Below are positions 1-64,000 of a stretch of 64,000 nucleotides of DNA, one piece after another (positions within the stretch are counted from its first letter, which is position 1; each line of letters opens with the position of its first letter). This stretch comes from an uncultured bacterium (GTDB taxonomy: Bacteria > Patescibacteriota > Minisyncoccia > Phycocordibacterales > CAIZLB01), in assembly GCA_903848795.1 (NCBI GenBank), contig CAINHC010000021.1:11309-75308 (forward strand), read 5' to 3'. Under the pieces are notes generated by a model. That model did not search any database and was not told where the DNA came from. It worked only from the letters and a program-made list of their open reading frames with translations. Both the position numbers and the translations under genes were made by a program.

Positions 1-293
1 CTCCCTCTGTTTTCGACCCCTCCGATTAGGATAAAAACACCCGCAGTCCCTATCTTTTTATTCATATTAGTCAAACCCATAAAACCAATAGCGATATTAT
101 CAGATAGAATTGTAAAAAATTTCTTTACCCCATCCTTCTTTTTTGCCTCATAAGTATTAAACCATTCATTTTGTGAATCCTCTGTGATAATTATATTTCG
201 CTTATTCACACTACAAAAAGCAGCCCTGTTGCTGTTTAGCCACTTAACGCGTAGTGAAATATCTTCTCTCAAATGTGAGCGAAATGTGGTCAT
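1..293 (-). CDS. GNAT-family N-acetyltransferase (RimJ/RimL-like), 5' part; runs off the window start
   Basis: Minus-strand translation from the ATG at complement(291..293) gives MTTFRSHLREDISLRVKWLNSNRAAF...IAIGFMGLTNMNKKIGTAGVFILIG, a typical GNAT N-terminus. Absent from the ORF track because it is partial. Confidence 0.5.
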   Translation of the reverse strand, partial: MTTFRSHLREDISLRVKWLNSNRAAFCSVNKRNIIITEDSQNEWFNTYEAKKKDGVKKFFTILSDNIAIGFMGLTNMNKKIGTAGVFILIGGVENRG

Positions 294-363
294 TATATGA
301 TTATGTACTTATATGTAGTTTAAGCAATTAATATAGTGTTTGAACACATCTTTATGATTAAAG

Positions 364-1515
364 GTGGATTTAACATTGATAATACTGTATGATTTGCCCA
401 TAATGTTATATAGAACCAAATCACCAGTTAAAAAGTCAAAGCAACCCGTGTTAGAAGCACCAAAGAGACCCTCACCGGCTGAAGACTTACCTATTTTACT
501 TAAATTTACCTTAATTCCAGGCCTTAAGTCTATTGTACTAGATGAAATATCAAAATACAGTGAATTAAAGATTACTGAGGCTGGAGAAGATAAAGTTTAT
601 CTTGATTTTATTCCTGATTTCAAAAATATTTTGGCAATGCGAAGTATTACAAACGCTTACATCACAAAGCGTGGTGCAAAATTTAATCCATATTTTATAT
701 GCAATCACAAATCTATTATCGGTGATTTGATTAAAATTGTAATCGGGGAAACAAAAAATATTTTTAAAAGTTTCAAACTACGATGTGCAGGATCTGATTC
801 TAAAGAGGTAAAGGAAATTCAAAGTTATATAGTTAGTACATTCAAACTTAGAGAATCCGAGGATGCAGATTTGGAAATTTATATTAGTAAGCCAAGCGAG
901 CTCTGGGAAATTAGCGTTAGACTCACTCCAAGACCGCTATCTCTCCGAAGTTATAGAGTTGCAAATATTAAAGGAGGACTTAATCCAACTGTTGCCTATG
1001 CGATGAATACTTATCTGGATTTAAGCGGGGAAAAATGCGGGGAAAAATCATATCTCAATGTCTTTTCTGGAAGTGGAACACTCTTAATTGAAGCGGGACT
1101 CTCTAATCCAAACCTTAAGCTTATTGGCTTTGACATAGACGGTAAAAGTAATGCTCTAGCAATACAAAATATTAAAAAAGCCGGTCTTATTAAACAGATT
1201 CATCTGAAGACGGCAGATATTTACGATAAACCACATCTTGGAAAATTTGACATGATTGTGTCGGACCTACCATTTGGTATGCAAATTTCAAGCAAAGAAA
1301 ATTTGGACAATTTATATCAGAAATTTGTCACATATTGCGAAGAGACATTAAATGAAAATGGCGGACTTGTCGCCTATACTACAGAATATAGAATATTAGA
1401 AAACGCCCTAATATCGTCCAAATTTGAAATAATCAAAACCACTGATTTGGTAATTTCAACCGCAGTCGTCAATACATATCTGTATCCGAGAATTTTTGTT
1501 TGCAAACTTAAGTAG
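364..1515 (+). CDS. THUMP-domain RNA (guanine-N2) methyltransferase (Trm14/RlmL-like)
   Basis: SAM motif I VFSGSGTLLIEAG and motif IV DLPFG (D/N-PP-F/Y class), with an N-terminal THUMP-like region. Confidence 0.6.
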   Translation: MDLTLIILYDLPIMLYRTKSPVKKSKQPVLEAPKRPSPAEDLPILLKFTLIPGLKSIVLDEISKYSELKITEAGEDKVYLDFIPDFKNILAMRSITNAYITKRGAKFNPYFICNHKSIIGDLIKIVIGETKNIFKSFKLRCAGSDSKEVKEIQSYIVSTFKLRESEDADLEIYISKPSELWEISVRLTPRPLSLRSYRVANIKGGLNPTVAYAMNTYLDLSGEKCGEKSYLNVFSGSGTLLIEAGLSNPNLKLIGFDIDGKSNALAIQNIKKAGLIKQIHLKTADIYDKPHLGKFDMIVSDLPFGMQISSKENLDNLYQKFVTYCEETLNENGGLVAYTTEYRILENALISSKFEIIKTTDLVISTAVVNTYLYPRIFVCKLK

Positions 1516-1562
1516 CAAAAAATATAGACACAGCTCGCACGCGTGTTTTGGCGCGATCAATT

Positions 1563-2348
1563 TTAGAGAAGCTCTTTAATTATTTCTTTCGTTTGCTCTT
1601 TTCCAGAAACATTAACGCAATCAACCCCATCCTCCTTTACAGAATAATCATTTCCGTTTGGAACAACTTCATCACCGATAAATAGCATTCTCTCCAGTGG
1701 TATATTTAGAAAATCACGAAGCTTGTTTACACCGTATGCTTTATTCACTCCTTTAATTGTAACATCAACTGATGTTAAACCACCCATGGAAACATCAAAA
1801 AGAGGGATTTTATCCTTTAAAATATTAACAATAGCTTGACGCTTACTTTTATCTGGATCCCACGCCTTCTTTAGTTCAAGTGGTGCTTGTTGACCAAGGG
1901 CTGAGAAGGTTATTTGCGACTCCCGATCTTCTACTCTCTCGCCAAAAACATGTTCTGGCAAAATAAACCCAGTCTCAACCCAAGCCTCCTCAATACACTT
2001 AATGATATTCTTCCTATCCTCAGGGGAAATATTTTCAGAATAGCCTTCATGCCACCCTGCAGAAAGTTCTGCACTATTTTTTTCAATTCCTCTATCTTTC
2101 CATGCGTACATTCTCGTTCCTGTTGTTGGTAGCAAGAATAAATTTTTAAGCAACTCAGTACTTGCCGGCAAATTACTTAGAAACTGTTTTTCAAATTGAA
2201 TAAACATTCCTCCAGAAATAACTGCTACTTTTCTCTTTTTCAAAAGTTCAATAATCAAATCTGCCATATCATTATCAAGTGGAGACTTGCTATCAGCGAG
2301 AGTTCCATCGAGATCGAATATGATAAGTTCTTTTTCTTGGTAGTTCAT
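1563..2348 (-). CDS. Phosphomannomutase, eukaryotic-type (HAD-IIB, PMM family)
   Basis: LIIFDLDGTLADSKSPL...KVAVISGG...FIGDEVVPNGNDYSV aligns with PMM1/2 (LCLFDVDGTLT...IGVVGGSD...FFGDKTMPGGNDHEI). Confidence 0.65.
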   Translation of the reverse strand: MNYQEKELIIFDLDGTLADSKSPLDNDMADLIIELLKKRKVAVISGGMFIQFEKQFLSNLPASTELLKNLFLLPTTGTRMYAWKDRGIEKNSAELSAGWHEGYSENISPEDRKNIIKCIEEAWVETGFILPEHVFGERVEDRESQITFSALGQQAPLELKKAWDPDKSKRQAIVNILKDKIPLFDVSMGGLTSVDVTIKGVNKAYGVNKLRDFLNIPLERMLFIGDEVVPNGNDYSVKEDGVDCVNVSGKEQTKEIIKELL

Positions 2349-2407
2349 GTTGTTTTGTTAATTTGATTTTTTGTTAATTTTTTTTGATTCGCTTTGGGTA
2401 TTTTAAT

Positions 2408-4315
2408 CTATAATCTTAATTTGTTTAATAAATCTTCTAATTTAATTGTAGCAACTCCCGTCACACTATCACCTGCTCCATAATATATATAGGCTCGGTC
2501 TTCTCTCATAACCAAACTACATGGAAATACCACCTTAGGAACTAATCCATTCACCTCATAAGGTGCCTCTGGTTCAAAAATCGGAGCAGCAGTCTTTGCT
2601 TTTACAACTGTTGGGTTTTCTAGGTCAAGTAAAAGCGCACCGACTCTATATGTCTTATTTTTGGAAATTCCGTGGTACAAAATCAGCCAGCCTTCAGCGG
2701 TTTTGAGTGGTGGACCAGCGATACCAATTTTAACACCATCCCACATACCAGGTTCGGGGTTTAGTATATCTATACACTTTGTAATTTTTTCTTTTGTAAA
2801 ATCAAGAGTTTCGACAAAGTCAGCACAAATACTATTATCAACTCTATGAATTATCATGTACTTTCCGTGTATCTTTTCTGGGAAAATAACTGCGTCTTTG
2901 ATGGGAATATTTGGCGGGGTAATTACATTTGGCATTGACCATTGTTCCCATTTTCTAGCAAGAAAATCATCGACGGAAATTGAACTCACTGCAACTCTTG
3001 GAGTTATGCCGTTATAGGCAGTGTAAGTCATGTATATAATATCTCCAATTCTAATTAAACGTGGGTCTTCACATCCATAATTATTATTTGCTCCATCATC
3101 TCTTTTTTCAAAATCAGCACGAGGAGTATATATTGGCATTTTTGGACGCTCATCGATTTTTAGTCCATCCTTACTATACGCATACCCCAGGACAGAAACA
3201 TTTCCAGCAGAGGCCGCACGATAGATAATGTGAGTCTCGCCATTCAAGTTAATCACCGCAGGATTTATTGTACCACCAGCTTCCCATGCCACCCCATCAC
3301 GAGGAGAAAGTATTGGGTTGCCTGCAAATCTCTTGAATTTATGCTCAAGCATTGAGTCAGTCATTAGACTCAATAAGTTTTCTAAATTAACAAAAGCAAC
3401 AGCGCAATGTGTATCAGCTCCCCCGTAATATATTTCCAATCGACCGCCCTTAACTAGAGTTCCTGTTGGAAATATAATATTGGAAACATGACCAGTCTTT
3501 TCGTAATACGTACTTGGAACCATAAATGGACCATTTGTCCTTCCAATAATTCTTCTTGGATTTTCCAAATCAAGTAATACTGCTTCAACTCCAAATATTG
3601 GATTCTGAGTTGAATAGTCTTGAATGTGGGAATATATAACAAGCCAGCCCTTTTCTGTCTTAAGTGGCGGGGTTCCCATCTCAACCTGATCACTATCTTT
3701 TCTTCGTAGATTTATTTTATGCTGGTCTCCTTCCTTCAGCCAATCATGCCATTTTTGGTCATTCCACAGATCTTCAGGCTTATCAAATTCTACATAACAA
3801 ATATCAGCTGGCCATTTGTCAGTGTTAATCGTGACGAGTCCTGCGATTTTGCCATTTATTTTCTCTGAGAACAAAGCCATTGCCTTTGCATTAAAAGGTG
3901 TAACTAAATGTTTCTCTTTAACAGTATTCAAATCATCACTTAAAGCGACTGCCACTTTTATATTATCAGCTGAGAAAGGATAGCCACCGAGCGCGGTGTA
4001 GAATGTATAATATACGCCATCAATTTTTGTTATTCTTGGATCTTCACACCCATATTTGTCATAGTCTTCACTTGGGCCAAAAAATTGTCTACGATTTTCA
4101 AAATTAATTCCATCTATCGATTCGGCAATACCAATAACAGAAGTACTTATGTGAGGCTCCATCAAATGATCTGGTTCAGACATCGCTCTATAAACAATGT
4201 GAGTCTTTTCACCTGAGACAATCGGACAACCATTAAAAGAAGAGTGGGCTTCCCATGGATGTTCCTGAATGGGTGAAAGTATTGGATTATGTTCTAGTCT
4301 ATTTAGTGTAAACAT
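2408..4315 (-). CDS. Tandem double-domain GH130 (beta-mannoside phosphorylase/hydrolase family) protein
   Basis: Two ~300-aa halves, each with the GH130 GCEDPR motif followed by a YxTYTA block (GCEDPRITKIDGVYYTFYTA and GCEDPRLIRIGDIIYMTYTAYNG). Confidence 0.7.
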   Translation of the reverse strand: MFTLNRLEHNPILSPIQEHPWEAHSSFNGCPIVSGEKTHIVYRAMSEPDHLMEPHISTSVIGIAESIDGINFENRRQFFGPSEDYDKYGCEDPRITKIDGVYYTFYTALGGYPFSADNIKVAVALSDDLNTVKEKHLVTPFNAKAMALFSEKINGKIAGLVTINTDKWPADICYVEFDKPEDLWNDQKWHDWLKEGDQHKINLRRKDSDQVEMGTPPLKTEKGWLVIYSHIQDYSTQNPIFGVEAVLLDLENPRRIIGRTNGPFMVPSTYYEKTGHVSNIIFPTGTLVKGGRLEIYYGGADTHCAVAFVNLENLLSLMTDSMLEHKFKRFAGNPILSPRDGVAWEAGGTINPAVINLNGETHIIYRAASAGNVSVLGYAYSKDGLKIDERPKMPIYTPRADFEKRDDGANNNYGCEDPRLIRIGDIIYMTYTAYNGITPRVAVSSISVDDFLARKWEQWSMPNVITPPNIPIKDAVIFPEKIHGKYMIIHRVDNSICADFVETLDFTKEKITKCIDILNPEPGMWDGVKIGIAGPPLKTAEGWLILYHGISKNKTYRVGALLLDLENPTVVKAKTAAPIFEPEAPYEVNGLVPKVVFPCSLVMREDRAYIYYGAGDSVTGVATIKLEDLLNKLRL

Positions 4316-4380
4316 TTGATTTTTATTTTTCGAAATTTTTATATTTTAACTTTTGGATTCTGACACAATTTTTAAAAATA

Positions 4381-5517
4381 TTAATTGGTTTTGCCATATT
4401 TTTTAAGCCAAGCTAATAAAGGCTTTAATGGGGTCTTGGCAACACAAACAGTTTTGTCTCCCCCACCATAATAAACATACAAATCATCATCCAAAACCAA
4501 AGCTCCAGAGGCATATACAACTCCAGGCTTTCCATCATTTTCATAGTGTGCATCAGGCTCAAGTATTGGATAAATAGATCTGTAAAGAATAACACTTGGA
4601 TCCTTCAAGTCTAGTATCATACATCCAACCTTGTATTTGTTAGGATCCTTTTTATCCATCGCATGATAAAGCAAGAGCCAGCCTAACTTTGTCTTCACTG
4701 GAGGAGAGCCAGCTCCTCGCATCCAATTATCCCATTTATCTTCTCGTCCGCCAGATGGAGCCTTACTCTTTATAAATTCATCGCTCTTAATATAATTAAT
4801 ATCATCAACGTAACTTATTTGTACCTTTGGAGAGACACTGTGAAGTATTGCCATCTTTCCATTTATTTTTTCTGGAAATAAAACCCAATTTTTATTTACC
4901 TCGGTGATAGAGGAAATAAACTTCGGCTTTTTCCAATTCCATTTTCCAGCTTTTAAATCTTCCATTGAAATGGAAGTGAGAGCTATTCTAACCGACTGCC
5001 ATCCTTCAAAAGCGGTGTAAGTCATGTAAACTCTTCCATCCATCACAATGGCACGAGGATCCTCACATCCTCCCCAACTACCGCCAGAACTGTAAATATC
5101 TGTATCGTAATATTTTGGACCGCTAACAACATCTCTTTCTCCGGACTCTTTCAAAATATCATATGAAGGCGGAGTACAAAAAACATAAACAGGATATGGA
5201 GTTTTTGTTGGAAAATTTACTCCATCCATACTTTTTGCATGACCTATACGAGATATACCATCGTCACCTATTGCTCTGTAGAATAGGTGGACAAAACCCT
5301 CATCGTCCTTTATAGCAGCTGGATTAAAAGTTCCGACAGTTTCCCATCCACTATATGGCTTTGGTTGAATTATTGGATTGTTTTCATATCTAATCAAAGC
5401 GAAACGATCTGGTACAACTCTCTTTTTATAAAGATTGACTAGGTGTTTGATGAAATAAACAACACAAACTACCAACCCAACTGATAGAGTAATTAAGATT
5501 AATAAGTTTAAGGTCAT
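4381..5517 (-). CDS. Membrane-anchored single-domain GH130 family protein
   Basis: N-terminal TM helix, then GGCEDPRAIVMDGRVYMTYTAFEGW. Its start overlaps the stop of the upstream cupin gene by 1 nt, consistent with an operon. Confidence 0.7.
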   Translation of the reverse strand: MTLNLLILITLSVGLVVCVVYFIKHLVNLYKKRVVPDRFALIRYENNPIIQPKPYSGWETVGTFNPAAIKDDEGFVHLFYRAIGDDGISRIGHAKSMDGVNFPTKTPYPVYVFCTPPSYDILKESGERDVVSGPKYYDTDIYSSGGSWGGCEDPRAIVMDGRVYMTYTAFEGWQSVRIALTSISMEDLKAGKWNWKKPKFISSITEVNKNWVLFPEKINGKMAILHSVSPKVQISYVDDINYIKSDEFIKSKAPSGGREDKWDNWMRGAGSPPVKTKLGWLLLYHAMDKKDPNKYKVGCMILDLKDPSVILYRSIYPILEPDAHYENDGKPGVVYASGALVLDDDLYVYYGGGDKTVCVAKTPLKPLLAWLKKYGKTN

Positions 5518-5885
5518 TATTTTATTTGACTAGGTCTGTTATATTTATCTTCGACACGGACAATATCATTTTCATTAAAATTGCCGTACGCTATTTCTAA
5601 TAAAACCACATCTTCACTTCCCGCCTCTATTCTATGCAAACTCTTGCGAGGTACAAAGTAATCTTCTCCAGCTACGACATCTTTTCTTGCACCTCCAACT
5701 GTTGCGACACCATTACCAGAAATTATTCTCCAAAACTCATCTCTATCGTCGTGATATTGCAAACTAAAGGCCTGGCCTTTCTCAACTGTAATTATTTTTA
5801 CAGTACAAGGCTGGTTTTTTACAAATTCTACAAAATTACCCCATGGTCTGCTTTCTTGATACGGTTTTGAAGGGTTTTGTTCCAT
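5517..5885 (-). CDS. Cupin-domain protein, mannose-6-phosphate isomerase type II C-terminal-like
   Basis: Cupin_2 core GQAFSLQYHDDRDEFWRIISGNGVATVGG, co-transcribed upstream of the GH130 genes. Confidence 0.55.
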   Translation of the reverse strand: MEQNPSKPYQESRPWGNFVEFVKNQPCTVKIITVEKGQAFSLQYHDDRDEFWRIISGNGVATVGGARKDVVAGEDYFVPRKSLHRIEAGSEDVVLLEIAYGNFNENDIVRVEDKYNRPSQIK

Positions 5886-6196
5886 AGTGTTAGATAAAAA
5901 TTGTGTTAAATTTATGGATTAATTATAGCACACCACCCTGCACTCGAGGTCAAAAGTTATCCACTTATTTGAGTCTTATTTGAATGGGTTGGCTAACCTC
6001 ATTTATCTTAATTTTCTTTAACAGTACACTCTTTCAAATATTTATCAGCGGATTCTGCATTCATGATTTTTATACTCTTTTGGTATCCAAAGTACTCCAT
6101 AATTAGTTTCTGTTCCTCTGTCACATCTCATGTGAATACGTCTATCGCAGTTTTTGGGGATTTCTATTATAGCTTTGTAGTTCATGTTTTTTCAGC

Positions 6197-7420
6197 CTAT
6201 ATGGATTTAATATTGAAGTAACTCGATGAATTCACCGGTGCGGTATTATCTGTTTTGTTTTTAAAATACAAAGCATATCCATCAGCCTGATGGATATTAG
6301 CAGGAACCTTAAATGTTATATTCTTTGTCTTTGAATCAACAAAACCAAGAAATACAGAGCTATAGTTTTCCGTTAGTGAAGGTGTTATTTTATTTAATTC
6401 ATTATACAAGAAAACATTATAGTCTGCAGATGGCAAATCATAATTACTCCAGGTCATGTTATAAGTTTGTCCAGGTCGCAGTACAGCAAAAGGTCCCATC
6501 GAAAATTTAATCGAAACAACATCCGTTGATGAGGCTGTGGTAGAAGTTGCATTAGTTCCAGATGACGGAGCTGGTGGAACAACATTCACTGGATTAGTTG
6601 TAGCTGGTCCAGCCTTTATCTCAAAATCTCTTGACGATGACACCGGAACATTATTATCAGACTTGTTTTTAAAGTACAAGCCATAATCAGTATTGGGATG
6701 CATATTAGCAGGAATCTTAAATACAAGATTCTTTGTTTTTGCATCAACGTACCCTAGGAATACAGAGCTATAGTTTTCCGTTAGTGAAGGTTTTATTTCA
6801 TTAGATGGACTATATAAGAAAATATTATAATTTGCAGAAGGTGCGTCGTAATTACTCCAAGTTACACTATAAGTCTGTCCTGCCAGTAGTACCTTGGGTA
6901 ACTTTGAATATGTAAGTGGTATAGCGTCTGTTAATGAAGCGGTGGATATTGATGCAGAATCTGTAGATCCGGCTGATGGCGCCTGTAGGAAGACAACATT
7001 TGTGGGAGTGGAAGTCGGAGTAGTTGTTCCAGCTAATGAATAGTTTGTTGAGGTAGCTACCGGACCAGTTGTTGCCTCAGCGCAATCAATTTGCTTAATC
7101 TTCGCTCTTGTTAATGAACCAACATATCCAGTTGGAGAAATATTATTATCCTTCTGGAAAGCCTTAACAGCAATAAGGGTCGCACGGCCAAAGAATCCGG
7201 TTGGTTGCGCAGTTAAATAATTTTTAGTATTTAAAAAATCTTGCAAAATAGAAATGTCAGTAGCCCCACTTGAATCTCTAGTTCCATATTTAAGATTATT
7301 ATTAATGATCGCACAAGCCTGAGAGCCTGTTGGATCAACGTCGCTCTGCTGTGCAAATATTAATGAAGGAGTTAATAAAAGCACCAACACCAAAACACTA
7401 TACAAAATACTTTTTTTCAT
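6197..7420 (-). CDS. Secreted protein with N-terminal peptidoglycan-binding (PG_binding_1) domain and two internal ~95-aa tandem repeats
   Basis: Signal peptide; PG-binding motif ILQDFLNTKNYL...GFFGRATLIAVKAFQ...GYVG; two repeats sharing ...TWSNYD.PSA.YN.FLY...PSLTENYSSVFLG.VD.KTKN..FK.PAN... Confidence 0.6.
   Translation of the reverse strand: MKKSILYSVLVLVLLLTPSLIFAQQSDVDPTGSQACAIINNNLKYGTRDSSGATDISILQDFLNTKNYLTAQPTGFFGRATLIAVKAFQKDNNISPTGYVGSLTRAKIKQIDCAEATTGPVATSTNYSLAGTTTPTSTPTNVVFLQAPSAGSTDSASISTASLTDAIPLTYSKLPKVLLAGQTYSVTWSNYDAPSANYNIFLYSPSNEIKPSLTENYSSVFLGYVDAKTKNLVFKIPANMHPNTDYGLYFKNKSDNNVPVSSSRDFEIKAGPATTNPVNVVPPAPSSGTNATSTTASSTDVVSIKFSMGPFAVLRPGQTYNMTWSNYDLPSADYNVFLYNELNKITPSLTENYSSVFLGFVDSKTKNITFKVPANIHQADGYALYFKNKTDNTAPVNSSSYFNIKSI
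6215..6905. repeat. Intragenic tandem duplication, two ~290-nt copies at ~80% nucleotide identity
   Basis: Near-identical 45-nt stretches share a common core (...atcaac...aatacagagctatagttttccgttagtgaagg...) at 6345-6390 and 6746-6790; they encode the two protein repeats. Confidence 0.7.
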
Positions 7421-7448
7421 GAATTTTATAAATTTAATTCTTAATGGA

Positions 7449-8036
7449 TTAATTATACAACACCATCTCCGTTATTTCCAACATCTCTCCATCTGACCCC
7501 TTAAATCTTTCATCAAAGGTCTTTTTACCAGTTTCAACAAAACCTTGTTTTTTATAAAAGCCCACCCCTCGGGAGTTAAGGGAAAATACATCTAAATACG
7601 TATCTTTGTTTTTATCCAACAAACCGTGTGCTTTATCATACAATTCTTTAGCAAGCCCTTGACCCTTGAATTCTGGCATGACATACAAAGCCTCTATTGT
7701 ATTTTTATCTTCATGTTTTTCAGCAAAACAACATCCGACAACTTTTTCTTCATCTTTCCCATCGTTGTCATTAGTCATTTTTGCGACCATAAGAATATTA
7801 TCATCCGTAAAATTAGCAATGCCTTTTTCCAACCCCTCGGCTGCCTTTTGTGCTTTTTCTGGAGGAAAATGATTATTTATCTCCTCCTCCGACCAACCGC
7901 AAAGTTTGTACATCCCTTTGGATGATTCAATTGTTAATGATTGGATACCATAGGCGTCGGAAGGGATAGCTTTTGATATTTTGACGTTGTTCATTTTATA
8001 TCTATTTATTAAGCGCATTCCTTGTTGCTGGACCAA
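7449..8036 (-). CDS. GNAT-family N-acetyltransferase
   Basis: Acetyl-CoA-binding region VMPEFKGQGLAKELYDKA...RGVGFYKKQGFVETG. The start overlaps the upstream gene, so the true start is probably an internal Met. Confidence 0.6.
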   Translation of the reverse strand: MVQQQGMRLINRYKMNNVKISKAIPSDAYGIQSLTIESSKGMYKLCGWSEEEINNHFPPEKAQKAAEGLEKGIANFTDDNILMVAKMTNDNDGKDEEKVVGCCFAEKHEDKNTIEALYVMPEFKGQGLAKELYDKAHGLLDKNKDTYLDVFSLNSRGVGFYKKQGFVETGKKTFDERFKGSDGEMLEITEMVLYN

Positions 8037-9255
8037 GCGCTCCTGTTTGTGTAAGCTTCTTCGCCTTTTGGAATTTCTTTACTGCGGTTTCAGTAAGTGG
8101 ACCAAACTTTCCATTAATAGGGCCGGTATAAAAATCTAGCTTCTTAAGTGTAGTTTGCAACTCAGTAACTTCCTTGCCAGTTGAACCACTCTTAATTGAA
8201 GTTGAGAATTTATATTTGGTTGCAGATACGGTTGTATTGGATGATTCCACTGATGTATTAACTACGGGATTTGCGACAACAGTGTTAGGAGTAGAAACTA
8301 CAGCAGGTGTGGGTACAGGAGTTGAAACCTGAGAAATATTATTTTGATCTAAAATTAAACTCATCTGTGCCGTTCTTCCATTAAAGTCATTCAACGCCAA
8401 AACTACTGGAATTGTTGATCCTTCATTCCCTGTCACAATATAACTTGAAGTATAAGGACTACTACCAGAAACACCAATTCTCTTTCCAGCAAAAGAAGCC
8501 CACGCAGTATTCACTTGATTTGGCTGATTTGCGCTGAAGCTAAGGGAGATGGTCGAACCAGGACTTAAAAAATTTCCGTTGACATTACTTGATGAAAGAG
8601 TAAATGACGAGAATGATATAGCGGGACTGTTGTTTGTATTTGTTTGATTAACTGCACCTGTATTAACAACTACAATTACTAAGTTTGAACACTGACCATC
8701 ACTTTCACAAACATTAAGAGTTGCACCACCAAAAGCATTAGCGTAGATGTTAACATTATTTCCATTTATTGTTGCTGCTACCACACTACTATTTGAATTA
8801 CTTGCTATACCATAGCCCCCATTGCCATTAAGCCCAATTGATAGACTTTGACCAACATTAAGAGTTATATTGTTTTGACTGAAAATCGGATAACCATTTG
8901 TGGTTGTGTTCGTTGAACATGTACTATTACCACTTGCTGACCATGGAATCATCAGGGATTGCTGATTGTTTACAATGACGTACGCTGTTTGATTACAACC
9001 CGCGAGATTGTGCGTATTTGAACCAAAGGTCGTAGAAAAATTACCATTCTGATCTGTCGAACCAACGTAAGCAGACGATCCTCCAAAATGAAGATCGATG
9101 AGCGAGTTGGGATCTCCATAAACTGTTATCTTGCTCATTGTATTATCCACTGGGCTCAGGGACAATGTTGGAATAACGGATGCATTTGCCTTGGAAGCAA
9201 GCAAAAAAAGTATTCCAAAAAGTACCAATAATAAATTATTTTTAATAGTTTTCAT
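8002..9255 (-). CDS. Secreted Asn/Ser/Thr-rich surface protein with C-terminal peptidoglycan-binding domain
   Basis: Signal peptide MKTIKNNLLLVLFGILFLLASKANA; low-complexity N/S/T-rich body; C-terminal PG_binding_1 motif (TELQTTLKKLDFYTGPINGKFGPLTETAVKKFQ...TGALG). Confidence 0.55.
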   Translation of the reverse strand: MKTIKNNLLLVLFGILFLLASKANASVIPTLSLSPVDNTMSKITVYGDPNSLIDLHFGGSSAYVGSTDQNGNFSTTFGSNTHNLAGCNQTAYVIVNNQQSLMIPWSASGNSTCSTNTTTNGYPIFSQNNITLNVGQSLSIGLNGNGGYGIASNSNSSVVAATINGNNVNIYANAFGGATLNVCESDGQCSNLVIVVVNTGAVNQTNTNNSPAISFSSFTLSSSNVNGNFLSPGSTISLSFSANQPNQVNTAWASFAGKRIGVSGSSPYTSSYIVTGNEGSTIPVVLALNDFNGRTAQMSLILDQNNISQVSTPVPTPAVVSTPNTVVANPVVNTSVESSNTTVSATKYKFSTSIKSGSTGKEVTELQTTLKKLDFYTGPINGKFGPLTETAVKKFQKAKKLTQTGALGPATRNALNK

Positions 9256-9348
9256 TTTGTAGTTGTTGTAGTTGTAATATATTGAATAATGAGTTTATTA
9301 TACCATTATTTAGTGATTATTCTCAATTACTTACTCTACCAATAATAT

Positions 9349-9873
9349 ATGTCTTTCTTCTTAAACAATGCTAGAATAGCATTCATGATATTAACCACGC
9401 ACGCATCTGTAGGAGCAACACTCGCTGTCCTTATACCCAGCAACCCGATTTTGGGTTTTGCAATAGGCTTTGGAAGTCACTTCATTTTAGACTCAATTCC
9501 CCATTGGGATTACAAATTACGAAGTAGTAAAAGAAATAAACAAAAGCCACTTACCAACGACATTATTATCGGAAAAGATTTTTATATTGATTTAATAAAA
9601 ATAGGACTCGATGCACTACTGGGACTTGCGCTTCCTTTATTTTTCCTTGGATTTTTACAACATCAATTAATTCTAATGATTTTATGTGGAGCGATCGGTG
9701 GTATGACTCCAGACTTTTTGCAGTTCGTATATTTTAAATGGAGACACGAACCACTTATTAGTCTACAGAAATTTCATATCTCTATGCATGCAAAAACTGG
9801 TCTGAATGATAAACCACTTCTAGGTGTTTTATGTCAGACAGCGATTATTGTGATTGCATTTGCATTAGTTTAA
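9349..9873 (+). CDS. Integral membrane protein, possibly YdjM/DUF457-like metal-dependent hydrolase
   Basis: 3-4 predicted TM helices; SHFILDSIPHWDY resembles the DUF457 metal-binding motif. Weak call. Confidence 0.3.
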   Translation: MSFFLNNARIAFMILTTHASVGATLAVLIPSNPILGFAIGFGSHFILDSIPHWDYKLRSSKRNKQKPLTNDIIIGKDFYIDLIKIGLDALLGLALPLFFLGFLQHQLILMILCGAIGGMTPDFLQFVYFKWRHEPLISLQKFHISMHAKTGLNDKPLLGVLCQTAIIVIAFALV

Positions 9874-9968
9874 GATTTTAAGTTATTGATTGTGAATTAG
9901 GACACAGATTAAGCTACAATTATGCCGTATTTGCTTGTGGAGACGGGCCAGGGTGTTATACTTCAGAT

Positions 9969-10628
9969 ATGTGTTTTTCAGCTTCTGCCAGTTTTATTGC
10001 AAGCGGCGCCCTTGCCGCTCTTGGCGGGGTTTTTTTTGTTTCTGCAAAGAAGAAAGATAAAGTACTCGCGGTAATTCCGATAATGTTCAGTATTCAACAA
10101 TTTTGTGAAGGAATACAGTGGCTTTATCTAAACTCAGGATCTTCTTCATATATTGCCGGATATTTCTTTTTATTTTTTGCTTTTATCTTGTGGCCTTTAT
10201 ATGTGCCAATCATGGTTTTTCTTTTAGACAAAAGTGAAAGAAAGATATTGGGATGGTTTATACTTGCAGGAGTTGCGGTGGCGATTTATTTTTCTACGAT
10301 ATTTTTATTAGGCCCCTTAGATATACAAAGGGTTAATTCATGCGTAAGTTATAACTTTAGTTTTCCCTTCCAAAACTTTGTTGTTTTAGCATACCTTCTA
10401 GCTATTGTCGGATCCCTATGTATTTCAAGTCTTAATATCTTTCGCTATTTTGGAATAGTCGTTGGATTCTTAGGGCTTGTCTCATGGTTTTTCTTTGCGC
10501 TCACATTCACGTCGGTTTGGTGTTTTTTCGCAGCCATTGTCAGCCTAATGTTTTTCTTTTACGTAAAATACAAACATAAGGTTAATATACTATTGGAGAA
10601 AGTAGATAAGAAAGTTTTGCAAAAATAG
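9969..10628 (+). CDS. Polytopic membrane protein, unknown function
   Basis: Roughly six hydrophobic helices; no recognisable motif. Confidence 0.3.
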   Translation: MCFSASASFIASGALAALGGVFFVSAKKKDKVLAVIPIMFSIQQFCEGIQWLYLNSGSSSYIAGYFFLFFAFILWPLYVPIMVFLLDKSERKILGWFILAGVAVAIYFSTIFLLGPLDIQRVNSCVSYNFSFPFQNFVVLAYLLAIVGSLCISSLNIFRYFGIVVGFLGLVSWFFFALTFTSVWCFFAAIVSLMFFFYVKYKHKVNILLEKVDKKVLQK

Positions 10629-10672
10629 ATTTTGATAATTATTACTATTTCCCCACCTTAATTATTCATCAT

Positions 10673-11572
10673 TCAACCTCTTCTAACAAGCAAAACCTTA
10701 ACAAAATCAAGCCACGTCTTACCCATACTACCTCTAAGCGCCCTAACTAAAGGCATCATCTTATTTGTCAGCGCAGCCTTTGCAAATAAATCAAAAACTT
10801 CTTCTTCTGTTTTGTAAGCTTCAGGTTTTTTTGACGCGACATATTTAATTAGTGAGCCCAATGCCTTAATTTCCTCCGCATGTGAGCTGGGCTCAAAATA
10901 AGGATTTCCAGATTCATCTTGTTTTAATTGATGAAGGCTATTATTACCATTATCTGAATCAACCGAAGGAGGGTCCTCCAAAAGCCACGGTTCTTTTGAA
11001 AGAACGTCTTGGACAAATCTAATTGACAACTCATCCATAACTGCTTCATCTAAGTTCCCAGAAACTTCTTCCAATAAATCACCCCTCTCTCCCCTAGAAA
11101 CTTGTAAGCCAGCTCTTTTAAAACCAACTCTTGAACTCGAATCAACTTCTTCCTCTTTGTAATATTGATATGATGAGAAATGTAACACCTCATGGGCAAC
11201 TATCTGTGCCCTACTCAATCTTGGCTCCAAATCGAGAGCGTCTGGCGAATATATTATGCGTTGATGTTTAGTCTGAAAACCAGCATCACCCTTAAGTTTT
11301 GGTGCGCCATCGGCACTAATGTCTACTGCATGAAAATGGTCCAAAGTAAGTGGTGGCATTTTTCCTCCATACCTCTCTAAAAATGCAGGCATTTCCCTAA
11401 GTACAGATGCAATTATTGTCTCATCTTCTTCAGTTTTTTTTATTTCCCACGGTTCTACTTTTTGATTATCAAAAACGTATTCCAAATAAGCTTTAAAATC
11501 ATCGACCTTGTCGCTTTCGCCAGCGAGCCTATCTACACTACTAGTCTCTTTTAAATTAAATTCCTTATTCAT
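10673..11572 (-). CDS. Acidic hypothetical protein with HExxH motif (putative zinc metallopeptidase-like)
   Basis: IVAHEVLHFSSYQ (HExxH); very acidic; no other recognisable family. Confidence 0.35.
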   Translation of the reverse strand: MNKEFNLKETSSVDRLAGESDKVDDFKAYLEYVFDNQKVEPWEIKKTEEDETIIASVLREMPAFLERYGGKMPPLTLDHFHAVDISADGAPKLKGDAGFQTKHQRIIYSPDALDLEPRLSRAQIVAHEVLHFSSYQYYKEEEVDSSSRVGFKRAGLQVSRGERGDLLEEVSGNLDEAVMDELSIRFVQDVLSKEPWLLEDPPSVDSDNGNNSLHQLKQDESGNPYFEPSSHAEEIKALGSLIKYVASKKPEAYKTEEEVFDLFAKAALTNKMMPLVRALRGSMGKTWLDFVKVLLVRRG

Positions 11573-11590
11573 ATATTCATTATTAAAAAA

Positions 11591-12100
11591 TTATAAAATT
11601 TTCAACTTCATCTCCTCTTTAAACTCGAGTGCGCGTTCAAGCATCCTATCAGCCTGTTTCCCCCAGTGAGCATCACACATTGGAATAAACTCCGATGGGT
11701 CTATAAAATTAATTTCAGTCACCTCCCCTCCTGGGTCTTCTACAAAGTCACCCTCGGGCTCTACCAAGCAAACTACTCGAGCGTGAAAAACTGATTCCCC
11801 AGTTGGTCTAATGGTCTCATGCATTCCCACAAGTCTCATATTTATGATTTTCATATTAGTCTCTTCTGCCACCTCTCTCCTTGCTCCATCTCTAACGCTT
11901 TCTCCGTTTTCTAATCCACCACCCGGAATTCCCCAATGTCCTTCTGATTCACGAACAACTAATAATTTATCATTCATAAAACAATAAGCCCTTACGCTTT
12001 CCATTTTCTTTCCTTCAAAAGCGCTATCATCATCGACATCATTATAAATGATTTCAAATTTTAGTCCGGCTGAGGTTATTATAGTTTTTTTGATTTCCAT
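11591..12100 (-). CDS. NUDIX hydrolase
   Basis: Nudix box GIPGGGLENGESVRDGARREVAEETNM (GX5EX7REUXEEXGU). Confidence 0.75.
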   Translation of the reverse strand: MEIKKTIITSAGLKFEIIYNDVDDDSAFEGKKMESVRAYCFMNDKLLVVRESEGHWGIPGGGLENGESVRDGARREVAEETNMKIINMRLVGMHETIRPTGESVFHARVVCLVEPEGDFVEDPGGEVTEINFIDPSEFIPMCDAHWGKQADRMLERALEFKEEMKLKIL

Positions 12101-12122
12101 ATTATTTTTATTAATTAAAAAA

Positions 12123-13157
12123 TTATTCAGGTTGGCCCTCTGTAATCATCTTCTTTATTTCCTTATCAAAATCAGAATCAATTTTCTGATACTTATTAAA
12201 TTCTTTGTATTCAGAAATGGCTTTTTCGTCTGCATCTAGCTTGGAAATCTTCCCCTTACCATCCAAAACTTCATATTTATTGAATGTCAAAAATTGGTCA
12301 ACACTCTCTGCAAACTCTTTCATTGTAAAAGCATTACTTCTTTCTATTAGTCCCTCAATGTAATCAAAAAAGCCTGTAACTGTTCTTTCCAGTTTTTTAA
12401 TCTCACTTTCTTTTAAATAATTCTTTGCGATGGTAACATCAGATTGTAATACCCTACCTGTAGGAGATTTTTTCCAAGTTGTAAGACCCATATATGGCAA
12501 GGTTGCATCTGCCTTGTCATAAATTATTTCAGGTGCTGTTTTCCCAGTGATTGCAAAGTGAAATTTATTTTGAACCATAGCATAAAATTCATGACTCACA
12601 TCAGAATCTCTATCGTAATCGATACTACACTCGGCAAATATGTCTGTAATTTGTTGGTAAATTCGACGCTCGCTTGTCCTAATGGAGCGAACTCGTTCCA
12701 ACAATTCTCTAAAATAATCAACTCCGAATGTCTTCTCGCCCTGTTTCAAACGATCATCATCAAGCACGAACCCTTTTTTAATAAATTCACGAAGTACTTG
12801 GGTCGCCCAAATACGAAAATATGTGGCCTTTTTGGAGTTTATCCTATAACCTACGGCAATAATGACATCGAGGTTGTAATGTACAATTTCTCTGGAAACC
12901 TCTCTATTAGCCTCATTTTGAACTATTAGGAATTTCCTAATAGTTGCCAATTCCGATAATTCTTGAGATGAATAAATGTTCTTAAGGTGTTCATGTATTG
13001 TAGGGATAGAAACATCAAAAAGCTCTGCGATAAGCTTTTGAGTTAACCAAATTGTTTCCCCTTCTATTCTGACCTCAATTTTAGGCATCCCCGCCTCATT
13101 GCCAAACATGAGAAATTGAGCAATTTTATTATTTTTAGTGACATGATTTTCTTTCAT
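12123..13157 (-). CDS. RhuM-family protein (virulence protein RhuM-like), paralogue 1
   Basis: Family signature YNLDVIIAVGYRINSKKATYFRIWATQVLREFI...TSERRIYQQITDIF; HTH-like N-terminus. Confidence 0.7.
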   Translation of the reverse strand: MKENHVTKNNKIAQFLMFGNEAGMPKIEVRIEGETIWLTQKLIAELFDVSIPTIHEHLKNIYSSQELSELATIRKFLIVQNEANREVSREIVHYNLDVIIAVGYRINSKKATYFRIWATQVLREFIKKGFVLDDDRLKQGEKTFGVDYFRELLERVRSIRTSERRIYQQITDIFAECSIDYDRDSDVSHEFYAMVQNKFHFAITGKTAPEIIYDKADATLPYMGLTTWKKSPTGRVLQSDVTIAKNYLKESEIKKLERTVTGFFDYIEGLIERSNAFTMKEFAESVDQFLTFNKYEVLDGKGKISKLDADEKAISEYKEFNKYQKIDSDFDKEIKKMITEGQPE

Positions 13158-13281
13158 AGTGCAGTCAGTTTATCACAAAAGAGACGATGTCTCTAGCTTA
13201 AGAATTTTTTAGGAATTTTTCTCATGTAACCAACTATTTATCACCAAGATCCTTTTTCTCACCCCACTGCCAACGAGGCTT

Positions 13282-13488
13282 TTATCCTTTTTTGTAGCAT
13301 ATATATATTAATAATCCAGTGAGTAAAAACACTCCCGCTAGACCAAGGATCCAATTATATTTTATAGTTAAGGTTAAGGGGATAAAGATGATAAGCCAGA
13401 TAAGCAAAACAAGCCACCCCTCCCAAGTGGCAGGAGTCCATCCATATCCATAAGTCTTATTAACAAACCATATCTTATTTTTTTTCAT
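13282..13488 (-). CDS. Small two-helix membrane protein
   Basis: 68-aa ORF, almost entirely hydrophobic helices; tightly spaced downstream of the MliC-like gene. Confidence 0.3.
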   Translation of the reverse strand: MKKNKIWFVNKTYGYGWTPATWEGWLVLLIWLIIFIPLTLTIKYNWILGLAGVFLLTGLLIYICYKKG

Positions 13489-13506
13489 CTGAGTTATTTT
13501 GTTAGG

Positions 13507-13878
13507 CTATTTTGTAACGCAATTCTTGTATGTCATATTATCCTGACTACCTTCTGTTACAAAAGCGGTATTTCCCTTATTCCAAAAAACTATCGATTCA
13601 TCATCGTTAGCGTAACGAGCGCCAGAGGCAGAAATTGTCTGAGGCAAGAATAATTCTGGACCACCACTTAGAGTTACGTAAGTTGCGCTTTTATAAAAGA
13701 TGGCGTGTATATTTTTGTTACCCTCGCACTGAAATACGACATCACTAACCTTATTCCCCAATACTTCTTGTACGCCAAGCTTTTTACCTAGAAAAATACC
13801 GAGTCCAAAAACTCCAACGAATAATATAATTGCCACGGTTTGTGAAAGCCGGGTGACTTTGTTCCATTTAATTTTCAT
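13507..13878 (-). CDS. MliC-like (membrane-bound lysozyme inhibitor of C-type lysozyme family) membrane-anchored protein
   Basis: N-terminal signal/anchor; two Cys (FQCEG ... YKNCV) bracketing SASGARYANDDESIVFWNKGNTAFV, matching the MliC SGSGAxY...FWxKG core. Confidence 0.5.
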   Translation of the reverse strand: MKIKWNKVTRLSQTVAIILFVGVFGLGIFLGKKLGVQEVLGNKVSDVVFQCEGNKNIHAIFYKSATYVTLSGGPELFLPQTISASGARYANDDESIVFWNKGNTAFVTEGSQDNMTYKNCVTK

Positions 13879-14044
13879 AATAGAAGTATATCATGCCTAT
13901 ATAAATTCGTACCCCAGCCAGCAGGTGAGCCCGTGTCGATTCCACTAAATCATCTACTGAAACTAGCACTTCATTTTACTTCTCATTCTTGAGCTACCGT
14001 GGATTCCTCGGTAGCTCGATTTAAGCATCATTTTTATAAATAAA

Positions 14045-15784
14045 CTACAGAACATCATTTAAAGATCTAAAACCAAAAGTTTGATATTTATTTTTTAAAA
14101 TCGATGGACCTGGCCATTTACTATCATGCTTTTTTCTTTCTTCTGTGTACCAATCTATAATATTTGTTGGTTTATAACCTTCGGGTATCTTATTCCACGC
14201 GTCCCTAACTTCTTCAGCCCAATCTTCGTATTGCAAGAAAGTCATTTTATACTTTTCCTTTCCGATCAGATCATAAAAGGGTTTTCGTCCAAAATTTGAA
14301 TATTTTTCTTTTAAGCTACCAACCTTAGGCCATGTTTTACTGTGCTCTCTTTTTCTTTCTTGTTCATACCAACTCCACAAACTTCTTGGTCTTTCATTTT
14401 CTGGTAACTGACTCCATGCGCTTACAACTTCCTTTAACCAATCTTCATATGGAAGGTAATCCTTATCTCTATAATTATCTTTACCCACAACATCATTCAC
14501 AGATTTAAAACCATGAATTGAATATCGTTTTTTTAATCTTGAATAACTAGGCCAAGTCTTATTGTGATTAACACGTTTTTCCTCGCCGTACCAATCTTCC
14601 ATATCTCTTTGTTTCTCATGCTCCGGTACCTTACCCCGCGCATCCTTAACTTCTCTGGACCAATCCTCATATGGAAGATAATCCTTATCTAAATGATTTT
14701 CCCTACCAACAGCGGTCGTCAACGTTGTAAACCCATAGGGAGAATATTTTATTTTTAGTATTTTTGAACTTGGCCAGGCATTATGACTCTTTCTTTTTTT
14801 GTTATACCATTTTTCAATATCACCTTTTTTTTCTTTATCTGACGTTTCGTCCCATGCGATTTTAACTTCCTCAGACCAATCTTCATATGGTAAATGCTTT
14901 ACACGTTCTCTTTTAAAAAATTCTGATTGCAAGAACCCCTCAGATAAAGCCTCATCACTTATAGATCCTTCTTGTTCCGGTAGTTCCTCTTCAAGATATA
15001 TCTTAATCTTGTTTCTCCAATTTAATGTTTGTATTATTCGTACCCCAATACCTGGATACATAGCAATGAGTGAATTTTTATCTTGCTTTCCATCAATATC
15101 CAAATCATCGAGTTGGATATGAAGCTCTTGCAATTTTTGTGTATCAAAAACATAACTCGCATTACCTTCTTCATCACATATATATACGGCTCGATTAAGT
15201 TCAGGCACAATAACTCTTACATACGGAGTTTTTCTAATCATCTCATCTTTTACCTCACCCTCTAGTACTAGCATTTGTTCTATATCTCTTATATCAATAT
15301 CAAAGTCTGTTTCAAGAATATACATAAGAGTCAGAAGTCTTGGTATAAACTTCTTCTTTTCAAAAGGAGTATCACCAGGAATTATTCCTTGATTCTCCAA
15401 TTGATCAGGTGGAGTGATGATTGTTTCTGTTTTTTCCTTTGACCCCTGAATGCTTATCTTGACGGCGTCAATCTTTGCTTTAACTTCCTGAATACGATCT
15501 AATATTTCTGAAATGTTTGGTAATTCAAGTTTTTTACATACATCGTCTTCTTGTTCCTGAGTATTTAAAGATAAATTACCTTCAAGATTAGGGTTGGTCT
15601 TATATTCATGAAGCAAGTCATTAATAAGTTCGATTGTATCGCTTACAGCTTCGTCTGCAAAAGATTCTATGTTTTCGACAGTAAGGGGTTTGTATAAAAT
15701 ACCATTTAGTCTTTTAATCGATTCCTCTTTTAAGACTTCAAGAGATTTATATAACTCTACCTGTTTAAATGGATTTTCTAACAT
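14045..15784 (-). CDS. Hypothetical protein with four C-terminal ~65-aa Trp-rich tandem repeats
   Basis: Repeat consensus YEDW.EEV..AW.........WY.EERK.H..TWP....LK.KY..FGF.S.NDV.G, four copies over aa ~300-579; N-terminal 300 aa unassigned. Confidence 0.5.
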   Translation of the reverse strand: MLENPFKQVELYKSLEVLKEESIKRLNGILYKPLTVENIESFADEAVSDTIELINDLLHEYKTNPNLEGNLSLNTQEQEDDVCKKLELPNISEILDRIQEVKAKIDAVKISIQGSKEKTETIITPPDQLENQGIIPGDTPFEKKKFIPRLLTLMYILETDFDIDIRDIEQMLVLEGEVKDEMIRKTPYVRVIVPELNRAVYICDEEGNASYVFDTQKLQELHIQLDDLDIDGKQDKNSLIAMYPGIGVRIIQTLNWRNKIKIYLEEELPEQEGSISDEALSEGFLQSEFFKRERVKHLPYEDWSEEVKIAWDETSDKEKKGDIEKWYNKKRKSHNAWPSSKILKIKYSPYGFTTLTTAVGRENHLDKDYLPYEDWSREVKDARGKVPEHEKQRDMEDWYGEEKRVNHNKTWPSYSRLKKRYSIHGFKSVNDVVGKDNYRDKDYLPYEDWLKEVVSAWSQLPENERPRSLWSWYEQERKREHSKTWPKVGSLKEKYSNFGRKPFYDLIGKEKYKMTFLQYEDWAEEVRDAWNKIPEGYKPTNIIDWYTEERKKHDSKWPGPSILKNKYQTFGFRSLNDVL

Positions 15785-16106
15785 ATTTACATTTTATCCT
15801 AGATATCGGTTATTATAAAGGCTTCTCTATTTTTTCCAACGCCTGTCTCGCTTAAGACAAATCAGCTTTATCTCCGTTTGACAACCTATCGCCGTATTCT
15901 TCTGGCGCCATTATTATCGCAATCTTTTTTCTTAATACCTCTTCATGCCCCCATTCAGATCGTTTTATCATAAGAACATTGCGATTATTTATAGCACAGG
16001 ACTAACGATTTAAAATATTAAGACTGCAAGTTGCTTCAACCCAGTAGGCAACAATCCACCCAAAATACCTCGAAGAATATAGTTTTAAAAAAACAATTAC
16101 AGACAT

Positions 16107-16856
16107 CTACAAAACCCTAAATACATAACCTTCTTTCTTCAATTTAGTTACTATTTCTTCTATTGCAACGTATGTGGCCGGCGCGTTCGGACCACCCAAA
16201 TGCATGATTATTACCGATTTATCATGAACTCCACTCAACACCGCTTTGACAATACCTTTCGAATTCTTATTAAAAGAATCTCCCGACGTTAGCCCAGCGT
16301 CAGAAACAGTTAATCCAATTTTTTGGGCCAATAGATCATCTTGTTGATTATGGCAAAGACCTGGATGGCGGAAATATTTTGGAACAACGCCCGTGAGTGC
16401 TGTAAGAATTCTTTGGGTCTTTTGCATTTCCTCAATTTTATCTTCATCTGTATTGATAATTTTTAACTTATAGCAGGGCGACTCAAAACCAGGGTGATCG
16501 TATGAGTGATTAGCAATTTCAATATCTGGATATTTAGCAATTTCCCTTATCAAATCTGGATATACCTCAGCGAACATTCCAGTAACAAAAATCGTGGAGG
16601 GAATCTTTTCACTTTCTAAATAATTAACAAGATCTTTACTATAATAATCAGAAACTTTTTTCTCATCCAACTTCTTTTTCATAAATGGTGTCATGTCGGC
16701 ATCGAATGTGAGATACACCACTTTTGATTTTGATACCTGAATTTCAGCCTTACTTTCAGCATCGCTTTCTACTTTTTTTGTATGTAAAATATAGAAGACG
16801 ATGCAAATCAAAATCGCCAGAATAACCGCAAAGATGATTTTTCTATTTCTAATCAT
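16107..16856 (-). CDS. Polysaccharide deacetylase (CE4, NodB homology domain), membrane-anchored
   Basis: N-terminal TM; TFDADMTP and NHSYDHP motifs. Confidence 0.65.
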   Translation of the reverse strand: MIRNRKIIFAVILAILICIVFYILHTKKVESDAESKAEIQVSKSKVVYLTFDADMTPFMKKKLDEKKVSDYYSKDLVNYLESEKIPSTIFVTGMFAEVYPDLIREIAKYPDIEIANHSYDHPGFESPCYKLKIINTDEDKIEEMQKTQRILTALTGVVPKYFRHPGLCHNQQDDLLAQKIGLTVSDAGLTSGDSFNKNSKGIVKAVLSGVHDKSVIIMHLGGPNAPATYVAIEEIVTKLKKEGYVFRVL

Positions 16857-16862
16857 ATTAAG

Positions 16863-17885
16863 CTATTTATCAGATACATTCTTAACTTTCTTCTCAATCC
16901 TCTTTTGAACACTCCTGATCGTCTCCAAATAGGCTTCTTCTACTGGTGAAAGAGTTTTTACTTGATACTTCTTGTATTCAGTCTTGGCTTTTTCTAATGC
17001 TTGTTCATGACTTACGTTTCCAGAATCTTTAAGTAAACCCTTCCCATAATTTTCAGTAAATTTATCAAGTTCACTGACCCAGTCCGCCATATACATCTTT
17101 GTATGTTCTTGTGCTTTGATTTCAGCAAGATCAAAGAAGGCTGACACTAAACGATTAAGTCTAAAAAGTTCTTCTTCCGTGAGATAGTTTTTTGCAATCC
17201 CAACTTCAGAAAATACAGGTTGTGCACCAGAAAATGTTGTTAATCCCATAAAGTCCTTTTCTGCATCAGCTCGTGAATGAATTGTTTCAGCAGCAGTGTG
17301 TTTATTGGTAGCATAATGCAATTTATTTTGCACCGTTTTAAAGAACTTAATTGACTCCTGACTGTGGGGATCGTAATCCATACTAGTTGAATACAAATCA
17401 AGCACTTGACGATAGAGCACCTTTTCGCTACTTCTGATATCACGAATACGTTCCAAAAGTTCTTTCCAATAGTTTCCGCCTCCAGTACCTTTGAGGCGTT
17501 CATCGTCCATAGTAAATCCCTTGATAATGTATTCACGAAGCCTGGCTGTTGCCCACTGTCTGAAACGCGTACCCTGTATAGAGCTTACACGATATCCAAC
17601 AGATATGATTACATCGAGGTTATAGTAATTTGTAGGCTTCGTAGAAAAATCGGAAATTCCAATTTTTCTTATAGTACCGTATTCTATGAGCTCTTTTTCC
17701 GAGTAAATATTAAGAATATGTTCATTTATCGTTGAACGACTTTTATTGAATAATTCTGCCATTTGATCAATAGTAAGCCACACCGTCTCATTTTCAAAAC
17801 GGACCTCAAACTTTGGCTGACCATTGTCGCCTTCGTAAATAACTATTTCATTGTTAGATTTGTTAAATTCCATATCTTTTATCAT
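16863..17885 (-). CDS. RhuM-family protein, paralogue 2
   Basis: YNLDVIISVGYRVSSIQGTRFRQWATARLREYI...SSEKVLYRQVLDLY; ~50% identity to paralogues 1 and 3. Confidence 0.7.
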   Translation of the reverse strand: MIKDMEFNKSNNEIVIYEGDNGQPKFEVRFENETVWLTIDQMAELFNKSRSTINEHILNIYSEKELIEYGTIRKIGISDFSTKPTNYYNLDVIISVGYRVSSIQGTRFRQWATARLREYIIKGFTMDDERLKGTGGGNYWKELLERIRDIRSSEKVLYRQVLDLYSTSMDYDPHSQESIKFFKTVQNKLHYATNKHTAAETIHSRADAEKDFMGLTTFSGAQPVFSEVGIAKNYLTEEELFRLNRLVSAFFDLAEIKAQEHTKMYMADWVSELDKFTENYGKGLLKDSGNVSHEQALEKAKTEYKKYQVKTLSPVEEAYLETIRSVQKRIEKKVKNVSDK

Positions 17886-18022
17886 TCATTATCAGCAATC
17901 ATTTTATTAATAAACATCATATCAAATATATATAAAATGAGCTATTATAACTCTATACCACCCTACATAAAATAACCTTGAAAATAGGGCTTAAAAAAAT
18001 CGGCTGTGGTTACCACACGAAG

Positions 18023-19318
18023 TCAGAACCGTTTTGATGCTAGGTAAGAAAAAATAGCTGCAAGCAGACAAACAGCCCCGCCAAGTATAATAGGCATTCG
18101 TGCACCCATAGCGTCCGCAAGCCATCCAGAAAGTGGTCCGCCAACAGCACCCGATCCAGTTAAAAAGATTCCTTGAAGCGCCATCAATCGCCCGTGCATT
18201 TCTTGTTTTGATTCGACTTGAATCATTGTAGTTGTTGCTGTCATGTATAAAATACTAGACGCTCCCACAAGAAAAATAATTGGTATAGCTACTAAGACAC
18301 TAGGAGAAAGTGCGAGCATCAGCATGCTAATACCAAGCATTGTAGCACCAAAGATAATATGATTCATTTTAACTAATCCCCTACGAGCTACAACAAGGGC
18401 ACTTATGACAGCTCCGACACTAAAAACTGAATAAAGAAGTGTAAAGTTACCGATCGTACCATGAAGGCCCCTGGTTACAAACAATGGAAAAGTAGTGGTA
18501 AAATTGTATGCAATCGTTCCAATAAAAGCGAGCATGCCAAAGTTTATCGCCAATAATGGCATAGAAAAAATATATTTTATACCTTCACCTACTCTACCTT
18601 TTGTTTTAGTAATCTCTGACTTTCGATACAGTTCCGAAGGTCGCATCATCATAAGACAAATTAAAACTGCAATATAGGAAATAGCGTCAAAGGTAAAACA
18701 CCAACCAAAGCCCACCGTAATAATTAGAAGCCCCGCAATCGCTGGGCCTAATATTCGTGACAAATTAACATTTGTACTATAAAGCACCACTGCATTTGGA
18801 ATATCATGTTTAGGGACCATTTCGCTTAAGAAAGATAGGCGAAGTGGATTATCCAATGAAAGCACTATTCCTCCAACAAATGCTAATGCATATAATCCAA
18901 AGAGTGGCGGATGTGGCATAAAAGCCAAAACAGCAAGACCTACAGATTGTACCATCTCCAAACTCTGTGTCCAAATAAGCAGACGTCGCTTATCAAATTT
19001 ATCAGCAATAGATCCTGCCCACAATGAAAGAAATAGTATCGGGCCATACTGTAGAGCAGAAACTATTCCAACAGAAAGACCGCTTTCAGTAATTTTCAAA
19101 ACTAGCAAAGTAAGGGCGATTTTTGTTAGCCAATTACCAGTATTTGAAATAGTTTGTCCTATTGTGAATAACCTATAGTTGCGATTCCTGAGCGATATAA
19201 AAGTCTTCAAAAATGTTTCTTTGTATTTAGGTGGTGCAAATAGTTTTTGGTTCATATAAAAAAATGTCAAAAAAACAAGCCTCGAGATCTCCAAGTTATT
19301 CTGGATTATTCCCTTCAA
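18023..19318 (-). CDS. MFS-family transporter
   Basis: 12 predicted TM helices in MFS-typical 6+6 layout, with a characteristic loop (DKFDKRRLL). Confidence 0.6.
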   Translation of the reverse strand: MKGIIQNNLEISRLVFLTFFYMNQKLFAPPKYKETFLKTFISLRNRNYRLFTIGQTISNTGNWLTKIALTLLVLKITESGLSVGIVSALQYGPILFLSLWAGSIADKFDKRRLLIWTQSLEMVQSVGLAVLAFMPHPPLFGLYALAFVGGIVLSLDNPLRLSFLSEMVPKHDIPNAVVLYSTNVNLSRILGPAIAGLLIITVGFGWCFTFDAISYIAVLICLMMMRPSELYRKSEITKTKGRVGEGIKYIFSMPLLAINFGMLAFIGTIAYNFTTTFPLFVTRGLHGTIGNFTLLYSVFSVGAVISALVVARRGLVKMNHIIFGATMLGISMLMLALSPSVLVAIPIIFLVGASSILYMTATTTMIQVESKQEMHGRLMALQGIFLTGSGAVGGPLSGWLADAMGARMPIILGGAVCLLAAIFSYLASKRF

Positions 19319-20315
19319 TTATTTTCTTTACTTCACGGTCAAAATCAGAAATGTAATTTTTGTCCTGTTCTATGCGGTATTTTTCATATTCACCAAGCGC
19401 CAAGGATTCTGCAACCTCATGACTAATCTTACCAGCATTAGTCAATATTTCATACTCACTGAAATTAAGAAAGGCGTTGAGTTTTTCTATCCAATCCGAC
19501 ATTGTCATTGCTTTACCTCGAGATGCTTGCATTTCGGCGTAGTCTAAATACATATTACCAATACGATTTAGATGATCTAACTCATTTTTATTCAAATAAT
19601 TTTTTGCTATAGTCACGTCGCTTGGCATTATTTTACCCTGCGGATATTTACGCCACGAAGTCAAACCTAGTTTTTCCTTTTTACGGCTCACTCTTTCCGC
19701 AACAATTTCTGCCGCCGTTCTACCGGTAATAGCAAAGTGTAGTTTATTTTGCACTGTTGCAAAAAATTCCTTACTTTCAAACGACTTTGGAGAATAGTCA
19801 ATCGCTGTTGCGTATATGTCTGTAATTTTTTGATATATTCTACGTTCACTCGTACGAATATCTTGTATTTCTTCATAAAGCTCATCAAAATACCGTGCGC
19901 TAAAACGAGAGCCATATTTCATACGGTCACTATCCAATGCATAACCTTTTTGGATATAACTTTTCAAAACACCAGTTGCCCATCTTCTAAATTCTGAACC
20001 TCTTTCAGAATTAACCCTATAGCCAACAGCGATGACAAGCTCGAGGCTATAACAGACGACCTTACGAACAACCTCCCTTTTCCCCTCTTTTTGAACTACC
20101 GAGAATTCCTCGGTAGTTGCATTTTTATCAAGCTCGTTCTCATTATGTATGTTCTTAATATGAAGAGACACATTGTCTGTTGAACAATCAAATAATTCTG
20201 ATATTTTTCGTAAGGTTAGCCACATATTATTCACGTCATACAAGACCTCAATATTTACCCTACCATCTTGAGATTGATAAAACGCTATTTCATTGTCTTT
20301 TATCTTTTTTATCAT
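19296..20315 (-). CDS. RhuM-family protein, paralogue 3
   Basis: YSLELVIAVGYRVNSERGSEFRRWATGVLKSYI...TSERRIYQKITDIY. Confidence 0.7.
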   Translation of the reverse strand: MIKKIKDNEIAFYQSQDGRVNIEVLYDVNNMWLTLRKISELFDCSTDNVSLHIKNIHNENELDKNATTEEFSVVQKEGKREVVRKVVCYSLELVIAVGYRVNSERGSEFRRWATGVLKSYIQKGYALDSDRMKYGSRFSARYFDELYEEIQDIRTSERRIYQKITDIYATAIDYSPKSFESKEFFATVQNKLHFAITGRTAAEIVAERVSRKKEKLGLTSWRKYPQGKIMPSDVTIAKNYLNKNELDHLNRIGNMYLDYAEMQASRGKAMTMSDWIEKLNAFLNFSEYEILTNAGKISHEVAESLALGEYEKYRIEQDKNYISDFDREVKKIIEGNNPE

Positions 20316-20425
20316 ATTTATCCTAGTATATCATACTGATAAAAATTGTAATTTTACCCATTATTTATCTTAAAAATATAATGAGGTTGAACCTGTATCT
20401 TTCGTGTTTGAGTTGGCTGGCCCTA

Positions 20426-20463
20426 CCACACAAAATTAGAACCTTTTTGATGCTAGGTAAGAG
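20426..20463 (-). repeat. Remnant duplicate of the MFS gene 3' end (last 8 codons, stop, 3' flank)
   Basis: Minus-strand reading of 20426-20463 encodes ...SYLASKRF* followed by the ccacac flank, matching 18013-18048 at the true MFS 3' end. Confidence 0.6.
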
Positions 20464-20508
20464 TAATTTCTTTCACTTTAGTCCTGAATTTACCAGATGA
20501 TTAAATAT

Positions 20509-20967
20509 TTAAAGTCTAATTATAATATAAAACCACAACATAACCATAACAATAGACAAAATCATTGATATTATAACTTGAATTTTCTGCCACTTAGTTA
20601 GGTTTACGATAGTAAGAGTTTTTTTTGATTTACTTAATAAAATCACACAGGAAATAGCTACAATAATTATTATTGGTACAAAAATTATTAAAGCAATTGC
20701 AGAGCCAACATATACCGATGTAACTGTTAGTATCGTATAAAGGATATTTAAAATTGAAAGGACACAAACAAATATAATCTCTATATCTATTATCTTTCTT
20801 AAATTTTTATTTGCATTCTCATCTACTACAACAGGAACCTTTTGATTTGAATCTCCTTTATATATAAGTTTTTTAATTCCGAGATATAAAATGAATAAAA
20901 TTGGAAGTAAAATTATTAAAAACACAAGGCTGAAGTCTGGGCTTAAATCAGATAAAAAACTAATCAT
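20509..20967 (-). CDS. Small polytopic membrane protein, unknown function
   Basis: Four hydrophobic helices; no motif. Confidence 0.3.
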   Translation of the reverse strand: MISFLSDLSPDFSLVFLIILLPILFILYLGIKKLIYKGDSNQKVPVVVDENANKNLRKIIDIEIIFVCVLSILNILYTILTVTSVYVGSAIALIIFVPIIIIVAISCVILLSKSKKTLTIVNLTKWQKIQVIISMILSIVMVMLWFYIIIRL

Positions 20968-21109
20968 GCGTTAATAATAACATCATCAATAATCAAAGCA
21001 AGCAACATTCTATTGAATAAACTGACCTTATCACAAACCACCATGCAAGAAGTTCTGACGTTCAAGACGCTTATTATAAAAAGGCTTGAAACAAAGGCGG
21101 AAATACCGG

Positions 21110-21181
21110 CTGGGAGACTAGGAATCGAACCTAGATTAAAAGCTTCAAAGGCTTCTGTCCTACCGTTAGACGATCTCCCAA
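21110..21181 (-). tRNA. tRNA-Gln (anticodon UUG)
   Basis: The reverse complement gives a 7-bp acceptor stem GGGAGAT/GTCTCCC, T-loop GGTTCGATTCC, and anticodon loop CTTTGAA (U-UUG-A). No encoded CCA. Confidence 0.8.
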
Positions 21182-21241
21182 TGTTCTATACTTTAATATG
21201 AAATCAACTATAAATCAAGGGCTTTTGACTAACAAAGACTA

Positions 21242-21271
21242 TTGACTTTTCTGAATCAAACTTGCTATAAT
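21242..21271 (+). promoter_or_regulatory. Near-consensus sigma-70-type promoter (TTGACT-18 nt-TATAAT)
   Basis: -35 ttgact at 21242-21247, 18-nt spacer, -10 tataat at 21266-21271. No protein gene lies downstream. Confidence 0.5.
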
Positions 21272-21277
21272 AGCAAC

Positions 21278-21338
21278 ATGTAACCTCTTAAGTGAGGTCC
21301 CGAGGAAGCCACCCGCAAGGGTGGCTTCCGTTTTGTGT
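21278..21338 (+). ncRNA. Candidate ~60-nt small RNA between a strong promoter and an intrinsic terminator
   Basis: Short hairpin cctc-ttaagt-gagg, then an 11-bp perfect stem ggaagccaccc/gggtggcttcc with a GCAA tetraloop (21304-21329), then gttttgtgt. Confidence 0.4.
21304..21338 (+). terminator. Rho-independent terminator
   Basis: Perfect 11-bp GC-rich stem, GNRA loop, U-tract. Confidence 0.65.
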
Positions 21339-21508
21339 CTATCTCGCAAATGAAGCTAAGACTTTTTTAACCCTTCTAAAATCTTCAACACTCATCTCTC
21401 CAATTTTTCTAATAAATCTCTTGCTACTAATAGACCTGATTTGTGACATATTTATTGTTTTTATTACATTTTCATTATTTAAAAATTGAATGAAAAATTT
21501 ACCCTCTT

Positions 21509-21742
21509 TTAATGTACTTGTAGCGGAGCTACTAACAGTCCAAGATTATTAAAGACTTTTATAACCACCACAGGTCTTTCAAATCTATGGTTTTTACCAT
21601 TTATCTCAACACCAATATTTTGACCCAAATTTACCCACCAAATGTCTCTTACTTGGGGATATGAAAAACTCTCAGATTTATGAATACTGATTTTGAGATT
21701 ATTCCATTCGTTAAAAATTTCCGATATTTTATCATCACCCAT
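21509..21742 (-). pseudogene. PemK/MazF-family toxin, C-terminally truncated fragment with no cognate antitoxin
   Basis: RDIWWVNLGQNIGVEINGKNHRFERPVVVI...VAPLQ matches the MazF N-terminal core (GdI..v.f.p..G.E..G.RPalV...vaP.T). 77 aa against ~110 expected; no antitoxin ORF upstream. Confidence 0.45.
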
Positions 21743-21858
21743 ACTCTAATTATGGAATATTGAGTATAAAGAATTTTCTATTTTTTTATAAAGAAAATAC
21801 AAAGATTTTATTGAGCCTCTATTGCCTTAGATGTGCTGGAACCTTAGCTACCCCAACC

Positions 21859-22989
21859 CTACTCCAAACACTCCGCTACCACCATCTCAAGTGGCAAGGT
21901 TGGTATTGCACTCTTGCCCAATCTTCCATGTGCAATCAAAAGTCTCTCCAAAATTATGGCAATCTTTTTTGGTGACTTTAGCGCCAACCTCTCTGCATCG
22001 GTTGCGCTTCCCTTCTCTTTTTCAAAATTAATTGCCTCAGCTGGCGCACGCACCGCTCCACTACTCATACTCAAAAGCAAAGTTTTTCTAACGCTTTCCA
22101 AAACAAGTTCTGTGAAAAGTTTTACATCCCCTCCATTGTCACGAACAATATCAAGTTGAGCTAGTGCAAGCACAGCATCTCCCGTTATTATTCCCTTTGC
22201 AAAATTGTTTACCACAACGGACTTTGGTGCGCCAGTTATTTGTTCAGCCTCGGCTAGTGTAATTTCTGATTTTGCACCACTTCCCTTTACGTCTGATGAC
22301 CCACCAGCAAGCGACAAGACTTTTTGCAAAACACTGAGTGTATCTCTAAATGATCCATCCCCAAGAAGCGCAATTAAACTACCAACCTCTTCATCAATTG
22401 TAATTCCTTCTTTTTTTGCAATATCAATTGCAATCTTTTTCAAAGTTTCGACGTTCGGCTTTTTGAATTGAAAAGTCTGACATCTTGAGATAACTGTTTC
22501 TGGAAGTTTTTGCATCTCAGTTGTTGCAAGAATAAAGATGACATGCTTTGGTGGCTCTTCCAATGTTTTTAAAAATGCGTTGAATGCTGATTTGGAAAGC
22601 ATGTGCACCTCATCCAATATGTAAACCTTGTATGTAGAGTCAAATGGAATCGTATGAACTGATTCATTTAAATTTCTAATATCATCGACACTAGTATTTG
22701 ATGCAGCGTCTATTTCATATAAATCTTTCTCCGTTGTCCCAAGCTCACGTGCAAAAATTCTTGCAACACTAGTCTTCCCCGTTCCTCTTCCTCCACAAAA
22801 AAGATATGCGTGTGCTATTTTTCCAGACTTAATGGAATCTTCTAAAACTGAAACAACGTGCTCTTGTCCAATAACTTCACTGAAGTTTGCTGGGCGATAT
22901 GTTCTATATAATGATGAATGGACAGTTGGCATATGAGACCCCGCCTCTCTAACGCCTACTGTAGTGTTGTTTGTGGTTTTTGAAGACAT
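21859..22989 (-). CDS. dnaX: DNA polymerase III subunit gamma/tau, short form
   Basis: AHAYLFCGGRGTGKTSVARIFARELG (Walker A) and YKVYILDEVHML; the true start may be the internal MPTVHSSLYRTYRP. Confidence 0.85.
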   Translation of the reverse strand: MSSKTTNNTTVGVREAGSHMPTVHSSLYRTYRPANFSEVIGQEHVVSVLEDSIKSGKIAHAYLFCGGRGTGKTSVARIFARELGTTEKDLYEIDAASNTSVDDIRNLNESVHTIPFDSTYKVYILDEVHMLSKSAFNAFLKTLEEPPKHVIFILATTEMQKLPETVISRCQTFQFKKPNVETLKKIAIDIAKKEGITIDEEVGSLIALLGDGSFRDTLSVLQKVLSLAGGSSDVKGSGAKSEITLAEAEQITGAPKSVVVNNFAKGIITGDAVLALAQLDIVRDNGGDVKLFTELVLESVRKTLLLSMSSGAVRAPAEAINFEKEKGSATDAERLALKSPKKIAIILERLLIAHGRLGKSAIPTLPLEMVVAECLE

Positions 22990-23281
22990 AGAGAGAGTAT
23001 AACATTTATTTTGTAAGGCAAAAAGAAAATGGCTCCTAAGGCACCTGCACCCTTCGGATCCCTATTCGTATGGATACCCATATTATCACATTTCAAATTT
23101 TAAAAATCAAATTCGATAGAATAGTATTTATCTTACGGATATTTGCGATGAATTATTAGCCCCATTTATAAAATCGACGGAAAAACCGTCAATTTTCCAT
23201 AATAGGGTTAAAAATATCGGCTGTGATTCGCAAAGTTAATCACATTTATTCTTGTGAGCCCCAGTAGTCAATCATAACAAA

Positions 23282-24487
23282 TCAATCTATTTTTGATAAA
23301 AATCGTAATATCACCTCCCTCACCTCCTCCGCGTTATTTGTCTCCATTAATTCCGCTCGTAATTCCTTTGCGCCATCGAAACCATTAACGTAAGCTTTGA
23401 AATGCTTTTTCATTACTGCAAAGTTTTTTATTCCACCTAACTCATCTTGGAATTTTTGAGTATGCTCGAGCATTACATTTAATTTCTCTTCAAGCGAAGG
23501 TTCATTTTGTACAACATCAAAATCACCGCTTGCGTTTCTTGTGATAGGTTTTTGTAATGCAGAAAAGAGCCATGGGTTTCCAAATATTCCTCTACCAATC
23601 ATCACACCATCGGCTTCTGATTCTTCTGCTTTGTTATAAGCATCAGCAACTGATGTCACATCTCCATTTCCAAAAATTAAGGTGTGCTGTTTGCCAGTCA
23701 CAATCAAATCCTTTTGAAATTCATTTCTAATCGCCACAGCTCTTTTTACATAATTCCAATCAGCTGGAACCTTCGACATTTCCTTTCTTGTGCGAGCATG
23801 AATTGTAACAACTGCGGGGCTAGCCTCTAGTATATTTCTGAGCCACGAATCTAGTTCGTCTTTATTGTATCCAACTCTGGTCTTTACGGTTATTGGAATA
23901 TTTGGCGCACCACGCTTAGCTGCAAAAATAATTTCTTTAGCCAACTTTGGATTCTTCATCATCGATGCTCCAGCTTTTTGTCTTTCAATACTCTTATCAG
24001 GACAACCCATATTCAAATCGATTCCATCATATCCTAAATCTGCGACAATTTTGCAAGCCTCTTCCATGTATTTTGGATTTGAACCAAAGAGCTGTGCAAC
24101 AATTAATTTTTCTTCTTTTTCAAATTTCAAATCTGCCAAGAGTTTTTTCTTTCCAACGGGCGATGCACGGACGAGTCCATCAGCTGAGACGAATTCTGTC
24201 CACAGTACATCTGGCTTACCATATTTGTTTATGACATATCTAAACGCGCAATCTGTAACATCCGCCATCGGCGCGAGGACACAGATCGGTCGTCCGATTG
24301 GTCTTCCGATTGGTCTTCCGATATTTTTTACATCTTCATATCCCCCGTTTTTTAAACCTCCATCCTCATGTTTAATCGATCCACACTTATTATTCAAATC
24401 ATTCCAAAATCCCAGCTGTGGTTCGACAACTGCTTTCGAATTTTTTGATGCTTTTAAAAAATATTTAAATAGATTTAATAGGTTCAT
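23282..24487 (-). CDS. dus: tRNA-dihydrouridine synthase
   Basis: CVLAPMADVTDCAFRYV...DGIDLNMGCP...KTRVG (FMN/TIM-barrel Dus motifs). Carries a (GRPI)3 insertion from a 12-nt tandem repeat. Confidence 0.8.
   Translation of the reverse strand: MNLLNLFKYFLKASKNSKAVVEPQLGFWNDLNNKCGSIKHEDGGLKNGGYEDVKNIGRPIGRPIGRPICVLAPMADVTDCAFRYVINKYGKPDVLWTEFVSADGLVRASPVGKKKLLADLKFEKEEKLIVAQLFGSNPKYMEEACKIVADLGYDGIDLNMGCPDKSIERQKAGASMMKNPKLAKEIIFAAKRGAPNIPITVKTRVGYNKDELDSWLRNILEASPAVVTIHARTRKEMSKVPADWNYVKRAVAIRNEFQKDLIVTGKQHTLIFGNGDVTSVADAYNKAEESEADGVMIGRGIFGNPWLFSALQKPITRNASGDFDVVQNEPSLEEKLNVMLEHTQKFQDELGGIKNFAVMKKHFKAYVNGFDGAKELRAELMETNNAEEVREVILRFLSKID
24284..24336. repeat. 12-nt tandem repeat (ccgattggtctt)x~3.5 inside dus, encoding GRPIGRPIGRPI
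   Basis: cggtcgtccgattggtcttccgattggtcttccgat. Confidence 0.8.
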
Positions 24488-24549
24488 ATTTTACAAATTT
24501 TCCATCTCGTTTTATCTTGACATTGTATCAAATTTTTAGATAAACAATA

Positions 24550-24582
24550 GGGCGCGGCGGGGGTCCTCCCCGCCGCGCCCAA
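24550..24582 (-). terminator. GC-rich 13-bp perfect hairpin between the HAD gene and dus (probable terminator or attenuator)
   Basis: gggcgcggcgggg-gtcct-ccccgccgcgccc. On the minus strand it is followed by a U-rich stretch (tattgtttatct). Confidence 0.4.
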
Positions 24583-24598
24583 TCATGAAGTTACCAAC

Positions 24599-25387
24599 TC
24601 AAAACAACATTGGATTTTTCAAGTGCCCCCCATTGATGACATCAATGATTCTGTTATGGTATACGAAAGCACGGGCTCCAGAATTACGCATTTCTTCAAC
24701 CCATAAATCTCTCAAGCCGATTATATTCTTGATTTCATGCGTAGTAACCGCCACGGGATATATCAAACTCCGAGTAGAACTCGTAGCCTTCATGTCTCCC
24801 GAAGTGTCACCAAAATAGTAGAACGGGATTCTGCTTTCCGAATGATGAAGGTAATGCCTTCTTGCCAGTTCAGCAAGAATGGCTGATTTATCCTCCACCA
24901 CAATTACATCCACATCAAGCCCAGCCTCACGTCTGACTATATCAGCAACAGGATGAATAGAATTGAGTGTGACAACAATAACATGAAATTTATCAGCAAT
25001 TTTTCGAAGCTGTTCTGCAACGCCTGGAAACAAGTTACAGGGATTACGTTTCTCAATCTTGACAATCAAACTAGTGAATATGTCCCAAGCATCATCCAGT
25101 GGTACATAACTTGGAACTCCCCATTTATAAAGATCGGGATGGACCCCCATCTTAAATTTTTCAGCACAAGGAACACATTTGAGGTCGTCACTATACATCA
25201 TGACAATCTCAACCGCAGCTTGATGGTAGGTTCTCCAGCCTTCAAAGAGAGTGCCGTCAAAATCAAAAGCTACCAACGGCTTTGGACTATTTAATACCCC
25301 ATCGGGAATTCTTATCATTTGACACTCATCTAATCCCAATGGAAGAGTTACAAACTCCTGGTCTATAAATTTTATTCCGCTTTTCAT
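24599..25387 (-). CDS. HAD-superfamily hydrolase
   Basis: Motif I FDFDGTL and motif IV FGDTSGD. Confidence 0.5.
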   Translation of the reverse strand: MKSGIKFIDQEFVTLPLGLDECQMIRIPDGVLNSPKPLVAFDFDGTLFEGWRTYHQAAVEIVMMYSDDLKCVPCAEKFKMGVHPDLYKWGVPSYVPLDDAWDIFTSLIVKIEKRNPCNLFPGVAEQLRKIADKFHVIVVTLNSIHPVADIVRREAGLDVDVIVVEDKSAILAELARRHYLHHSESRIPFYYFGDTSGDMKATSSTRSLIYPVAVTTHEIKNIIGLRDLWVEEMRNSGARAFVYHNRIIDVINGGHLKNPMLF

Positions 25388-25531
25388 TCTATCTTTTTTC
25401 TATTGGTTCGTTGTTGTTTTTTATCTAATTCTCGTGAAAATTTGAAAAGGACATTTGACATAGGTCAACCCTTCTGTTGGATAGAATACTACATTAAAAC
25501 TTATGATACAATGGGCATATACAAATTATAA

Positions 25532-26977
<1,446 letters not shown>

Positions 26978-27093
26978 TTCCATTACTCTCAGCACACTTC
27001 ACCCCGCCCCCCCCCCGCACTACTCATGTGCAAAAAATTCCAAAAATTAAATTAGAAAAATTATCAATTAAGGGTTCGTAAATAAAAAAATAT

Positions 27094-28740
27094 ATGGACA
27101 CGCAAACTCAATCACAAAACATAAATCAAGATCCAGATTTTGGTACAACAGAAACTGACGGTGCCGTTATCGCAGATAGACATCACTTAAGAAAGCCGGT
27201 TGTATTAATAGTACTTGATGGTTGGGGCCATAGAGAGGATACAAAGGATAACGCACTTGCAACCGCCAATACTCCGAAGTTCCGTGAGTTTTGGAACAAT
27301 TACCCACATACACTCCTTGACGCCAGCGGACTTGCTGTTGGACTTCCAGAAGGACAAATGGGGAATAGTGAAATTGGTCATACAACAATTGGAGCGGGTC
27401 GCGCAATGGACACTGACTTAGTGAGAATCAAAAAGTCTATAGTTTCAGGCGAATACGATACCCTACCACCATTTGTAGAATTATTTAATCATGTCAAAGA
27501 GCATGATAGTACTCTGCATGTTATGGGACTCTTGAGTGACGGTGGTATTCACTCACATCAAGATCATCTTTTTGCATTTATCAGAGCCGCAAAAAATGCA
27601 GGAGTTAAAAAGCTTGCAGTCCATGTCTTTACTGATGGACGCGATACTCCTCCGCAAAGCGCAGCAAAGTATGTAGGAGAATTGGAGACAGTCCTTAAAG
27701 AAACTGGGCTTGGTCACATTGCAACAATTTGTGGTAGATACTATGCAATGGATAGAGACAATAACGCAGACAGAACTGACAAAGCAGAAGATGCGATCTT
27801 CAGTGGAATTGGTCATGATTGTGAAATTGAACCAACAGAGTATCTAGAGGCACTTTACAAAGAAGGAAAGATTGATGAGTTACTAGAGCCAATCGTATGC
27901 AAAAATGTTATTGATGGAGTTAAAGTATTTGGCACACCAACAAAAGAAGATGACGCTATTTTCTTCTTTAACTTCAGAGCAGATCGCGCTCGACAATTAA
28001 CAAGAGACATTCTTGCAAAAGCAAAGGCGATGGATTGGAAGTTTGCTGGAATGACATCATACGGTGATGAATTCCACTATCCTGTCGTCTTCCCTTCTCT
28101 TGTAATTGAAACAACTCTTGCAAAAGAAATTTCAGAAGGAGGATTTACTCAAGCTCACATTGCAGAAACTGAGAAATTCCCTCACGCAACATATTTCCTA
28201 AACGGCGGAGTTGAAAAGCCATATCCAGGTGAATCACATATTCTTTTGGCAAGCCATAAGGATGTTGCAACACACGACCTAGCTCCAAAGATGCGTGCTG
28301 AAGGAATTGCTGATAAAGCAATTGAACAAATTGAAGCTGGAACTGACTTTATCTTCATCAACTTCGCAAACGCGGACATGGTGGGTCACACAGCAAATGT
28401 TCCTGCGATAATCGAATCAGTTGAGGAAGCTGATAAGCAATTAGGTAGAGTTGTCGATTCTGTTGACGCACACGGCGGAGTTGCTTTCATTACAGCGGAC
28501 CATGGAAATGCTGAATTGAATATCGATCAAACAACTGGCAACAAACACACATCACACACAACAAATCTTGTACCGATGATTGTGACAGACAAGGCAATTA
28601 AATTGCGAGCAAAAGGAAACTCAACTAATCCAGACACACTTGGAGTTCCAACTCTTGCTGACATCGCTCCAACAATCTTCGATGAAATGCAAATCAAGAA
28701 ACCAGATTTCATGACAGGAGAGAGTTTGATTGTGAAGTAG
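27094..28740 (+). CDS. gpmI: 2,3-bisphosphoglycerate-independent phosphoglycerate mutase
   Basis: VVLIVLDGWGHRED, NSEIGHTTIGAGR and TADHGN motifs. Confidence 0.9.
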   Translation: MDTQTQSQNINQDPDFGTTETDGAVIADRHHLRKPVVLIVLDGWGHREDTKDNALATANTPKFREFWNNYPHTLLDASGLAVGLPEGQMGNSEIGHTTIGAGRAMDTDLVRIKKSIVSGEYDTLPPFVELFNHVKEHDSTLHVMGLLSDGGIHSHQDHLFAFIRAAKNAGVKKLAVHVFTDGRDTPPQSAAKYVGELETVLKETGLGHIATICGRYYAMDRDNNADRTDKAEDAIFSGIGHDCEIEPTEYLEALYKEGKIDELLEPIVCKNVIDGVKVFGTPTKEDDAIFFFNFRADRARQLTRDILAKAKAMDWKFAGMTSYGDEFHYPVVFPSLVIETTLAKEISEGGFTQAHIAETEKFPHATYFLNGGVEKPYPGESHILLASHKDVATHDLAPKMRAEGIADKAIEQIEAGTDFIFINFANADMVGHTANVPAIIESVEEADKQLGRVVDSVDAHGGVAFITADHGNAELNIDQTTGNKHTSHTTNLVPMIVTDKAIKLRAKGNSTNPDTLGVPTLADIAPTIFDEMQIKKPDFMTGESLIVK

Positions 28741-28812
28741 ATTTCCAATCACGCGCCACTTCAGTGCATTCCAACGTCGCTCGGGCGCTGCTCGGGCTGA
28801 AAAAAAGTAATT

Positions 28813-28840
28813 AACCGCATTAGAGATGATGCGGTTTTTA
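28813..28840 (+). terminator. Rho-independent terminator of gpmI
   Basis: accgcat-loop-atgcggt followed by ttttt. Confidence 0.6.
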
Positions 28841-28846
28841 CTTGCA

Positions 28847-28871
28847 ACAAAAAACCGGCTTGTCAGGCCGG
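28847..28871 (-). terminator. Rho-independent terminator of the minus-strand GC-rich gene
   Basis: ccggc-ttgtcag-gccgg, preceded on the plus strand by an A6 run (a U-tract on the minus strand). Confidence 0.55.
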
Positions 28872-28902
28872 GCACTTAAACAGTGCAGTTTTTGAGGAAA
28901 AG

Positions 28903-29529
28903 TCACTCATGTGCGATATTCCCTTCGTCGGCTGTCCGAGTCAACAGGATGCGACAATCGTCATAATGCAGGCTGGCGTGTTCTGGGGGGAGTTCAAAGA
29001 AACGCAGTATCAATTGACCATCTTGAATCTCGGTCGTCAAAATTACAACCGCCGCCTCATTGAACTCATCCTCCGGAAAAACGCGGACTAGTGCGCGGGT
29101 AGGAAGTAACCCCCAACCGTATTCCCTGTCGTTTGCTAAATAACAGATAGCTGTGGTGGCTTCCAAGTCTCCAGCCAAACCATAATAATCACTCACATTA
29201 TATCTGCTGGTCCAGTTTAGGCATTCAATCATTCGGTCAATTTTGTCGGCAAAGGGCAACCGAGACGTATCCTCCACTGATGGCGTGCGGTTATCAACTC
29301 TGACGAAACACATAGATACCATATGTGAAAATACTGGGAATCCGTGTACTGGCCATAATAGCCGGTCAAACATCCTGATATCGCCAACAATGGTAACGTC
29401 ACCCCGCTCAGCCAGACGCGCTAGTAGACTGGAAGGATCTGCGCCTTCAAAGACGTTGAGAAGGAAGTCTGGTATTACACCAATCCCTTCCTTATCACCT
29501 GCTTGAAAAACATCTTTCGTAAGTATCAT
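28903..29529 (-). CDS. Hypothetical protein in a compositionally atypical (~48% GC) segment; probable horizontally acquired gene
   Basis: 208-aa ORF with its own terminator; GC clearly above the flanks; no recognisable motif. Confidence 0.4.
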   Translation of the reverse strand: MILTKDVFQAGDKEGIGVIPDFLLNVFEGADPSSLLARLAERGDVTIVGDIRMFDRLLWPVHGFPVFSHMVSMCFVRVDNRTPSVEDTSRLPFADKIDRMIECLNWTSRYNVSDYYGLAGDLEATTAICYLANDREYGWGLLPTRALVRVFPEDEFNEAAVVILTTEIQDGQLILRFFELPPEHASLHYDDCRILLTRTADEGNIAHE

Positions 29530-29759
29530 TTAGTTCTCCGTTCCAATACGTTGTTTTCCAAAACAATTTTACCTCTTAGAGCGAGGGGTAGAACTGGTTT
29601 GAACTTTGTTCTTAGACGCCATCTAATGCTCCGCGTCTGTTTTCGATAATAGAGTAGCACAGATGGGTGGATGGGGCAAAAATCGGTTATAAAATAAACA
29701 CACCTACGTTGATGTGCTTATTTATATGTAGCAGAAATTTATTTCGTAGCTATCAAAAT

Positions 29760-30872
29760 CTAAAATGTCCTGAAATAACAAGATGACCCTTGTACACTTC
29801 TAATAAAATCATCCTTTTGATCTCGAGACATTGTTGGGTTTTTAAGGACCTGCTCTATCACTGAAGCCTGACTTTCATTACCAGTTAACTTACTTCCCAA
29901 GACCGAACTCAACAAATCGAGGAGGGTTTGACTACATGTCTTGGTAATTAGTCCGAATACAGCCTCAACTTCCTTATTGGAATTCATGGTTAACGTACAC
30001 ACTCCAGTACCTGAACATGTACTTTCCTTTACTAACGGACTCCATCTTATAAAAACAGATTTATCATTAGGTATTGCTGTTAAGGTAACCTTACTATTTT
30101 CCTTATACTTTTCAAAACAATCATTTTCACAGTTTATCCCTTGGCCAACAATTTTTCCTCCAGGCTCTCCGTTAAAATTAGTCACGACCACGCTAGTTTT
30201 TAAGGAATATCTATTCTCTCTTGGAGAAAATCTAGCGAAAACCTTTTTGTCCTTATTCATTATGACAGAAATAGTGGATCCTTGTTCTGTAGAATCTCCA
30301 CTCCAACCATCAAAAATTGAATTTGCATCTGGTGTTGCCTTTAGACTCACAACTGTATTTGGATTATACAAGTTTGAACACGCATTGCCGCAATTAATAA
30401 TATTATCAGAGGACACAACAACACCCTTTCCATGAATTACCACTATCTTTCCGCTAGCGTCTAACTTGCCAGTTATAACTGATGACGGAGAAACCAATAA
30501 ACTATATTTACTACTATTATAATTCGAATTATTAATGCCAGAGTTACTACTTAAATTAGTACCACTATTACTGCTTAAGTTCGAACCGCTGTTACTACTA
30601 ATGTTACTACCGCTAGTATTAGGTTGACTATTAGAAGTAGACGGAGAATTCACAGATGAACTAGGCACAACAGCATTCCCAACCGCCGCCACTAAATTAC
30701 CCGCCCCGCTTCCAACATATCCAAGTGTGTTTTTAATATTTGAGTATTGTGAGAAAATTAGCGCCAATGCCAACACCGCAACAAATGCTGTTGGGTATTT
30801 TGAATTAAATTGTTTTGATTTCATGTTAATTTTAATATATAAGAAGTAAGATACCACTTTAGTATATAACAC
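29760..30872 (-). CDS. Secreted protein with Ser/Asn-rich linker and two divergent InlB B-repeat-like domains
   Basis: Signal peptide from the internal Met (MKSKQFNSKYPTAFVAVLALALIF); repeats IINCGNACSNLYNPNTVVSLKATPDANSIFDGWSG and GINCENDCFEKYKENSKVTLTAIPNDKSVFIRWSP (C..C..Y..G..V.L.A.P......F..WS pattern). Confidence 0.5.
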   Translation of the reverse strand: MLYTKVVSYFLYIKINMKSKQFNSKYPTAFVAVLALALIFSQYSNIKNTLGYVGSGAGNLVAAVGNAVVPSSSVNSPSTSNSQPNTSGSNISSNSGSNLSSNSGTNLSSNSGINNSNYNSSKYSLLVSPSSVITGKLDASGKIVVIHGKGVVVSSDNIINCGNACSNLYNPNTVVSLKATPDANSIFDGWSGDSTEQGSTISVIMNKDKKVFARFSPRENRYSLKTSVVVTNFNGEPGGKIVGQGINCENDCFEKYKENSKVTLTAIPNDKSVFIRWSPLVKESTCSGTGVCTLTMNSNKEVEAVFGLITKTCSQTLLDLLSSVLGSKLTGNESQASVIEQVLKNPTMSRDQKDDFIRSVQGSSCYFRTF

Positions 30873-30919
30873 GAACTTAATATTATCAACAACATAGCCC
30901 TACAATAAGTGGATAAATC

Positions 30920-31420
30920 CTACACCGTTAACCTCCTCAACTCGGCAATCTCCGTCTCAAGACGATGCTCATCAATTTTTAGCCTAGCAATCTCACCTTC
31001 CTCAATCTTCTTCCTTCCTTGAACCACATTGAGTTCTCGCGCTTGATTTGCACCTGTTTTTTCTGCGTACGCCTTTAGACTCATCTCTTTTTCAATTTCC
31101 TTTTCTAAATCTCTAATCTTGTTTTTTAGTTCTCTAATTTTAAAATCAAAGTTGTCAGTATGACCATGCGCAGTGGTTGATAGTTTAACAACGCTAGAAT
31201 CTACTCTTTTCAAATCCATTGTTCTTCTACTAATCTCATCCTTTATCATGCGAAGCTTCACTTCTTTTGATTGAATATTCTGCTTGGCACGCATTTGCTG
31301 TTCTCTCTTTCTCTGCTCTGTTATTTGCCTTAGGCGCATTTGCTCCCCTGCAGCAGCATCAAACCCAAGCGCCTGCTTGTGTTGTGAAAAACTATTGCCC
31401 TGTTGATATCCAAATACCAT
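30920..31420 (-). CDS. Charged coiled-coil protein, last gene of the pilus-like operon
   Basis: Heptad-rich with K/E/R-rich sequence; no TM helix. Confidence 0.35.
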   Translation of the reverse strand: MVFGYQQGNSFSQHKQALGFDAAAGEQMRLRQITEQRKREQQMRAKQNIQSKEVKLRMIKDEISRRTMDLKRVDSSVVKLSTTAHGHTDNFDFKIRELKNKIRDLEKEIEKEMSLKAYAEKTGANQARELNVVQGRKKIEEGEIARLKIDEHRLETEIAELRRLTV

Positions 31421-31429
31421 ATTGTTTTA

Positions 31430-31903
31430 TTATACACCATTATCTATGGAATCAAAAAATAAAAGGTCTGATTGATATCTTTTGTTATGATTAAATTTAG
31501 CGACGTCGTCATTGTTTAAAATTATATTCATTGAGCAATCTTCCGGGAGACTTGGACAAACCCTACTTGACGAAGAAATTAGAGTTGAATATAGTGTTTC
31601 CACTTTTTGATTACTCATTCTAGTTCGCCCATATAGATTAGAAAAATAAATTTTATAAACATCTTGGTTTTGAATTTCAGCGACCCTCGCCTGAGTAGAT
31701 AGTTGAGCACTCATCCAAATCATTGATTCTATGGCAGTGACAGCAAAAATTATAAAGATGGAGCAATAAATGACGACCTCTATTAGTGTGAAGCCTTTGT
31801 TTTGGCGGGCGTTTTGGCAGGCACGAGCAACTGAAATGACCCGGTTAGGCTGACTAACCCCCTGGGCGGTCCCGATCGAATTGATTTTATTTTTTATAAT
31901 CAT
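31430..31903 (-). CDS. Type IV pilin / pseudopilin with class III (prepilin peptidase) signal and an unusually long ~37-aa leader
   Basis: ...ARQNKG|FTLIEVVIYCSIFIIFAVTAIESM carries the G/FTLIE cleavage-methylation motif plus a hydrophobic helix. Confidence 0.65.
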   Translation of the reverse strand: MIIKNKINSIGTAQGVSQPNRVISVARACQNARQNKGFTLIEVVIYCSIFIIFAVTAIESMIWMSAQLSTQARVAEIQNQDVYKIYFSNLYGRTRMSNQKVETLYSTLISSSSRVCPSLPEDCSMNIILNNDDVAKFNHNKRYQSDLLFFDSIDNGV

Positions 31904-31924
31904 ATATTAAAAGTTGTTAGCATA

Positions 31925-33223
31925 TTAAGCGGGTTTTAATTCGAATATAATCGGCGTAATAGATTCAGTCGAAGTTCCAGCCATTTTATATATCGACCCG
32001 ACTCCAAATATTTTTGACCCAAAACAATCCATGTCATATACCGCTCCGCCGACATCTATTGTTTGAATTATCTTAGAGATATCCTCCTCATTCCTAATTT
32101 GAATCTTTGAATTACTTTTCCCTTCCGCCAAGAACAGCTCGTGATTTGCGATTATCATGGAATAAATTCCGTCATTAACATCGATTGAATTAATTAGGTC
32201 ATAGCTATATGTGCTTGATGCTGAAGTCGCGACTAACACTGAAGAGTAATCTCTCGTCATGTTAACTTTGAATAATTCATTGTTGCCCGTAGTTCTGCCT
32301 ACATATATCGCACCATCCTTTGCAATTAAACTTCTAACATTCCCAAGCGATCCAAATAAATCAAAAGTATTCAGAGGTGACGCTGTCGCAAACGAAGAAG
32401 TTGTTGTCGAAAATGGCGGAAAATCACAGTTCAAACAAAAGTCATTTATCTCAGGCTCTTTTGCTGTTGAAATTAGTAAATGCAAATATTTATCATACAT
32501 CGGCCAAATATCCTGAACAGAGCTATCCAGCTCCCACTTTCTATTTATCGCAGAAGGGAGTCCTCCACCTATTTTATTCAAATCAATGGACAACAACTCT
32601 TCCCCACTATTTTTCTTGAGTCCAAGGAAAAGATTTGGGTAAATTGCCGATATTTTAGTTCCATATACCGGATTCCCAGATGATGACCAAGGTACTTTAT
32701 AATCCCCAGCCTTCTCCAGTTTTTTGGAAACTGAATTAAATTTAAATCGCTGAAGTGTACTATTCACACTGGAGTTAATGAGAAATAAATTTTTGCCGAC
32801 AAGTGCGCCGCCAACAATCCCAGGACCCGAATCCACTTTATCAATCGGAACCAAAATATCCTGCGCGTCATATGCAATCAAATCATAATCTGTGGTAGAT
32901 GCAGAATTTAAACCAACGAAAAGATGCTGACCATCTGAGGTTATAAAGACAGCGTCGGTTGAAGTTGATTTAACGGGAATATTTTTGATGGACAGTGTAT
33001 ATGTTTTCGTCGGGGCAATGATGTCGTCGTTAGACTCGCATACATCACCCCTATTCATTAGTGACTCTGACGTAACTTTTGTCACATCAAAAATAGTTTG
33101 ATTTGAAACGTCTTGAATCAACTTATAGGGCGACCTTTCATTTAAATCCATAATATACGAATTCATTGGGACCAAAATCATAATCCAAAGTATTAAGGAT
33201 GTAATTAGTTCTAATATGAGCAT
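31925..33223 (-). CDS. Membrane-anchored hypothetical protein within the pilus operon (possible pilus tip or assembly factor)
   Basis: N-terminal TM helix; 432 aa with beta-rich composition; assigned by operon context only. Confidence 0.3.
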   Translation of the reverse strand: MLILELITSLILWIMILVPMNSYIMDLNERSPYKLIQDVSNQTIFDVTKVTSESLMNRGDVCESNDDIIAPTKTYTLSIKNIPVKSTSTDAVFITSDGQHLFVGLNSASTTDYDLIAYDAQDILVPIDKVDSGPGIVGGALVGKNLFLINSSVNSTLQRFKFNSVSKKLEKAGDYKVPWSSSGNPVYGTKISAIYPNLFLGLKKNSGEELLSIDLNKIGGGLPSAINRKWELDSSVQDIWPMYDKYLHLLISTAKEPEINDFCLNCDFPPFSTTTSSFATASPLNTFDLFGSLGNVRSLIAKDGAIYVGRTTGNNELFKVNMTRDYSSVLVATSASSTYSYDLINSIDVNDGIYSMIIANHELFLAEGKSNSKIQIRNEEDISKIIQTIDVGGAVYDMDCFGSKIFGVGSIYKMAGTSTESITPIIFELKPA

Positions 33224-33237
33224 GGGTGAATAATTAA

Positions 33238-34305
33238 TTAATAACCCGTGTACGATATTAATGAATACATCGGAGTGATAATCGACACGGCAATAAAGCC
33301 CACTCCAAGACCGACCATTATCATCGATACTGGCTCAATCAATTTATTGATCATTGTAATACCATCATCAAAATATTCTTGATGAATATCGGCAATTGAA
33401 GAAAATGTTTCTGAAATTGAACCAGTTTGTTCTCCGCAAACAATGAGCGGTACCCAGATTTTATTTTCTCTTGATATTTCTCGGCTTATACTTCTTGATA
33501 ACAAAACCCCACTCTCAACATCTCGAGCAACGTTTAATAACTTTATTTTTTCTTTAGGGATAATTGATCCCATCGCCGAGTCTCTGAGAGATTCCACCAA
33601 AAGTCCGCTAGATGCAAAAACTTCACTTGCAATACGAAAGCTGATAAGGGCGGAGTAGTGACTAAGCAGTGCGCCGAGAATTGGGACCTTCACCAAAAAA
33701 GCGCCGACATAATTTTTGAAATAATTAATCCCCTTATTTTTGATGATAAATAAAATTAAAAATGTGCAGAGGATAATGAGGCTAGAAATAAAGATAATTA
33801 CATGAATCAAATATGTACTCAAGAAAAATAGGACTTGCGTTGTCCAAGGAATTTTGATTCGGCCTCCGCTAAAGAGTGGTTTAATTTTAGGAACAATTAT
33901 TATCAGGATCATAAACACCAATATGATGGACACTGTGAATATAATGAAAGGATAAAGCAAGGCAAGTAAAAACTTGGATTTGGTTTTGTCTATGCTTTTA
34001 CTCATTTCACATACTCTATTAATCCCCTCTGCTAAACTACCGGACTCCTCAGACTTTTTGATGATTGTTAATTCATAATCTCTAATTGGTAAACCCAACT
34101 CTTCAATTGACTGACCAAATGTTTTACCTGATTTTAAATTATCAATTATTTGCCTTTTCCAATCAAAATTATTTTCGTCACAAAAAACTTCCAATGATTC
34201 AATCAGTGGAACACCAGAAGAATACAATCTGGCGAACATTTTGAAATGCCCGAGTATTTCTTTTCTTAATTTTGATTTGCTAATTTTCTTCATATTTTGG
34301 TTCAA
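33238..34305 (-). CDS. Type II secretion / type IV pilus platform protein (GspF/PilC family)
   Basis: Two T2SSF-like halves with three TM helices. The C-terminal region (GEQTGSISETFSSIADIHQEYFDD...IEPVSMIMVGLGVGFIAVSIITPMY) is typical of GspF/PilC. Confidence 0.7.
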   Translation of the reverse strand: MNQNMKKISKSKLRKEILGHFKMFARLYSSGVPLIESLEVFCDENNFDWKRQIIDNLKSGKTFGQSIEELGLPIRDYELTIIKKSEESGSLAEGINRVCEMSKSIDKTKSKFLLALLYPFIIFTVSIILVFMILIIIVPKIKPLFSGGRIKIPWTTQVLFFLSTYLIHVIIFISSLIILCTFLILFIIKNKGINYFKNYVGAFLVKVPILGALLSHYSALISFRIASEVFASSGLLVESLRDSAMGSIIPKEKIKLLNVARDVESGVLLSRSISREISRENKIWVPLIVCGEQTGSISETFSSIADIHQEYFDDGITMINKLIEPVSMIMVGLGVGFIAVSIITPMYSLISYTGY

Positions 34306-35359
34306 ATTTCTTCACCTTATTTTCCCTATCCTCCTCCATTGATTCGTAAGTAAATTCCTGCTTATATCTTTCGTTATTTGAGCTGCCTGAATCATCATCC
34401 ATAAACACACTCTGTGCATCCCCTCCTTTGTTATTTACCAAACTCTCAAACATGGCTATTTGTTCAAAATTCCACTCCGCGCCACTTTCAACCTTTTCGA
34501 GTCTTTGATTAAATATTGCTCTAGTAACCATTGATAATTCATAAGCGTCAGCCCCAAGATATCGGCATCTTCTAATTGTCATCCTTATATCCCTTGCATG
34601 AATTGTGGTAATGACAGTATGCCCCGTCAGTGCAAGATTCATCACACTTTTCATTGTGTCAGAATCCCTGACCTCACCGACATAAATCACATCTGGATCT
34701 TGTCGCATTGAAGCCTTGAGAGCCTGAGCATAATTGAATCCAGATTGAGGGCGTATTTGAACTTGTCTTAGACCCTCTATCCTCCTCTCAACTGGATCCT
34801 CAATCGTTAGTATCTGTTTATTCTCTTCAATCAATGACGAAAGCAAACTATATGCACTCGTAGACTTTCCACTCCCCGTCGGACCAGAAAATATTACAAG
34901 ACCAGGAGATGTCCGTAGACCTTCAAGTAAATTATGAAAGATATTCGACGACATTCCTGCGTCAGTTAAATACTGAATTTGTAAACTCGCGGAATCAAGA
35001 ATACGAAGAACCATACACTCCCCATCGACTCCAGGTATTGTAGCGACACGTACTCTATAACCCTCATGACCAAAACTACCGTCTTGCGGTATATCTTTTA
35101 TATCAATACGCATCTGAGCCAAAATCTTGTATCGACCGATCAGCTCAATATATTGGCCGTAGCTTATGAAGCGACCAACACTCATGTGACCCTTTATTCT
35201 GAATCTAATTTCTGTCCTATCCTTGGATGGCTGAATGTGAATGTCTGAAGCCTTTAATTGTATAGCATCAATGATAAGAGCATCAGCTTGGTCGACTGAG
35301 TTTTTTGAATTTATATATAAAAGTGATTCGATAATATTTTCCTCTTGCTCTTGTACCAT
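34280..35359 (-). CDS. GspE/PilB/PilT-family secretion ATPase
   Basis: Walker A FSGPTGSGKST, Asp box VIYVGEVRD, His box GHTVITTIHA. Overlaps the pilC start by 26 nt. Confidence 0.75.
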   Translation of the reverse strand: MVQEQEENIIESLLYINSKNSVDQADALIIDAIQLKASDIHIQPSKDRTEIRFRIKGHMSVGRFISYGQYIELIGRYKILAQMRIDIKDIPQDGSFGHEGYRVRVATIPGVDGECMVLRILDSASLQIQYLTDAGMSSNIFHNLLEGLRTSPGLVIFSGPTGSGKSTSAYSLLSSLIEENKQILTIEDPVERRIEGLRQVQIRPQSGFNYAQALKASMRQDPDVIYVGEVRDSDTMKSVMNLALTGHTVITTIHARDIRMTIRRCRYLGADAYELSMVTRAIFNQRLEKVESGAEWNFEQIAMFESLVNNKGGDAQSVFMDDDSGSSNNERYKQEFTYESMEEDRENKVKKFEPKYEEN

Positions 35360-35449
35360 GGGGACATACTACCAGAATGACATAATGCTTCTATAAAAAT
35401 TTCTTAAAGAATTTCAAAAGATTTTGTGTATTAAAAAAATAAGCAAGAG

Positions 35450-35870
35450 AAAACCCCCTCCCGAAGATATTGTTCACCAGCTAACCTGCCGATGAATACA
35501 ATAACCCATAGTCCAACTACGAGAGGGGGCCGATGGAGGTGCCATAACACCTCCGAATGAATGCGGAAGACAAGAAAAAGGTTTGGGTTGGGACAAAGAA
35601 TCAGGGGTCTTCATCCCAGTCGCTGATCAGCAGGTGTTCTCCTCATAAGGTTGGGGTGTTCTGCTTTCAGCAAACGACGAGGCGGCCGGCGGCGACGCAC
35701 GAGTCTTCTTGGCGGACGATGGCGGCGGCGGTGCTAAACGACGGCGTAACTGGGGCACGCGGAGTGCCAAATTGGTGTTTGATCATGGGGTTGTGTTCTG
35801 GTTTGGGGTTGTCTGTTTTTCTTTCAGCGGAATACCTCCATAACTGGGAGCTTTTCTGAATATAATGCTA
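35450..35870. other. GC-rich (~52% GC) ~420-nt non-coding island with stable hairpins; candidate structured RNA or foreign DNA remnant
   Basis: Contains ggaggtg-ccataa-cacctcc, long-range complementarity ccccctc...gaggggg, and GC-rich runs ggcggccggcggcgacg and gatggcggcggcggtgct. The only ORF (35557..35859) has no protein-like features. Confidence 0.35.
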
Positions 35871-35969
35871 TCAAAACCACTAAAAATAGCAATATTGTGA
35901 ATATTAGTTTATCCACAACCACTTTATACAACACGCCCGAACCCCAAGGTCAAACCGACCTTCAAAAAA

Positions 35970-36896
35970 CTATATCCTATACTCCCCTACACCCAATCTC
36001 TTAATCGAATACGCCAGAGCGGGCACCTTTAATTTATCGCCAATTAATTCTGCAAGGGTTCTCATATATGAACCGCTAGCGCACTTAACTTTTATTTTTA
36101 TAATTGGATATTCTATTTCCTCATTTTTATGTGCGCTTTTGGTTTTCTTTATTTTCTTTGCAAAAACTTTTTCATTCCATTCATTTAAAATTTTATCTTG
36201 TCTAAAATCCCCCTTAACCTTTGCAATTCTTTTCGAAATATTATTATGCAAAATTTCAATAGGCATCAAACTCAAATCCAGAAATTCAATTTTCTGAATA
36301 GATAATTTGGTCATTGGTCTTAAAAATATTTCTCGCCTGTCTTCGCCTACTTCATTTACGTCACCTTCCTCCTCCGCAAACTCTCTCGCCCACTCATACA
36401 ACGGCTTACCCTCCAGGGTCTTTGAAGAAAACCAAGGATACGGCACCTCCATCTCCCCCACAAACGATTCGCAAATACTTTGGACATTTTTCAGATCAAA
36501 TACAACATCGCCTAAAATCGACTCACCAATCAAACCTAAAATATCCCCCGTATCCGTGCTGACCCCCAACAAGACCTCAACCTCATACTCCTTACTCAGC
36601 CCCAAATACTCATGTTTAGACTTAATGGCCTCACCTCTCAGATATATCATAAGACCCTCAGCCATAGGGTCAAGCCTACCAGCATAGGTAAATTTATCAT
36701 TAAATGGCAAAAAACCTTCGTCCTTAAGACGGTTAAGACACTCGAGTGGAGTCTCCCCCTCATTTTTATAGGCCACAAAAACATCACTTTGTGTAGGCTG
36801 AAGTTGATTGTCTAAATTGCTCATATTAGGATACAATAATACCACTAAATTAATAAATATGAGAAAACTTTTTTTTGACATTGAAACCAGAAACAC
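35970..36896 (-). CDS. Pseudouridine synthase, TruB-like
   Basis: Catalytic-Asp motif AGRLDPMAEGLMIYL and TruB-type KEYEVEVLLGVSTDTGDILG (K.Y...v.lG..TDT.D). Start uncertain (several in-frame Met). Confidence 0.5.
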   Translation of the reverse strand: MFLVSMSKKSFLIFINLVVLLYPNMSNLDNQLQPTQSDVFVAYKNEGETPLECLNRLKDEGFLPFNDKFTYAGRLDPMAEGLMIYLRGEAIKSKHEYLGLSKEYEVEVLLGVSTDTGDILGLIGESILGDVVFDLKNVQSICESFVGEMEVPYPWFSSKTLEGKPLYEWAREFAEEEGDVNEVGEDRREIFLRPMTKLSIQKIEFLDLSLMPIEILHNNISKRIAKVKGDFRQDKILNEWNEKVFAKKIKKTKSAHKNEEIEYPIIKIKVKCASGSYMRTLAELIGDKLKVPALAYSIKRLGVGEYRI

Positions 36897-37434
36897 ATTT
36901 CAGGAGGTTGGCAAGGCCGACCCGGCAGCACTAGATATATCAGTCGTGTGTGCCTATGATTCAGAAACAGAGACCTATTCTAGCTACACACAAGAGGAGC
37001 TGCATAAACTATGGCCATTAATTGAACAATCCGATGTTTTGGTCACCTTCAACGGAGATCACTTTGACATCCCCCTACTCAACAAATATTATCATGGCAA
37101 CCTATTACAAAAGAAAAGCCTTGACCTACTAAAGGAAGTCAAGAAATCACTAGGCTTTCGCGTAGGGCTTGGAGTAATCGCGCAGGGAACATTGAATGCA
37201 GGCAAAAGCGCCCACGGACTTGAAGCTGTTGAATGGTGGAAGAAGGGTGAAATAGACAAAATAATCAAATACTGCTTGGATGATGTAAAAATCACCAAGG
37301 AGGTTCATGATTACGCTATCGCCAATAAGAAGCTTAAATACAAAGAAGGTGAAGCAATAATCGAATTCCCAATGGACACGAAGGACTGGGAGGATACCGG
37401 AGAAAACAAGATGAATTTCACTTTGCCATTTTAG
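36859..37434 (+). CDS. RNase H-like 3'-5' exonuclease (YprB / PolB-exonuclease-like fold)
   Basis: MRKLFFDIETRN (Exo I DxE) and FNGDHFDIPLL, typical of the RNase_H_2 / DnaQ-like superfamily. The track start at 36808 probably overextends. Confidence 0.5.
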   Translation: MRKLFFDIETRNTFQEVGKADPAALDISVVCAYDSETETYSSYTQEELHKLWPLIEQSDVLVTFNGDHFDIPLLNKYYHGNLLQKKSLDLLKEVKKSLGFRVGLGVIAQGTLNAGKSAHGLEAVEWWKKGEIDKIIKYCLDDVKITKEVHDYAIANKKLKYKEGEAIIEFPMDTKDWEDTGENKMNFTLPF

Positions 37435-37492
37435 GCTGACCGTAGGCACAGCGGTCACATTACCCTTTTAATATTAATTCGATTTAGCAAAC

Positions 37493-37579
37493 GATTCAGC
37501 AGAATCGCCTACTGGGCTCGTCCCGACGACGATTCTGGTGAATCGCCTACTGGGCGATTTTGAAGAATCGCCTACTAGG
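37493..37579 (+). promoter_or_regulatory. Three tandem copies of a 24-nt motif GATTC-N4-GAATC-GCCTACT(G/A)GG just upstream of the dsbA-like gene; candidate operator array
   Basis: Copies at 37493-37516, 37531-37554 and 37556-37579 (starts 38 and 25 nt apart). Each holds an internal 5-bp dyad GATTC/GAATC. -10-like tgatataat at 37580-37588, just upstream of the dsbA ATG (37596). Confidence 0.55.
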
Positions 37580-37595
37580 TGATATAATAGACAAC

Positions 37596-38333
37596 ATGGA
37601 AAATACCGAACAGACACAAAGACGTATGTCATTACAAACAATGATTATACCAATCGCCATCATAATCGCTGGCGCATTAATAGCGGGTGGAATTTATATG
37701 AGTGGAACTTCTAAAAAAGCGGATCTATCTGGACCTGCAACAATAAAAGCAGAGATTGTGATAGAACCTGTAACTACAGCGGACCACGTTTTGGGAGATC
37801 CAAAGACAGCAAAGGTTACAATTATTGAATATTCAGATTTGGAATGTCCATTCTGTAAGTCATATCATGAGACTCTTTCAAAATTATATGATGAGAACAA
37901 AGCTGGCGGAAAATTAGCATGGGTATATAGACACGCCCCAATTGTTGAACTGCACAGCAAGTCTCCAAAGGAAGCTGAAGCAACGGAGTGTGCAGCCGAG
38001 CTTGGTGGCAACACAGTATTCTGGAAATATTTAACAGAAGTATTTGGAACCACGCCATCAAACAACGGGCTTAACGCAGATAAACTTTATGAATTTGCAG
38101 ATACAGTTGGTCTGAATGCATCAGCATTTAAGACATGTTTGGATAGTGGAAAGTATGCAACCAAAATTAACGAACAAATAACGGCATCCAAAAAAGCAGG
38201 TGTAGAAGGTACTCCTTATGCTGTACTTGTAATGGATGGAAAGAATGTACCATTGGTTGATAAGGACGGAAATGGACTAGGTGCTCTACCATATCCACAG
38301 ATGAAGCAAATTTTGGATCAATTGATGAAATAG
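37596..38333 (+). CDS. DsbA-like thiol:disulfide oxidoreductase, membrane-anchored
   Basis: N-terminal TM helix; thioredoxin-fold CxxC (DLECPFCKSYH). The track start at 37560 is a TTG; the ATG at 37596 is more plausible. Confidence 0.65.
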   Translation: MENTEQTQRRMSLQTMIIPIAIIIAGALIAGGIYMSGTSKKADLSGPATIKAEIVIEPVTTADHVLGDPKTAKVTIIEYSDLECPFCKSYHETLSKLYDENKAGGKLAWVYRHAPIVELHSKSPKEAEATECAAELGGNTVFWKYLTEVFGTTPSNNGLNADKLYEFADTVGLNASAFKTCLDSGKYATKINEQITASKKAGVEGTPYAVLVMDGKNVPLVDKDGNGLGALPYPQMKQILDQLMK

Positions 38334-38382
38334 GATTTCGAGTAATTGTACTCGCTCGACAGATTGTGAATCAATTTTTAAA

Positions 38383-38417
38383 AGACAAAAGCCCCAACGT
38401 GATGTTGAGGGCTTTTG
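38383..38417. terminator. Bidirectional rho-independent terminator between convergent dsbA and the 437-aa gene
   Basis: aaagcccc-aacgtgatgttga-ggggcttt, flanked by an A-run upstream and a T-run downstream. Confidence 0.6.
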
Positions 38418-38435
38418 TTTTTAGGCTTAATAAAC

Positions 38436-39749
38436 CTATTCTATCACTACCTTCTTCTCAACATATTTACGATTAGAAATCTTCATTCCTAAACCATTCA
38501 TTATTTCATACTTACCAACTTTATATTTATCAAATTCTTTCCCGGAAATCTTTTTAGAATACATCTCTCGTAAAAAACTGATTACTATTTCCCTGTCCGC
38601 ATGCTCGAGAAGATCAAGAAATTTCTGAGTGTTAGGATTGTCTATAAAAGACTGAGGTAATTCCACACCCTCCGTACCAGCTTCATGTTTTGCAAAATCC
38701 TTCAATAAGTTATTCCAATCTTGTTTAAATGTATTACCAATTTTATTCATTTCATCTTCAATAACCTCGTGGTCCTCTCTTAGAACTTTTAATACCACCT
38801 CTCCACGACGCGGAGCCGGCAAATACCTTCGTAAAAATTCTTCAACAGGAATATAAGCCTTAACACTTTTAAATGGAATCTCTCCAGTCTCACAAAATTT
38901 ATCAAACCTCTTCCTATTTATTTGCCCGTCTTTATCAATAAACTGCATCCAAGTAGACGGATCATTTTCCTTCCTCGTCCTCTCCCCTCTTTTGACTTTC
39001 TCTTCATCACTATCGTCTTCACCGGGTATTTTTATAAAACCCATCTTTCTAGCAATAGGGGTACTCAGGAGCCATGAAGCTCCAACAACAACTGCAGTAT
39101 CAGGTGATTCATCGACAATATGCAGTGCAATCTTTTCAAAATATGATCTTAGCGACTCTAAACCTATACGATCTTCGTCTGTTCTGTAAAAATCATGAAT
39201 ATGAACCTCTGTCAGTTTAGAGAATTTAGAAAATCCTATTTTTTTAAGCCCCGACCACCTTCCATCCTCAGATCCTCCAATCGAAGCAATGTCCTCACAA
39301 TACACCAGCTCATGCTCCTGCTTTCTTTCGTCACTCTCTCTTGGTTCAATTCTTTTAAGATCTTCAACCCCTAAATATTGTTTTATAGAACTTTTAGCTA
39401 CTTCAATCAGTTTTAATATTTTTTCCAAGTTAAAGCCCTCTTCCTCATACAAAGAATCTAGTTGTTCAAAAAATGATTTAAAAAATGAGTCTAGCTTTTC
39501 TCTGTGTTGAGCAAAACTAAATCCGTCCAATCCAGATAGTATTCTTTTTATACGACCCACTATCATCGTATAATCCTTTAACGCCTCATGAAATGTATAC
39601 TCAGTTTTTACATCTTTGACTTCTTGATACTTTTTATTAGCATAAAACAAAGAAATTAAATCTAACTTTTTATCAAGTAAATTCTTCCTTTCATTTATAC
39701 TATTAGTCTCAATAGGTGAAGTTATATATTGTGCTCTTTCTGGGTCCAT
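38436..39749 (-). CDS. Hypothetical 437-aa cytoplasmic protein directly downstream of the Phd/RelE pair
   Basis: No recognisable motif; charged and coiled-coil-rich. Same strand as the TA module, 100 nt below it. Confidence 0.35.
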   Translation of the reverse strand: MDPERAQYITSPIETNSINERKNLLDKKLDLISLFYANKKYQEVKDVKTEYTFHEALKDYTMIVGRIKRILSGLDGFSFAQHREKLDSFFKSFFEQLDSLYEEEGFNLEKILKLIEVAKSSIKQYLGVEDLKRIEPRESDERKQEHELVYCEDIASIGGSEDGRWSGLKKIGFSKFSKLTEVHIHDFYRTDEDRIGLESLRSYFEKIALHIVDESPDTAVVVGASWLLSTPIARKMGFIKIPGEDDSDEEKVKRGERTRKENDPSTWMQFIDKDGQINRKRFDKFCETGEIPFKSVKAYIPVEEFLRRYLPAPRRGEVVLKVLREDHEVIEDEMNKIGNTFKQDWNNLLKDFAKHEAGTEGVELPQSFIDNPNTQKFLDLLEHADREIVISFLREMYSKKISGKEFDKYKVGKYEIMNGLGMKISNRKYVEKKVVIE

Positions 39750-39849
39750 ATTTAGATTATAACACAGCAGGGCTAGGCTAGGCCATTTTAATATTTTTCA
39801 GCTTAAATCAAGCCTTTCAAACACTTTGATAGACAAGGGATTGGAAGCA

Positions 39850-40116
39850 CTATCTATCATAAAAAACATTTCCTCTACTTTCAATTTCAATGATCTCTAT
39901 TATCAACTTTAATTCAATTATTTGATAAATTATTCTATAGTTTGCAATTTTTATCTTTCTGAGATGAGATAATTTGCCATTCATCTTTATACCCATAGTG
40001 GGATTATTTTGTAATTGATCAATTGCAGACTGGACTCTAAAACATATAGCCTTAGGTATTTTCAATAAAGCTTTTTCAGCATCTTTATGCAAGTAAATTA
40101 TGTATCTTTCTACCAT
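39850..40116 (-). CDS. RelE/ParE-family type II toxin
   Basis: 88 aa; ...KLSHLRKIKIANYRIIYQIIELKLIIEIIEIESRGNVFY is the RelE/ParE C-terminal core. Sits 4 nt after the antitoxin stop. Confidence 0.65.
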   Translation of the reverse strand: MVERYIIYLHKDAEKALLKIPKAICFRVQSAIDQLQNNPTMGIKMNGKLSHLRKIKIANYRIIYQIIELKLIIEIIEIESRGNVFYDR

Positions 40117-40119
40117 AGA

Positions 40120-40479
40120 TTATTTACTCTTCTTATTATTTTTCTTACCTTTACTTACATATTTCTGTTTTGATTCATCTGCTAAAACCATTGTACCCGT
40201 CTTTGCCAAAAGTTCCTGCTTAATACTATTCCAAGCTCGGTATTCACCGTTAGTAAACTCTTCATCTACCTTTTTAACCTTTGCCATAAATTTACGATTC
40301 TTCATGAGAGCCAGATCTTCTACGAGATTTTCATATTCTTCTGCACTAATCATGACCACCTTTGGTTTGCCATTTTCAGTAAATGTAAAAATCTGTCCAA
40401 ACTTTTGAACCTTTTCTGCTATTTCAAATATTTTAGATCTAGCCTCAGATATTGATATAATATTTTTGAATTTTATCAT
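40120..40479 (-). CDS. Phd/YefM-family antitoxin
   Basis: ISISEARSKIFEIAEKVQKFGQIFTFTENGKPKVVMISAEEYENL is the canonical Phd/YefM N-terminal fold sequence. Basic C-terminal tail. Confidence 0.65.
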   Translation of the reverse strand: MIKFKNIISISEARSKIFEIAEKVQKFGQIFTFTENGKPKVVMISAEEYENLVEDLALMKNRKFMAKVKKVDEEFTNGEYRAWNSIKQELLAKTGTMVLADESKQKYVSKGKKNNKKSK

Positions 40480-40726
40480 AGTATGTACATTATAGCGTAC
40501 ATATCGTTTTAAGCAAGTTCAGAAAGTTTAATCTAAAATACCTTTTGTTTTCAATCTGAAATTGACTATTATCATTTTGCTGGTGTCAGCAAAACGATCG
40601 GATTTTTACTTTTTTATAGACCATTTTGTTGACGTCAACAATATGGTTTAGACCTTCCCACGTCGTACCAAATTCTGTACCAGACCCATGACCTCTCCGC
40701 CAATTTAATGCTACAATATTTAAATC

Positions 40727-41602
40727 ATGGAACAAAATCAAAATCAAAACACTGATACAAACAGCGTTGATCAAAACACCAGCGATAGGAAAACAAGGAA
40801 CGATGTCCCCTACAAGCGCGATCGCCTAGTTCGAGTAATCGTGCAAATGAGAAATGGATCAACATCGACAGGTACCGGATTTTTTATAAGCAAGGACGGA
40901 GAAATCCTAACCTGCGCCCATGTAATCGCAGGAACAGAATTGCGGAATCTAAAAGCGATAGACTTTAGGGTCAGCAATAATTTTAGCACCACAGCAGAAT
41001 CTGGCGTCAGTGTTGCGACTGATTCCAGCGACGCAAATAGCAAAGAAAACGGCAAAGATATTAATACAGGCGCACAACACATAAAATTCCAAAACTATCT
41101 CACTCAATCCATCATGACTCTTCAAGTTGAACTTCCAAATGGCGATAGAGTCATGGCAGAAATTAGAAAAATCGATGAGGACCTTGATGTTGCCGTTCTT
41201 CAAATTACAAAGAACGATTTTGAGAAAAATGACACAACAAAAAATGGAACACCGTTCTTTTTGCTCGATGATAAATATACACCCGAATACGACGAATCAA
41301 CTTTCTTCTGCGGATTTCAAATGACTGGTGGATATGACAATCCAACTCAATATCCTTTTTCAGTTAATCGAGCTGTAGTTTCTGCGATGCCAGAAACTGC
41401 TGTTGCGGGAGGAGTCCATGAACACATTCAATTGAACTCAATCAACCTCGGAGGAAATAGTGGCGCCCCTTTGTTTGTCGAAGGAAGCAATACCGTGATT
41501 GGGATAATAAATGGTAATTTGAATTGGGATAAAAATATTCCGCTTTGCATTGCGTACGCAACTTCCTTGAAATTAATTAAAGAAAAGCTGGATATTTTAT
41601 AA
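40727..41602 (+). CDS. Trypsin-like (S1/S1C family) serine peptidase
   Basis: His region ILTCAHVIAG, an Asp, and Ser region GNSGAPLF (variant of GDSGGP). Confidence 0.6.
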   Translation: MEQNQNQNTDTNSVDQNTSDRKTRNDVPYKRDRLVRVIVQMRNGSTSTGTGFFISKDGEILTCAHVIAGTELRNLKAIDFRVSNNFSTTAESGVSVATDSSDANSKENGKDINTGAQHIKFQNYLTQSIMTLQVELPNGDRVMAEIRKIDEDLDVAVLQITKNDFEKNDTTKNGTPFFLLDDKYTPEYDESTFFCGFQMTGGYDNPTQYPFSVNRAVVSAMPETAVAGGVHEHIQLNSINLGGNSGAPLFVEGSNTVIGIINGNLNWDKNIPLCIAYATSLKLIKEKLDIL

Positions 41603-41631
41603 ATAAATATTTAAGTATTTTTAAAGAATAG

Positions 41632-41668
41632 GAAAACCCGCCGACAGGAGGCGCTGTACGGCGGGTTC
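41632..41668 (-). terminator. GC-rich hairpin (aacccgccg...cggcgggtt) followed on the minus strand by TTTTCCTATTCTTT; probable terminator of the minus-strand gene
   Basis: 9-bp stem. The U-tract is on the minus strand only. Confidence 0.45.
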
Positions 41669-41733
41669 CTGGGGCGGGCTGGTTTGATTGATGAACCCCC
41701 TTAAGCTGGGTTATCTATGTATGGCCACTTATT

Positions 41734-42069
41734 TCAGCGAATGACCTTACCGTCAAAGGTACCCTTAGCTACAACAGAGAGTTGTACACCTTTTGCGACC
41801 GCTTTGACGATTAAGTTAAATCCTCCATCATTCTGACTGGATGCCGTAAAGACATTACGACAGAAGCATCTAATGTGATCCACGCTTTTGTCACGGGTGT
41901 AGTTCACATTCCTGTCGCCAGACTCAAAAATTCCACGCTGGATTACATCGATGCTCTCAAACAGACCTCTGAGACGATGCTTTTTTTCAGCCCTCTCAGC
42001 AACGGTCTCGCCTGGAAGGTTTTTGATATCTACTGCCATCAATAGAATTTCTTTCATTTTTGTTTTCAT
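41734..42069 (-). CDS. Hypothetical 111-aa protein, compositionally atypical (~45% GC)
   Basis: ORF with a terminator downstream and a palindromic operator-like element upstream; no motif recognised. Confidence 0.35.
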   Translation of the reverse strand: MKTKMKEILLMAVDIKNLPGETVAERAEKKHRLRGLFESIDVIQRGIFESGDRNVNYTRDKSVDHIRCFCRNVFTASSQNDGGFNLIVKAVAKGVQLSVVAKGTFDGKVIR

Positions 42070-42130
42070 GACAATTAATAGTTGTTGGGATTTGATTGTT
42101 CTTGACTACAGCCCCACTTTGGGCCGCATC

Positions 42131-42177
42131 TTTCAAGGTATATAAATACCCTCAAAGATGCGGTCCAAGGATGAGCT
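42131..42177. promoter_or_regulatory. 21-bp imperfect palindrome (ggccgcatctttcaaggtat / ataccctcaaagatgcggtcc) centred on TATATAAAT, 60-110 nt upstream of the 41734..42069 gene
   Basis: 18 of 21 arm positions are complementary, with an AT-rich centre resembling a -10 element. Confidence 0.45.
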
Positions 42178-42437
42178 GGCTGGGGCCGTGACAAAAACAA
42201 TACCTACAACATAAACAACATTAAAATCACAATATTATTAAGGAGCTATAACATCAAAACTATACAGTAAAATGGTAGGAAGTAAAGGGTCGGATCGGCC
42301 TCTGATCTAGGCTCGAAATCCTTCAAAAGACCGCCGAAAAGATATCCCCACTCTTATCCCCACCACCCACTTTTTCTTTAAGTTTTGATTAGAGTCAAAA
42401 TGGTTTAATATTAGTGTTATCAAATTAATTTATAAAA

Positions 42438-43109
42438 ATGAAAATACTTATTATCGAAGATGATATCTTTTTAGCACAAACAATCAAGAAAGCACTCGAG
42501 GCTCATTGCTTCAGCGTCGACACCGCACATGATGGCAAAAGCGGATCCTATATCGCCAGAATTAATAAATACAAATTAATATTATTAGATTTAATTTTGC
42601 CAGACAAAAGTGGCGTGACAATTTGCAAAGAAATTAGAGGTGAAGGTATTACATGTCCGATACTTGTTGTATCATCACAATCGGAGGTGCCTGATAAGGT
42701 GGCAATGCTAAATATTGGAGCAGATGATTATATTACCAAGCCTTTTAATATTGAAGAGCTTATCGCAAGAGTTAATGCTCTTATCAAAAGACCTTATGAT
42801 ATATCGGAGGATGTTATGACGCTTGATGATTTGACGATTAATACAAGCAATCAGACAGTGACCAAGGCCGGGGCTGATATTTATTTAACAAGAAGAGAAT
42901 ATATGTTGCTTAGGTGTTTTGCCAGGAATGAAGGTAAGGTTATTACAAGGAGTAAATTGCTGGAGGAAGTGTGGGATAGAGACGCGAGTCCTTTTACCAA
43001 TACGATTGAGACGCATGTTAGGAATCTTAGAAAAAAGATCGAGTCGAAGGATAAAAGGATTATTCACACGATAAATGGAAGGGGGTATAAGATGGGGCGG
43101 GCGAAGTGA
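42438..43109 (+). CDS. OmpR-family response regulator (receiver + winged-helix)
   Basis: MKILIIEDD...LILLDLILPDKSG...K receiver domain; C-terminal Trans_reg_C (RREYMLLRCFARNEGKVITRSKLLEEVW). Confidence 0.85.
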   Translation: MKILIIEDDIFLAQTIKKALEAHCFSVDTAHDGKSGSYIARINKYKLILLDLILPDKSGVTICKEIRGEGITCPILVVSSQSEVPDKVAMLNIGADDYITKPFNIEELIARVNALIKRPYDISEDVMTLDDLTINTSNQTVTKAGADIYLTRREYMLLRCFARNEGKVITRSKLLEEVWDRDASPFTNTIETHVRNLRKKIESKDKRIIHTINGRGYKMGRAK

Positions 43110-43374
43110 GGGGTGGGTCAGGGGTGCGATGTTGATTTGAGGTCTGCGGAAAAAGTTTGGGTATTCTTTAGAATTTATTTATGGAGGCGTTAGGTGGGTG
43201 GTGGTATGATGTGGAGCGGAATACTGTCGGGTATTCCCAGTGTGTTGGAAAGTTTGTATTCTGATTCTAGGAGTTAGATTTTGGACTATACATTAAAATA
43301 TAGTCCAAAGATTTGAGTCGTAGAAAGAAAGATATCAAAAACTGGTAATTATAAATAAATTATTTATACTATAA

Positions 43375-44829
43375 TTGTTTACATTCAATACATACATTAT
43401 ACCATTTTATGATAAAGCTATGCGTAAATTATTTATTTATAAAGAAAATATTGATGAAAATACAAAAAGAAGAATCTCTATACTAAGCACTCTGTGCTTA
43501 AGTATAACTGTTTTTTTGATTATCCTACTTTCCATAATAATATATTCTTTATCAACACAGCCAACAAGAGACACTAGAGTTCCAATAACTATAATATTAA
43601 CACTTACAGTAGTTAGTGTAATCTCCTTTATTATTACCAAACAAGGAAAATTATTACTAGGTAGTTTAATTACACTTTTTCTATTATACGGATGCATACT
43701 CTACGGTTCAATCAATTGGGGCGCTGATTTGCCAACAATACTTATAACTTCATTTATAGTAATCTTAATATCCGGTATCCTCATAAACTCAAAGGCTGGT
43801 TTATTCTCGGCTGTCCTCCTGTCGCTCCACTTATTTCTATTTCACCATCTCTCCTTCTACCACATTATAACCCCAAACTACAACTGGAAGACCGATGCAT
43901 TCAATATATTCGACACCCTCGAATACTCCTCCCTCCTCATCTTCGCCGCCCTCTTCTCCTGGCTGTCCAACAGCCAACTCGAAAAGACCCTTATAAAATA
44001 CCAAGAATCTGAAGCCAAACTCCAATTCGAAAAGGACAATCTCGAAATCAAAGTCAAAGAAAGAACGGACGAAATCAACAGACTACAGATAGACAAAATA
44101 AACTCCATGTATAGGCTCGTCGAATTCGGAAGAATATCTTCCGGACTTTTCCACGACATCATGACTCCCCTAACCAACATCGCTCTCAATTTACAAATTC
44201 ACAAAGTTGAAGAAGTTAAAGAATCGATGAGCAAACTAATCCCATCAATCAAAAAAATAGAAAATCTCATTAATCAATCAAGAAAGCATATTAAGATAAA
44301 TGATTTAAGCACCACTTGGAATATCGAACAAGAAATACACTCAGCAATTGAGCTTTTAAAATCAAAAGCAATCAAGAGTGAAGTAAAATTAATATTTTCA
44401 AATAAAAATAAATCGAAAGAATTATATGGCCCGCAGGTTCTTTTTTCTCATATTATTATGAACCTCCTATCAAATGGAATTGATGCGCATGCGGATAGGC
44501 AAACAAATTCAGACACCACCCAATTCCGCGCCCAATTCCCCGCCCCCTCCTCCAGCGAAACCCCATCAATAAGCAAAATTGTTTTGATAAAAACAAAGAT
44601 TAAAAACGAAAAAATAAATATCAAAGTAATTGACAACGGAAGCGGAATCAAAGAAGAAATCATCAAGAACATCTTCGAACCATTCTACACAACCAAAGAA
44701 GAACATGGATGCGGTATTGGATTATCCTCAACAAAACACATTATAGAAAAATATTTCAAAGGCACGATTAGCGTGCGGAGCAGGTTAGGTAGGGGGACGA
44801 CGTTTGAGGTGGAGATTCCCATGTTTTAG
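43375..44829 (+). CDS. Sensor histidine kinase, membrane-bound
   Basis: Six N-terminal TM helices; H-box FHDIMTPLTNI; HATPase_c N/G boxes (LLSNGIDAH, DNGSGI, GCGIGLS). Start uncertain. Confidence 0.75.
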   Translation: MFTFNTYIIPFYDKAMRKLFIYKENIDENTKRRISILSTLCLSITVFLIILLSIIIYSLSTQPTRDTRVPITIILTLTVVSVISFIITKQGKLLLGSLITLFLLYGCILYGSINWGADLPTILITSFIVILISGILINSKAGLFSAVLLSLHLFLFHHLSFYHIITPNYNWKTDAFNIFDTLEYSSLLIFAALFSWLSNSQLEKTLIKYQESEAKLQFEKDNLEIKVKERTDEINRLQIDKINSMYRLVEFGRISSGLFHDIMTPLTNIALNLQIHKVEEVKESMSKLIPSIKKIENLINQSRKHIKINDLSTTWNIEQEIHSAIELLKSKAIKSEVKLIFSNKNKSKELYGPQVLFSHIIMNLLSNGIDAHADRQTNSDTTQFRAQFPAPSSSETPSISKIVLIKTKIKNEKINIKVIDNGSGIKEEIIKNIFEPFYTTKEEHGCGIGLSSTKHIIEKYFKGTISVRSRLGRGTTFEVEIPMF

Positions 44830-44911
44830 TCGAATTTCATATATAAAAAGCGAAGCCGCGCAGGTTATTAACCTACGCGGCTAGAAGAAAGAAGACTTCC
44901 TTCATTTTGTC

Positions 44912-45205
44912 CTACCTGCTTGTATACTTATGAGGTTTCATCCTCGCGCAGGCACATCCCAGTATCACGCAGGTCAGGAATATCGTATCCACGATCGACT
45001 GCGCAAATTTTGGCAACTCTGTGAGTATTGCCATTGCCATGTAGATGCAGATCGTTAGAGAAAGGCGCCAGAATACCTGGAATTTTCTCATGGCCTCGTA
45101 ATAATAGAGTTTCTGCAACGCCGTGCAGACAAGTCTCCATGTTAAATACATCCCTAGCCCATAGATGGCTAGAAATATGGCTATCTTTAAATAAGTCATC
45201 GTCAT
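44912..45205 (-). CDS. Small two-TM membrane protein (hypothetical)
   Basis: Plausible ORF only from the internal MTMTYLKIAIFLAIYGL...; the longer listed version lacks support. Confidence 0.25.
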   Translation of the reverse strand: MTMTYLKIAIFLAIYGLGMYLTWRLVCTALQKLYYYEAMRKFQVFWRLSLTICIYMAMAILTELPKFAQSIVDTIFLTCVILGCACARMKPHKYTSR

Positions 45206-45387
45206 TTTATTATTGTTAAGGTTTGACCTGATCCTCGTAATTAACTCTTTCAACACCCGTTGGAAGCTAATTGTATATGTATAAAAGGACCATTTCAAAC
45301 CACACAATACCTTACAATCCAATATTTGTAAAGTTTTTAAAAGCATGGTAGGCTTGTAGATGAAATAGGATCTTTCCAATTTGATCC

Positions 45388-45912
45388 GTGACCTCAACAA
45401 CAACCCCAATCCCTAGAAAACAACTGCACATGAACAAAAAAGATGGTGGAATTCTAACATTGATTATCCATAACGACAGGACGTACTCTGACCCAATGAT
45501 TACAAGATTACGCCGAGAACCGAGTCTCTTCGTCAAGATCTTCACAGACGTGACGAGCGCCATGCATTACATGAAAAGAAAAGGTGTTAAAGTGGACATC
45601 CTTATTCTCGATGGACGAATCTCCTGTGGAAAAGACTTTCCTAAAGAGGGCACCCAAAACGAAATGATTACTGGGATGGTGTTGTATGACCAGATCCGTC
45701 GGCAAAATCGTGAATTTCGAATCATTCTTTTCACGACAATGTTTGAAGTTTGTAATAACTTCGCATGGTCAGACCCAAATCTGACAATGCTCATGGCACA
45801 AGCGTCCACCTTGGAATACCAAGTCATTAAGTCACTCGAACGCATTTTTCCAGGCGATTTCGAGAAGAAGGTCATCGTGTCAAGAAAGTCCAAAAAAGTA
45901 TCAACCACCTGA
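45388..45912 (+). CDS. Degenerate receiver-like (CheY-fold) protein, paralogue A
   Basis: ILTLIIHNDR...VDILILDGRI resembles receiver beta1 and beta3 with the phospho-Asp position, but the acidic pocket is not conserved. Followed by a GC-rich terminator ending ggggcttctttgttttt. Confidence 0.35.
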   Translation: MTSTTTPIPRKQLHMNKKDGGILTLIIHNDRTYSDPMITRLRREPSLFVKIFTDVTSAMHYMKRKGVKVDILILDGRISCGKDFPKEGTQNEMITGMVLYDQIRRQNREFRIILFTTMFEVCNNFAWSDPNLTMLMAQASTLEYQVIKSLERIFPGDFEKKVIVSRKSKKVSTT

Positions 45913-45920
45913 CTAACCCC

Positions 45921-45990
45921 AGCCCCGACATCCAAACCAAAGGAGCCCCGCTTCCCCCCGTTTGGATCGGGGCTTCTTTGTTTTTATTTT
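45921..45990 (+). terminator. Rho-independent terminator (agccccgacatccaaac...gtttggatcggggct, then T-run)
   Basis: Long imperfect stem plus tctttgtttttatttttt. Confidence 0.55.
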
Positions 45991-46027
45991 TTAATATTAA
46001 TATTTCACCTCTTGTCGACCAAACGAT

Positions 46028-46069
46028 GTAGACTCACCTATGCGGACCCACCTACGTAGACTCACCTAT
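46028..46069 (+). promoter_or_regulatory. Direct repeat 2x gtagactcacctat (28-nt period) upstream of receiver-like paralogue B
   Basis: Exact 14-nt copies at 46028-46041 and 46056-46069. Confidence 0.4.
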
Positions 46070-46087
46070 TGTAGAGGTTTCTAAATC

Positions 46088-46642
46088 ATGATACCCTTTT
46101 ATTGGACTAGAAAAAAAGTAAGTCCGGAAGAGACAAGCAACAACCCTACACCCAGAGAGACAGATATTATGGAAAAAACATCAACGAAAACAATCGCCAA
46201 AGTGTTGTTCGCCGCACCAGATGGACAATATTCACCAAAAAACATCGCCCGCCTGAGAAAGGAAGGCAATGATATCACCATCTGCCACAACGCGAAGGCG
46301 GTACTGACTTACTTTAACTCAGAAGAAGGGAAACCTCATCTCGCACTGATCAACGACGTTTTACCTCATGGCGACGAGTTCAATGACATGGTGACCTTAA
46401 GAGAAAGCGCCACGGGGAGGGCGCTGTATGTCCGCCTCAATAGAACGCACGAGTGCAGAAACGTCATATTCGCGGTTACCACCGAAAACGTGGACGAAGT
46501 CGGTGAAATAGTTAAACTGAAGGAACCCAATCTCTTAATCCTGCATATAAAACCAGGAGAGCTCGATTATGCACTCAACACTGTCATCAAACAACTGCTT
46601 CCCGCCGAAGTTGAGCCTGGCAAGGAAGAAACCAGCATGTGA
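46088..46642 (+). CDS. Degenerate receiver-like protein, paralogue B
   Basis: KVLFAAPDGQ...HLALINDVLP resembles a receiver fold and is distantly similar to paralogue A. Followed by a terminator sharing ggggcttctttgttt. Confidence 0.35.
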   Translation: MIPFYWTRKKVSPEETSNNPTPRETDIMEKTSTKTIAKVLFAAPDGQYSPKNIARLRKEGNDITICHNAKAVLTYFNSEEGKPHLALINDVLPHGDEFNDMVTLRESATGRALYVRLNRTHECRNVIFAVTTENVDEVGEIVKLKEPNLLILHIKPGELDYALNTVIKQLLPAEVEPGKEETSM

Positions 46643-46677
46643 CCCTATCAGGTCTAGATCACACCCTCACAGCCCCA

Positions 46678-46751
46678 CCTGAAAACCAGAGAAGCCCCGC
46701 CCACCGCGCGTGACTTCCCCACCGTTTTCAGGCGGGGCTTCTTTGTTTATT
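46678..46751 (+). terminator. Rho-independent terminator (gaagccccgcc...ggcggggcttc nested in cctgaaaac...gttttcagg)
   Basis: Nested inverted repeats followed by tttgtttatt. Confidence 0.5.
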
Positions 46752-46863
46752 GAGCGCCATGAAACCCAAAAATTAGACCACACTTTTTGACCTCCGCATG
46801 GGGCCTGACCCCCATTTTTTTGATATCATTATATGCATAATAATTAATAAATAATTTAAATAC

Positions 46864-47550
46864 ATGAAAAGCGAAATAAAATTCATAAGCGTTATGGCCG
46901 TCCTAACTATCATCGTAGTCGGAGCTGGTCTATATATCTCCGCAAAAAATGGTGGACAAACTGGTATTCCAAAACCAATTATCAAGCCCGAGCTTCTTAT
47001 AAAAGTTGGAAGTCCGATGATAGAAAATGGAGTAGCATCTTTAACAAAAGATACAAACCTAAGTACCTCTTCAGTTACAATTGTAGAATTCGCTGACTAT
47101 GCATGTCCAGCATGTTCTGCACTACAACCTGAAATGGAAAAATTATTGAAGAAAGATCCAACTATTAAATATGTTTATAGGACTATTCCAATTCACGCAC
47201 AATCAAAGGAAGAAGCAAAGATGGTATACGCGTCTATGTCTCAAGGAAAGTTCAAAGAATATGCAAGTTTGATTTTCAAGAATCAAGAAGAGTGGGATAA
47301 GACGGGAGTAGATTTTATTCCTTTTTTTACAAAATACGCAGAGTCTCTAGGAATGGATGTTGCAAAGCTAAAAGCGGATTCTGCTAATCCAGCAATAGCC
47401 GCAACAATTGAATCTGATGCAAAGGATGGACAAGATTTGAGTATTTACGCAACTCCAACGGTTCTCTTCGTCGGACCAAAGGGTTCAACATATACTCAAG
47501 GTGCAGTTCAAGAATCTGAATTGCAAAAGGCGGTGGATTCAGTGAAATAG
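46864..47550 (+). CDS. DsbA-like thiol:disulfide oxidoreductase, membrane-anchored (second copy)
   Basis: N-terminal TM helix; CxxC DYACPACSAL; DsbA-like fold. Confidence 0.65.
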   Translation: MKSEIKFISVMAVLTIIVVGAGLYISAKNGGQTGIPKPIIKPELLIKVGSPMIENGVASLTKDTNLSTSSVTIVEFADYACPACSALQPEMEKLLKKDPTIKYVYRTIPIHAQSKEEAKMVYASMSQGKFKEYASLIFKNQEEWDKTGVDFIPFFTKYAESLGMDVAKLKADSANPAIAATIESDAKDGQDLSIYATPTVLFVGPKGSTYTQGAVQESELQKAVDSVK

Positions 47551-47759
47551 ATTGGGAGAGATAATTTTAAAAAAAATTCAGATAAATAAAATCCAAAATT
47601 CAAAAGATTTTGGGTTTTATTTTGCAGCAAAAGGCTAGGACTATATTATTAAGTTTTCTTTTTTTGATTTTCTTAATATAGTTTTCGACAGAGATTGACA
47701 CACATTTATCTACCTTGTACCATACTAAAGGATCCGTGAAAATACAGATCCAAGAAAAT

Positions 47760-48080
47760 TCAGATTAAGTAAAACAGCAACCCCAGAACCAATACCAAAT
47801 GAACGAGCCCGATAATGAACACCATTCAGCCGCAAAATGCAATGACAAAACTGGTGAAAAAACAAAGACCGACCAGACAGAAGTCACCATTGGCACCACT
47901 CCACACAGCCCAAGGTCTATGACGGCCACCAAAGATGATAAGCCATACATGCCCCACTGGCGGCAACATCTCAAGGCTGCAAGGAATAGGATGAATGAGT
48001 GCCACGAAGAGGACTGACCGGTCAATAGGCATTGACCCTCCGGTGTCCCCGCGCAAGCGCGGACGCCGGATTTCTTTTAT
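47760..48080 (+). other. GC-rich ~320-nt segment with a 72-aa hydrophilic ORF (47799..48017) and a plus-strand terminator hairpin (48033-48075)
   Basis: ccggtgtccccgcgc-aa-gcgcggacgccgg followed by atttcttttatt. Composition ~50% GC against ~35% in the flanks. Confidence 0.3.
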
Positions 48081-48105
48081 TCAAAAATTGATTCTCTTTC
48101 CCTGA

Positions 48106-51100
48106 TTAATTCCCCTCCAACAACCAATCTTCAAACACTCTAATTCCCTTGAGACTCGGATCGTAAGATTTTACATCTGGAAAATCCAAATTCATTATTT
48201 TGTCATATACGATACACACCAACTTTTTCAGTCTTTCATATTCATCGCCGAGCTCTTCATTGTTTAAATTTTTCAAATCCAAATCGAGTCCAATTATTTT
48301 ATTTTTCATCACCCCCTTCTCTGTTGTTTCTTTAATCGGTTCCACAAACTGCAGTAACCCCTTGGAGACTTTCATATTTTTATATCTTGCCGAATTCTCC
48401 ATCAACAACTTATAAAAGATTAATTGCCTTCTATAATTATTTAATTTAATTTTCTTATCTTCATCACTCGACTGCCAGCTAAATTCAGCCTTACCTGTTT
48501 TAAAATCAACCACTTCATATTCGTGATTTTGATTTTTGAATATTTTATCTATCTTTCCAGTCAGGTGTGCAATTCTGTTTTGTTCATCAGTAATTATAAC
48601 CCCCTCATTTCTGAAATCTACTTCGGACAAATCATCACCAGTAAAATCTTCGCTCTTTTGATCATAAAATGCAGACAATGATTCCTCACCCTTTTGTCTA
48701 TAATATTCATAATCCCTTGATGACATTCGTTCTTTCCTAAGGGCCGTTTCAAACCATTTGATTAGCTTTTGCTTTTCGGATTGCTTGCCATTATCAGATC
48801 GCTCGCCAGATTTTGCATTATCAAAGTCAGGCAAAGAGTCACCAAAAGTAACAATATTTCCTTCCTCATCCAGCTCCCCAACATCCTTACCCATTTTTTT
48901 AGAAACAATCAGACGCTCTATCGCTTTGTGAATTGCTGATCCATATGAGCTGACCAAAGTTTTAGCTTGAGGAAATCGGAGCAAGTTTTGTTCCAGGAAC
49001 GTTTGAGGCCCGCCCCTTTTAACATCCAAGAAATTATTCAAGTGGGTAACCGATAATTTGTAATCCTTAAGTGGAATCTTCAGCAACTCAATTTCTTCAC
49101 CAAAGAATGGAGGGGTGTTATATAGCAACCACGATGCTGTCAAAAACTCATGTGTCTCTGGACCATTATCCTCAATTGACTGATCTTCCTGATTATATAA
49201 TTTTTCCAAAATTGCTGGTGCTTTTTTATAATCAAAATCATTTGATGGAAGCAAGAAGCGAAGAATCGAAGATTCCTTTCCGGTCTCTGTAATTTTGTAT
49301 GATGTTAAATATAAATGTCGCTTTGCACGAGTTAGCGCAACATAGAACAATCTCATTTGATCCGTCTCATCATCGCCGGCTGGCTGAATTGGTAGGTTGA
49401 TTGGGAATGATATCTTATTACTTACCCCTCTACCCGCCCAAATATTATCTTGGCAAGATAGCACAAACACGGTATCAAACTCAAGGCCCTTCGCGCCGTG
49501 AGATGAAAGAAGATTCACTGCTTTTTCTCCACTAGCAAACGGACTCTCGTCGTTTAACGGCAAATGATTCTTTTGTCTAAGGTCGACGAATTTGATTAGG
49601 TCTTCTATTGTTAGATAATGGTAACTTACATCATTCAAATCGCCCCCTGAGATAGTTTCGTCATTCAATGCACGTTCACCAACATAATCACGAAGTGCGC
49701 GAATAAAAACTCGTAGACTCGAAAGAAATGAAAGATATTCCGCTCTTGAGTGTTCAAACTTTTCTTTATTGAAATAATAGTCTTTGAATGGTGAGGCGAT
49801 TTGCGACTTAGCGCTAGCTGTGCCGGTGGGGCCAGCAGCACCGGCGATGCCAGTAATACCAGTGATGCCAGTGACGTCCCCCTCAAAATTTTCACCCCCT
49901 TTTGCAAAATTGACGGTTTTTCCGTCAGATTTACTATTAGAGGTAGAACTTTCGATGGCAGAAAAACCTTTATTTTCAGCTCCTTTTCCATCTTCATCCC
50001 CATATTCACCCCCATATTCGTCTTCACTCTCCGCAACCAAAACAACGTGTGCACCAATTATAATATCCAAGACTTTTTCAAGTGGTTCGTGCAAAGATTT
50101 ATTTGCAATATCAATTAGAAAATGTGCAATGTCGGAAACCTTATGGGGTGCTTTGGCTGAATCCCCCTTGTATTCCAACATAACTTCTAGCCAAGTTCTC
50201 CTGCTCTCATACGCTTCCTTAGAAATCTCCCAAACGGTTTGGCGGCCTAATTGCCAAAATGGAAAACTTAAAATCTGTGGCAAATAATTATCTGCTTCAA
50301 TTGCGTCCTTGCGTGAGAGGCTGGCAATGAATCTTGAAATAATAATTATCTGCATTACGTGAGGTTCTAGAAAAACATTTTGCTCACGTTTGTATCTGAT
50401 TGGAACATTCACACCCTTCAAGTATGGCACCAAGCTCTCCAAACCGTCATGTTTCCTCGCAATCACAGCGATATCTTCTGGGCTTGTACCATTGTCTATT
50501 AATTCCCTTATCTTCCTAGATACAAAATGATATTCTTCCAATGATGTCCTGAACTTTTTATTTACAATCTCCCCATTGGTCAATCCTTCCCCTGATGATT
50601 TCAGACTTTTTTCAATTTTATAAAGCGTTTCAAGACGCCCACTCCCTTTTCTAATTATGTGAGTTGCGATATCCAACACATCCTGAGTTGATCTATAATT
50701 GTCTGTCATTGTAACAATCTCCACATCGACGAACATTCTTCTGAAATTTAGAATATTGGAAAGCTCAGCGCCTTGGAATTTATAAACCGCCTGATCGTCA
50801 TCGCCCACAACCATGACATTTGGTCGTCCCTCATTTACCGGAGCATTCAAAATCAAATTCACCAACTTCATCTGTGCGTTATTTGTATCCTGAAACTCAT
50901 CCACCAAAACGTATTGATATTGCTCCTGCAATTCAAACTTCAGACGAGGATGCTTCTCGATTGCTTCAATTGCATCAAGAATCATATCGTCAAAGTCAAA
51001 AAAGGCCTTGTTTGTCATCTTCTTTCGATACAAATCATAAACATCAGCCAATATCTCCATTTTATCTTCATCTAATATTTCCTTGAGAGTTTTTGTACCA

Positions 51101-51936
51101 TCGTCTCGCATCTTCAAATACTTAGTTTTCCAAGTTGAGATTTGGGTGTTTTTGCCTTCATCTGCTATAGCATCGGCGAGAGCGCTTTGAAGTGAATTTG
51201 CATAGGAAGCGAGAATTGGTAAAAATATTGAATTATCCTGTGGAAATGGATCCTCTTTATTCTCGAGCTCTGCTGACTTAAACAATTCCGCCACTGTGTT
51301 TTTAACAAGCTCCAAGGCGTCCTTTCCGAGACGCCCCTCAAATGCAGGAACGACTATTTTCTCCGCACGGCGTGCCGATCGCTTATTGTGTGCGATAATC
51401 TTTCTAAATTCATCTGGTGTGATTCCTGATTTTTTGAGATGCTCTATTCGCTTTTTTGCATCAGATAAATATGAAAAACCCTTTTCCTCATGATAACTAT
51501 CGCGGAAAAGATTTCCTTGAGGTAAACTGTAGAAAATATCTTCAAGAATTCTAACTTGAGTCAAAGAATCGGCCGGAGTAAATTGTGTGCCTTTATAAAA
51601 ATATTCTGGATATTTTTGAATGATATTTATACAAAAGCTATGGAAGGTATGAATGGAAACTCTATAGGCTTCATTGCCAATTAGACGCGATAGACGATCT
51701 CGCATGTTTGATGAAGCTGCATCAGTGAACGTCATACACAAAATGTTGGATGGCAAAACCTGAGTCTTTACAAGAATCTGCGCAACACGCAAAGAGAGTA
51801 TTTCTGTCTTTCCAGATCCAGGCCCTGCAACAACCAGTAGCGGTCCATCAATGGTATCCACCGCTTTTTTCTGTTGTTTGTTCAACTTATTATATCTCTC
51901 CTCAAATTTACTTTGAGCTGGATTTGCGTTTTTCAT
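48106..51936 (-). CDS. UvrD/PcrA-type SF1 helicase fused to a C-terminal PD-(D/E)xK (RecB/AddA-like) nuclease domain, with an internal low-complexity insertion
   Basis: Walker A LLVVAGPGSGKTEIL; DEFQDTN (motif II); C-terminal nuclease-like D...DFKTGK...YRRQLIFYKLL; insertion EDEYGGEYGDEDGKG...GDVTGITGITGIAGAAGPTGTASAKS. Confidence 0.75.
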   Translation of the reverse strand: MKNANPAQSKFEERYNKLNKQQKKAVDTIDGPLLVVAGPGSGKTEILSLRVAQILVKTQVLPSNILCMTFTDAASSNMRDRLSRLIGNEAYRVSIHTFHSFCINIIQKYPEYFYKGTQFTPADSLTQVRILEDIFYSLPQGNLFRDSYHEEKGFSYLSDAKKRIEHLKKSGITPDEFRKIIAHNKRSARRAEKIVVPAFEGRLGKDALELVKNTVAELFKSAELENKEDPFPQDNSIFLPILASYANSLQSALADAIADEGKNTQISTWKTKYLKMRDDGTKTLKEILDEDKMEILADVYDLYRKKMTNKAFFDFDDMILDAIEAIEKHPRLKFELQEQYQYVLVDEFQDTNNAQMKLVNLILNAPVNEGRPNVMVVGDDDQAVYKFQGAELSNILNFRRMFVDVEIVTMTDNYRSTQDVLDIATHIIRKGSGRLETLYKIEKSLKSSGEGLTNGEIVNKKFRTSLEEYHFVSRKIRELIDNGTSPEDIAVIARKHDGLESLVPYLKGVNVPIRYKREQNVFLEPHVMQIIIISRFIASLSRKDAIEADNYLPQILSFPFWQLGRQTVWEISKEAYESRRTWLEVMLEYKGDSAKAPHKVSDIAHFLIDIANKSLHEPLEKVLDIIIGAHVVLVAESEDEYGGEYGDEDGKGAENKGFSAIESSTSNSKSDGKTVNFAKGGENFEGDVTGITGITGIAGAAGPTGTASAKSQIASPFKDYYFNKEKFEHSRAEYLSFLSSLRVFIRALRDYVGERALNDETISGGDLNDVSYHYLTIEDLIKFVDLRQKNHLPLNDESPFASGEKAVNLLSSHGAKGLEFDTVFVLSCQDNIWAGRGVSNKISFPINLPIQPAGDDETDQMRLFYVALTRAKRHLYLTSYKITETGKESSILRFLLPSNDFDYKKAPAILEKLYNQEDQSIEDNGPETHEFLTASWLLYNTPPFFGEEIELLKIPLKDYKLSVTHLNNFLDVKRGGPQTFLEQNLLRFPQAKTLVSSYGSAIHKAIERLIVSKKMGKDVGELDEEGNIVTFGDSLPDFDNAKSGERSDNGKQSEKQKLIKWFETALRKERMSSRDYEYYRQKGEESLSAFYDQKSEDFTGDDLSEVDFRNEGVIITDEQNRIAHLTGKIDKIFKNQNHEYEVVDFKTGKAEFSWQSSDEDKKIKLNNYRRQLIFYKLLMENSARYKNMKVSKGLLQFVEPIKETTEKGVMKNKIIGLDLDLKNLNNEELGDEYERLKKLVCIVYDKIMNLDFPDVKSYDPSLKGIRVFEDWLLEGN

Positions 51937-52072
51937 AGGTAGATTATAGCAGTTTTTGGGAGTTTTTTCATAGGCACTTTAATCAAGGCACTTTGATCAA
52001 ATATTTCTTGATAAAATGACAAACAGCAAAAAACCAGCCCTGAATTCGCGGCTGGCTTTTTGAGACTCTTAT

Positions 52073-53539
52073 CTAGTAATTCTTCAATCTATTCACCTTA
52101 TCGTGTTGCCTAATCTTCTCATGAGCTTTTGCTTCAATTTGCCTAATACGCTCACGAGTCACACCAAACATTTTTCCAACCTCCTCAAGCGTGTGCTGAA
52201 TTCCATCAGCCAGACCGTGACGTAACATTAGAATTTCACGTTCCTTCTCTGATAGGTCGCCAAGAATTTCCTTAACCTGATCTGCTAAGATTCTGCGCGA
52301 TGCTTCTTGATCGGGTGAGAGAATTTTATCATCTGGAATAAAGTCTCCAAATGTTGACTTATCATCATCATCTCCAACTGAGGCATCAAGAGAAACTGTT
52401 GTCTGATCTATTTTTTCAATTGTATAAATCTTTTCAACATCAATTCCCATTTCCATTGCGATTTCTTCTGGCAATGGATCACGTCCCAGGTCTTGAGTAA
52501 GACGTCTTAAAACTTGCTTATACTTTGCGATTGTCTCAACCATGTGAACAGGAACTCTAATTGTTCTTGATTGATCGGCAAGTGCACGAGTGATTGATTG
52601 TCTAATCCACCATGTAGCGTAGGTTGAAAACTTAAATCCCTTGGACCAGTCAAACTTATCTACGGCCTTAAATAAGCCTATATTTCCCTCTTGAATCAAA
52701 TCAAGAAGCGTTAGATCAGGACTTCTGTTTGCATATTTTTTAGCAATAGAAACAACAAGACGAAGGTTTGCTTTTGCAAGTAATCCTTCTGCCTCTTTAT
52801 CTCCATTTGCAATTCTTTTTGCCAATTCCTTTTCTTCAGAACCATTGATAAGTGGGTACTGTCCAATCTCCTTAAGATACATTTGAATTGAATCATAATT
52901 TGAATCATTTTTACTGATTGCATATTTCTTCAACAAATTATCCTCTTGATTATTTACATCAAGCATTCCTCCACCTTCAAGAACATCGATTCCTGCTGTT
53001 TGTAATTTCTCATACAAAACATCCAAGAACATTATATCCTCTTCAATATTTGGAAACTCCTTCAGAATCTCATCATATGTAACGAAGCCTCGATCACGTC
53101 CACGGGTTAGTAAAATCGCTGCCCTCTCCTCCCATGTGCTAGTCTTATTTTTTGCACCACTGTGAGTTGAATGAAAAGCAGACTTATCTGTTTTTTTCAA
53201 AACCTTGACAGCAACTTTTTTAACCTTTTCTTTTTTTGGAGCTGGAGCTTTGGCAACGGTCGCTTTTTTTATAGGCGCGACTTTCGCCACCTTAGCAGGT
53301 CTTTTCTCCACCTTTTTTGTTTCTTTGTTTGTTGCTTTAGAAGTTTTTTTAATCAATTTGTTTTTTTTATTTAAATTTGTATTTTTATTTTTGTTTGTAT
53401 TTTTATTTGAAACAGATTTTGTCACCTTTGACACCTTTATCTTATTTTTTAAAACAGTTTTTGTTTTTGTGACGCCTTTTTTTGTAGCGTTTTTAGTTGA
53501 AACCTTATTCAATTTTATATTTTTTGCATTCTTTGGCAT
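52073..53539 (-). CDS. rpoD: RNA polymerase sigma-70 factor with ~140-aa Lys-rich N-terminal extension
   Basis: Region 2 [40 protein letters not shown]; regions 3 and 4 present ([22 protein letters not shown]). Confidence 0.9.
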
Positions 53540-53636
53540 AACACCATTTGTTTACAGAAATCATATCATAATATAATAAATTTTCCATCCCTTTAGGTTA
53601 ATTAATCTTAATTAACCCTCGGACATTCCAAATTTA

Positions 53637-55556
53637 TTATCCATACAATTTCTTTTTTCTTTGCACATCTGATAATTTTAGAGAAATAGTTTGGCACTCT
53701 TTCAAAATTTCCATTGCCTCCTCTCTCTTTTGTAATTTTTCCATCTTGTTCAAATTATTCATTAGAACTGAGAGAGTTTGCTTTAGCGCACGCTCTTCAA
53801 TTTCTAATAATAATTCTTCGATGTCCACATCAAGTTTTGAGCTACCTGCAAACAACACCTCCGCTTCGAAAGAAAGCTCTGTAGGGGAAGTTGATATTCT
53901 TTCGTCAAAATAGTTTTTACTATACTTATCTAAGAAAGTTTCAGCCCTCTTCTCCACCTCCCCGGCCTTTGTCAGATTGGATGAGTCTTTAAGCCACAGA
54001 ATCAGACCTATTAATCGATCTAAAGTTTTTTTGTCGCTATCGCTAAGTTCATCGATTCCCTTGATTATTGAATGATCGGAAGTAGTTTCGTTTCCAGCAT
54101 GACCCTGACCGTCGCCATTATGACCGATTGCACCACCTACACCACTCGATGAGCCGTTCTGTGGACCATTCTTCTCCGTCAACCTCATCTTGACCATCAA
54201 CCTCTCCAACTCCGCACGCAAATCCGCTTCATGAATATCAGTTCTGATACTAATTCGATTAATAAAGTGCGCTCTATCAATTGAACTTTCTATTGCAAGA
54301 ACGTAAGGAAGAACTTCAACCTCAACTGCCTTCCATAATTCTCTTCCAGTCAATCCTTCTCGTTCCAAGATATCAAGATAAAAATCAATAATATGTTTTG
54401 CATTTTTCAGGCATGATTTGAATTTTTCTTTATCACTTAGAATTAGTGACGCTGGATCCTCCCCTTTTGGAAGTGCAACAATCTTCACATCCATCCCCAG
54501 TGACAATGCCAACTCCCACGCACGTAGTGACGCCTTAAGTCCTGCCTTATCAGCATCATAAACAATCATCGTATTGTCAGTCAGTCTTTTAATCTTTTCC
54601 AAATGAAGTGCAGTGAGCGATGTTCCTGATGTTGCAACTGTATTATTGAATCCTGCTTGATGCGCCATTAGCATATCAAGTTGACCTTCAACTAATATTG
54701 CATAACCAAATTTCCTTATACCTTCTTTTGCTCTATGATATCCATAAAGAATCTCTGATTTGTTAAACAAAACACCATCGGGACTGTTCAAATATTTTGG
54801 TGGCTCTCTATTTTCATCGGTGTTTTGAGAAGTTGAAGCGCCGGCTTGGCCAGATGTCTGGCCAGGCGATTGTACAGCAGATGAAGTCGCCGATTCCGTT
54901 ACTGGAAACTTTATAAACCTTCCTGAATACCCAATCACTCTTCCTGACGAATCAAAAAGCGGAAACATTATTCTCTCCCTGAATCTATCATAAACACTTG
55001 TTCCAGTTTGTTTGATCAAACCCACCTTCTCCATTTCTGTATTTCCGATATTCTTTGAGCGGAGATAATCGCCAAGACTCCTCCATTCATTCGATGCTAG
55101 ACCAATTCTCCATGTCAGAATTGTATCCTCTGTTAATCCCCTGCCTAACAAATAATCATGAGCAAATTTTGCAGAAGGATTTTTGTTTAATTGATCTTCG
55201 TAGAAAACAGTTGCAACCTCCAAAACGGCACGCAACTTATCCAATTCAGAATCTTTACTTCTATCATGTTGAAATTGTGCAAGCTCCACCCCAGCCTTTT
55301 CAGCCAATATTTTAAGCGCGCCAAGGAAATCTATTTTTTCAAATTCTTCTACGAATGTAAAAATGTCTCCCTTAGCTCCACATCCAAAACAATAATAATT
55401 ATTTCTTGCAGGCGAGATAAAGAAAGATGGAGTTTTTTCATTATGAAAAGGACAGCGCGCCTTGTAATTTGCGCCTGTCTTTTCAATTTTTATGTAAGCT
55501 CCAACAACATCTGCGATGCCGAGCCTTTCTTTAATTGTTTGAGCAGCTGATGACAT
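53637..55556 (-). CDS. dnaG: DNA primase with Ser/Gly-rich low-complexity insertions
   Basis: Zinc ribbon CPFHNEKTPSFFISPARNNYYCFGCGAKGD; TOPRIM ILVEGQLDML ... DADKAG. Confidence 0.85.
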   Translation of the reverse strand: MSSAAQTIKERLGIADVVGAYIKIEKTGANYKARCPFHNEKTPSFFISPARNNYYCFGCGAKGDIFTFVEEFEKIDFLGALKILAEKAGVELAQFQHDRSKDSELDKLRAVLEVATVFYEDQLNKNPSAKFAHDYLLGRGLTEDTILTWRIGLASNEWRSLGDYLRSKNIGNTEMEKVGLIKQTGTSVYDRFRERIMFPLFDSSGRVIGYSGRFIKFPVTESATSSAVQSPGQTSGQAGASTSQNTDENREPPKYLNSPDGVLFNKSEILYGYHRAKEGIRKFGYAILVEGQLDMLMAHQAGFNNTVATSGTSLTALHLEKIKRLTDNTMIVYDADKAGLKASLRAWELALSLGMDVKIVALPKGEDPASLILSDKEKFKSCLKNAKHIIDFYLDILEREGLTGRELWKAVEVEVLPYVLAIESSIDRAHFINRISIRTDIHEADLRAELERLMVKMRLTEKNGPQNGSSSGVGGAIGHNGDGQGHAGNETTSDHSIIKGIDELSDSDKKTLDRLIGLILWLKDSSNLTKAGEVEKRAETFLDKYSKNYFDERISTSPTELSFEAEVLFAGSSKLDVDIEELLLEIEERALKQTLSVLMNNLNKMEKLQKREEAMEILKECQTISLKLSDVQRKKKLYG

Positions 55557-55715
55557 TTATTTTTATTTTTTATGTGACCTAGCCCATACACCTACGTTAA
55601 TCTGCAGCGCAGGTCTTGGTACCCTTACCTTGGACCCACCCTCATGTTTACTACGTTTAACATCTACACCCCACACTACACCACATTTCTGCGGACTCGC
55701 ATGGGGTCAGACCCC

Positions 55716-58700
55716 TTATTCCAAGAATCCCTCTTCCTCCAAAACTATCTCACGTAGCTTCTCAATCATTTTCCACTTCTCGCTTCCCTTGAATCCTGAA
55801 CCGGCTGGAATCAATCTTCCGATAATTACGTTTTCCATAATTCCATATAGTGGATCCTTTTGTGCCTTAAGTGATGCGTTGATAAGCATTCTGTTTGTGT
55901 GTTGGAATGAAGCGGCTGAGAGGAAGCTTCTTCTTGTAAGTGAGGCTTCTGTAATACCAAGTACAATAGGATCGCCCTTTGCCTCGATAAACTCTCCTCC
56001 CTTTACAAGTTCCTTTACTCTTGCATTTTCTTGATCCAACTCGAATTGCTCAACAATATCTCCGACAGCAAATTGCGTGTCTCCAGCAACCTTAATCTTT
56101 ATACGTGAGAACATTTGGCGAACAATAATTTCGATGTGCTTTCTTGAAACATTTTCTCCCTGTAGTTCATAAATCTTCTTAACTTCAGAAATAATATACT
56201 CTTGTGTACGAGCTTGACCAGCATACTCGAACAAATCTTCGATACTTGCGTGACCGTCAGTTATAATGTCACCCTTTGAAACATGCTGTCCGATTTTGAC
56301 CAAAGCAACACGGGCATAGTGACATGAGAATTCAATCTCAGCTCCCTTCTTGCTTTTTGTAGGAACATCTGGAAGAAGCTTAAAGATTTTTTCTTTTCCA
56401 ACTTCTCTGATGTCTGTAATCATACCATCGTGTGATACAACAACCGCAGCGTTCTTTGGATTTCTCTTTTCGAAAATTTCTTCAACACGAGGAAGTCCAG
56501 CTGTGATGTCTCCTCCAACGATAGCAACTCCTCCTGAGTGGAAAGTACGCATAGTTAGCTGTGTTCCTGGCTCTCCAACGGCTTGTGCGGCAATTGTTCC
56601 TACAGCTTCTCCTGTCTCAACAAGTGCACCACGTCCAAGATCAGATCCATAACACATTCTACAAATTCCTCCTGGTGTCTTACATGAAAGTGGAGATCTA
56701 ACAAAAACTTCAGATATTCCTTGCTTATCAAGCAATTTTGCATCCTCCTTTGTAATCATGTGATTTCTCTTGAACAAAACTTCACCCTCGGCGTTCGAAA
56801 TATCCTTTGCAAGAACACGTCCAGTTGCAATCTTTAGCATTGTTAGACTAATTCCTGATGAACCAACTTTGTTCACAACGATTCCTTCTTTTGTTCCACA
56901 ATCCTCTTCTGTGATCATCACACTTTGCGCAACAACGAATAGCTTTCTAGTTAGATATCCTGACTTTGCAGTGTTTAGGGCTGTGTCAGTCATACCCTTT
57001 CTGGCACCGTGAGATGAGATGAAGTATTCAACTGGTGAAAATCCTTCTTTGAAAGATGAAATAATTGGAAGTTCCAATGTTTCTCCTTGAGCGTTTGCAA
57101 TAAGTCCGGCCATACCAACCATTTGGTTAAGCTGACCCATAGAACCTCTGGCACCTGAGATAACCATGTCATAAACTGGACCATTTTTATCCAATCCCTC
57201 TCCAACCAATTTCTCAATTTGAGATTTTGTATCTTGCCAAATAGAAACGTTCTTTCTGTGCTTCTCTTCCTTTGATAGAAGACCTTCATTATATTGCTCA
57301 AGAACCTCCAATGATTTTCCTTCTGCAATTTTTACAAGTTCAGCCTTACCTTCTGGAACGTTAATATCATCCATACTCCAAGTTACGCCAGACTCTGTTA
57401 GATATTTGAATCCAAAGTCCTTAAGCGCGTCGATGAATGGTGCAACCTTTCCAAGTCCTTGTTCTGTAATAATATCATCGATGATATTATTTAGAATTGA
57501 CTTTGTGATCTCCTTGTTTATAAATGGATGATTCACTGGCAAAACATTGTTGAACAATATTCTTCCGATACTTGTTTCAATCATCTTTCCTCTATCCTCT
57601 CCGTACTTCTCTTCATCAGGAGCAATAACATGAATTTTTGCTCTGTAAGAAAGTGCATTGAAGCTAAGTGCTTGAATAGCATCATCGATACTTCCATAGT
57701 AATTTCCTTCGCCTCTTTCTCCTTCTACAAATCTAGACATCCAGAATGATCCAAGAACAATATCCAAAAGCTTTGCCGTTACGGTTGGATCTCCTGATCC
57801 AGGCTTTAGAATGTTCTTATCAGCTGCCATGATTTCTTTAGCCTCCATTTGAGCTTCCTCTGAAAGTGGGACGTGAATGGCCATTGTATCTCCATCGAAG
57901 TCCGCGTTAAAAGGAGAACAAACTAGTGGGTGAAGTTGAATAGCATTTCCTTCAATAAGCACAGGTCTGAAAGCTTGAATTGAAAGACGGTGAAGTGTTG
58001 GAGCACGGTTTAGAAGAACATATTTCTCCTTAATAACGTTTTCAAGAATTGCCCAAACCTCAGGAATACCATCATCAATTAATCTTGATGCCCCCCTGAT
58101 GTTGAATGCCATCTCTTTCTTGATAAGTTCAGAAACAACGAATGGTCTGAACAACTCAAGTGCCATGTGCTTTGGAACTCCACATTGATCCAGTTTAAGA
58201 TTTGGACCAACAACGATAACAGAACGTCCTGAGTAATCAACGCGCTTTCCAAGAAGGTTTTGTCTAAACAATCCTCTCTTTCCCTTTAGGTTATCAGCGA
58301 GTGATTTAAGTGGACGTCTCTGCGCTGCGTTAAGACCTGCAAATGAAGCATTACCATGTCTGATTGTATTATCAATCAAGGCGTCAACTGCTTCTTGCAA
58401 GATACGCTTTTCATTTCTAAGAATAACATCAGGAGCATTAATTTCCTTTAGTTTCTTTAGACGATTGTTTCTGTTGATAACACGTCTGTATAGATCGTTA
58501 ACATCTGACGTTGCGTGACGGCCTCCTTCAAGGGCAACCATAGGACGAAGTGCTGCAGGAATAACAGGAAGTGCTGTTATAAACATCCACTCAGGACGAA
58601 TCTTTGAGCGAACCATTGACTTAACTAGAGCAAGTCTCTTAATCATTTTCTCACGATCTGCAGCGGAAACTTTTGTATAATCAACTTCTAATTGAACCAA

Positions 58701-59420
58701 AAGTTTTGACAAATCAAGATTTTTGAAAATATTAAATACTGCTTCAGCTCCAATTCCAGCTTCAAATGCTACACCAAAACGTAGTGAGAATTTATGATAT
58801 TGATTTTCATCCAAAACTCTACCAACCTGAATACTTTCAATGTCACGCTTTGCAGACATCAAAAGTTCAGTTAGAGCTTCCTTTGTTTTCTCATCTGTAA
58901 CTGTCTTAACTTTATTCTTAAACTCACCATCGAGCTCTTTAAGCAGTCTATTCTTTTCCTCCTCATTAACATTTGTTATCAAGTATCCAGCAAAGTATAT
59001 AACTTTCTCAACATCACCTTGACTCATTCCCAATACCTGAGCAACACGAGATGGCATTGTTCGGAGATACCAAATATGAGAAACAGGAACACAAAGTTCA
59101 ATGTGACCCATTCTCTCACGTCTTACAATTGAACGAGTTAATTCAACACCACATTTTTCACAAACAATTCCCTTGTATCTAATTCCCTTGTATTTTCCAC
59201 AATAACATTCCCAGTCTCTTTCAGGTCCAAAGATTTTCTCATCAAACAAACCATTTTTCTCACTTCTTTGAGTTCTATAGTTCATTGTCTCTGGCTTTGT
59301 AACCTCGCCATATGACCAATCTCTAACCTTATCAGGCGATGCAATTTTAAGAACGATAGATTCAAAATCATCTATTCCCTTTTCTTTATGTTTTGCGTTT
59401 AATGGATTTTTTATATTCAT
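55716..59420 (-). CDS. rpoC: DNA-directed RNA polymerase subunit beta'
   Basis: NADFDGDTMAIH catalytic loop and zinc-binding CGKYKG...CEKCGVE. Start set to the ATG at complement(59418..59420) (MNIKNPL...), which aligns with canonical rpoC N-termini and lies 13 nt after the rpoB stop. Confidence 0.9.
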   Translation of the reverse strand: MNIKNPLNAKHKEKGIDDFESIVLKIASPDKVRDWSYGEVTKPETMNYRTQRSEKNGLFDEKIFGPERDWECYCGKYKGIRYKGIVCEKCGVELTRSIVRRERMGHIELCVPVSHIWYLRTMPSRVAQVLGMSQGDVEKVIYFAGYLITNVNEEEKNRLLKELDGEFKNKVKTVTDEKTKEALTELLMSAKRDIESIQVGRVLDENQYHKFSLRFGVAFEAGIGAEAVFNIFKNLDLSKLLVQLEVDYTKVSAADREKMIKRLALVKSMVRSKIRPEWMFITALPVIPAALRPMVALEGGRHATSDVNDLYRRVINRNNRLKKLKEINAPDVILRNEKRILQEAVDALIDNTIRHGNASFAGLNAAQRRPLKSLADNLKGKRGLFRQNLLGKRVDYSGRSVIVVGPNLKLDQCGVPKHMALELFRPFVVSELIKKEMAFNIRGASRLIDDGIPEVWAILENVIKEKYVLLNRAPTLHRLSIQAFRPVLIEGNAIQLHPLVCSPFNADFDGDTMAIHVPLSEEAQMEAKEIMAADKNILKPGSGDPTVTAKLLDIVLGSFWMSRFVEGERGEGNYYGSIDDAIQALSFNALSYRAKIHVIAPDEEKYGEDRGKMIETSIGRILFNNVLPVNHPFINKEITKSILNNIIDDIITEQGLGKVAPFIDALKDFGFKYLTESGVTWSMDDINVPEGKAELVKIAEGKSLEVLEQYNEGLLSKEEKHRKNVSIWQDTKSQIEKLVGEGLDKNGPVYDMVISGARGSMGQLNQMVGMAGLIANAQGETLELPIISSFKEGFSPVEYFISSHGARKGMTDTALNTAKSGYLTRKLFVVAQSVMITEEDCGTKEGIVVNKVGSSGISLTMLKIATGRVLAKDISNAEGEVLFKRNHMITKEDAKLLDKQGISEVFVRSPLSCKTPGGICRMCYGSDLGRGALVETGEAVGTIAAQAVGEPGTQLTMRTFHSGGVAIVGGDITAGLPRVEEIFEKRNPKNAAVVVSHDGMITDIREVGKEKIFKLLPDVPTKSKKGAEIEFSCHYARVALVKIGQHVSKGDIITDGHASIEDLFEYAGQARTQEYIISEVKKIYELQGENVSRKHIEIIVRQMFSRIKIKVAGDTQFAVGDIVEQFELDQENARVKELVKGGEFIEAKGDPIVLGITEASLTRRSFLSAASFQHTNRMLINASLKAQKDPLYGIMENVIIGRLIPAGSGFKGSEKWKMIEKLREIVLEEEGFLE

Positions 59421-59433
59421 ATTAGTGGTTGAA

Positions 59434-62400
59434 TTAATTGTTGTCCTCGGCGTTCGCTTGCTCATATGCGACCACTTCATTTTCAAGATCGGTTGAATCT
59501 TTATTCAATTCAACATCAACTCCAAGACCTCTAAGGTTTGAAAGAAGTACGTTGAATGATGCTGGGGTATTTGGATCCAACAATTTATGTCCCTTAACGA
59601 TTGAGTCAAAGGCTTGAGTTCTACCTTGAATATCGTCAGACTTAATTGTAAGCATTTCACGAAGTGCGTGGGCTGCGCCGTATCCCGCTAGCGCCCAGAC
59701 TTCCATTTCTCCAAATCTCTGTCCTCCTCCTTGTGCCTTTCCTCCTAGAGGTTGCTGTGTAATTAGAGAGTAAGGACCGATGGAACGCATGTGAATCTTG
59801 TCTTCAACCATGTGGTGAAGTTTCAAAATATACATGTATCCAACCGCGATGTCCTGTGCGAATTTCTCTCCTGTTCTACCATCAAACAATTTCATTTTTC
59901 CGTTTTCATTATATCCAGCAGAAACAAGTTCTGATTTAATTTCTTCAGATGTAGCTCCGATAAATGGAGGAACGATTGCTTGATAACCCATTTTGTTTGC
60001 AGCCAAACCTAAGTGAAGCTCAAGGATCTGTCCAAGGTTCATACGTGATGGAACGCCGAGTGGTGTAAGAATCACATCAACTGGAGTTCCGTCTGCCATG
60101 AATGGCATATCTTCAACTGGAAGAACACGTGAGATAACTCCCTTGTTACCGTGACGTCCTGCCAACTTATCTCCAACAGAAACAGAACGCAAAAGTGCAA
60201 CTTCGATGTGAATTCTTTTAATAATTCCTGACTCTAGTTTATCTCCTCGCTCTCTTGAGAAAATCTTCACACTTATTATACGTCCGCGCTTTCCATTTTC
60301 TAGTCTCTTTGATGTATCTTTAACATCTCTTGATTTTTCACCGAAGATTGATCTAAGAAGTCTTTCCTCTGGAGTTAGCTGAGTCTCACTCTTTGGAGTA
60401 ATTTTTCCAACAATGATATCTCCTGGTCTAACCTCCGCTCCAACTCTAACAATTCCGTCAACGTCCAAGTTCTTTAGTCTATTTTCTCCAACATTTGGAA
60501 TATCATGAGTAGTAACTTCAGGCCCTAGCTTAGTATCACGAACGTTAATAACAAACTCTTCAATGTGAACAGTTGTAAATTTTGATTCCTTAACAAGTCT
60601 CTCTGATAGGATAATAGCGTCTTCAAAGTTTGCCCCAGACCATGTCATGAAAGCAACAAGACAGTTTTGTCCAAGCGCCATTTGTCCTCCAACAGATGTT
60701 GAAGTGTCAGCAAGAACATCCCCTCTCTTAACCTTCTGTCCGATACTAACTATAGGACGTTGATGGAAAGCTGTGAATTGGTTTGTTCTACTGAAGTTCA
60801 CAAGCTTAAACTCATGATCCTTCTTTCCACGTAGCACAACTTTCTTTGCATCGACTCCAATAATAAGACCGTCCTCTGGTGCGATAATTACACGTCCTGT
60901 GTCAACTGCAGCCTTCTCCTCAATTCCAGTTGCAACTAGTGGTGCTTCAGGAACGATACAAGGAGTAGCTTGCTTCTGCATGTTTGAGGCCATCAACGCT
61001 CTTTGTGCGTTGTCATGGTTCAAGAATGGAATCATAGAAGTTGAAATAGAGAAAGCCTGATCTGTTGAAACGTCAATATATTCTACTTCTTCCTTTGAAA
61101 CCACAGCGGGTTCACCGTTTATTCTAACCTCGAGTGTATCTTTTGCAATATTACCATCTTTATCATAGTCAGTTGTGGCGTGGGCAATTTTACATCCCTC
61201 TTCCTCAAGTGCATTAAGATAAACAACCTCTTTTGTAACCTTTCCTTTTGCAACCTTTACATAAGGAGTCTCAATCATTCCGAAGTGATTGATTCTAGCA
61301 TACATAGCAAGCTGAAGAACAAGACCAATGTTTTGTCCTTCTGGTGTGTGAATTGGACAAATTCTACCGTAGTGAGATGCATGAACGTCACGAACCTCAA
61401 CTCCAGCACGCTCTCTTGTTAGTCCGCCGGGGCCAAGGGCAGAAATTCTACGCAAGTGCTCAATTTCGGCAAGAATGTTTTCTTGACTCATAAATTGTGA
61501 CAATTGGTTTGTAGTGTAGAATTCCTTTATACGAGCTTGAAGTGGACGAGGTGAGATAAATTGAATAGGAAGATTTGCATCAGTATCAATTGTAGACATT
61601 CTGTTTTGAATGTTTCTCTTAATTTGAGTCATACCAATTCTAATTTTTGCTTGAAGCATTTCTCCAACGTATCTAACGCGACGTGATCCTAAGTGGTCAA
61701 CATCATCTTGAACTGAAGCAGGATTGTGAGCAAGTTCAATAATTTTATTTATTGTAACAGCCAAGTCATCCAAGCTAAGTGTCATAACAGAAACCGACTT
61801 CTCATCCATAGGCTTTCCAAATCTTTGATTGAAACGGAAACGTCCTACTTTTGACAAATCATATCTCTCAGCCGACTTAAGTAGAGAGTCAACATATTCA
61901 CGAGCGTTGTCAGCTGTTGCAAGCTCACCATCACGCATCTTTCTGTGGATTTCAATATAGGCCTCGTCTTTTGTCTTGGCGTGATCCTTAGCTAGTGTTG
62001 ATTCAATAAATGGAAGTGCTAATTCATTATCCTTAAACAATGCCTTTATTTCTGTATCAGTCTCAGCTCCGAATACACGTAGAAGTGATGTAACAGGAAA
62101 CTTTCGCTTTCTGTCCATTCTTACATATATAGTGTGATCCGCATCAGTATCAATCTCAATCCAAGCACCACGTGCAGGAATAATTTTTGCTCCAAAGTAT
62201 GTCTTACCCTTCAATTCTTGTGAAGTGAAAAATACTCCATATGAACGGGCAAGCTGTGGAACGATAAGTCTCTCAATACCATTTATAATAAAAGTTCCGT
62301 GATCAGTCATCAAAGGAAAATCAGCAACGAAGATTTCTTGCTCTTTCGTTGTGTTTAAGATTTTGTTTTTTAGGCGAACCATGACCTTTAGAGGTGCTTC

Positions 62401-62643
62401 GAAGTTCACTTTATTGTCCTTTGCATAAAATTCATCAAACTTTGGTTTTTCTAATTGAAAATCAAAAAAATCCAACTCAAACTTCTTGCCTGAGTAGTCT
62501 TGTATTGATGAAAATTCACTGAACACTTCTGATATACCTCTGTCTAGTAACCATTTAAACGATTCTAATTGGGCTTCTACTAAATTGGGAAGCGGCGCTA
62601 GCGGCTCCTTAAAACGTGAAAAATACTTTTTGGGACGTATCAT
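59434..62643 (-). CDS. rpoB: DNA-directed RNA polymerase subunit beta
   Basis: Conserved blocks throughout (GEMEVWALAGYGAAHALRE, NADFDGD-partner regions, GKAQGGGQRFGEMEVWAL); compact 1069-aa form. Confidence 0.9.
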   Translation of the reverse strand: MIRPKKYFSRFKEPLAPLPNLVEAQLESFKWLLDRGISEVFSEFSSIQDYSGKKFELDFFDFQLEKPKFDEFYAKDNKVNFEAPLKVMVRLKNKILNTTKEQEIFVADFPLMTDHGTFIINGIERLIVPQLARSYGVFFTSQELKGKTYFGAKIIPARGAWIEIDTDADHTIYVRMDRKRKFPVTSLLRVFGAETDTEIKALFKDNELALPFIESTLAKDHAKTKDEAYIEIHRKMRDGELATADNAREYVDSLLKSAERYDLSKVGRFRFNQRFGKPMDEKSVSVMTLSLDDLAVTINKIIELAHNPASVQDDVDHLGSRRVRYVGEMLQAKIRIGMTQIKRNIQNRMSTIDTDANLPIQFISPRPLQARIKEFYTTNQLSQFMSQENILAEIEHLRRISALGPGGLTRERAGVEVRDVHASHYGRICPIHTPEGQNIGLVLQLAMYARINHFGMIETPYVKVAKGKVTKEVVYLNALEEEGCKIAHATTDYDKDGNIAKDTLEVRINGEPAVVSKEEVEYIDVSTDQAFSISTSMIPFLNHDNAQRALMASNMQKQATPCIVPEAPLVATGIEEKAAVDTGRVIIAPEDGLIIGVDAKKVVLRGKKDHEFKLVNFSRTNQFTAFHQRPIVSIGQKVKRGDVLADTSTSVGGQMALGQNCLVAFMTWSGANFEDAIILSERLVKESKFTTVHIEEFVINVRDTKLGPEVTTHDIPNVGENRLKNLDVDGIVRVGAEVRPGDIIVGKITPKSETQLTPEERLLRSIFGEKSRDVKDTSKRLENGKRGRIISVKIFSRERGDKLESGIIKRIHIEVALLRSVSVGDKLAGRHGNKGVISRVLPVEDMPFMADGTPVDVILTPLGVPSRMNLGQILELHLGLAANKMGYQAIVPPFIGATSEEIKSELVSAGYNENGKMKLFDGRTGEKFAQDIAVGYMYILKLHHMVEDKIHMRSIGPYSLITQQPLGGKAQGGGQRFGEMEVWALAGYGAAHALREMLTIKSDDIQGRTQAFDSIVKGHKLLDPNTPASFNVLLSNLRGLGVDVELNKDSTDLENEVVAYEQANAEDNN

Positions 62644-62763
62644 AAAGCGTCTATTTAATTAAACGAGAATTGGTAAAAGTGAGCCCGCGAAAGAGCAGTA
62701 AAACTCAATCGTCTTTACGCAGACCCTTATAGTATATGATTTATCCACAGGTGTCAATTTTAA

Positions 62764-62787
62764 CCCAGTAGGTGATTCTGCTGAATC
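62764..62787 (-). promoter_or_regulatory. Fourth copy of the GATTC-N4-GAATC-(A/G)CCTACTGGG motif, in the rpoB upstream region
   Basis: The reverse complement of 62764-62787 is gattcagcagaatcacctactggg (23/24 identical to 37493-37516). Flanked on the rpoB-coding strand by TTGACA-like hexamers. Confidence 0.5.
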
Positions 62788-62937
62788 AGGTGTTGACAAC
62801 TCCATTCGTATTAGTTTGGGTCTTTTGTCAACTTTAATTAGGTCTCGAAATGGGTCCTGAAGCCTTATTTTTAGGCAAATTAACCAAACTGGAAAGATTT
62901 TGTGAGGAATACAAAAGAATACACAAACTTACTTATT

Positions 62938-63765
62938 TTACCTAAATAAAGGCGTATTTTTAATCAATTCAGGATCATGGTTCTCTAACCTCATCTTATG
63001 GCTATGTTTAACGGTTCTTAAATAACAAAGAGGTATAACATGATCACGTAAGCCAAACTTCTTGGACCTAGTAACAAAATCACTATCTTCATAGTTCCAC
63101 CCATTAAACGACTCATCATAACCACCAATTAGATCAAAGTATTTTTTAAACAGAAATATTCTGCCCCCAATTCCAAAATTATCAAAGAATTTTTCACTAT
63201 AAGTATAACCCATGCACGAACCAATAGACTTTGGTTTTTTATTTAAAACGTAATTTATAAAGTATGCAAAATCCTTCCCTGTAAAATTATCAGCGTCTAA
63301 GTTGCAGACAATATTTCCAGTTGCAAATCTGTGGGCCATGTTTTTTGCCTTACTTGCATGGAAGTATTTAGGCTCTCTTGTCTGGTAATATTTAAGAACT
63401 CCCGACTTTATGTATTCATCTAAATTACCCCTAACCCAGAATTCCAAATCGTCCTTAGAATTATAGTCCAGAAGAACAAACTCCACATTTGGATAATTAA
63501 TATTATTAAGGATGTTTTTCAGCAACGTCTTCTTAATATGCTCCGACCTGTTCATACAGGTGATACAAAAGGATATTTTGTATAACTTATCGACAGGCTT
63601 ATTTTTGAAATCCTCAGCAGATAGCCAACTCGAGAAGAAGACAAATTTGGTATAGCAAAACTTCGCAATTCCCCAGACCTTATCTTTTATCCAGACGGTA
63701 AATTTCCAAATAAAATTTTTCTTCCCTCGCCTTGATTCAATATTTGATAGTATTTTACTAAACAT
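62938..63765 (-). CDS. GT-A fold glycosyltransferase (family 2-like)
   Basis: ISFCITCMNRSEHIKKTL...VEFVLLDYNSKDD...NLDADNF (DxD). The likely true start is the internal Met near MNRSEH. Confidence 0.5.
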   Translation of the reverse strand: MFSKILSNIESRRGKKNFIWKFTVWIKDKVWGIAKFCYTKFVFFSSWLSAEDFKNKPVDKLYKISFCITCMNRSEHIKKTLLKNILNNINYPNVEFVLLDYNSKDDLEFWVRGNLDEYIKSGVLKYYQTREPKYFHASKAKNMAHRFATGNIVCNLDADNFTGKDFAYFINYVLNKKPKSIGSCMGYTYSEKFFDNFGIGGRIFLFKKYFDLIGGYDESFNGWNYEDSDFVTRSKKFGLRDHVIPLCYLRTVKHSHKMRLENHDPELIKNTPLFR

Positions 63766-63798
63766 AGATATTGTTAATTTGAACTCTCTTCCATCTTA

Positions 63799-64000
63799 GT
63801 TTTTTTCCACAGTTTCCATCTTTGGTTTTACCTCCGCTTTTGATACCTCTTTTGACCCTCCTTTTAAACCCTCATTTATTCCACCTTTTCTATCGTTTCT
63901 CCACCCCTCAATCTTTTTATGATCACCGCTCAAAAGAATTTGTGGAACTTTGTATTTTTTACCATTAAACTCTACTGTTTCAGGCCTAGTATAAACATCC
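63799..64000 (-). CDS. trmD: tRNA (guanine37-N1)-methyltransferase, 3' end; runs off the window end
   Basis: Minus-strand translation ...GPETVEFNGKKYKVPQILLSGDHKKIEGWRNDRKGG...* matches the TrmD C-terminus (VPEVLLSGNHAEIRRWR). Stop codon at complement(63796..63798). Confidence 0.6.

Follow-up and report, generated by a model that had tools for sequence, protein, structure and literature searches.

GH130 enzymes act as dimers or hexamers, and phosphorolysis requires intracellular Pi. The characterised GH130 phosphorylases are cytoplasmic, and the secreted members are hydrolases only (PMC4599007). One residue pair reports on the linkage, E/K being diagnostic of β-1,2 and Y/R of β-1,4 linkages (PMC7660257). 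The closest solved relatives of the GH130 proteins described here are the X-514 enzymes Teth514_1788 and Teth514_1789, whose genes adjoin a Man1P guanylyltransferase and a GT4 gene; a source of β-1,2-mannan has not been identified even in the case of Thermoanaerobacter (Chiku 2014, PMC4264767). In nature β-1,2-mannans are rare. Another point of reference is the Bacteroides β-1,2-mannosidase BT3780, in which Glu268 is the candidate catalytic base (PMC4599007).

We analysed a 64,000-nucleotide stretch of DNA (the window) that carries four adjacent, co-directional minus-strand ORFs spanning 1563-5885, and an ORF check returned exactly the coordinates given in a preliminary description of this DNA. 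All on the minus strand, they encode a stand-alone cupin of the type II PMI C-terminal-domain family (5517..5885, 122 aa; PF01050 and Cupin_2), a membrane-tethered single-domain GH130 protein, G3 (4381..5517, 378 aa), a tandem GH130-GH130 protein (2408-4315, 635 aa) and a HAD-IIB phosphohexomutase of the PMM/PgmH family (1563..2348, 261 aa; TIGR01484, PF03332 and 4bnd matches). The Pfam E-values of the cluster are far beyond chance, with Glyco_hydro_130 matching the tandem protein over two stretches (E 4.5e-99) and G3 as PF04041 (E 4e-41), and GCEDPR occurs three times, at residues 89-94 and 414-419 of the tandem protein and 150-155 of G3. The GH130 and PMM profiles thus bear out the gene content first described: three GH130 domains, two of them in one ORF and each of these with its GCEDPR motif, together with a HAD-IIB mutase of the PMM family and a cupin that resembles type II PMI. 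The genes eno (25574-26977) and gpmI (27094-28740) do lie ~20 kb from the cluster. Each GH130 domain falls far under the NCBIfam equivalog cut-off (195, 248 and 200 bits against 450), so that assigning a substrate specificity is an extrapolation. At 5517 the cupin stop codon shares one base with the start codon of G3 (TAATG). The sequence has an extended -10-like element, TGCTATAAT (5922..5930, minus strand), 36 nt before the cupin ATG. It might be the promoter of the operon but is offered as a lead only, a consensus promoter scan of the region having given 22 sites against 18.7 expected, not above chance.

We propose, with a probability of about 0.55, that the four genes form a conserved, wholly cytoplasmic module of Paceibacteria (Patescibacteria/CPR) that links β-mannosides, predicted to be β-1,2-linked, to central sugar-phosphate metabolism; such a module would tie β-mannoside breakdown or turnover to central metabolism in hundreds of ultra-small Paceibacteria species. 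What the analysis establishes is family membership, conserved residue signatures, synteny and a topology prediction; the substrates, the hydrolytic role of one tandem domain, the mannose preference of the mutase and the flux direction are inferred. Diagnostic GH130 residues were taken from Li 2020 (PMC7660257), Cuskin 2015 (PMC4599007), Ladeveze 2025 (PMC12814180) and Chiku 2014 (PMC4264767) and mapped onto Teth514_1788, Teth514_1789, Uhgb_MS and Lin0857, and conservation was scored on 120 homologues of each GH130 protein. None of the three domains has lost the catalytic Asp, which in the two tandem halves is D92 and D417, both invariant in the 120 homologues. All three domains also carry the E/K pair, which predicts β-1,2 linkages instead of the β-1,4-mannan or Man-GlcNAc substrates suggested earlier. 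The C-terminal domain of the tandem protein (2408..3349, minus strand; residues 323-635) alone among the three retains the phosphate-binding Arg/His set; N351, R366, E416, D417, K473, H490-R491, K529, H548, Y556-R557 and D616 are invariant in its 120 homologues, and its best solved relative is Teth514_1788 (9fj8, E 6e-57). With the full β-1,2-mannoside signature it looks like a canonical GH130 phosphorylase, which would release α-mannose-1-phosphate (Man1P). AlphaFold modelled the tandem protein as two five-bladed propellers (pLDDT 92.1, pTM 0.85), and Foldseek gave target-normalised TM scores of 0.88-0.90 to 9gph/9fj8 (Teth514_1788).

The mutase matched Hydrolase_3 (E 4e-12), eukaryotic PMM PF03332 (E 1.9e-9, 38.1 bits, cut-off 22.4) and HAD-IIB TIGR01484 (66.4 bits, cut-off 41.8). 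Its placement as a PMM-family HAD-IIB enzyme stands, but not its designation as eukaryotic-type or PMM2-like, since the closest solved relative, over the full length, is the L. lactis α-phosphoglucomutase PgmH (4bnd, E 1.8e-39), whereas eukaryotic PMMs match at E 5e-10 or weaker. Among 47 orthologues the motifs FDxDxTL, SG, EDR, SxLGQxAP, K203 and GD...GND are retained, and the gene is found together with multi-domain GH130 genes of several architectures. It is predicted to interconvert Man1P and Man6P, a mannose specificity that we infer from context only. The cupin matched MannoseP_isomer PF01050 (E 2.6e-17, 63.5 bits, cut-off 23.6) as well as Cupin_2, in agreement with the type II PMI C-terminal-domain resemblance already noted, and aligns to no more of the GMP_PMI model TIGR01479 than its final ~108 positions. 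Across 52 orthologues, conservation reaches at least 90% in its motifs RPWG, SLQxHxxRxExW, HR, LE and GxFxExDIxRxxDxYxR; a search for a close solved structure found none, the best match being oxalate decarboxylase (4.5e-4). The predicted reaction is the interconversion of Man6P and Fru6P. The proposed route from Man1P through Man6P to Fru6P is biochemically coherent and is strengthened by synteny that persists across differing fusion architectures.

At least 595 species genomes, most of which carry a Paceibacteria/Parcubacteria label, encode the tandem protein, and CAZy already has entries for GH130-GH130 proteins (PMC7660257); the architecture that had been singled out as unusual is therefore real but not rare. 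In every one of the 74 loci whose flank is long enough, G3 immediately precedes the tandem gene, and among 49 well-flanked loci the cupin is present in 36, the mutase in 35 and both in 32. Four of four distant MAGs keep the four-gene order between unrelated flanks. No recurrent transporter or binding protein was found near the cluster in 80 loci, which weighs against the proposal as far as the supply of an imported mannoside is concerned, and neither the window nor the 80 related neighbourhoods contains a ManC/GDP-mannose gene. A variant cluster includes a cytoplasmic GH125 (exo-α-1,6-mannosidase family), which points to catabolism, and catabolic flux is the direction that we favour.

It is possible, although unlikely, that the module instead runs an endogenous β-1,2-mannan ("mannogen-like") reserve or phosphate-buffer cycle, in which Fru6P would be turned into Man1P by the cupin and mutase, at least one GH130 domain (the membrane G3 or a reversed C-terminal domain) would polymerise the Man1P, and the phosphorylase- and hydrolase-like domains would mobilise the polymer. 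The lack of a transporter in the 80 neighbourhoods fits such a self-contained module, as do the predicted cytoplasmic location of all the cluster enzymes, its retention in at least 595 reduced genomes and the scarcity of β-1,2-mannan in the environment. GH130 β-1,2 phosphorylases are reversible, make long β-1,2-oligomannan in vitro and have weak GDP-Man transferase activity (PMC4264767, PMC12814180), and a cycle of this kind operates in Leishmania, whose GT108 enzymes have the GH130 fold and came from bacteria (PMC10913872). However, the missing ManC/GDP-mannose gene argues against this cycle, the hydrolase-like domain and the GH125 α-mannosidase of the one variant are degradative, cellular Pi generally favours phosphorolysis, and the polymer has not so far been observed in these organisms.

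Rather unlikely, in our view, is the Thermoanaerobacter model, in which GDP-mannose would be supplied or salvaged for envelope glycoconjugates, a role that Chiku 2014 (PMC4264767) proposed for Teth514_1788/1789. Man1P, formed by phosphorolysis or made from Fru6P by cupin and mutase, would pass to a guanylyltransferase encoded elsewhere and on to cell-surface glycans, with the tethered G3 acting beside the membrane glycosylation machinery. The window does carry a GT2 gene (62938-63765), and a triple-fusion relative (P0241) sits in a biosynthetic context, just downstream of a ManC-like gene in a GT2/epimerase/dehydrogenase cluster; but that relative is a singleton on one contig, ManC is missing as described above, and salvage needs no PMI-type cupin, though de novo supply would use one.

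Within the catabolic module that we prefer, the N-terminal ("N-type") domain of the tandem protein (3350..4315, minus strand; residues 1-322) would have a part of its own. It retains the sugar-binding residues and proton donor (N28, R43, E91, D92, K144 and D301), and its phosphate site is replaced, HR by V/L-T162, the R/K position by Q/H210, YH by Y-S229-H230 and YR by F241-G242, a replacement that is invariant across 120 homologues. E212 and E244 are likewise invariant, and the domain carries an insertion of ~18 aa. E212 maps onto BT3780 Glu268, a mapping taken from alignment end coordinates and not from a displayed alignment; an equivalent of BT3780 Glu227 was sought in this domain and not located. 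As the phosphate Arg/His are lost and invariant Glu gained, the domain is most likely hydrolase-like: a paralogous propeller that would bind the mannoside in its -1/+1 subsites, with the proton-donor Asp kept and the former phosphate pocket made acidic, including a Glu equivalent to the BT3780 candidate base, and that most likely hydrolyses or trims the β-mannosidic bond and does not phosphorolyse it. It scores 98.6 bits against NF058598 (cut-off 550) and is closer to the Teth514 type (E 2e-46) than to the BT3780 type (2.5e-15); this Teth514-like phylogenetic position suggests that the phosphate site was lost independently of the BT3780 group. We hold it to be rather improbable that the domain is a non-catalytic partner, either a substrate-binding pseudo-enzyme or an obligate dimer interface for the C-terminal phosphorylase. 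The pTM of 0.85 implies that the two propellers are fixed relative to each other, the loops of the dimeric Teth514_1788 and Uhgb_MS complement each other (PMC12814180), and N-type domains always occur with a phosphorylase-type domain, fused or adjacent. Nevertheless, D92 and all the -1/+1 subsite residues are invariant, as are the two new Glu, one at the BT3780 base position, a pattern expected of catalysis and not of scaffolding, and conservation of the domain (0.786) matches that of the catalytic C-terminal domain (0.771).

G3, whose best solved relatives are 9fj8 (E 2.2e-48) and 7fip, has N65, R81, E152, D153, K209, H285, Y295 and D354 invariant in 120 homologues. Its phosphate site is altered, the Arg position of HR being Ser in 77, Gly in 26, Ala in 10, Thr in 5 and Asn in 2 of these homologues and never Arg, and it would have gained an invariant GGR motif, of which G257-R258 is invariant in the homologues; R258 is a candidate relocated phosphate Arg, through which G3 may act as a phosphorylase. 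With the phosphate Arg lost from both the N-terminal domain and G3, the count of three GH130 phosphorylases does not hold. A hydrophobic helix at residues 5-23 (5449..5505, minus strand; Kyte-Doolittle 19-residue mean 2.93), followed by the basic KHLVNLYKKR, lies within a helix modelled by AlphaFold at residues 3-31 (pLDDT 90-97; 86.4 for the protein, with insertion 110-148 of low confidence), and no such segment is found in the cluster's other three proteins (Kyte-Doolittle maximum at most 1.12). The helix is present in 104 of the 120 homologues, with a K/R mean of 0.24 before it against 4.5 in the 15 residues after it, and K/R are more numerous after it in 103 of the 104. Neither a signal-peptide n-region nor a cleavage motif was found in G3. 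From the K/R bias the positive-inside rule predicts a cytoplasmic enzyme, and the helix is most likely a reverse signal anchor, N-out/C-in, that would hold G3 at the inner face of the membrane; the anchor of the preliminary description is confirmed, and its surface exposure is contradicted. The model that three GH130 phosphorylases, one surface-displayed, harvest host or environmental β-1,4-mannan or N-glycan fragments draws on this helix and on a GH130/PMM/PMI route established in Bacteroides N-glycan and mannan catabolism (PMC4264767), but is highly unlikely given the positive-inside pattern, the missing secretion signals, the loss of Man1P that extracellular phosphorolysis would entail, the cytoplasmic location of known GH130 phosphorylases, only hydrolases being secreted (PMC4599007), the E/K and not Y/R pair in all three domains, and the phosphate Arg missing from two of them.

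Among known systems, the Leishmania mannogen MTPs (GT108; PDB 6Q4X-6Q50) likewise fold as five-bladed propellers (Foldseek E ~1e-10) and act in a cytoplasmic pathway, linked to Man1P and GDP-Man, in which phosphorylase and non-phosphorylase paralogues cooperate on β-1,2-mannan. They differ in that identity is 14-18% and the cluster's GH130 domains are not GT108 members, the strict transferases have His at the phosphate Arg position where Thr/Ser plus Glu are found here, and the cluster has no GDP-mannose gene, the polymer not being known in Paceibacteria. The GH130_3 β-1,2-mannosidases BT3780/BACOVA_03624 of Bacteroides (PDB 5A7V, 3QC2) resemble the N-terminal domain in lacking the basic phosphate-binding residues, and equivalents of BT3780 N74, R89, E141, D142, K199 and D363 are kept, with Glu212 at the Glu268 position, whereas the N-terminal domain is cytoplasmic, without signal peptide, and fused to a phosphorylase. 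The β-1,4 routes of Bacteroides and other gut GH130 enzymes (BfMGP, UhgbMP/BT1033) likewise run from Man1P to Man6P to Fru6P with no ATP spent, but with a Y/R pair and in PULs with transporters and secreted hydrolases. PgmH (PDB 4BND) and eukaryotic PMM1/PMM2 share with the mutase the HAD-IIB fold class, DxDxT nucleophile motif and PMM-type cap, and PgmH also the EDR...SxLGQ cap motif, although PgmH acts on glucose phosphates and the mannose specificity here is read from the mannose context only. The cupin match spans the whole PMI cupin domain of ManC/AlgA/XanB (PF01050, TIGR01479), which shares with it RPWG, SLQxHxxRxExW and the metal ligands Gln/His/Glu/His, although the cupin is a stand-alone protein of 122 aa without guanylyltransferase domain and scores 60 bits against a 373-bit equivalog cut-off. 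The X-514 Teth514 enzymes (PDB 9FJ8, 7FIP) are the best sequence and fold match for all three GH130 domains (E 6e-57 to 2e-46; target-normalised TM 0.88-0.90). At ~36% the identity is low, with scores well under the NCBIfam equivalog cut-off, two domains are fused here, the phosphate Arg is missing from G3 and the N-terminal domain, and the neighbours are a PMI-like cupin and a HAD mutase, whereas those in X-514 are an ABC transporter, GH5, ManC and GT4; yet the cytoplasmic Teth514 enzymes have the same catalytic Asp, -1 subsite Asn/Asp and E/K β-1,2 pair, and the C-terminal domain has every phosphate-binding residue in common with them.

The four genes of the cluster lie on the minus strand exactly where the preliminary description had placed them: the cupin (5517-5885, 122 aa), G3, a single-domain GH130 protein with an N-terminal transmembrane helix (4381-5517, 378 aa), the tandem GH130 (2408-4315, 635 aa) and a HAD-IIB protein, referred to here as the mutase (1563-2348, 261 aa). 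The start codon of G3 overlaps the stop codon of the cupin by one base (TAATG), the remaining intergenic gaps are 65 and 59 nt, and a methyltransferase gene convergent with the cluster ends at 1515. The family matches anticipated for these proteins, Glyco_hydro_130, MannoseP_isomer, HAD-IIB and PMM, were all obtained with E-values far beyond chance, and eno and gpmI, noted earlier as lying nearby, were found at 25.6-28.7 kb. The 311-nt intergenic stretch upstream of the cupin contains a perfect extended -10 element, TGCTATAAT (5922-5930, minus strand), read by hand 36 nt ahead of the cupin ATG and with no recognisable -35 partner; we regard it as a lead, a candidate promoter element. A consensus promoter scan of 1300-6400 missed this element and returned 22 sites compared with 18.7 in shuffled sequence, and a terminator scan of the same region returned 5 compared with 3.0, neither being above chance. 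An Rfam scan of the window gave a single tRNA and no match within the cluster.

The remainder of the window is ordinary Patescibacteria chromosome, with rpoB, rpoD, dnaG, pilus genes and PG-binding surface proteins. Directly ahead of the operon lie two minus-strand genes for PG_binding_1 proteins (6197-7420 and 8002-9255), both with Ser/Thr/Asn-rich repeats and an N-terminal hydrophobic stretch suggestive of export, the former carrying in addition two Kre9/KNH-like Ig domains; both products are probably cell-surface proteins. Three minus-strand RhuM-family (PF13310) paralogues, each with an E-value of about 1e-102 to 1e-104, occur within 8 kb (12123-13157, 16863-17885 and 19296-20315), and between them are genes for a polysaccharide deacetylase (16107-16856) and an MFS transporter (18023-19318). 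In a distant MAG (locus L005), too, a RhuM gene lies within a few kb of the cluster. A minus-strand lipoprotein-like gene of the MliC (lysozyme inhibitor) family at 13507-13878 is unusual for so reduced a genome.

GH130 membership is firm for all three domains. Against PF04041 (Glyco_hydro_130, cut-off 26), G3 scored 141.5 bits (E 4e-41) and the tandem protein 331.9 bits (E 4.5e-99), the latter in two stretches, which bears out the proposal of two GH130 domains in one 635-aa ORF. The AlphaFold models (pLDDT 92.1 and pTM 0.85 for the tandem protein, pLDDT 86.4 for G3) are consistent with the five-bladed beta-propeller of the family, and a Foldseek search of the PDB with the tandem model gave target-normalised TM-scores of 0.88-0.90 to Teth514_1788. 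The nearest solved structures for every domain are Teth514_1788 (9FJ8) and Teth514_1789 (7FIP), followed by Lin0857 and Uhgb_MS. Diagnostic residues were taken from PMC7660257 (Table 2), PMC4599007, PMC12814180 and PMC4264767 and read off HMMER and MAFFT alignments. All three domains keep the Asn and Asp of the -1 subsite, the +1 Arg, the proton-donor Asp of the GCEDPR motif and an E/K pair. The catalytic Asp and the -1 subsite residues are N28/D92/D301 in the N-terminal domain of the tandem protein, N351/D417/D616 in its C-terminal domain and N65/D153/D354 in G3, each of them kept in no fewer than 118 of 120 homologues, so that the catalytic Asp is indeed intact in both tandem domains (D92 and D417). 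At the positions of UhgbMP Y103/R150 the E/K pair (E91/K144, E416/K473 and E152/K209) is invariant; this pair serves as a rule predictive of beta-1,2 specificity in GH130_3, GH130_4 and GH130_6 (PMC7660257, PMC4599007), and all three domains are predicted to be beta-1,2-specific by it. The exact substrates are extrapolated, because no domain reaches the 450-bit cut-off of NF052550, the NCBIfam beta-1,2-mannobiose phosphorylase equivalog: the N-terminal domain scored 195.1 bits, the C-terminal domain 247.6 and G3 200, and the entire tandem protein, at 437.8 bits, also stays below the cut-off with a score that is the sum of its two domains.

The three domains are not equivalent phosphorylases, as had been supposed, since the full phosphate-binding set is found in the C-terminal domain of the tandem protein only. 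Here H490-R491, K529, H548 and Y556-R557 are all in place, H490-R491, K529 and H548 being invariant in homologues, and the phosphate Arg and His corresponding to UhgbMP R168/H231 occur in a protein with neither a signal peptide nor any hydrophobic segment (maximum Kyte-Doolittle value of 1.12).

In the N-terminal domain, the phosphate Arg/His pair is lost and the site is replaced throughout, with V-T162 for H-R, Q210 for R/K, S229-H230 for H and F241-G242 for Y-R. The position of the phosphate Arg is T162 (Thr in 116 and Ser in 4 homologues), that of the phosphate His is S229, with H230 one residue off, and the equivalent of Uhgb_MS R242 is Q/H210. Two new glutamates, E212 and E244, lie on the same strands two positions along, and the domain also has an insertion of about 18 residues. 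T/S162, Q/H210, E212, H230, F241, G242 and E244 are fixed or nearly fixed among 120 homologues of 59-85% identity, and the domain is as conserved as its C-terminal partner (0.786 versus 0.771). Given this fixation and conservation, and for G3 the constancy among its own homologues described below, the phosphate-site differences of the two are not degeneration. The start and end coordinates of the matches place E212 at Glu268 of BT3780, with N74 and D363 fixing the numbering of the 5A7V chain (four above the native number) and the fragment match beginning at D207 (chain 267); the equivalent of BT3780 E227 was not located. Glu268 is one of two candidate catalytic bases of BT3780, and the E268Q mutant keeps 0.4% activity (PMC4599007). 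On this mapping, equivalents of BT3780 N74, R89, E141, D142, K199, E268 and D363 are all present in the N-terminal domain. By overall sequence the domain is Teth514-like (E 2e-46, versus 2.5e-15 for GH130_3), so that its acidic pocket would derive from that of a phosphorylase independently of GH130_3. Against NF058598, the GH130_3 beta-1,2-mannosidase model with a cut-off of 550, it scored 98.6 bits.

G3 departs from the phosphorylases in a different way, having H226-S227 where they have H-R while R267, H285 and Y295-K296 are kept. The canonical phosphate Arg is missing in 120 of 120 G3 homologues, where it is S, G, A, T or N, and G257-R258 is invariant in the same set; H285, R267 and the invariant R258 might compensate for the missing Arg. 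The hydrophobic helix of G3 (residues 5-23, Kyte-Doolittle 2.93, helix 3-31 in the AlphaFold model) has no basic residue before it and is followed by KHLVNLYKKR. It is present in 104 of the 120 homologues, the other 16 being truncated sequences or fusions of about 626 aa without a transmembrane segment. The mean number of K/R residues is 0.24 ahead of the helix and 4.5 within the 15 positions that follow, an excess on the C-terminal side that holds for 103 of 104 homologues. By the positive-inside rule, an established principle of membrane protein topology, G3 would be an N-out/C-in reverse signal anchor with its propeller on the cytoplasmic membrane face. We also considered the helix as a Sec signal peptide and rejected this, given the missing positive n-region, the hydrophobic run of about 20 residues and the basic residues after it. 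The cupin, the tandem protein and the mutase have no hydrophobic segment. Thus, while the gene content of the preliminary description stands, its surface-exposed harvester does not agree with the charge pattern of G3, which predicts an inward-facing enzyme. A surface location would be awkward in chemical terms too, since phosphorolysis draws on the Pi inside the cell and the characterised GH130 phosphorylases are cytoplasmic (PMC4599007).

The mutase matches TIGR01484 (HAD-IIB) with 66.4 bits (E 3.6e-18, cut-off 41.8) and PF03332 (PMM) with 38.1 bits (E 1.9e-9, cut-off 22.4), the latter over residues 136-261 only. HAD motifs I-IV (FDxDxTL, SG, K203 and GD...GND) are conserved in 47 orthologues, as is the cap motif EDR...SxLGQxAP, shared with 4BND. 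This structure, the atypical Lactococcus lactis alpha-phosphoglucomutase PgmH, is its nearest solved relative, over the full length (E 1.8e-39). Eukaryotic PMMs match at 5e-10 to 1e-8 at best. The eukaryotic-type PMM proposed for this gene is therefore right as to the PMM profile but not as to the closest relative, and on these matches the mutase is a PgmH/PMM-family phosphohexomutase, its specificity for Man1P/Man6P being inferred from the conserved mannose-gene context only. The cupin matches PF01050 (MannoseP_isomer) with 63.5 bits (E 2.6e-17, cut-off 23.6) across the whole type II PMI domain, and its motifs RPWG, SLQxHxxRxExW, HR and DIxRxxDxYxR (C-terminal) are conserved in 52 orthologues. 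With the metal-binding and RPWG motifs of the type II domain in place, isomerase activity is predicted. It is not a bifunctional GMP/PMI, scoring 60.4 bits against the 372.95 of TIGR01479 at model positions 360-467, and the ManC guanylyltransferase half is absent from its 122 aa. No close solved structure was found for the cupin.

Full-length cluster representatives of the tandem protein number more than 120; they are 59-85% identical, come from Patescibacteria or Paceibacterota MAGs and are mostly labelled "hypothetical protein" or "GH43/DUF377". When one genome per GTDB species was scanned, at least 595 genomes proved to encode it, including Taylor-, Nomura-, Zambryski-, Adler-, Campbell-, Moranii-, Vogel- and Wolfebacteria. 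G3 is immediately upstream of the tandem gene on the same strand in all 74 loci with enough flank (median gap 52 nt). Among 49 well-flanked loci, the cupin is present in 36, the mutase in 35, both in 32 and neither in 10. The identical four-gene order occurs in four distant MAGs with unrelated flanks, and clustering of all neighbours in 80 loci revealed no recurrent transporter, kinase or ManC. An exhaustive search of the representatives with the N-terminal domain recovered its signature in N-GP tandems (GP denoting the phosphorylase-type domain), in stand-alone proteins of about 325 aa, one directly after a GP-type GH130, and in a single G3-N-GP triple fusion of 971 aa adjoining ManC-like and GT2 genes. 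A TM-G3-GP fusion followed by the mutase also exists. From these fusion and adjacency variants, the three domain types behave as one functional unit with variable fusion, with the mutase travelling along. A housekeeping alpha-phosphoglucomutase adjacent by chance was rejected as the main reading of this gene, which follows the GH130 genes in several fusion architectures.

Several variants deserve description in their own right. The triple fusion (P0241; locus L086, 6001-8916, Logan SRR23086387) keeps the gene order seen here. Its coding region runs into the end of a ManC-like guanylyltransferase gene, in a cluster with GT2, epimerase and sugar-dehydrogenase genes. As a singleton known from one contig, it could reflect misassembly or a frameshift. 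In a Parcubacteria MAG (locus L089, 4823-12244) the cluster is expanded to mutase, cupin, x-G3, GH130, GH125 and N-GP tandem: x-G3 is a 627-aa protein with a degenerate propeller and a G3-type domain but no TM helix, the additional GH130 (348 aa) has yet another non-phosphorylase signature, and the GH125, from a family of exo-alpha-1,6-mannosidases, is cytoplasmic. Proteins of about 626 aa (P0204, P0214, P0223, P0227, P0229, P0231, P0233, P0236 and P0237) carry a G3-type domain 56-61% identical to G3, with the TM helix replaced by an N-terminal domain of about 280 residues that aligns weakly to GH130, lacks all catalytic residues and is perhaps a pseudo-propeller partner. The tandem GH130 and mutase genes of one MAG are separated by a histidine-kinase gene (HisKA/HATPase_c; locus L003, 9891-11465). 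Two further proteins recur, each in 19 of 80 related loci (L009 and L010 among them): a pilin-like N_methyl protein and a Peptidase_S11 D-Ala-D-Ala carboxypeptidase. In the loci whose gene positions were examined (L003-L005) they follow the cluster on its downstream side, and their recurrence probably reflects lineage synteny and not function. A single residue separates each of the two GH130 proteins of the window from its closest database copy, R399P for the tandem protein (P0001) and N47Y for G3 (P0121); N47 is the conserved state, so that the window has the consensus residue there.

In the best-supported reading, to which we give a probability of roughly 55%, the cluster would encode a cytoplasmic beta-(1,2)-mannoside module. 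The C-terminal domain, with its complete signature, would phosphorolyse a beta-mannoside from the non-reducing end to alpha-Man1P; the N-terminal domain, with its BT3780-like pocket, would bind a beta-mannoside and most likely hydrolyse it, for instance at a bond or aglycone that the phosphorylase does not accept; G3, its phosphate pocket altered, is predicted to act on the inner face of the membrane; and the mutase and cupin would join Man1P to Man6P and Fru6P. A catabolic flux is favoured on three counts: the presence of a hydrolase-like domain, the variant cluster with GH125, and the Pi of the cell. An endogenous mannogen-like cycle, which we consider unlikely, and a role in GDP-mannose supply, which we hold to be more doubtful still, stay alive because no uptake system recurs in the 80 neighbourhoods and beta-1,2-mannan is rare. 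A more elaborate proposal, and an improbable one on present evidence, is that Paceibacteria keep beta-1,2-mannan inside the cell in a membrane-associated pool, which would serve as reserve or phosphate buffer and be handled by three specialised GH130 paralogues. The membrane-tethered G3, with its opened phosphate pocket, would prime or elongate the polymer, possibly from a phosphomonoester or nucleotide-sugar donor and not from free Pi, the C-terminal domain would be the canonical phosphorylase, the N-terminal domain a cytoplasmic hydrolase-like trimmer, and PMI and mutase would close the loop to Fru6P.

The genomes of Paceibacteria are very small and hardly any of their carbohydrate metabolism has been characterised, yet a module of about 4.3 kb with three GH130 domains, kept in at least 595 species, implies an important undescribed sugar flux. 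The identity of the substrate would tell host-glycan scavenging from own storage in these episymbionts and bears on their lifestyle. A literature search on GH130 with Patescibacteria, Parcubacteria, Paceibacteria or CPR gave no paper describing the cluster, and in the searchable literature we found no report of a near-universal Paceibacteria operon of these GH130s with a PMI-like cupin and a PgmH-type mutase, of a cytoplasmic GH130 domain that has carboxylates in its phosphate pocket and is obligately coupled to a phosphorylase domain, or of a membrane-tethered inward-facing GH130 without the canonical Arg.

All families in the cluster are already known, and GH130-GH130 proteins are already in CAZy (PMC7660257). 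Published classifications of GH130 (PMC7660257, PMC4599007) recognise only two classes, phosphorylases, which are cytoplasmic and have the Arg/His pair, and hydrolases, which are secreted and lack it. The N-type domain, its phosphate pocket independently swapped for carboxylates and permanently coupled to a phosphorylase, fits neither, and together with G3 it offers a natural test case for how GH130 enzymes switch among phosphorolysis, hydrolysis and transfer. GH130_3 enzymes of the BT3780 type are secreted and have E227/E268 in place of the basic phosphate residues, whereas the N-terminal domain has no export segment, the tandem protein lacking an N-terminal hydrophobic stretch. The likeness to GT108, the family of the Leishmania MTP enzymes, is at the level of fold only (Foldseek E of about 1e-10, 14-18% identity), without sequence-level membership. 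The proposed beta-1,2-mannan pool of Paceibacteria would be analogous to the mannogen of Leishmania. If true, no storage-glycan cycle would have been described in CPR bacteria before it, and the mannogen cycle would gain a bacterial counterpart, possibly its ancestor.

Follow-up and report, generated by a model that had tools for sequence, protein, structure and literature searches.

A gene-exchange hotspot beside tRNA-Gln in a lake Paceibacteria genome, probably assembled piecemeal around conserved genes

Salmonella SPI-3 at selC is the tRNA-linked genomic island in which rhuM was named. Similar to SPI-3, the block analysed here, within a stretch of 64,000 nucleotides (the window), has accessory genes including members of the RhuM family directly 3' of a tRNA gene, its content varies among close relatives, and it appears to be a mosaic built in several steps. 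Unlike SPI-3, the block lacks an integrase and any att or direct repeat, its composition gives no clear signal, conserved backbone genes alternate with the accessory segments, and the host belongs to the candidate phyla radiation (CPR). The locus also resembles defence islands or hotspots, as one conserved position carries differing defence sets in sister species (type I restriction-modification (RM), methyltransferase/helicase, KAP NTPase, DUF4435/AAA_21) and PDC-S05, a candidate defence family, is represented three times in the window. It differs from them in that the window lacks a validated defence system, and the other cargo is either envelope-related (CE4, MliC, MFS) or of unknown function. 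Integrative elements of large serine recombinases, with phage-type integrases (phrog_95), have a likeness in sister species B, C and F, whereas the window is without a recombinase.

The host is a freshwater (lake) member of the Paceibacteria with a tiny genome. The block under study runs from the surface-protein genes at about 9300 to position 21108, where tRNA-Gln has its 3' end. Pfam searches revealed no housekeeping genes in 9300-21200, while the genes outside it in the same window are of housekeeping type (dnaX, Dus, enolase, iPGM, type IV pilus genes, TruB and an AddA-like helicase), in agreement with the initial annotation. Its gene inventory also proved sound, as every listed gene is present, with minor corrections only. 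Its reading of the block as one old, decayed 12-kb integrated island holds for the presence of an accessory region at the tRNA, but not for the single island, since backbone genes are interleaved with four inserts. We propose, with a probability of roughly 70%, that this flexible region has several sites of exchange and was built up piecemeal around conserved genes.

The 3' end of tRNA-Gln is the true, fixed right-hand boundary of the flexible region. ARAGORN placed tRNA-Gln(UUG), the sole tRNA in the window, at 21108-21180 on the minus strand (21110-21180 by Rfam, 64.5 bits), which corrects the 21110-21181 given earlier on the same strand, and its 3' end faces the block, as had been claimed. 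Similarity to species B, C, E and F stops 0-1 nt past this end (window 21108/9), whereas the tRNA and about 40 nt upstream of it are 97-99% identical in all four. The 48-kb contig of species E was compared as a gene list, with orthology assigned by 90% clusters or Pfam labels.

Different islands were found at this exact position in species B, C and F, each with a large serine recombinase and with RM or other defence genes. The island of species B carries a DEAD helicase and methyltransferases, that of species C a KAP NTPase and a type I RM system, and that of species F a type I RM system and DUF4435/AAA_21. The recombinases combine Resolvase, Recombinase and Zn_ribbon, and are encoded on the strand opposite to the tRNA, 1-3 genes away from it, with variable cargo around them; that of species B matches the integrase family phrog_95 (1.5e-61). 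The recombinases of species B and F are 96% identical in amino acids, and their third-position identity of 78%, against 66% for dnaX, suggests an exchange after the species split. In addition, the first 22 nt or so after the tRNA are common to these two species. The locus is a conserved one with differing defence gene sets across related genomes, which is the mark of a hotspot, and the stretch adjoining tRNA-Gln is a real site of gene exchange. In the window, only a slot of 615 nt (insert 1, 20494-21107, minus strand, by comparison with the sister species) occupies the position of these islands. It holds TM152 alone (20509-20967, minus), an orphan, AT-rich membrane protein of 152 residues whose gene has the lowest GC of the window (0.248). 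TM152 had no match in Pfam, PHROG or PADLOC and showed no homology to the loci of species B, C and F; it forms a singleton 90% cluster confined to contigs of the window species.

Comparison with species B, the closest sister species (dnaX 94-95% identical in amino acids), revealed a backbone inside the block. The island and the backbone of species B were compared as two separate pieces (L003 and L116, respectively) of one 199.5-kb contig. A 174-aa membrane gene, NUDIX, CE4 and a relic of an MFS gene are in the same order and orientation in both species. The 174-aa protein (TM174, 9349-9873, plus strand) has no family match, and is 87% identical in amino acids to a 162-aa gene product of species B at the same position and orientation, adjoining a PG-binding surface protein which is itself 89% identical between the two. 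The NUDIX hydrolase (11591-12100, minus; Pfam 9e-17) is 89-91% identical in amino acids and 87.5% in nucleotides, and its 90% cluster of 6 members spans species and includes the species B protein. The flexible interval next to the tRNA ends on the left with NUDIX, and similarity to species B restarts at or just upstream of the NUDIX ATG, directly downstream of RhuM1. The CE4 polysaccharide/peptidoglycan deacetylase (16107-16856, minus; Polysacc_deac_1 2.4e-21) is 83% identical in amino acids and 85.6% in nucleotides to that of species B, which lies in the same orientation upstream of NUDIX; judged by sequence, CE4 is a backbone gene and not island cargo. The initial annotation held that conservation of the block in close relatives would argue for an ancestral region, and such conservation was indeed found for these four elements, while the segments between them differ.

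The fourth element (20415-20493, minus) consists of the last 8 codons of an MFS gene, the stop and about 20 nt, together with about 30 nt upstream. Its 48-nt MFS 3'-end copy (20415-20462) matches 18002-18049 at 83% identity, both encoding SYLASKRF-stop, which confirms the copy that had been noticed before. A recent duplication, as first supposed, is contradicted by species B, which has the same relic at the same place (L116 1794-1871, 83% identical over 78 nt, encoding SYLASKEF-stop). No further copy was found in the window or the fetched loci. The intact, window-specific MFS_3 transporter (18023-19318, minus, with the start at 19255 according to gene callers; Pfam MFS_3 3.4e-57) is EntS-like in NCBIfam with a score under the curated cut-off. 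No intact MFS gene was found at the species B locus, where the relic alone is kept. The position of the intact gene beside an older relic common with species B implies a re-acquisition of MFS.

Between the backbone elements, the DNA specific to the window forms four separate inserts, of which inserts 2 to 4 were delimited by comparison with species B. Insert 2 (16866-20416) contains RhuM3, the MFS transporter and RhuM2. Insert 3 (12125-16109) contains a Trp-repeat protein, MliC, TM68, RhuM1 and the relic of a displaced gene. Insert 4 (9874-11602) is a separate replaced segment with an HExxH protein and DUF6629, in place of which species B has a 725-aa PG-binding/beta-propeller gene. The DUF6629 membrane protein (9969-10628, plus) was identified by Pfam (1.2e-25); the HExxH protein (10673-11572, minus; 299 aa) has an HEVLH motif and a SprT-like match below threshold only. 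In insert 3, TM68 (13282-13488, minus) is a small membrane protein of 68 residues in the list of open reading frames and without a match in family searches, and the MliC-like protein of the lysozyme-inhibitor family (13507-13878, minus; Pfam MliC 1.8e-14) has an N-terminal hydrophobic segment and was not found in the fetched loci of species B. The 579-aa Trp-repeat protein (14045-15784, minus), window-specific at this locus, has four Trp-rich repeats of about 73 residues (298-579) behind a conserved N-terminal domain of about 270 residues and unknown function. No sequence match was found in Pfam, PHROG, PADLOC, NCBIfam or PDB, and an AF2 model of residues 1-290 (pLDDT 93) gave no convincing fold match in structure comparison. 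It is not the orphan it was first taken for, as it has matches in 553 representative clusters (E<=1e-3), mostly across the N-terminal domain. The nine window-specific proteins are all singleton 90% clusters, none with a cluster-mate of at least 90% outside the species, and none has a match in the fetched loci of species B, C and F.

Three window-specific proteins belong to the RhuM family: RhuM1 (12123-13157), RhuM2 (16863-17885) and RhuM3 (19296-20315), all on the minus strand, with full-length matches to PF13310 of 348, 341 and 343 bits against a curated cut-off of 33.7 (2.9e-104, 4.4e-102 and 1.6e-102, respectively) and matches to PADLOC PDC-S05 (4.5e-148, 1.5e-146 and 4.6e-138, respectively). 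The copies are mutually 39-46% identical, RhuM3 sharing 46% with RhuM1 and 39% with RhuM2. A role of RhuM as a toxin domain within RM operons has been proposed (PMC3710099). In contrast to that family embedded in RM operons, the RhuM genes of the block are without accompanying RM genes, each lies 6-40 nt upstream of an unrelated gene (MFS, CE4, NUDIX), and three deep paralogues occur within 9 kb. A spacer of 22 nt separates the end of RhuM1 from the NUDIX start codon, and one of 6 nt the end of RhuM2 from CE4; no RhuM2 was found beside CE4 in species B. RhuM homologues also occur on Streptococcus satellite phages, and a sequence search of solved structures gave no match for the three proteins. 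PADLOC detected no RM, CRISPR, Abi or other known defence system in the window, and its matches in the block were PDC-S05 for all three RhuM genes and PDC-S07, weakly, for NUDIX. With membership in PDC-S05, a candidate defence family, the RhuM proteins are candidate toxin or defence proteins.

Relics record the loss of earlier genes. A 47-codon pseudogene with one internal stop (15822-15962, minus) is 49% identical to the product of a 207-aa gene of species B (tblastn, E 2e-9 with the whole window as target and 4e-12 in a local search), which lies directly upstream of NUDIX there; by this match it is identified as the relic of a displaced ancestral gene. Outside the flexible interval, between dnaX and the tRNA, a MazF/PemK toxin pseudogene was found (21342-21745, minus; weak Pfam PemK match) in a spacer that is itself variable. 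MazF had been reported correctly beyond the tRNA, but it is not a fragment: it is frameshifted and essentially full-length, as an intact 134-aa PemK of species C matches two frames of the window at 77% and 49%.

Strain A', near-identical to the window genome (MliC, NUDIX and HExxH proteins at least 90% identical), was compared as a gene list with orthology by 90% clusters or Pfam labels. Its gene order is CE4, DUF6498, MliC, small ORF, NUDIX and HExxH. According to this list, it is without RhuM1 between MliC and NUDIX, RhuM2 beside CE4 and the Trp-repeat gene, which is replaced by the DUF6498 gene; an 84-aa gene is at the TM68 position, and by Pfam label a 249-aa Polysacc_deac_1 (CE4-family) gene is at the CE4 position. 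Taken together with the separate insert segments and the relic of the displaced gene, the gene order of strain A' indicates that the block grew by several insertions, deletions and replacements.

The strongest alternative, still unlikely in our view, is a large ancestral accessory region of which each lineage kept a different subset without horizontal transfer. Some segments could be explained by such differential loss, and the relics of ancestral genes (the MFS 3' end and the 207-aa gene), the fixation of the block within the species, and its composition agree with it. The composition of the block is barely distinct: its GC is 0.347 compared to 0.381 in the rest of the window (Mann-Whitney p=0.01), its GC3 is no different (p=0.58), and 30% of core subsets show a codon-usage distance as large as that of the block or larger, which places the block inside their range. 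The composition check suggested by the initial annotation thus yielded a slightly lower overall GC, but no distinction in GC3 or codon usage. Since GC3 and codon usage are like those of the rest of the window, it is from distribution alone that we infer a foreign origin. However, all the lineage-specific contents add up to well over 40 kb, which the ancestor would have had to fit into a small CPR genome. The nine window-specific proteins, lacking both relatives in the fetched B, C and F loci and close cluster-mates outside the species, also argue against pure loss, as do three RhuM copies too divergent to be likely local leftovers, the closeness of the B and F recombinases at synonymous sites compared with dnaX, and the re-acquired MFS gene.

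Less probable still is the integration of one island of about 12 kb at tRNA-Gln by an integrase that was later lost by decay together with the att repeats. The orientation of the tRNA, the sharp homology boundary, the recombinase-bearing islands at the exact point in sister species, the lack of housekeeping genes and the slightly low GC would fit it. On the other hand, TM174, NUDIX, CE4 and the MFS relic are arranged and oriented alike in species B, with amino acid identities of 83-91%, the DNA specific to the window lies in four segments, and codon usage is not distinct. Moreover, the 207-aa-gene relic and strain A' point to separate events, and the block is not present or absent as a unit, strain A' being without some genes only. 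Pfam revealed no integrase or recombinase in 9300-21200, tblastn with the recombinases of species B, C and F gave no remnant at E<=1, and the non-coding gaps leave no room for a hidden one. No other mobility gene was found in the window either. In addition, no second copy, even partial, of the tRNA 3' end was detected with probes of 14-23 nt allowing at most 3-4 mismatches in the window and the loci of relatives, and a repeat search of the window gave no flanking direct repeats suitable as att, so the initial annotation was right that both are missing. An assembly or binning artefact joining foreign DNA to a CPR contig at the tRNA has a negligible chance: although contig L002 from another sample is truly chimeric at window 21026, switching to Bacteroidota-type genes (truncated S1 C-terminus, RNase Z, CdaA, GlnA-III and a Por_Secre_tail protein), and sixteen contig ends cluster within 14.3-21.1 kb, both junctions and the entire block are covered at 100% identity by independent contigs of several samples and assemblers (MEGAHIT k141, SPAdes-type scaffolds, Logan, NCBI MAGs). 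With 18-20 such contigs identical at 100%, the block is real and fixed in the species.

Based on the observed boundaries, backbone conservation, relics and differing content in relatives, we propose a history of the piecemeal, multi-site region. A scaffold common with the nearest sister species, made up of tRNA-Gln, the old MFS 3' relic, CE4, NUDIX and the 174-aa membrane protein beside the PG-binding surface protein, would have persisted, and the gaps between its anchors would have been refilled independently, lineage by lineage. The inserts may have been acquired horizontally from related Paceibacteria with a similar base composition, probably through recombinase-mediated integration at the tRNA slot and through homologous recombination across the conserved anchors at the other gaps. 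In the window species, the block is probably now immobile and fixed. The locus is of a known kind, an ordinary flexible genome region or defence hotspot, and most of its genes are accessory and species-specific. For the organism, the three divergent RhuM proteins might serve as toxin-type or defence-type modules, and CE4, MliC and MFS may have roles in the cell envelope.

The window has a GC content of about 36-40% and carries CPR-type core genes, namely type IV pilus genes, enolase, iPGM, Dus, dnaX, TruB and an AddA-like helicase. The closest named dnaX homologues belong to Paceibacteria/Parcubacteria MAGs, and DNA identical to the window occurs in many lake-metagenome assemblies (records such as BUCK21-1 and GCA_9039948xx). 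All genes listed in the initial annotation were found, essentially at the coordinates assigned to them. To compare the flexible region, which runs from about 9300 to the 3' end of the minus-strand tRNA-Gln(UUG) at 21108, we obtained left-side DNA of the closest sister species, species B (L011-L013, L116 and L117), via GH130 and PG-binding homologues together with the NUDIX 90% cluster. The genes of the PG-binding protein and of the 174-residue membrane protein TM174 (7990-9873) are conserved in species B at 82% nucleotide identity. They are followed by the HExxH and DUF6629 genes (9874-11602), in place of which species B has a 725-residue beta-propeller gene. The NUDIX gene (11603-12124) is conserved at 87.5% nucleotide identity from its ATG or just upstream, and the adjoining segment with the Trp-repeat, MliC, TM68 (68-residue membrane protein) and RhuM1 genes (12125-16109) is window-specific. 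The polysaccharide deacetylase gene CE4 (16110-16865) is again conserved (85.6% nucleotide and 83% amino acid identity), followed by window-specific RhuM3, MFS and RhuM2 (16866-20416), a conserved MFS relic (20417-20493; 83% nucleotide identity) and the window-specific gene of the 152-residue membrane protein TM152 (20494-21107).

The MFS 3' remnant is present as first described. It is an old relic, and a recent duplication or a target-site duplication of a cassette is ruled out, since species B has the same relic, which likewise codes for an MFS C-terminal peptide. Between CE4 and NUDIX, species B has six other genes, the last of which, a 207-residue gene, is left in the window as a relic of 47 codons broken by an internal stop (15822-15962). 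Therefore, the segment with the Trp-repeat, MliC, TM68 and RhuM1 genes displaced older content. Every window-specific protein is a singleton 90% cluster confined to contigs of the window species, whereas the NUDIX cluster spans species. A near-identical strain, seen as the gene list of a 5,827-bp contig, encodes MliC, NUDIX and HExxH proteins at least 90% identical to those of the window. Its gene order is CE4, DUF6498, MliC, a small ORF, NUDIX and HExxH, with other genes upstream of CE4, and its list is without RhuM1, RhuM2 and the Trp-repeat gene. A 48-kb contig of species E (gene list only) was rejected as a clean empty site, as its NUDIX gene lies about 130 nt past the expected tRNA position; its downstream genes are unlike those of both the window species and species B, so that orthology is unproven.

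Left of the flexible region (window 6008-6184; genes at 6197-9255), species B has additional genes, including those for SBF, S41 peptidase, M3 peptidase and pyrophosphatase, interspersed with the conserved genes for surface proteins, GNAT and cupin. Of these additions, the window retains just short DNA remnants from the pyrophosphatase region, with 94% and 80% identity, indicating that this neighbouring "core" stretch is also indel-rich. A scan of metagenome contigs with the species B SBF protein gave no matches. In a more distant relative, whose PG-binding protein is 72% identical (L014, 1-10000), a different gene set precedes the orthologous surface-protein gene, namely a ParB-methyltransferase, a terminase-like GpA_ATPase, a ParA-like CbiA, FUR, YibE_F and a two-component system. 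Such content appears prophage- or plasmid-like and indicates yet another putative state of the flexible region.

The right boundary was compared using loci retrieved through dnaX homologues of graded identity and through a scan with a tRNA pattern, covering species B (dnaX 94-95% identical in amino acids; L003-L006), C (88%; L007-L010, L108 and L110), E (91-94%; L016) and F (94%; L105). A dnaX-alignment scan of genome contigs yielded relatives at 60% identity or below and no usable synteny, the back-translated patterns being too generic. The order pilus genes-iPGM-enolase-Dus-dnaX-tRNA-Gln is kept in all four species, and identity among them and the window is 97-99% across the tRNA and about 40 nt upstream of it. 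Similarity ends 0-1 nt past the tRNA 3' end, and the content beyond is different in each species. In species B, a 600-residue membrane protein is followed by an opposite-strand large serine recombinase and then by a DEAD helicase, one N6/N4 and one C5 methyltransferase and a NOV_C protein; the dnaX and left-side backbone genes of this species lie on one 199.5-kb contig, and the recombinase island and the backbone are not joined in DNA. In species C, a large serine recombinase lies between a KAP NTPase and the set HsdM, HsdS and AAA_15 protein; in species F, one lies between three small ORFs and the set HsdM with a MerR HTH, DUF4435/AAA_21 protein, HsdS and HATPase_c protein. The species B recombinase matches the phage integrase family phrog_95 (E 1.5e-61). 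It is 96% identical to that of species F, with 78% identity at third codon positions versus 66% for dnaX, and only 55% identical to that of species C. Species B and F have the first ~22 nt past the tRNA in common, but their cargo differs on both sides of the recombinase. Given the island content of species B, C and F, the tRNA-adjacent slot of the sister species is best read as a hotspot at which serine-recombinase defence islands integrate. The window species has nothing in this slot but the AT-rich orphan gene TM152. The spacer between dnaX and tRNA-Gln (window 21201-21858) is itself variable: the window has a frameshifted full-length PemK/MazF pseudogene (21342-21745), previously taken for a MazF fragment, species C an intact 134-residue PemK plus a 143-residue ORF, and species B unrelated ORFs of 99-140 residues.

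The reading that these comparisons support best is a flexible region with multiple sites, set on a conserved scaffold with tRNA-Gln as its anchor. Recombination with related genomes is the most plausible origin of the inserts away from the tRNA slot, between conserved anchors. The GC content of window-specific genes is slightly lower (0.347 versus 0.381, p=0.01), partly due to TM152 at 0.248, but GC3 and codon usage do not differ from those elsewhere in the window. As the composition is near that of the rest of the window, any transfer would be old or from compositionally similar relatives. Pure differential loss, by which the species would differ solely in the genes they shed, is a weaker alternative to recombination. 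The initial annotation had instead proposed one decayed ~12-kb island integrated at the tRNA. It correctly stated that the block has no integrase, none being found by profile or homology search, and the search for a repeat of the tRNA-Gln 3' end gave no further copy; by its own criterion of refutation, its single island fails for that part of the block whose backbone genes are kept in species B. An assembly artefact is excluded, the block being 100% identical in 18-20 contigs from different samples and assemblers, with both junctions spanned.

Among independent 100%-identical assemblies, 16 contig ends fall within 14.3-21.1 kb, five of them at 20850-21138 beside the tRNA, possible causes being strain heterogeneity or a drop of coverage in AT-rich DNA (TM152 has 25% GC). 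One scaffold (L002, ERZ18626171 scaffold_5549) was rejected as an empty site. Over 3.4 kb, down to window position 21026, it matches the window at 100% identity and then switches mid-gene to Bacteroidota-type sequence, beginning with a truncated ribosomal protein S1 C-terminus and including RNase Z, CdaA, GlnA-III and a Por_Secre_tail protein. The scaffold, almost certainly a CPR/Bacteroidota chimera, could be mistaken for an empty site. The divergent final 52 nt of the MAG contig L017 (14863-14914; GCA_903994855.1 CAJEYZ010000002.1) are Illumina adapter, AGATCGGAAGAGCACACGTCTGAACTCCAGTCAC...

RhuM1-3 are all full-length members of PF13310 and match the PADLOC candidate single-gene system PDC-S05 (E about 1e-138 to 1e-148). 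Their pairwise identity is only 39-46%, and therefore they are not recent duplicates. RhuM has been proposed as a toxin domain within RM operons (PMC3710099). A phage database search gave no prophage signal, its sole matches being RhuM homologues on Streptococcus satellite phages. All three RhuM genes end 6-40 nt ahead of an unrelated gene (MFS, CE4 or NUDIX), and no common recombination motif was found upstream of them. The NCBIfam matches of CE4 to peptidoglycan deacetylases are all under cut-off; together with the MliC-like protein and the EntS-like MFS, CE4 suggests envelope or lysozyme-related functions.

The 579-residue Trp-repeat protein, first regarded as an orphan, belongs to a widespread uncharacterised family. 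Its N-terminal 290 residues (14915-15784) form a domain without Pfam match that is matched by 553 representative clusters, with differing C-termini. AF2 modelling of this domain with a 60-sequence alignment gave a pLDDT of 93 and a pTM of 0.89, compared with a pLDDT of 37 for the whole protein from single sequence. Fold searches with the domain model against PDB and viral models returned no convincing match, only generic helical-bundle hits. Invariant residues are E79, R149, R184, Y188, C203, E205, N208, K233 and G247, including the CDEEGNASYVF motif. A 631-residue variant in contig L112 is an artefact of a scaffold gap inside the gene.

The 4-kb JGI contig L016 carries species E core genes, about 82% identical in nucleotides to species B, and from the tRNA onward (3164-4046) the start of the species B island (L003 11808-12690) at 99.8% identity. 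It may represent a very recent inter-species transfer or an assembler switch within the shared tRNA. As proof of transfer it was rejected, a switch being equally possible in the tRNA region, where the species share 97-99% identity over ~115 nt. A broader joint reading, which we consider rather unlikely as a whole, would make the tRNA-Gln 3' flank the attachment site of circulating defence islands, driven by a large serine recombinase and moving among co-occurring lake Paceibacteria species. L016 would then be a transfer caught in the act, and the AT-rich TM152 slot of the window species the scar of one such element. The RhuM genes would be independently gained single-gene cassettes, landing just upstream of resident genes.

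The region is genuine, yet as a flexible region and defence hotspot it is ordinary and of a known kind. CPR/Patescibacteria genomes are tiny, and to our knowledge the exchange of accessory and defence genes among them is little described. The locus provides a concrete, precisely bounded case: a single region anchored at tRNA-Gln has been remodelled in each of the sister species sampled, with integrase-type serine recombinases and RM systems in three. It also cautions that a tRNA-adjacent accessory block is not necessarily a single island, as backbone genes are interleaved here with lineage-specific inserts. Further value lies in a widespread, uncharacterised family of proteins whose fold is predicted with confidence yet unmatched, and in three divergent RhuM/PDC-S05 candidate toxin or defence genes. 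The overall value is modest, that of a mapped hotspot for the population genomics of lake Paceibacteria.

Follow-up and report, generated by a model that had tools for sequence, protein, structure and literature searches.

The minus strand of the window, by which we mean the whole 64,000-nucleotide stretch of DNA that was analysed, carries at positions 14045..15784 a gene for a two-part protein of 579 amino acids. Comparison of sequence profiles assigns the four tandem units of its C-terminal half to a diverged subtype of the Pfam family PF14882 INT_rpt ('Integrase repeat unit', formerly PHINT_rpt), and these units are joined to a conserved N-terminal domain (N-domain). The less ordinary part of the protein is this N-domain, which is well folded, has no known match and is found almost only in bacteria of the candidate phyla radiation (CPR, Patescibacteria). 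The 579-aa reading frame had been delimited in an earlier note made from the DNA letters, and its position holds: it starts with ATG, which is preceded in frame by just 3 open codons, and ends with a stop codon at 14047-14045. A six-frame scan with HMMs for the N-domain and for the repeat unit detected solely this ORF, so that there is one copy in the window. The protein is acidic overall and its N-terminus, judged by eye, is without a hydrophobic signal-peptide-like or membrane-spanning segment. No match to the protein was obtained in Pfam, NCBIfam or PHROGs, whether it was used whole, as C-terminal fragment or as single units, and a PDB sequence search and a PADLOC scan were likewise empty.

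The repeat units start at amino acids 298, 370, 444 and 517, each with the sequence L-[PQ]-YEDW, and all are encoded on the minus strand: unit 1 (aa 298-369, 14678..14893), for which three helices and a short fourth are predicted, unit 2 (aa 370-443, 14456..14677), unit 3 (aa 444-516, 14237..14455) and unit 4 (aa 517-579, 14048..14236), which is without the linker tail and forms the C-terminal end of the protein. Pairwise identities of 37-49% and unit-versus-unit local alignment scores of 133-187, where shuffled sequences gave means near 30 (z 17-27), bear out the four tandem Trp-rich repeats that had been noticed earlier, whereas the repeat length of about 65 aa given at that time has to be corrected to a period of 72-74 aa, with a last unit of 63 aa. 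Across the four units 17 columns are invariant (L.YEDW..EV..A...WY...H...WP...LK..Y...G). From the skeleton that had been called invariant, YEDW, EV, WY, H, WP, LK and G are indeed present in all four units, whereas AW is present in three, ERK and TWP in two and FGF in only one. Tandem Repeats Finder did not detect any DNA-level tandem repeat in the gene, and the duplication of the units is therefore old. The C-terminal half is rich in aromatic residues (5.6% W, 7% Y).

The assignment to INT_rpt is based on profile-profile comparison and on full-length homologs, because a direct HMM-to-sequence match is lacking: the window protein, its C-terminal half, its single units and its five nearest relatives did not match PF14882 (gathering score 26.5 bits) even at E<=10. 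In contrast, 12 of 82 full-length homologs matched PF14882 at E<=0.01, and P0028 (37.7 bits) and P0052 (33.3 bits) lay above the gathering score. When the C-terminal half of the window protein was compared by BLASTP with the C-terminal halves of these two homologs, E values of 3e-17 (P0028) and 8.5e-18 (P0052) were obtained. Using hhalign, 24 units from the window clade aligned over 54 of 55 columns with 52 units of six helicases and integrases that are Pfam-positive (probability 96.3%, E 1.5e-9), and with the units of P0028 and P0052 the probability was 98.9% (E 2e-17). The profile of the family units, an alignment in which the four window units are the first rows, gave 99.2% (E 2e-19) against the INT_rpt units of Pfam-positive helicases and integrases. 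An HMM built from the six Pfam-positive proteins alone misses the window protein in HMM-to-sequence mode (-5.1 bits). A further HMM of 708 units from proteins listed as being without the N-domain scored the window at 46.8 bits, with a shuffle maximum of 10; this match was discounted because the set probably includes C-terminal fragments of the family, such as the short P0122 and P0126.

Canonical INT_rpt units and those of the window are both tandem helical units with the common order L-x-[FY]-E-[ED]...V...[WY]-Y...K...[WL]-P-S...Y...G-[WF]...[LV]-G. When the C-terminal INT_rpt signature P-S-x-P-x3-Y-x3-G-W-x-G-W-x2-[FL]-[LV]-G was sought in the window units, W-P, the Tyr and the first Gly were found to be kept in all four and the final Gly in three, whereas the second Pro of P-S-x-P and both Trp are missing and G-F-x-x-L stands in place of G-W-x-G-W. 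Unlike canonical units, with a period of about 55-64 aa (modal 64), those of the window insert 8-10 residues between helices 1 and 2 and add two residues past the W-P-S motif, and their array is joined to an orphan N-domain and not to a helicase, integrase or nuclease. The altered signature, the longer period and the missing direct match to PF14882 would be expected of a new repeat family, as the earlier note had suggested, but intermediates form a continuous series between the window subtype and the INT_rpt signature among the full-length homologs of one family, members of this family with units at the same position exceed the PF14882 cut-off, and whole-unit profile-profile probabilities reach 96-99%, which makes an undescribed family very improbable. 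The Pfam match that the same note had named as speaking against its suggestion was thus found indirectly, by way of homologs and profiles, and not as a direct hit. It is still harder to see in the units one of the helical DNA-binding repeats already known, be it the helicase-associated (HA, PF03457) domain or, for example, HNH_repeat (PF18780), and we consider this extremely improbable. INT_rpt arrays form C-terminal tails of SF2 helicases, as HA domains do; HA and INT_rpt are alike in being short helical modules with conserved Trp and Gly that are repeated beside helicase cores; and HNH_repeat occurs alongside INT_rpt in 2 of 66 proteins. Nevertheless, neither PF03457 nor PF18780 was listed for the window protein and the family members with Pfam results: HA does not figure among the matches of the window protein (E<=10) or of 27 relatives with full tables, and it is absent from the 18 families listed in the scan of 82 family members, in agreement with the earlier judgement that the resemblance to HA is not convincing. 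A search by sequence found INT_rpt in no solved structure, and no structure of it was known in 2021 (PMC8078820). A literature search for PF14882, INT_rpt or PHINT_rpt gave one list entry and no functional study.

The N-domain (aa 1-292, 14909..15784, minus strand) defines the family and is its conserved core, which had been under-read before. An AlphaFold2 model predicts a compact globular domain (pLDDT 90.3, pTM 0.87), in which a helical-bundle subdomain (aa 15-115, 15440..15742, minus strand; helices 15-30, 42-63, 75-85 and 91-115) is followed by a five-stranded alpha/beta subdomain (aa 148-265, 14990..15343, minus strand). Seventeen residues of the N-domain are invariant in the family and most of them are located in the alpha/beta subdomain, namely R149, Y155, D160, G176, R184, Y188, R198, Y201, C203, E205, N208, F213, D229, K233, G247 and W256. 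Conservation within the family is highest in a signature beta-hairpin, Y-I-C-D-E-E-G-N-A-S-Y-V-F-D (aa 201-214, 15143..15184, minus strand), which is acidic in its C-D-E-E-G-N part. Among the conserved basic residues, R149, R184, R198 and K233 are invariant and R190 and R257 near-invariant. The acidic character that had been ascribed to the N-terminal half is evident from a net charge of -24 over aa 1-297 and of about -24 for the N-domain. As to its supposed coiled-coil-like nature, this applies at best to the segment from about 62 to about 148, mostly helix 91-115, which gave faint coiled-coil-type PDB matches (E 0.05-10), and otherwise the model is that of a compact globular domain. Searches with the N-domain gave no match in Pfam, the PDB or the viral structures of BFVD, and no relation to helicases, recombinases or nucleases was detected. 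A reading of the hairpin as part of a PD-(D/E)xK nuclease was dropped, the candidate Lys, K217, being conserved to only 69% and the spacing being atypical, and a faint match of P0086 to PF27226 (AF_1845) was disregarded.

A total of 137 proteins with the N-domain were collected, nearly all of them from CPR bacteria. INT_rpt arrays of 1-9 units are present in 110 of these, whereas in 12 an unrelated repeat of about 80 aa takes their place and 8 have a third type of repeat. The 80-aa repeat of P0119 lies above the gathering scores of HTH_11, HTH_8, HTH_28 and HTH_23. Where the INT_rpt array otherwise sits, P0119, P0072 and others bear arrays of this module, with its HTH score in P0119, which recall HTH/winged-helix arrays; the INT_rpt unit itself, with its modelled three helices and short fourth, is of HTH-like size. 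A search with the unit profile yielded 948 representative proteins at E<=0.001. Among matches without the N-domain, 43 of 66 are Pfam INT_rpt-positive (best E 5.9e-115), and their partner domains are ResIII (24), Helicase_C (27), DEAD (21), SWI2_SNF2 (17), Integrase_2 (4), Phage_integrase (4), Mrr_cat_2 (4) and Mrr_cat (2). The array is C-terminal in SF2 helicases and Mrr-helicase fusions and N-terminal in Integrase_2 proteins. The window protein resembles INT_rpt-tailed SF2 (ResIII/DEAD) helicases, Mrr-helicase fusions and Integrase_2 proteins in combining one catalytic or effector domain with a row of modules, and it differs from all of these in that its effector is not detectably related to helicases, recombinases or nucleases. 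Also, helicases and integrases carry 5-11 modules, whereas the arrays of the N-domain family are shorter (1-9 units, 4 in the window protein) and less basic.

In the AlphaFold model of the array (pLDDT 91, pTM 0.51), the units are all-helical small bundles in which three helices are accompanied by a short fourth; as modelled, they are confidently folded and their orientation relative to each other is undefined. The aromatic residues occupy positions that are conserved like a hydrophobic core. Net charges of window units 1-4 are +1, +2, +4 and -1, and the mean unit net charge is +0.24 in the N-domain family versus +2.4 in proteins lacking the N-domain, which are mostly helicases and integrases and may include some family fragments.

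The reading that we favour, at about even odds, is that of a cytoplasmic, free-standing two-part protein in which the array of the INT_rpt subtype serves as a nucleic-acid tether that delivers the N-domain. Four small helical modules on short linkers (aa 298-579) would be arranged like beads on a string and might act as a multivalent tether of low specificity for nucleic acid, most likely DNA, which would hold the N-domain to its substrate. The activity, whatever its kind, would come from the N-domain, which could possibly bind a phosphate-rich ligand. What the analysis shows is that the repeats exist and are homologous to INT_rpt, together with the modelled folds, the order of the domains, the exchange of the array for other modules within the family and the range of taxa. 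That the array binds nucleic acid, and that the N-domain has an activity, we infer, and the tethering of an effector is argued solely from the architecture. A role of the array in nucleic-acid binding is suggested by INT_rpt partners that are DNA-acting enzymes (ResIII, integrases, Mrr) and, indirectly, by the fact that the same N-domain takes either INT_rpt or HTH-scoring arrays. The near-neutral family units and the acidic whole protein count against a nucleic-acid tether. With respect to the N-domain, it is conceivable, though we hold it only tentatively, that it is an undescribed fold or new family with an activity of its own that is sent to nucleic acid by at least three interchangeable types of array, at least two of them unrelated. 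If this is true, the family would be a natural case of one effector with swappable multivalent tethers and would provide a first functional context for INT_rpt. A role of INT_rpt as nucleic-acid-binding module is a testable idea and bears on numerous helicases, integrases and restriction-type nucleases in which the repeat occurs. The result itself is an incremental domain annotation that does not overturn current understanding, and it allows a clade of CPR 'hypothetical proteins' to be labelled as bearing diverged INT_rpt arrays missed by the Pfam model. The N-domain offers a compact, highly conserved and nearly CPR-restricted target for work on structure and function.

Several alternatives to a nucleic-acid tether were weighed. 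Of the two ligands guessed earlier from the composition of the repeats, nucleic acid is also favoured here, and glycan is unlikely because the units are all-helical, no signal-like stretch is seen by eye and the partners are cytoplasmic DNA enzymes. Listeria GW modules and choline-binding repeats bind glycan of the cell wall or other polymers of the envelope. The abundance of Trp and Tyr in the array, the presence of a polysaccharide deacetylase, an MliC-like protein and a PG_binding_1 protein among the window neighbours and the occurrence of PASTA alongside INT_rpt in 3 of 66 proteins could suggest that the units of the array do likewise. However, the aromatics lie at core-like positions and this neighbourhood is not kept at any other locus, and such a function appears highly doubtful. 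The array might instead be a scaffold that binds protein or RNA but not DNA, with the N-domain oligomerising via its helical bundle. This we consider unlikely, as the array is swapped in 12 family members for the repeat that scores as HTH in P0119 and INT_rpt is partnered by enzymes that act on DNA, among them integrases, Mrr nucleases and ResIII helicases.

Whatever is bound by the array, the gene could be a defence-related or mobile-element-associated accessory element and not a housekeeping factor. In line with such a role, a search for the near-invariant pattern Y[IVL]CDEE[GD]N, on which this count rests, found a sparse spread of 18 family loci in 185,579 species genomes, the gene context is variable, and helicases and nucleases of restriction type commonly bear INT_rpt. 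The gene is located among three RhuM-family paralogs in the window, and other family loci adjoin a TrwB/TraG-like ATPase, T4SS pilins, ParE or PemK. On the other hand, the N-domain was unmatched by PADLOC, which for nine other members gave only HTH-type or weak matches, relatives are absent from IMG/VR viral contigs and from phage records, many loci have housekeeping surroundings (gyrA, Mur ligases, transketolase, aminoacyl-tRNA synthetases), and over 26 loci, close relatives aside, no gene neighbour is conserved. An accessory role is thus judged to be quite unlikely. With unconserved neighbours and no viral or phage copies, the gene is read as cellular and stand-alone. In the 322-bp gap 5' of the ATG, a promoter-like site (TTGGAA-16-TATAAT, 15812..15839, minus strand) agrees with the consensus in 10 of 12 positions, a consensus match only, and promoter-like sites in the region are not in excess (7 observed versus 9.2 expected from shuffles). 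Together with an AGGA located about 13-16 nt ahead of the start codon, this candidate promoter is consistent with a free-standing transcription unit.

The 579-aa protein encoded at 14045..15784 (-) consists of two parts, a conserved, folded orphan N-domain followed by four INT_rpt modules (Pfam PF14882, 'Integrase repeat unit') in a flexible array. The ORF was present as an earlier note had claimed, and so were the four tandem units in its C-terminal half, at aa 298-369, 370-443, 444-516, and 517-579, with YEDW at aa 300, 372, 446, and 519, respectively; the repeat length given there as about 65 aa had to be corrected to a measured period of 72-74 aa. Pairwise identity among the four units is 37-49% and their local alignment scores were 133-187 versus shuffle means of about 30 (z 17-27). 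Across the four units 17 columns are invariant, but of the elements described as invariant in the note AW (3/4), ERK (2/4), TWP (2/4), and FGF (1/4) vary. No repeat at the DNA level was found, which makes the unit duplications old. The gene occurs as a single copy within the 64-kb window, and a promoter-like site and an AGGA upstream of the ATG are located inside a 322-bp gap.

Comparison of the window protein with Pfam, NCBIfam, PHROGs, and PDB yielded no match, and neither did comparison of each unit alone or of the C-terminal half alone with Pfam at E<=10. A search covering 5.8 billion protein clusters revealed 82 full-length homologs, all without names and labelled CPR (candidate-phyla-radiation bacteria) or 'bacterium'. 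Two of these homologs, P0028 (37.7 bits) and P0052 (33.3 bits), passed the Pfam gathering score for INT_rpt (26.5 bits), and 12 of the 82 matched INT_rpt at E<=0.01. With an iterated unit HMM, 261 units were detected across 75 of the 82 homologs (1-6 per protein; modal spacing 64 aa; consensus LSFEDFQKEVRSLYPGEGNVQKWYKKERKKHKNWPSNPKKTYKDKGWKGWPELVGKEN), and an alignment of 40 diverse units displays a gradation from the canonical W-P-S-x-P...G-W-x-G-W-x-E-L-V-G to the window subtype W-P-S...L-K-x-K-Y...G-F-x-x-L...V-G. Four comparisons served as non-circular tests, the first with 52 units from six proteins, each individually above Pfam's INT_rpt cut-off, as reference. When the 24 units of the window clade (P0001-P0008) were compared by hhalign with these 52 units, they matched over the full unit with a probability of 96.3% (E 1.5e-9), and the units of P0028 and P0052 with a probability of 98.9% (E 2e-17); the alignment of family units matched a comparison alignment of INT_rpt units with a probability of 99.2% (E 2e-19). 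BLASTP of the C-terminal half of the window protein gave E 8.5e-18 with that of P0052 and E 3e-17 with that of P0028. An HMM built from the six Pfam-positive proteins alone did not detect the window protein in an HMM-to-sequence comparison (-5.1 bits). An earlier HMM score of 46.8 bits was discounted, as the training set probably included C-terminal fragments of family proteins.

Judged from these alignments, the window repeat is very probably a diverged INT_rpt subtype, homologous yet beneath the reach of the Pfam model. The earlier note had proposed an undescribed repeat family, and the missing direct Pfam match might be read in this way, but homologs pass the INT_rpt cut-off and profile-profile matches to INT_rpt units reach probabilities of 96.3-99.2%, so that a truly new family is highly improbable. 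Even less credence is given to the idea that the units are helicase-associated (HA) domains or HNH_repeat; the loose resemblance to HA had already been regarded as unconvincing, and among the Pfam matches examined for this protein and its relatives none was to HA. What is new is a variant of a Pfam repeat already catalogued but functionally uncharacterised, a result of use for annotation.

When the unit profile was searched against 1.84 billion representative proteins, 948 were obtained at E<=0.001, and the N-domain was absent from 109 of the best 150 of these 948 matches. A Pfam scan of 66 of the 109 proteins found 43 to be INT_rpt-positive (best E 5.9e-115). Partners of INT_rpt elsewhere are SF2 helicases (ResIII, DEAD, SWI2/SNF2), integrases of the tyrosine-recombinase type, and nucleases of the Mrr type. 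In the literature searched, PF14882 appeared in list entries only, one published list having an entry for it as PHINT_rpt among repeat families without known structure, and none of the solved structures searched by sequence contains INT_rpt. AlphaFold2 modeling of aa 291-579 with the family alignment (pLDDT 91.0, pTM 0.51) predicts three helices and a short fourth one for every unit, and the modeled array resembles beads on a string in which unit-to-unit orientation is undefined.

The N-terminal half had been described as acidic and coiled-coil-like; it is acidic (net charge -24 over 297 aa), but it is more than a coiled coil, being a conserved folded domain according to AlphaFold2 (pLDDT 90.3, pTM 0.87). 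The model comprises a helical bundle (helices 15-30, 42-63, 75-85, and 91-115) and a five-stranded alpha/beta subdomain (aa 148-265), within which the near-invariant hairpin Y-I-C-D-E-E-G-N-A-S-Y-V-F-D is located. The domain is common to all 82 homologs, and 17 invariant residues (F42, R149, Y155, D160, G176, R184, Y188, R198, Y201, C203, E205, N208, F213, D229, K233, G247, and W256) also hold across 123 near-full-length members. No match to BFVD at E<=0.001 and no consistent match to PDB (profile search), PADLOC, or PHROGs was obtained. The N-domain is an undescribed family almost confined to CPR bacteria. In the homolog P0079, an N-terminal extension with a hydrophobic, membrane-spanning-like segment takes the place of the first ~100 N-domain residues; this protein may be a chimera arising from gene calling or assembly, or else a variant anchored in the membrane.

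A profile search gave 119 clusters which, together with 18 from the representative search, make up 137 N-domain proteins. An INT_rpt array (class A; 1-9 units, mode 3-4) is present in 110 of them, whereas 12 carry a ~80-aa repeat (class B; G-E-W-x-G-F-W-x-D...H-W-G...Y-C-Y-E), 8 a ~65-aa repeat (class C; K-E-G-W-E...P-E-W-F-E...H-Y-x-P-E-L-V), and 7, short or fragmentary, no array. In class B (P0018, P0063, P0065, P0072, P0078, P0100, P0104, P0107-P0109, P0111, and P0119) the INT_rpt array is replaced by the longer motif E-G-E-W-K-G-F-W-x-D-P-x-T-G-K-H-W-G...HTH...Y-C-Y-E-E-L. The P0119 repeat is above the gathering scores of HTH_11, HTH_8, HTH_28, and HTH_23; except for this HTH core, no Pfam family matched the class B repeat, which may itself be undescribed. 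The class C repeat (P0082, P0110, P0112-P0115, P0117, and P0118; longer motif K-E-G-W-E-S...F-A-E-x-Y-R-x-x-H-P-E-W-F-E...E-H-Y-x-P-E-L-V-K-I-I) did not match Pfam. Homology of INT_rpt to classes B and C was not detectable (probability ~4%), and classes B and C possibly have a common HTH core (probability 60%).

Among family members the array differs in unit number and other module types can take its place. The replacement of INT_rpt arrays by HTH-scoring arrays on the same N-domain is an indirect clue to INT_rpt function. The array might be a multivalent, low-specificity nucleic-acid tether, probably for DNA, that would position the N-domain, a reading to which about even chances are given; the N-domain in turn could bind a phosphate-rich ligand or be catalytic, as suggested by its invariant Arg/Lys and acidic hairpin. 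The mean net charge of family units is nearly neutral (+0.24) versus +2.4 in N-domain-less proteins, mostly helicases and integrases, which counts against this functional reading, as do the weak fold matches. A scaffold for protein or RNA would be another role for such an array, rather unlikely next to the helicases, integrases, and nucleases that INT_rpt accompanies elsewhere. Glycan binding, raised in the earlier note along with nucleic-acid binding because of the W/K/R/Y-rich composition (5.6% Trp and 7% Tyr in the C-terminal half), has very little probability.

That the gene is an accessory or defence element appears improbable, although its surroundings offer some hints. Three RhuM-family (PF13310) paralogs at 12123-13157 (-), 16863-17885 (-), and 19296-20315 (-), with mutual identities of 39-46%, lie within 8 kb and flank the studied gene on both sides, and such an unusual local concentration may be the sign of a region that is variable or accessory. 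At some other family loci, adjacent genes encode a TrwB/TraG-like coupling ATPase, T4SS pilins, or the toxins ParE/PemK (L006 6829-8658; L027 2013-3386 and 6993-7271; L005 3345-3671), which hints at a mobile or accessory context, but the pattern is inconsistent between loci. No conserved neighbour gene was found across 26 family loci, and there were no relatives in IMG/VR or phage records. A genome scan found 18 family loci in 185,579 species genomes, 17 of them in unclassified 'bacterium' or CPR-labelled assemblies (Paceibacterota, Nomura-, Moranii-, Falkow-, Kerfeld-, Gracilibacteria, and bins labelled Saccharibacteria) and one on a 2-kb contig in a Gammaproteobacteria bin, which is probably mis-binned. 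Envelope-related genes near the studied gene encode an MliC-like lysozyme-inhibitor domain protein (13507-13878 (-)), a polysaccharide deacetylase (16107-16856 (-)), and a PG_binding_1 protein (8002-9255 (-)); they are not conserved beside homologs at other loci. The sole RNA gene detected across the 64-kb window is a tRNA-Gln(TTG) at 21108-21180 (-).

Follow-up and report, generated by a model that had tools for sequence, protein, structure and literature searches.

The question raised by this locus, which is part of the 64,000-nucleotide stretch of DNA that was analysed (the window), is how three genes of the RhuM family came to lie in one neighbourhood, and what is recorded by a short copy of the end of a transporter gene in front of one of them. 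The original prediction had placed the three genes, all on the minus strand, at 12123..13157, 16863..17885 and 19296..20315, and intact open reading frames were found exactly there, encoding RhuM1 (344 aa), RhuM2 (340 aa) and RhuM3 (339 aa), respectively. Their membership in the family, on which that prediction depended, was confirmed by scoring the whole proteins against the PF13310 HMM (Virulence_RhuM): against a gathering cut-off of 33.7 bits, the three ORFs reached 348, 341 and 343 bits (E from 4e-102 to 3e-104) and covered 231–250 of the 252 model positions, and the PDC-S05 HMMs of PADLOC matched them with E values of 4.5e-148, 1.5e-146 and 4.6e-138. The polysaccharide deacetylase (16107-16856) and the MFS transporter predicted among them were also recognised. 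The latter is an MFS_3 (EntS-like) protein encoded on the minus strand at 18023..19255; its ORF spans 18023-19318, the real ATG is at 19255, and the product has 410 aa according to public gene calls. It scored 194.5 bits with PF05977 and 119.4 bits with PF07690, both above the cut-offs, and below the cut-off of the EntS equivalog of NCBIfam.

The three RhuM proteins are clearly divergent, as predicted, although the proposed figure of about 50% identity was somewhat too high: we measured 46% for RhuM1/RhuM3, 44% for RhuM1/RhuM2 and 39% for RhuM2/RhuM3 at the amino-acid level, the last pair being 59% identical in DNA, with 5′ leaders about 60% identical. The suggestion that a variable C-terminal domain acts as specificity determinant found weak support, since the tail of RhuM2, roughly 60 residues, is indeed distinct (24–26% identical to those of RhuM1 and RhuM3), whereas RhuM1 and RhuM3 share theirs at 43%. 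All three genes have database relatives closer than any paralogue in the window: at least 120 at 75–95% identity for RhuM3 and at least 120 at 73–91% for RhuM2, in both cases mostly from other Patescibacteria lineages, and cluster representatives at 54–57% for RhuM1. The RhuM2 and RhuM3 subfamilies are highly conserved. Copies born by local duplication would be mutual closest relatives and would show uniform divergence across the duplicated unit, and the RhuM copies do neither. The three genes thus probably represent three separate RhuM subfamilies, acquired independently and not duplicated in place.

The similarity proposed between 18000-18060 and 20420-20470 was reproduced on alignment, and it proved longer than the 38 nt first given. 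R (20415..20462) and R′ (18002..18049), both on the minus strand, form a direct repeat of 48 nt with 40/48 identical positions (83%) and a spacing of 2413. R′ is the native end of the MFS gene, comprising its last 9 codons, the stop and a terminator-like stem (18005-18017) with a T-run. R is non-coding and forms the 5′ boundary of the RhuM3 module, with 99 nt between it and the RhuM3 start that follows; it corresponds to 9 codons, the stop and 21 nt, and still reads S-Y-L-A-S-K-R-F-stop, with the changes CGG>AGG and TGA>TAA. The C-terminus of the MFS protein aligns with the motif of its family, FGY[YFL]A[ST][RK][RH][YF], a conserved end that the R peptide matches too, and the nucleotide homology of MFS relatives extends up to R′. 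These features identify R as a relic of the last nine codons, the stop codon and the terminator of the MFS gene, in agreement with the predicted MFS-tail copy next to RhuM3. No MFS homology was detected upstream of R, either by tblastn or by local alignment with the MFS region of X, the spacer of about 46 nt (20463..20508, minus strand) directly 5′ of R; X contains in-frame stops, does not align to the MFS gene and is not derived from it.

The region is AT-rich (GC 0.29–0.40) and some public contigs break nearby, which could make one think of chance similarity or of an assembly artefact. This explanation can practically be discarded: the 28-nt core pattern of R, with up to 3 mismatches, occurs at two sites only in 64 kb, R and R′, and in 0 of 100 shuffles; six copies of R were recovered by nhmmer, all with E between 1e-14 and 1e-18; and the identical arrangement is present in independent assemblies from several samples. 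The deviating contig ends, considered as possible strain variants at the RhuM3/MFS junction, turned out to be Illumina adapter and a chimeric palindrome.

A real repeat could still descend from a tandem duplication in place of an ancestral MFS-RhuM unit, in which the upstream MFS gene was mostly deleted and the RhuM copies then diverged. The layout (MFS tail)-RhuM3-(MFS)-RhuM2, in which tail and start lie at similar distances (99 and 116 nt), and the true derivation of R from the MFS gene agree with this history, which corresponds to the duplication of a segment with MFS tail + RhuM first envisaged. However, R and R′ are 83% identical, against about 60% in DNA for the leaders and ORFs beside them (39% in protein), and this difference largely refutes it: since the repeats are at 83% and RhuM2/RhuM3 at 59% nt identity, tail and gene did not duplicate together, and the R/R′ pair is much younger than the split between RhuM2 and RhuM3. 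Moreover, the much closer relatives that RhuM2 and RhuM3 each have elsewhere, the recurrence of the same R+RhuM3 block in an unrelated context in another genome (L014), the finding of a RhuM2-type gene alone in a syntenic relative (L034) and the lack of a RhuM neighbour beside the closest MFS relatives all make duplication in place very unlikely, and on the same grounds the paralogue expansion suggested for this site could not be upheld. An ancestral MFS-RhuM pairing was likewise rejected, the closest MFS relatives and the 81% RhuM2 relatives being without the partner gene. A comparison of mem152 with the neighbour of 152 aa found beside a RhuM2 relative showed no similarity.

The comparison with L014 and with its sister genome L025 was more informative on the role of R. 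The RhuM3 module, formed by R, the 99-nt leader and the ORF (19296..20462, minus strand), is a discrete block shared with L014, where positions 2821-3982 are 89.6% identical to it in nucleotides; the homology between the two ends exactly at the outer end of R (20462) and at the RhuM3 stop codon (19296). The order in L014 is R-RhuM-X-R, i.e., the RhuM block stands between two copies of R, in a context unrelated to that of the window, while L025, with both flanks 93–94% identical, lacks RhuM and has one R. Because one genome has two copies of R with a RhuM gene and its sister one R without it, R probably marks the junctions at which a movable RhuM module recombines, rather than a duplication in place. 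The reading of the repeat as a mark of recombination was supported, and cassette exchange was the better of the two options offered. At the window locus itself, neither an excision nor an empty-site variant was seen among 18–20 public contigs of the species, all with a 100% identical arrangement.

The junction between X and R recurs in L014 (3983-4030) and in a further genome, L024 (about 3251-3281), and the identity of X-R reaches 87% between genomes with flanks that fail to align. The six R copies have sharp common edges, and the sequence next to them takes three forms on the left and four on the right. In genome and metagenome scans R was confined to four genomes, that of the window, L014, L024 and L025: the genome scan gave L024 and L025 only, the metagenomes only the L014 contig besides two chance matches, and viral contigs none. 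The nhmmer profile search revealed no further copy and none near RhuM1, and an apparent degenerate R in L034 remained below significance.

These properties also invite the idea of a functional att- or attC-like site in R or X-R, at which a recombinase encoded elsewhere would move single-gene cassettes among these genomes by site-specific recombination. Both edges of R are sharp and identical in the six copies, with several neighbours on each side; R-cassette-R and single R form a clean polymorphism; and R is conserved at 80–96% in non-coding settings between genomes with non-aligning flanks, its conserved arms enclosing a variable central triplet. Against this, integrase and recombinase genes are absent from the island and from L014, L024 and L025, R has no stable fold, it is missing from viral contigs and from all but four genomes, its coding origin in the MFS gene accounts for its sequence, and 48 nt are sufficient for RecA-type recombination, so that we regard a dedicated site as unlikely, if worth bearing in mind. 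The possibility of a folded or otherwise known RNA was rejected for R and X-R, which folded no better than shuffles (z about 0) and had no Rfam match, and so was a tRNA-like origin of R, with just 7 nt of likeness to the tRNA-Gln 3′ end.

The setting of these events is a variable accessory/defence island (9312..21107) between a tRNA-Gln gene and a PG_binding_1 gene. The tRNA-Gln(ttg), found by ARAGORN at 21108..21180 on the minus strand (64.5 bits with Rfam), points its 3′ end toward the island, at whose edge lies a truncated PemK/MazF-like ORF of 77 aa (21509..21742, minus strand), which shares 50% identity with PemK of L014 and has in L034 an orthologue of 142 aa matching PF02452. L034 is syntenic on both sides of the island (enolase, Dus, DnaX, PemK and tRNA-Gln; PG_binding_1), at 68–80% nt identity. 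Its own island measures 7.3 kb and shares with that of the window a single segment, the RhuM2 block of leader and ORF (16885..18009, minus strand), whose homology with L034 starts at 18009, inside R′, and whose identity to L034 7867-8989 (87% nt) is above that of the flanking core genes. Conserved flanks around variable content in related genomes are what distinguishes a hotspot, and their presence in the window and in L034 supports the hotspot suggested originally. An integrase-mediated tRNA island would also contain an integrase and a repeat of the tRNA 3′ end at its far border; no integrase was found among the called genes of the window and no tRNA-derived direct repeat in 5000-21100, and the GC content of the island is not distinct.

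Taken together, the data are best explained, with a probability of about 0.65, by a variable island, downstream of tRNA-Gln in a freshwater Patescibacteria-type genome, that gathered three RhuM genes independently, with R-type sequences as junctions of gain and loss. In this small set of lake genomes, R lies at the points of block gain and loss. R and R′ of the window bracket RhuM3 together with the MFS gene (2.4 kb), and in the simplest history recombination at R-type sequences added this segment upstream of an older resident RhuM2; the same process could loop it out again. The recombination would be homologous rather than site-specific, with a RecA-type exchange either between the 48-nt repeats or through a circular intermediate. 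Against this explanation count the presence of R in four genomes only, which leaves room for insertion or deletion and for more than one enzyme, the uniform arrangement in the public contigs, and the 87% identity of X-R, unexpectedly high for a passive relic.

What the RhuM genes do in such an island may be related to defence. One study reports that a PDC-S05/RhuM gene, another member of the family, lowered the plating efficiency 10- to 1000-fold in E. coli B, and a role as toxin inside R-M operons has been proposed for RhuM. Close relatives of the window genes are found in type I R-M operons, in a type III R-M neighbourhood and in a Drt3/HicB/SymE island; hsdM-hsdS-hsdR operons house close relatives of RhuM2 and RhuM3, with a PrrC-like ATPase and Fic as neighbours. 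RhuM1–3 are, by analogy with the single heterologous test of that other member, candidate anti-phage genes. Each could act alone against phages, as an effector whose N-terminal domain binds DNA and whose effector domain is helical, and three divergent copies would protect against a wider set of phages. The deacetylase, MliC, NUDIX and MFS genes of the island are not defence genes. Of genes linked to defence, the window offers just the three PDC-S05 genes and the PemK fragment, PADLOC giving no matches on the other scanned genes; L034 has an N6_N4 methyltransferase.

Separately, a strongly covarying hairpin was observed at one fixed coding position in 64 of the 68 RhuM genes examined. On the minus strand of the window it lies at 20094..20118 in RhuM3 (10-bp perfect stem, codons 66–74, fold z = −5.9), at 17643..17669 in RhuM2 (12–13 bp with one G-T pair) and at 12921..12945 in RhuM1 (12-bp perfect stem). 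We found no prior description of an intragenic hairpin in RhuM genes, and an antisense terminator was rejected, as a T-run follows the hairpin in some genes only. It is conceivable, but doubtful, that RhuM genes are self-contained mobile defence cassettes, in which the hairpin is a functional RNA or ssDNA element and the R flanks are lineage-specific recombination sites for hopping between Patescibacteria genomes; compensatory changes would then preserve the pairing and force protein change alongside, and the hairpin might be a self-regulation switch or a mobilisation handle. The hairpin offers a testable handle on the control of RhuM genes.

With 26,088 cluster representatives matched, RhuM is among the most widespread unexplained genes of defence islands, with only one phage-protection test reported and no known mechanism. 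The locus adds to this a reduced-genome, episymbiont-type lineage that stacks three divergent subfamilies in one hotspot, and a concrete occupied/empty pair for a module of roughly 1.2 kb, which can help studies of gene flow among lineages that are uncultured.

Compared with known systems, a repeat-bounded RhuM block in a variable island is an ordinary kind of island. The usual surroundings of PDC-S05 single-gene candidates are type I R-M operons and defence islands. The window genes resemble them in their full-length PF13310 and PDC-S05 matches, their size of about 340 aa, the N-terminal DNA-binding module and the helical C-terminal part, but here one copy each of three subfamilies lies within 8 kb, none inside an R-M operon, the neighbours being the genes for the MFS transporter, the deacetylase, MliC and NUDIX and the host a small-genome organism of Patescibacteria type. 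Unlike an integron cassette array, the locus has no IntI, and neither R nor X-R is an attC-type foldable palindrome with intI nearby: R is not an imperfect palindrome, does not fold, stems from a coding 3′ end and is known in four genomes only; what the two have in common is a single-ORF unit that lies between directly repeated short sites and is present in one sister genome but missing from the other. With tRNA-adjacent islands and core-genome defence hotspots the window shares conserved core flanks, contents differing between related genomes, a location adjoining the 3′ end of a tRNA gene and a degraded toxin gene on the border, but not the integrase, the tRNA-derived repeat or a distinct GC content. 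Finally, although horizontal transfer is needed in addition to account for the second R copy and for X-R having spread among genomes, RecA-dependent looping-out and integration at short direct repeats, with loss or amplification as outcome, is matched by the 48-nt repeats that bracket a variable segment and by the single-R state, which is the product of R × R recombination.

Three RhuM-family genes lie on the minus strand of the window, RhuM1 at 12123-13157 (344 aa), RhuM2 at 16863-17885 (340 aa) and RhuM3 at 19296-20315 (339 aa), the ORF table giving exactly the positions of the original prediction, and all three matched the Pfam profile PF13310 Virulence_RhuM (E 4e-102 to 3e-104) and the PADLOC single-gene candidate PDC-S05 (E 1e-138 to 1e-148). 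Both genes expected between them were also found, namely a polysaccharide deacetylase (16107-16856) and an MFS_3 transporter (ATG at 19255, called as 410 aa in public assemblies). The copies had been described as old paralogues of about 50% identity; the old divergence stands, but the measured amino-acid identities are lower, 46% for RhuM1/RhuM3, 44% for RhuM1/RhuM2 and 39% for RhuM2/RhuM3. Database searches gave at least 120 relatives of RhuM3 at 75-95% identity, from several Patescibacteria lineages plus one from Margulisiibacteriota, and at least 120 of RhuM2 at 73-91%; each of the two sits in a tightly conserved group, and RhuM3 is only 37-42% identical to members of the RhuM2 group. For RhuM1, a search of 1.84 billion cluster representatives, 26,088 of which matched at E <= 0.001, gave full-length representatives at 54-57%, closer than RhuM2 or RhuM3. 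Since database relatives are closer than the paralogues in the window, the three genes are not local duplicates but belong to three different RhuM subfamilies that separated long ago, and the proposed expansion of paralogues in place was not supported. Among the domains, similarity is highest in the central core (50-59%). A C-terminal variable domain peculiar to each paralogue was found for RhuM2, whose tail is 24-26% identical to the other two, but not for RhuM1 and RhuM3, which have a common tail (43%).

The predicted repeat of the MFS tail was reproduced on alignment and is longer than first reported: the copy R' (18002-18049) and the upstream copy R (20415-20462), both on the minus strand, extend over 48 nt with 40 identical positions (83%), and a 28-nt core pattern occurs at these two sites only in the window and in none of 100 shuffles. 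R still reads S-Y-L-A-S-K-R-F-stop, and no resemblance to MFS was found upstream of it. In MFS relatives of many phyla the last helix ends in FGY[YFL]A[ST][RK][RH][YF], followed by 3-30 more residues. Because the C-terminus of the window transporter (...FSYLASKRF-stop) aligns with this motif, the nucleotide homology of the 78-79% relatives extends to the start of R', and R' holds a terminator-like stem with a T-run, R' is native MFS sequence, and R is what remains of a tail of this type. It had further been suggested that the MFS tail and a RhuM gene were duplicated as a single unit. However, R and R' are 83% identical in DNA versus about 60% for the leaders and ORFs behind them (39% in protein) and, therefore, the tail and the RhuM gene were not duplicated together. 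Moreover, no RhuM gene adjoins the closest MFS relatives, and no MFS gene adjoins the 81% relatives of RhuM2. R itself showed no stable fold and no Rfam match, and searches of genome, metagenome and viral collections gave no copies beyond the known ones.

The transporter (18023-19255) has four relatives at 71-79%, and the next by name, at 60-67%, are in Gemmatimonadaceae, Thermoleophilia, Armatimonadota and Anaerolineae, some on Mb-size contigs. As the nearest named relatives lie in these groups, its sequence suggests acquisition from outside Patescibacteria; the MFS region is also the GC peak (0.405) of the island. On a Pseudonocardia plasmid (NZ_CP012182.1, 2977-5621) an MFS transporter is found 250 nt downstream of a RhuM gene, the same order as RhuM3-MFS in the window, which may be a coincidence.

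On another contig, L014, the gene context of a 95% relative of RhuM3 is unrelated to that in the window, with S1 and a PemK toxin-antitoxin pair on one side of RhuM and a 90-aa ORF, a metallo-beta-lactamase-fold gene and GyrA on the other. The DNA homology with the window, 89.6% over 19296-20462, is limited by the RhuM3 stop codon and the outer edge of R, with nothing beyond; in L014 another R lies directly downstream of RhuM, and X, a non-MFS spacer of about 46 nt (20463-20508 in the window), precedes it as it precedes R in the window. In its sister genome L025 both flanks are 93-94% identical, but there is a single R and no RhuM, which corresponds exactly to what R x R recombination would yield or start from. 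A third genome, L024, has no RhuM but carries an X-R that is 87% identical to that of the window and lies downstream of a tRNA-Gln and of genes also present in the syntenic relative L034. The six copies of R have identical edges, with left neighbours of three kinds (X, 'W' and the MFS body) and right neighbours of four kinds. R marks the junctions of movable blocks, and the original reading of a recombination relic is borne out.

RhuM3 and the MFS body lie between R and R' in the window. This arrangement could have arisen if a circle of R, the RhuM3 leader, RhuM3 and MFS had recombined into a site composed of X, R, the RhuM2 leader and RhuM2; the opposite direction, in which R x R' recombination would loop the RhuM3 and MFS segment out, is equally possible. 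Since no recombinase is present and R derives from coding sequence, homologous (RecA-type) recombination is favoured over a dedicated recombinase. A second indel between L014 (~1592-2716) and L025 (1483-1799) was observed immediately left of R, where L025 lacks a 112-aa ORF and the PemK toxin-antitoxin pair; both sides of R are therefore variable. A second conserved non-coding module, 'Y', with a CCTCC-GCAA-GGAGG stem-loop and no Rfam family at threshold, is 90% identical between L034 (9298-9419), where it lies downstream of the RhuM2-type gene, and L025 (1187-1308), where it lies right of R.

Contigs of several metagenome assemblies from freshwater lakes (GCA_903994855.1 and others) matched the window at 100%, and the gene order was identical in all. 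Deviating contig ends were considered as strain variants and rejected; they are assembly artefacts in the deposited data, one an Illumina adapter (AGATCGGAAGAGCACACGTCTGAACTCCAGTCAC..., 12246-12297 at the end of CAJEYZ010000002.1, GCA_903994855.1) and the other, in L005, a chimeric inverted copy forming a palindrome. L034, which carries the 91% relative of RhuM2, shares with the window enolase, Dus, DnaX, PemK and tRNA-Gln on one side and PG_binding_1 on the other, at 68-80% DNA identity. The island between them measures 11.8 kb in the window (9312-21107) versus 7.3 kb in L034, which instead holds two periplasmic binding proteins, two methyltransferases and an ABC ATPase, in agreement with the predicted hotspot. 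The two islands have only the RhuM2 block in common (18009-16885 in the window, 7867-8989 in L034), at 87%, higher than the core genes, and the left edge of its homology falls inside R'. No integrase was found among the genes called in the island, nor a tRNA-derived direct repeat, and its GC content is not distinctive. Overall, the original observation is confirmed and its interpretation partly supported. At the island edge, a PemK/MazF-like ORF (21509-21742) is truncated to 77 aa, versus 142 aa in L034 (3095-3523), with no evident antitoxin partner. A 579-aa protein (14045-15784) without Pfam or PADLOC match has four internal repeats of ~219 nt, and in a same-species public contig (L003/L009) an in-frame length variant of 156 nt gives 631 aa.

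RhuM has been proposed as a toxin domain in R-M operons, often DOC-fused (Anantharaman et al. 2013, PMC3710099), and in a cold-seep study one PDC-S05/RhuM gene cut plating efficiency ~1000-fold for T7 and T5 and ~10-fold for T4. There is also an enrichment of RhuM in the neighbourhood of invertible hsdS genes. For RhuM2 and RhuM3, relatives were found inside type I R-M operons, in one setting adjoining a type III R-M system, and in another beside Drt3, HicB and SymE. On the basis of the toxin proposal, the phage-protection report and these defence-type settings, we consider the three genes, with moderate confidence, candidate anti-phage effectors, each a single-gene system not redundant with the others, with a DNA-binding head that would serve as sensor or regulator.

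Repeats D7/D12/I5 of the window repeat search led to a hairpin inside the RhuM genes (20094-20118 in RhuM3, 12921-12945 in RhuM1, 17643-17669 in RhuM2). Among the window genes and those of L014, L017, L021, L034 and L035-L118, a perfect or near-perfect 9-16-bp hairpin occupies the same coding position, codons ~66-75, in 64 of 68, and in the remaining four (L055, L058, L057, L065) the palindrome at this position has two or three mismatches. Of 64 distinct genes, 44 have the longest perfect hairpin of the whole gene (stem >=10 bp) at that offset, and three more have an 8-9-bp perfect stem there; codon-shuffled genes gave a mean longest hairpin of 6.5 bp. When 60 genes were aligned by codon with the protein as guide, Watson-Crick pairs filled 575 of 720 cells (80%), versus 14-31% when the partner column was moved 1-3 positions, with 35 pair types over 12 positions and extensive compensatory changes. 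The encoded peptides co-vary (TTEEFSVV, TIRKFLIV, TCRKFRQV, VVKEILTT), and the covariation forces the peptide to change. As the structure model places these residues within a single beta-strand, residue contacts do not explain it. The hairpin was present in all four plasmid-borne RhuM genes examined from other phyla, including two at 65-66% GC and one annotated RhuM/Fic/DOC. A stand-alone intergenic hairpin at 13991-14017 (GAGCTACCGAGGAATCCACGGTAGCTC, fold z -4.85), between the 579-aa gene and an MliC gene, shares 81% identity over 37 nt with the RhuM3 hairpin region, one pair differing by a compensatory change, and might represent either a very small RhuM remnant or an independent copy of this element.

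The intragenic hairpin had no Rfam match and no description in the literature searched on RhuM, and it is a more intriguing side observation. The 9312-21107 locus is a variable island that adds a further case to a known kind, and its R-bounded RhuM module is modestly novel.
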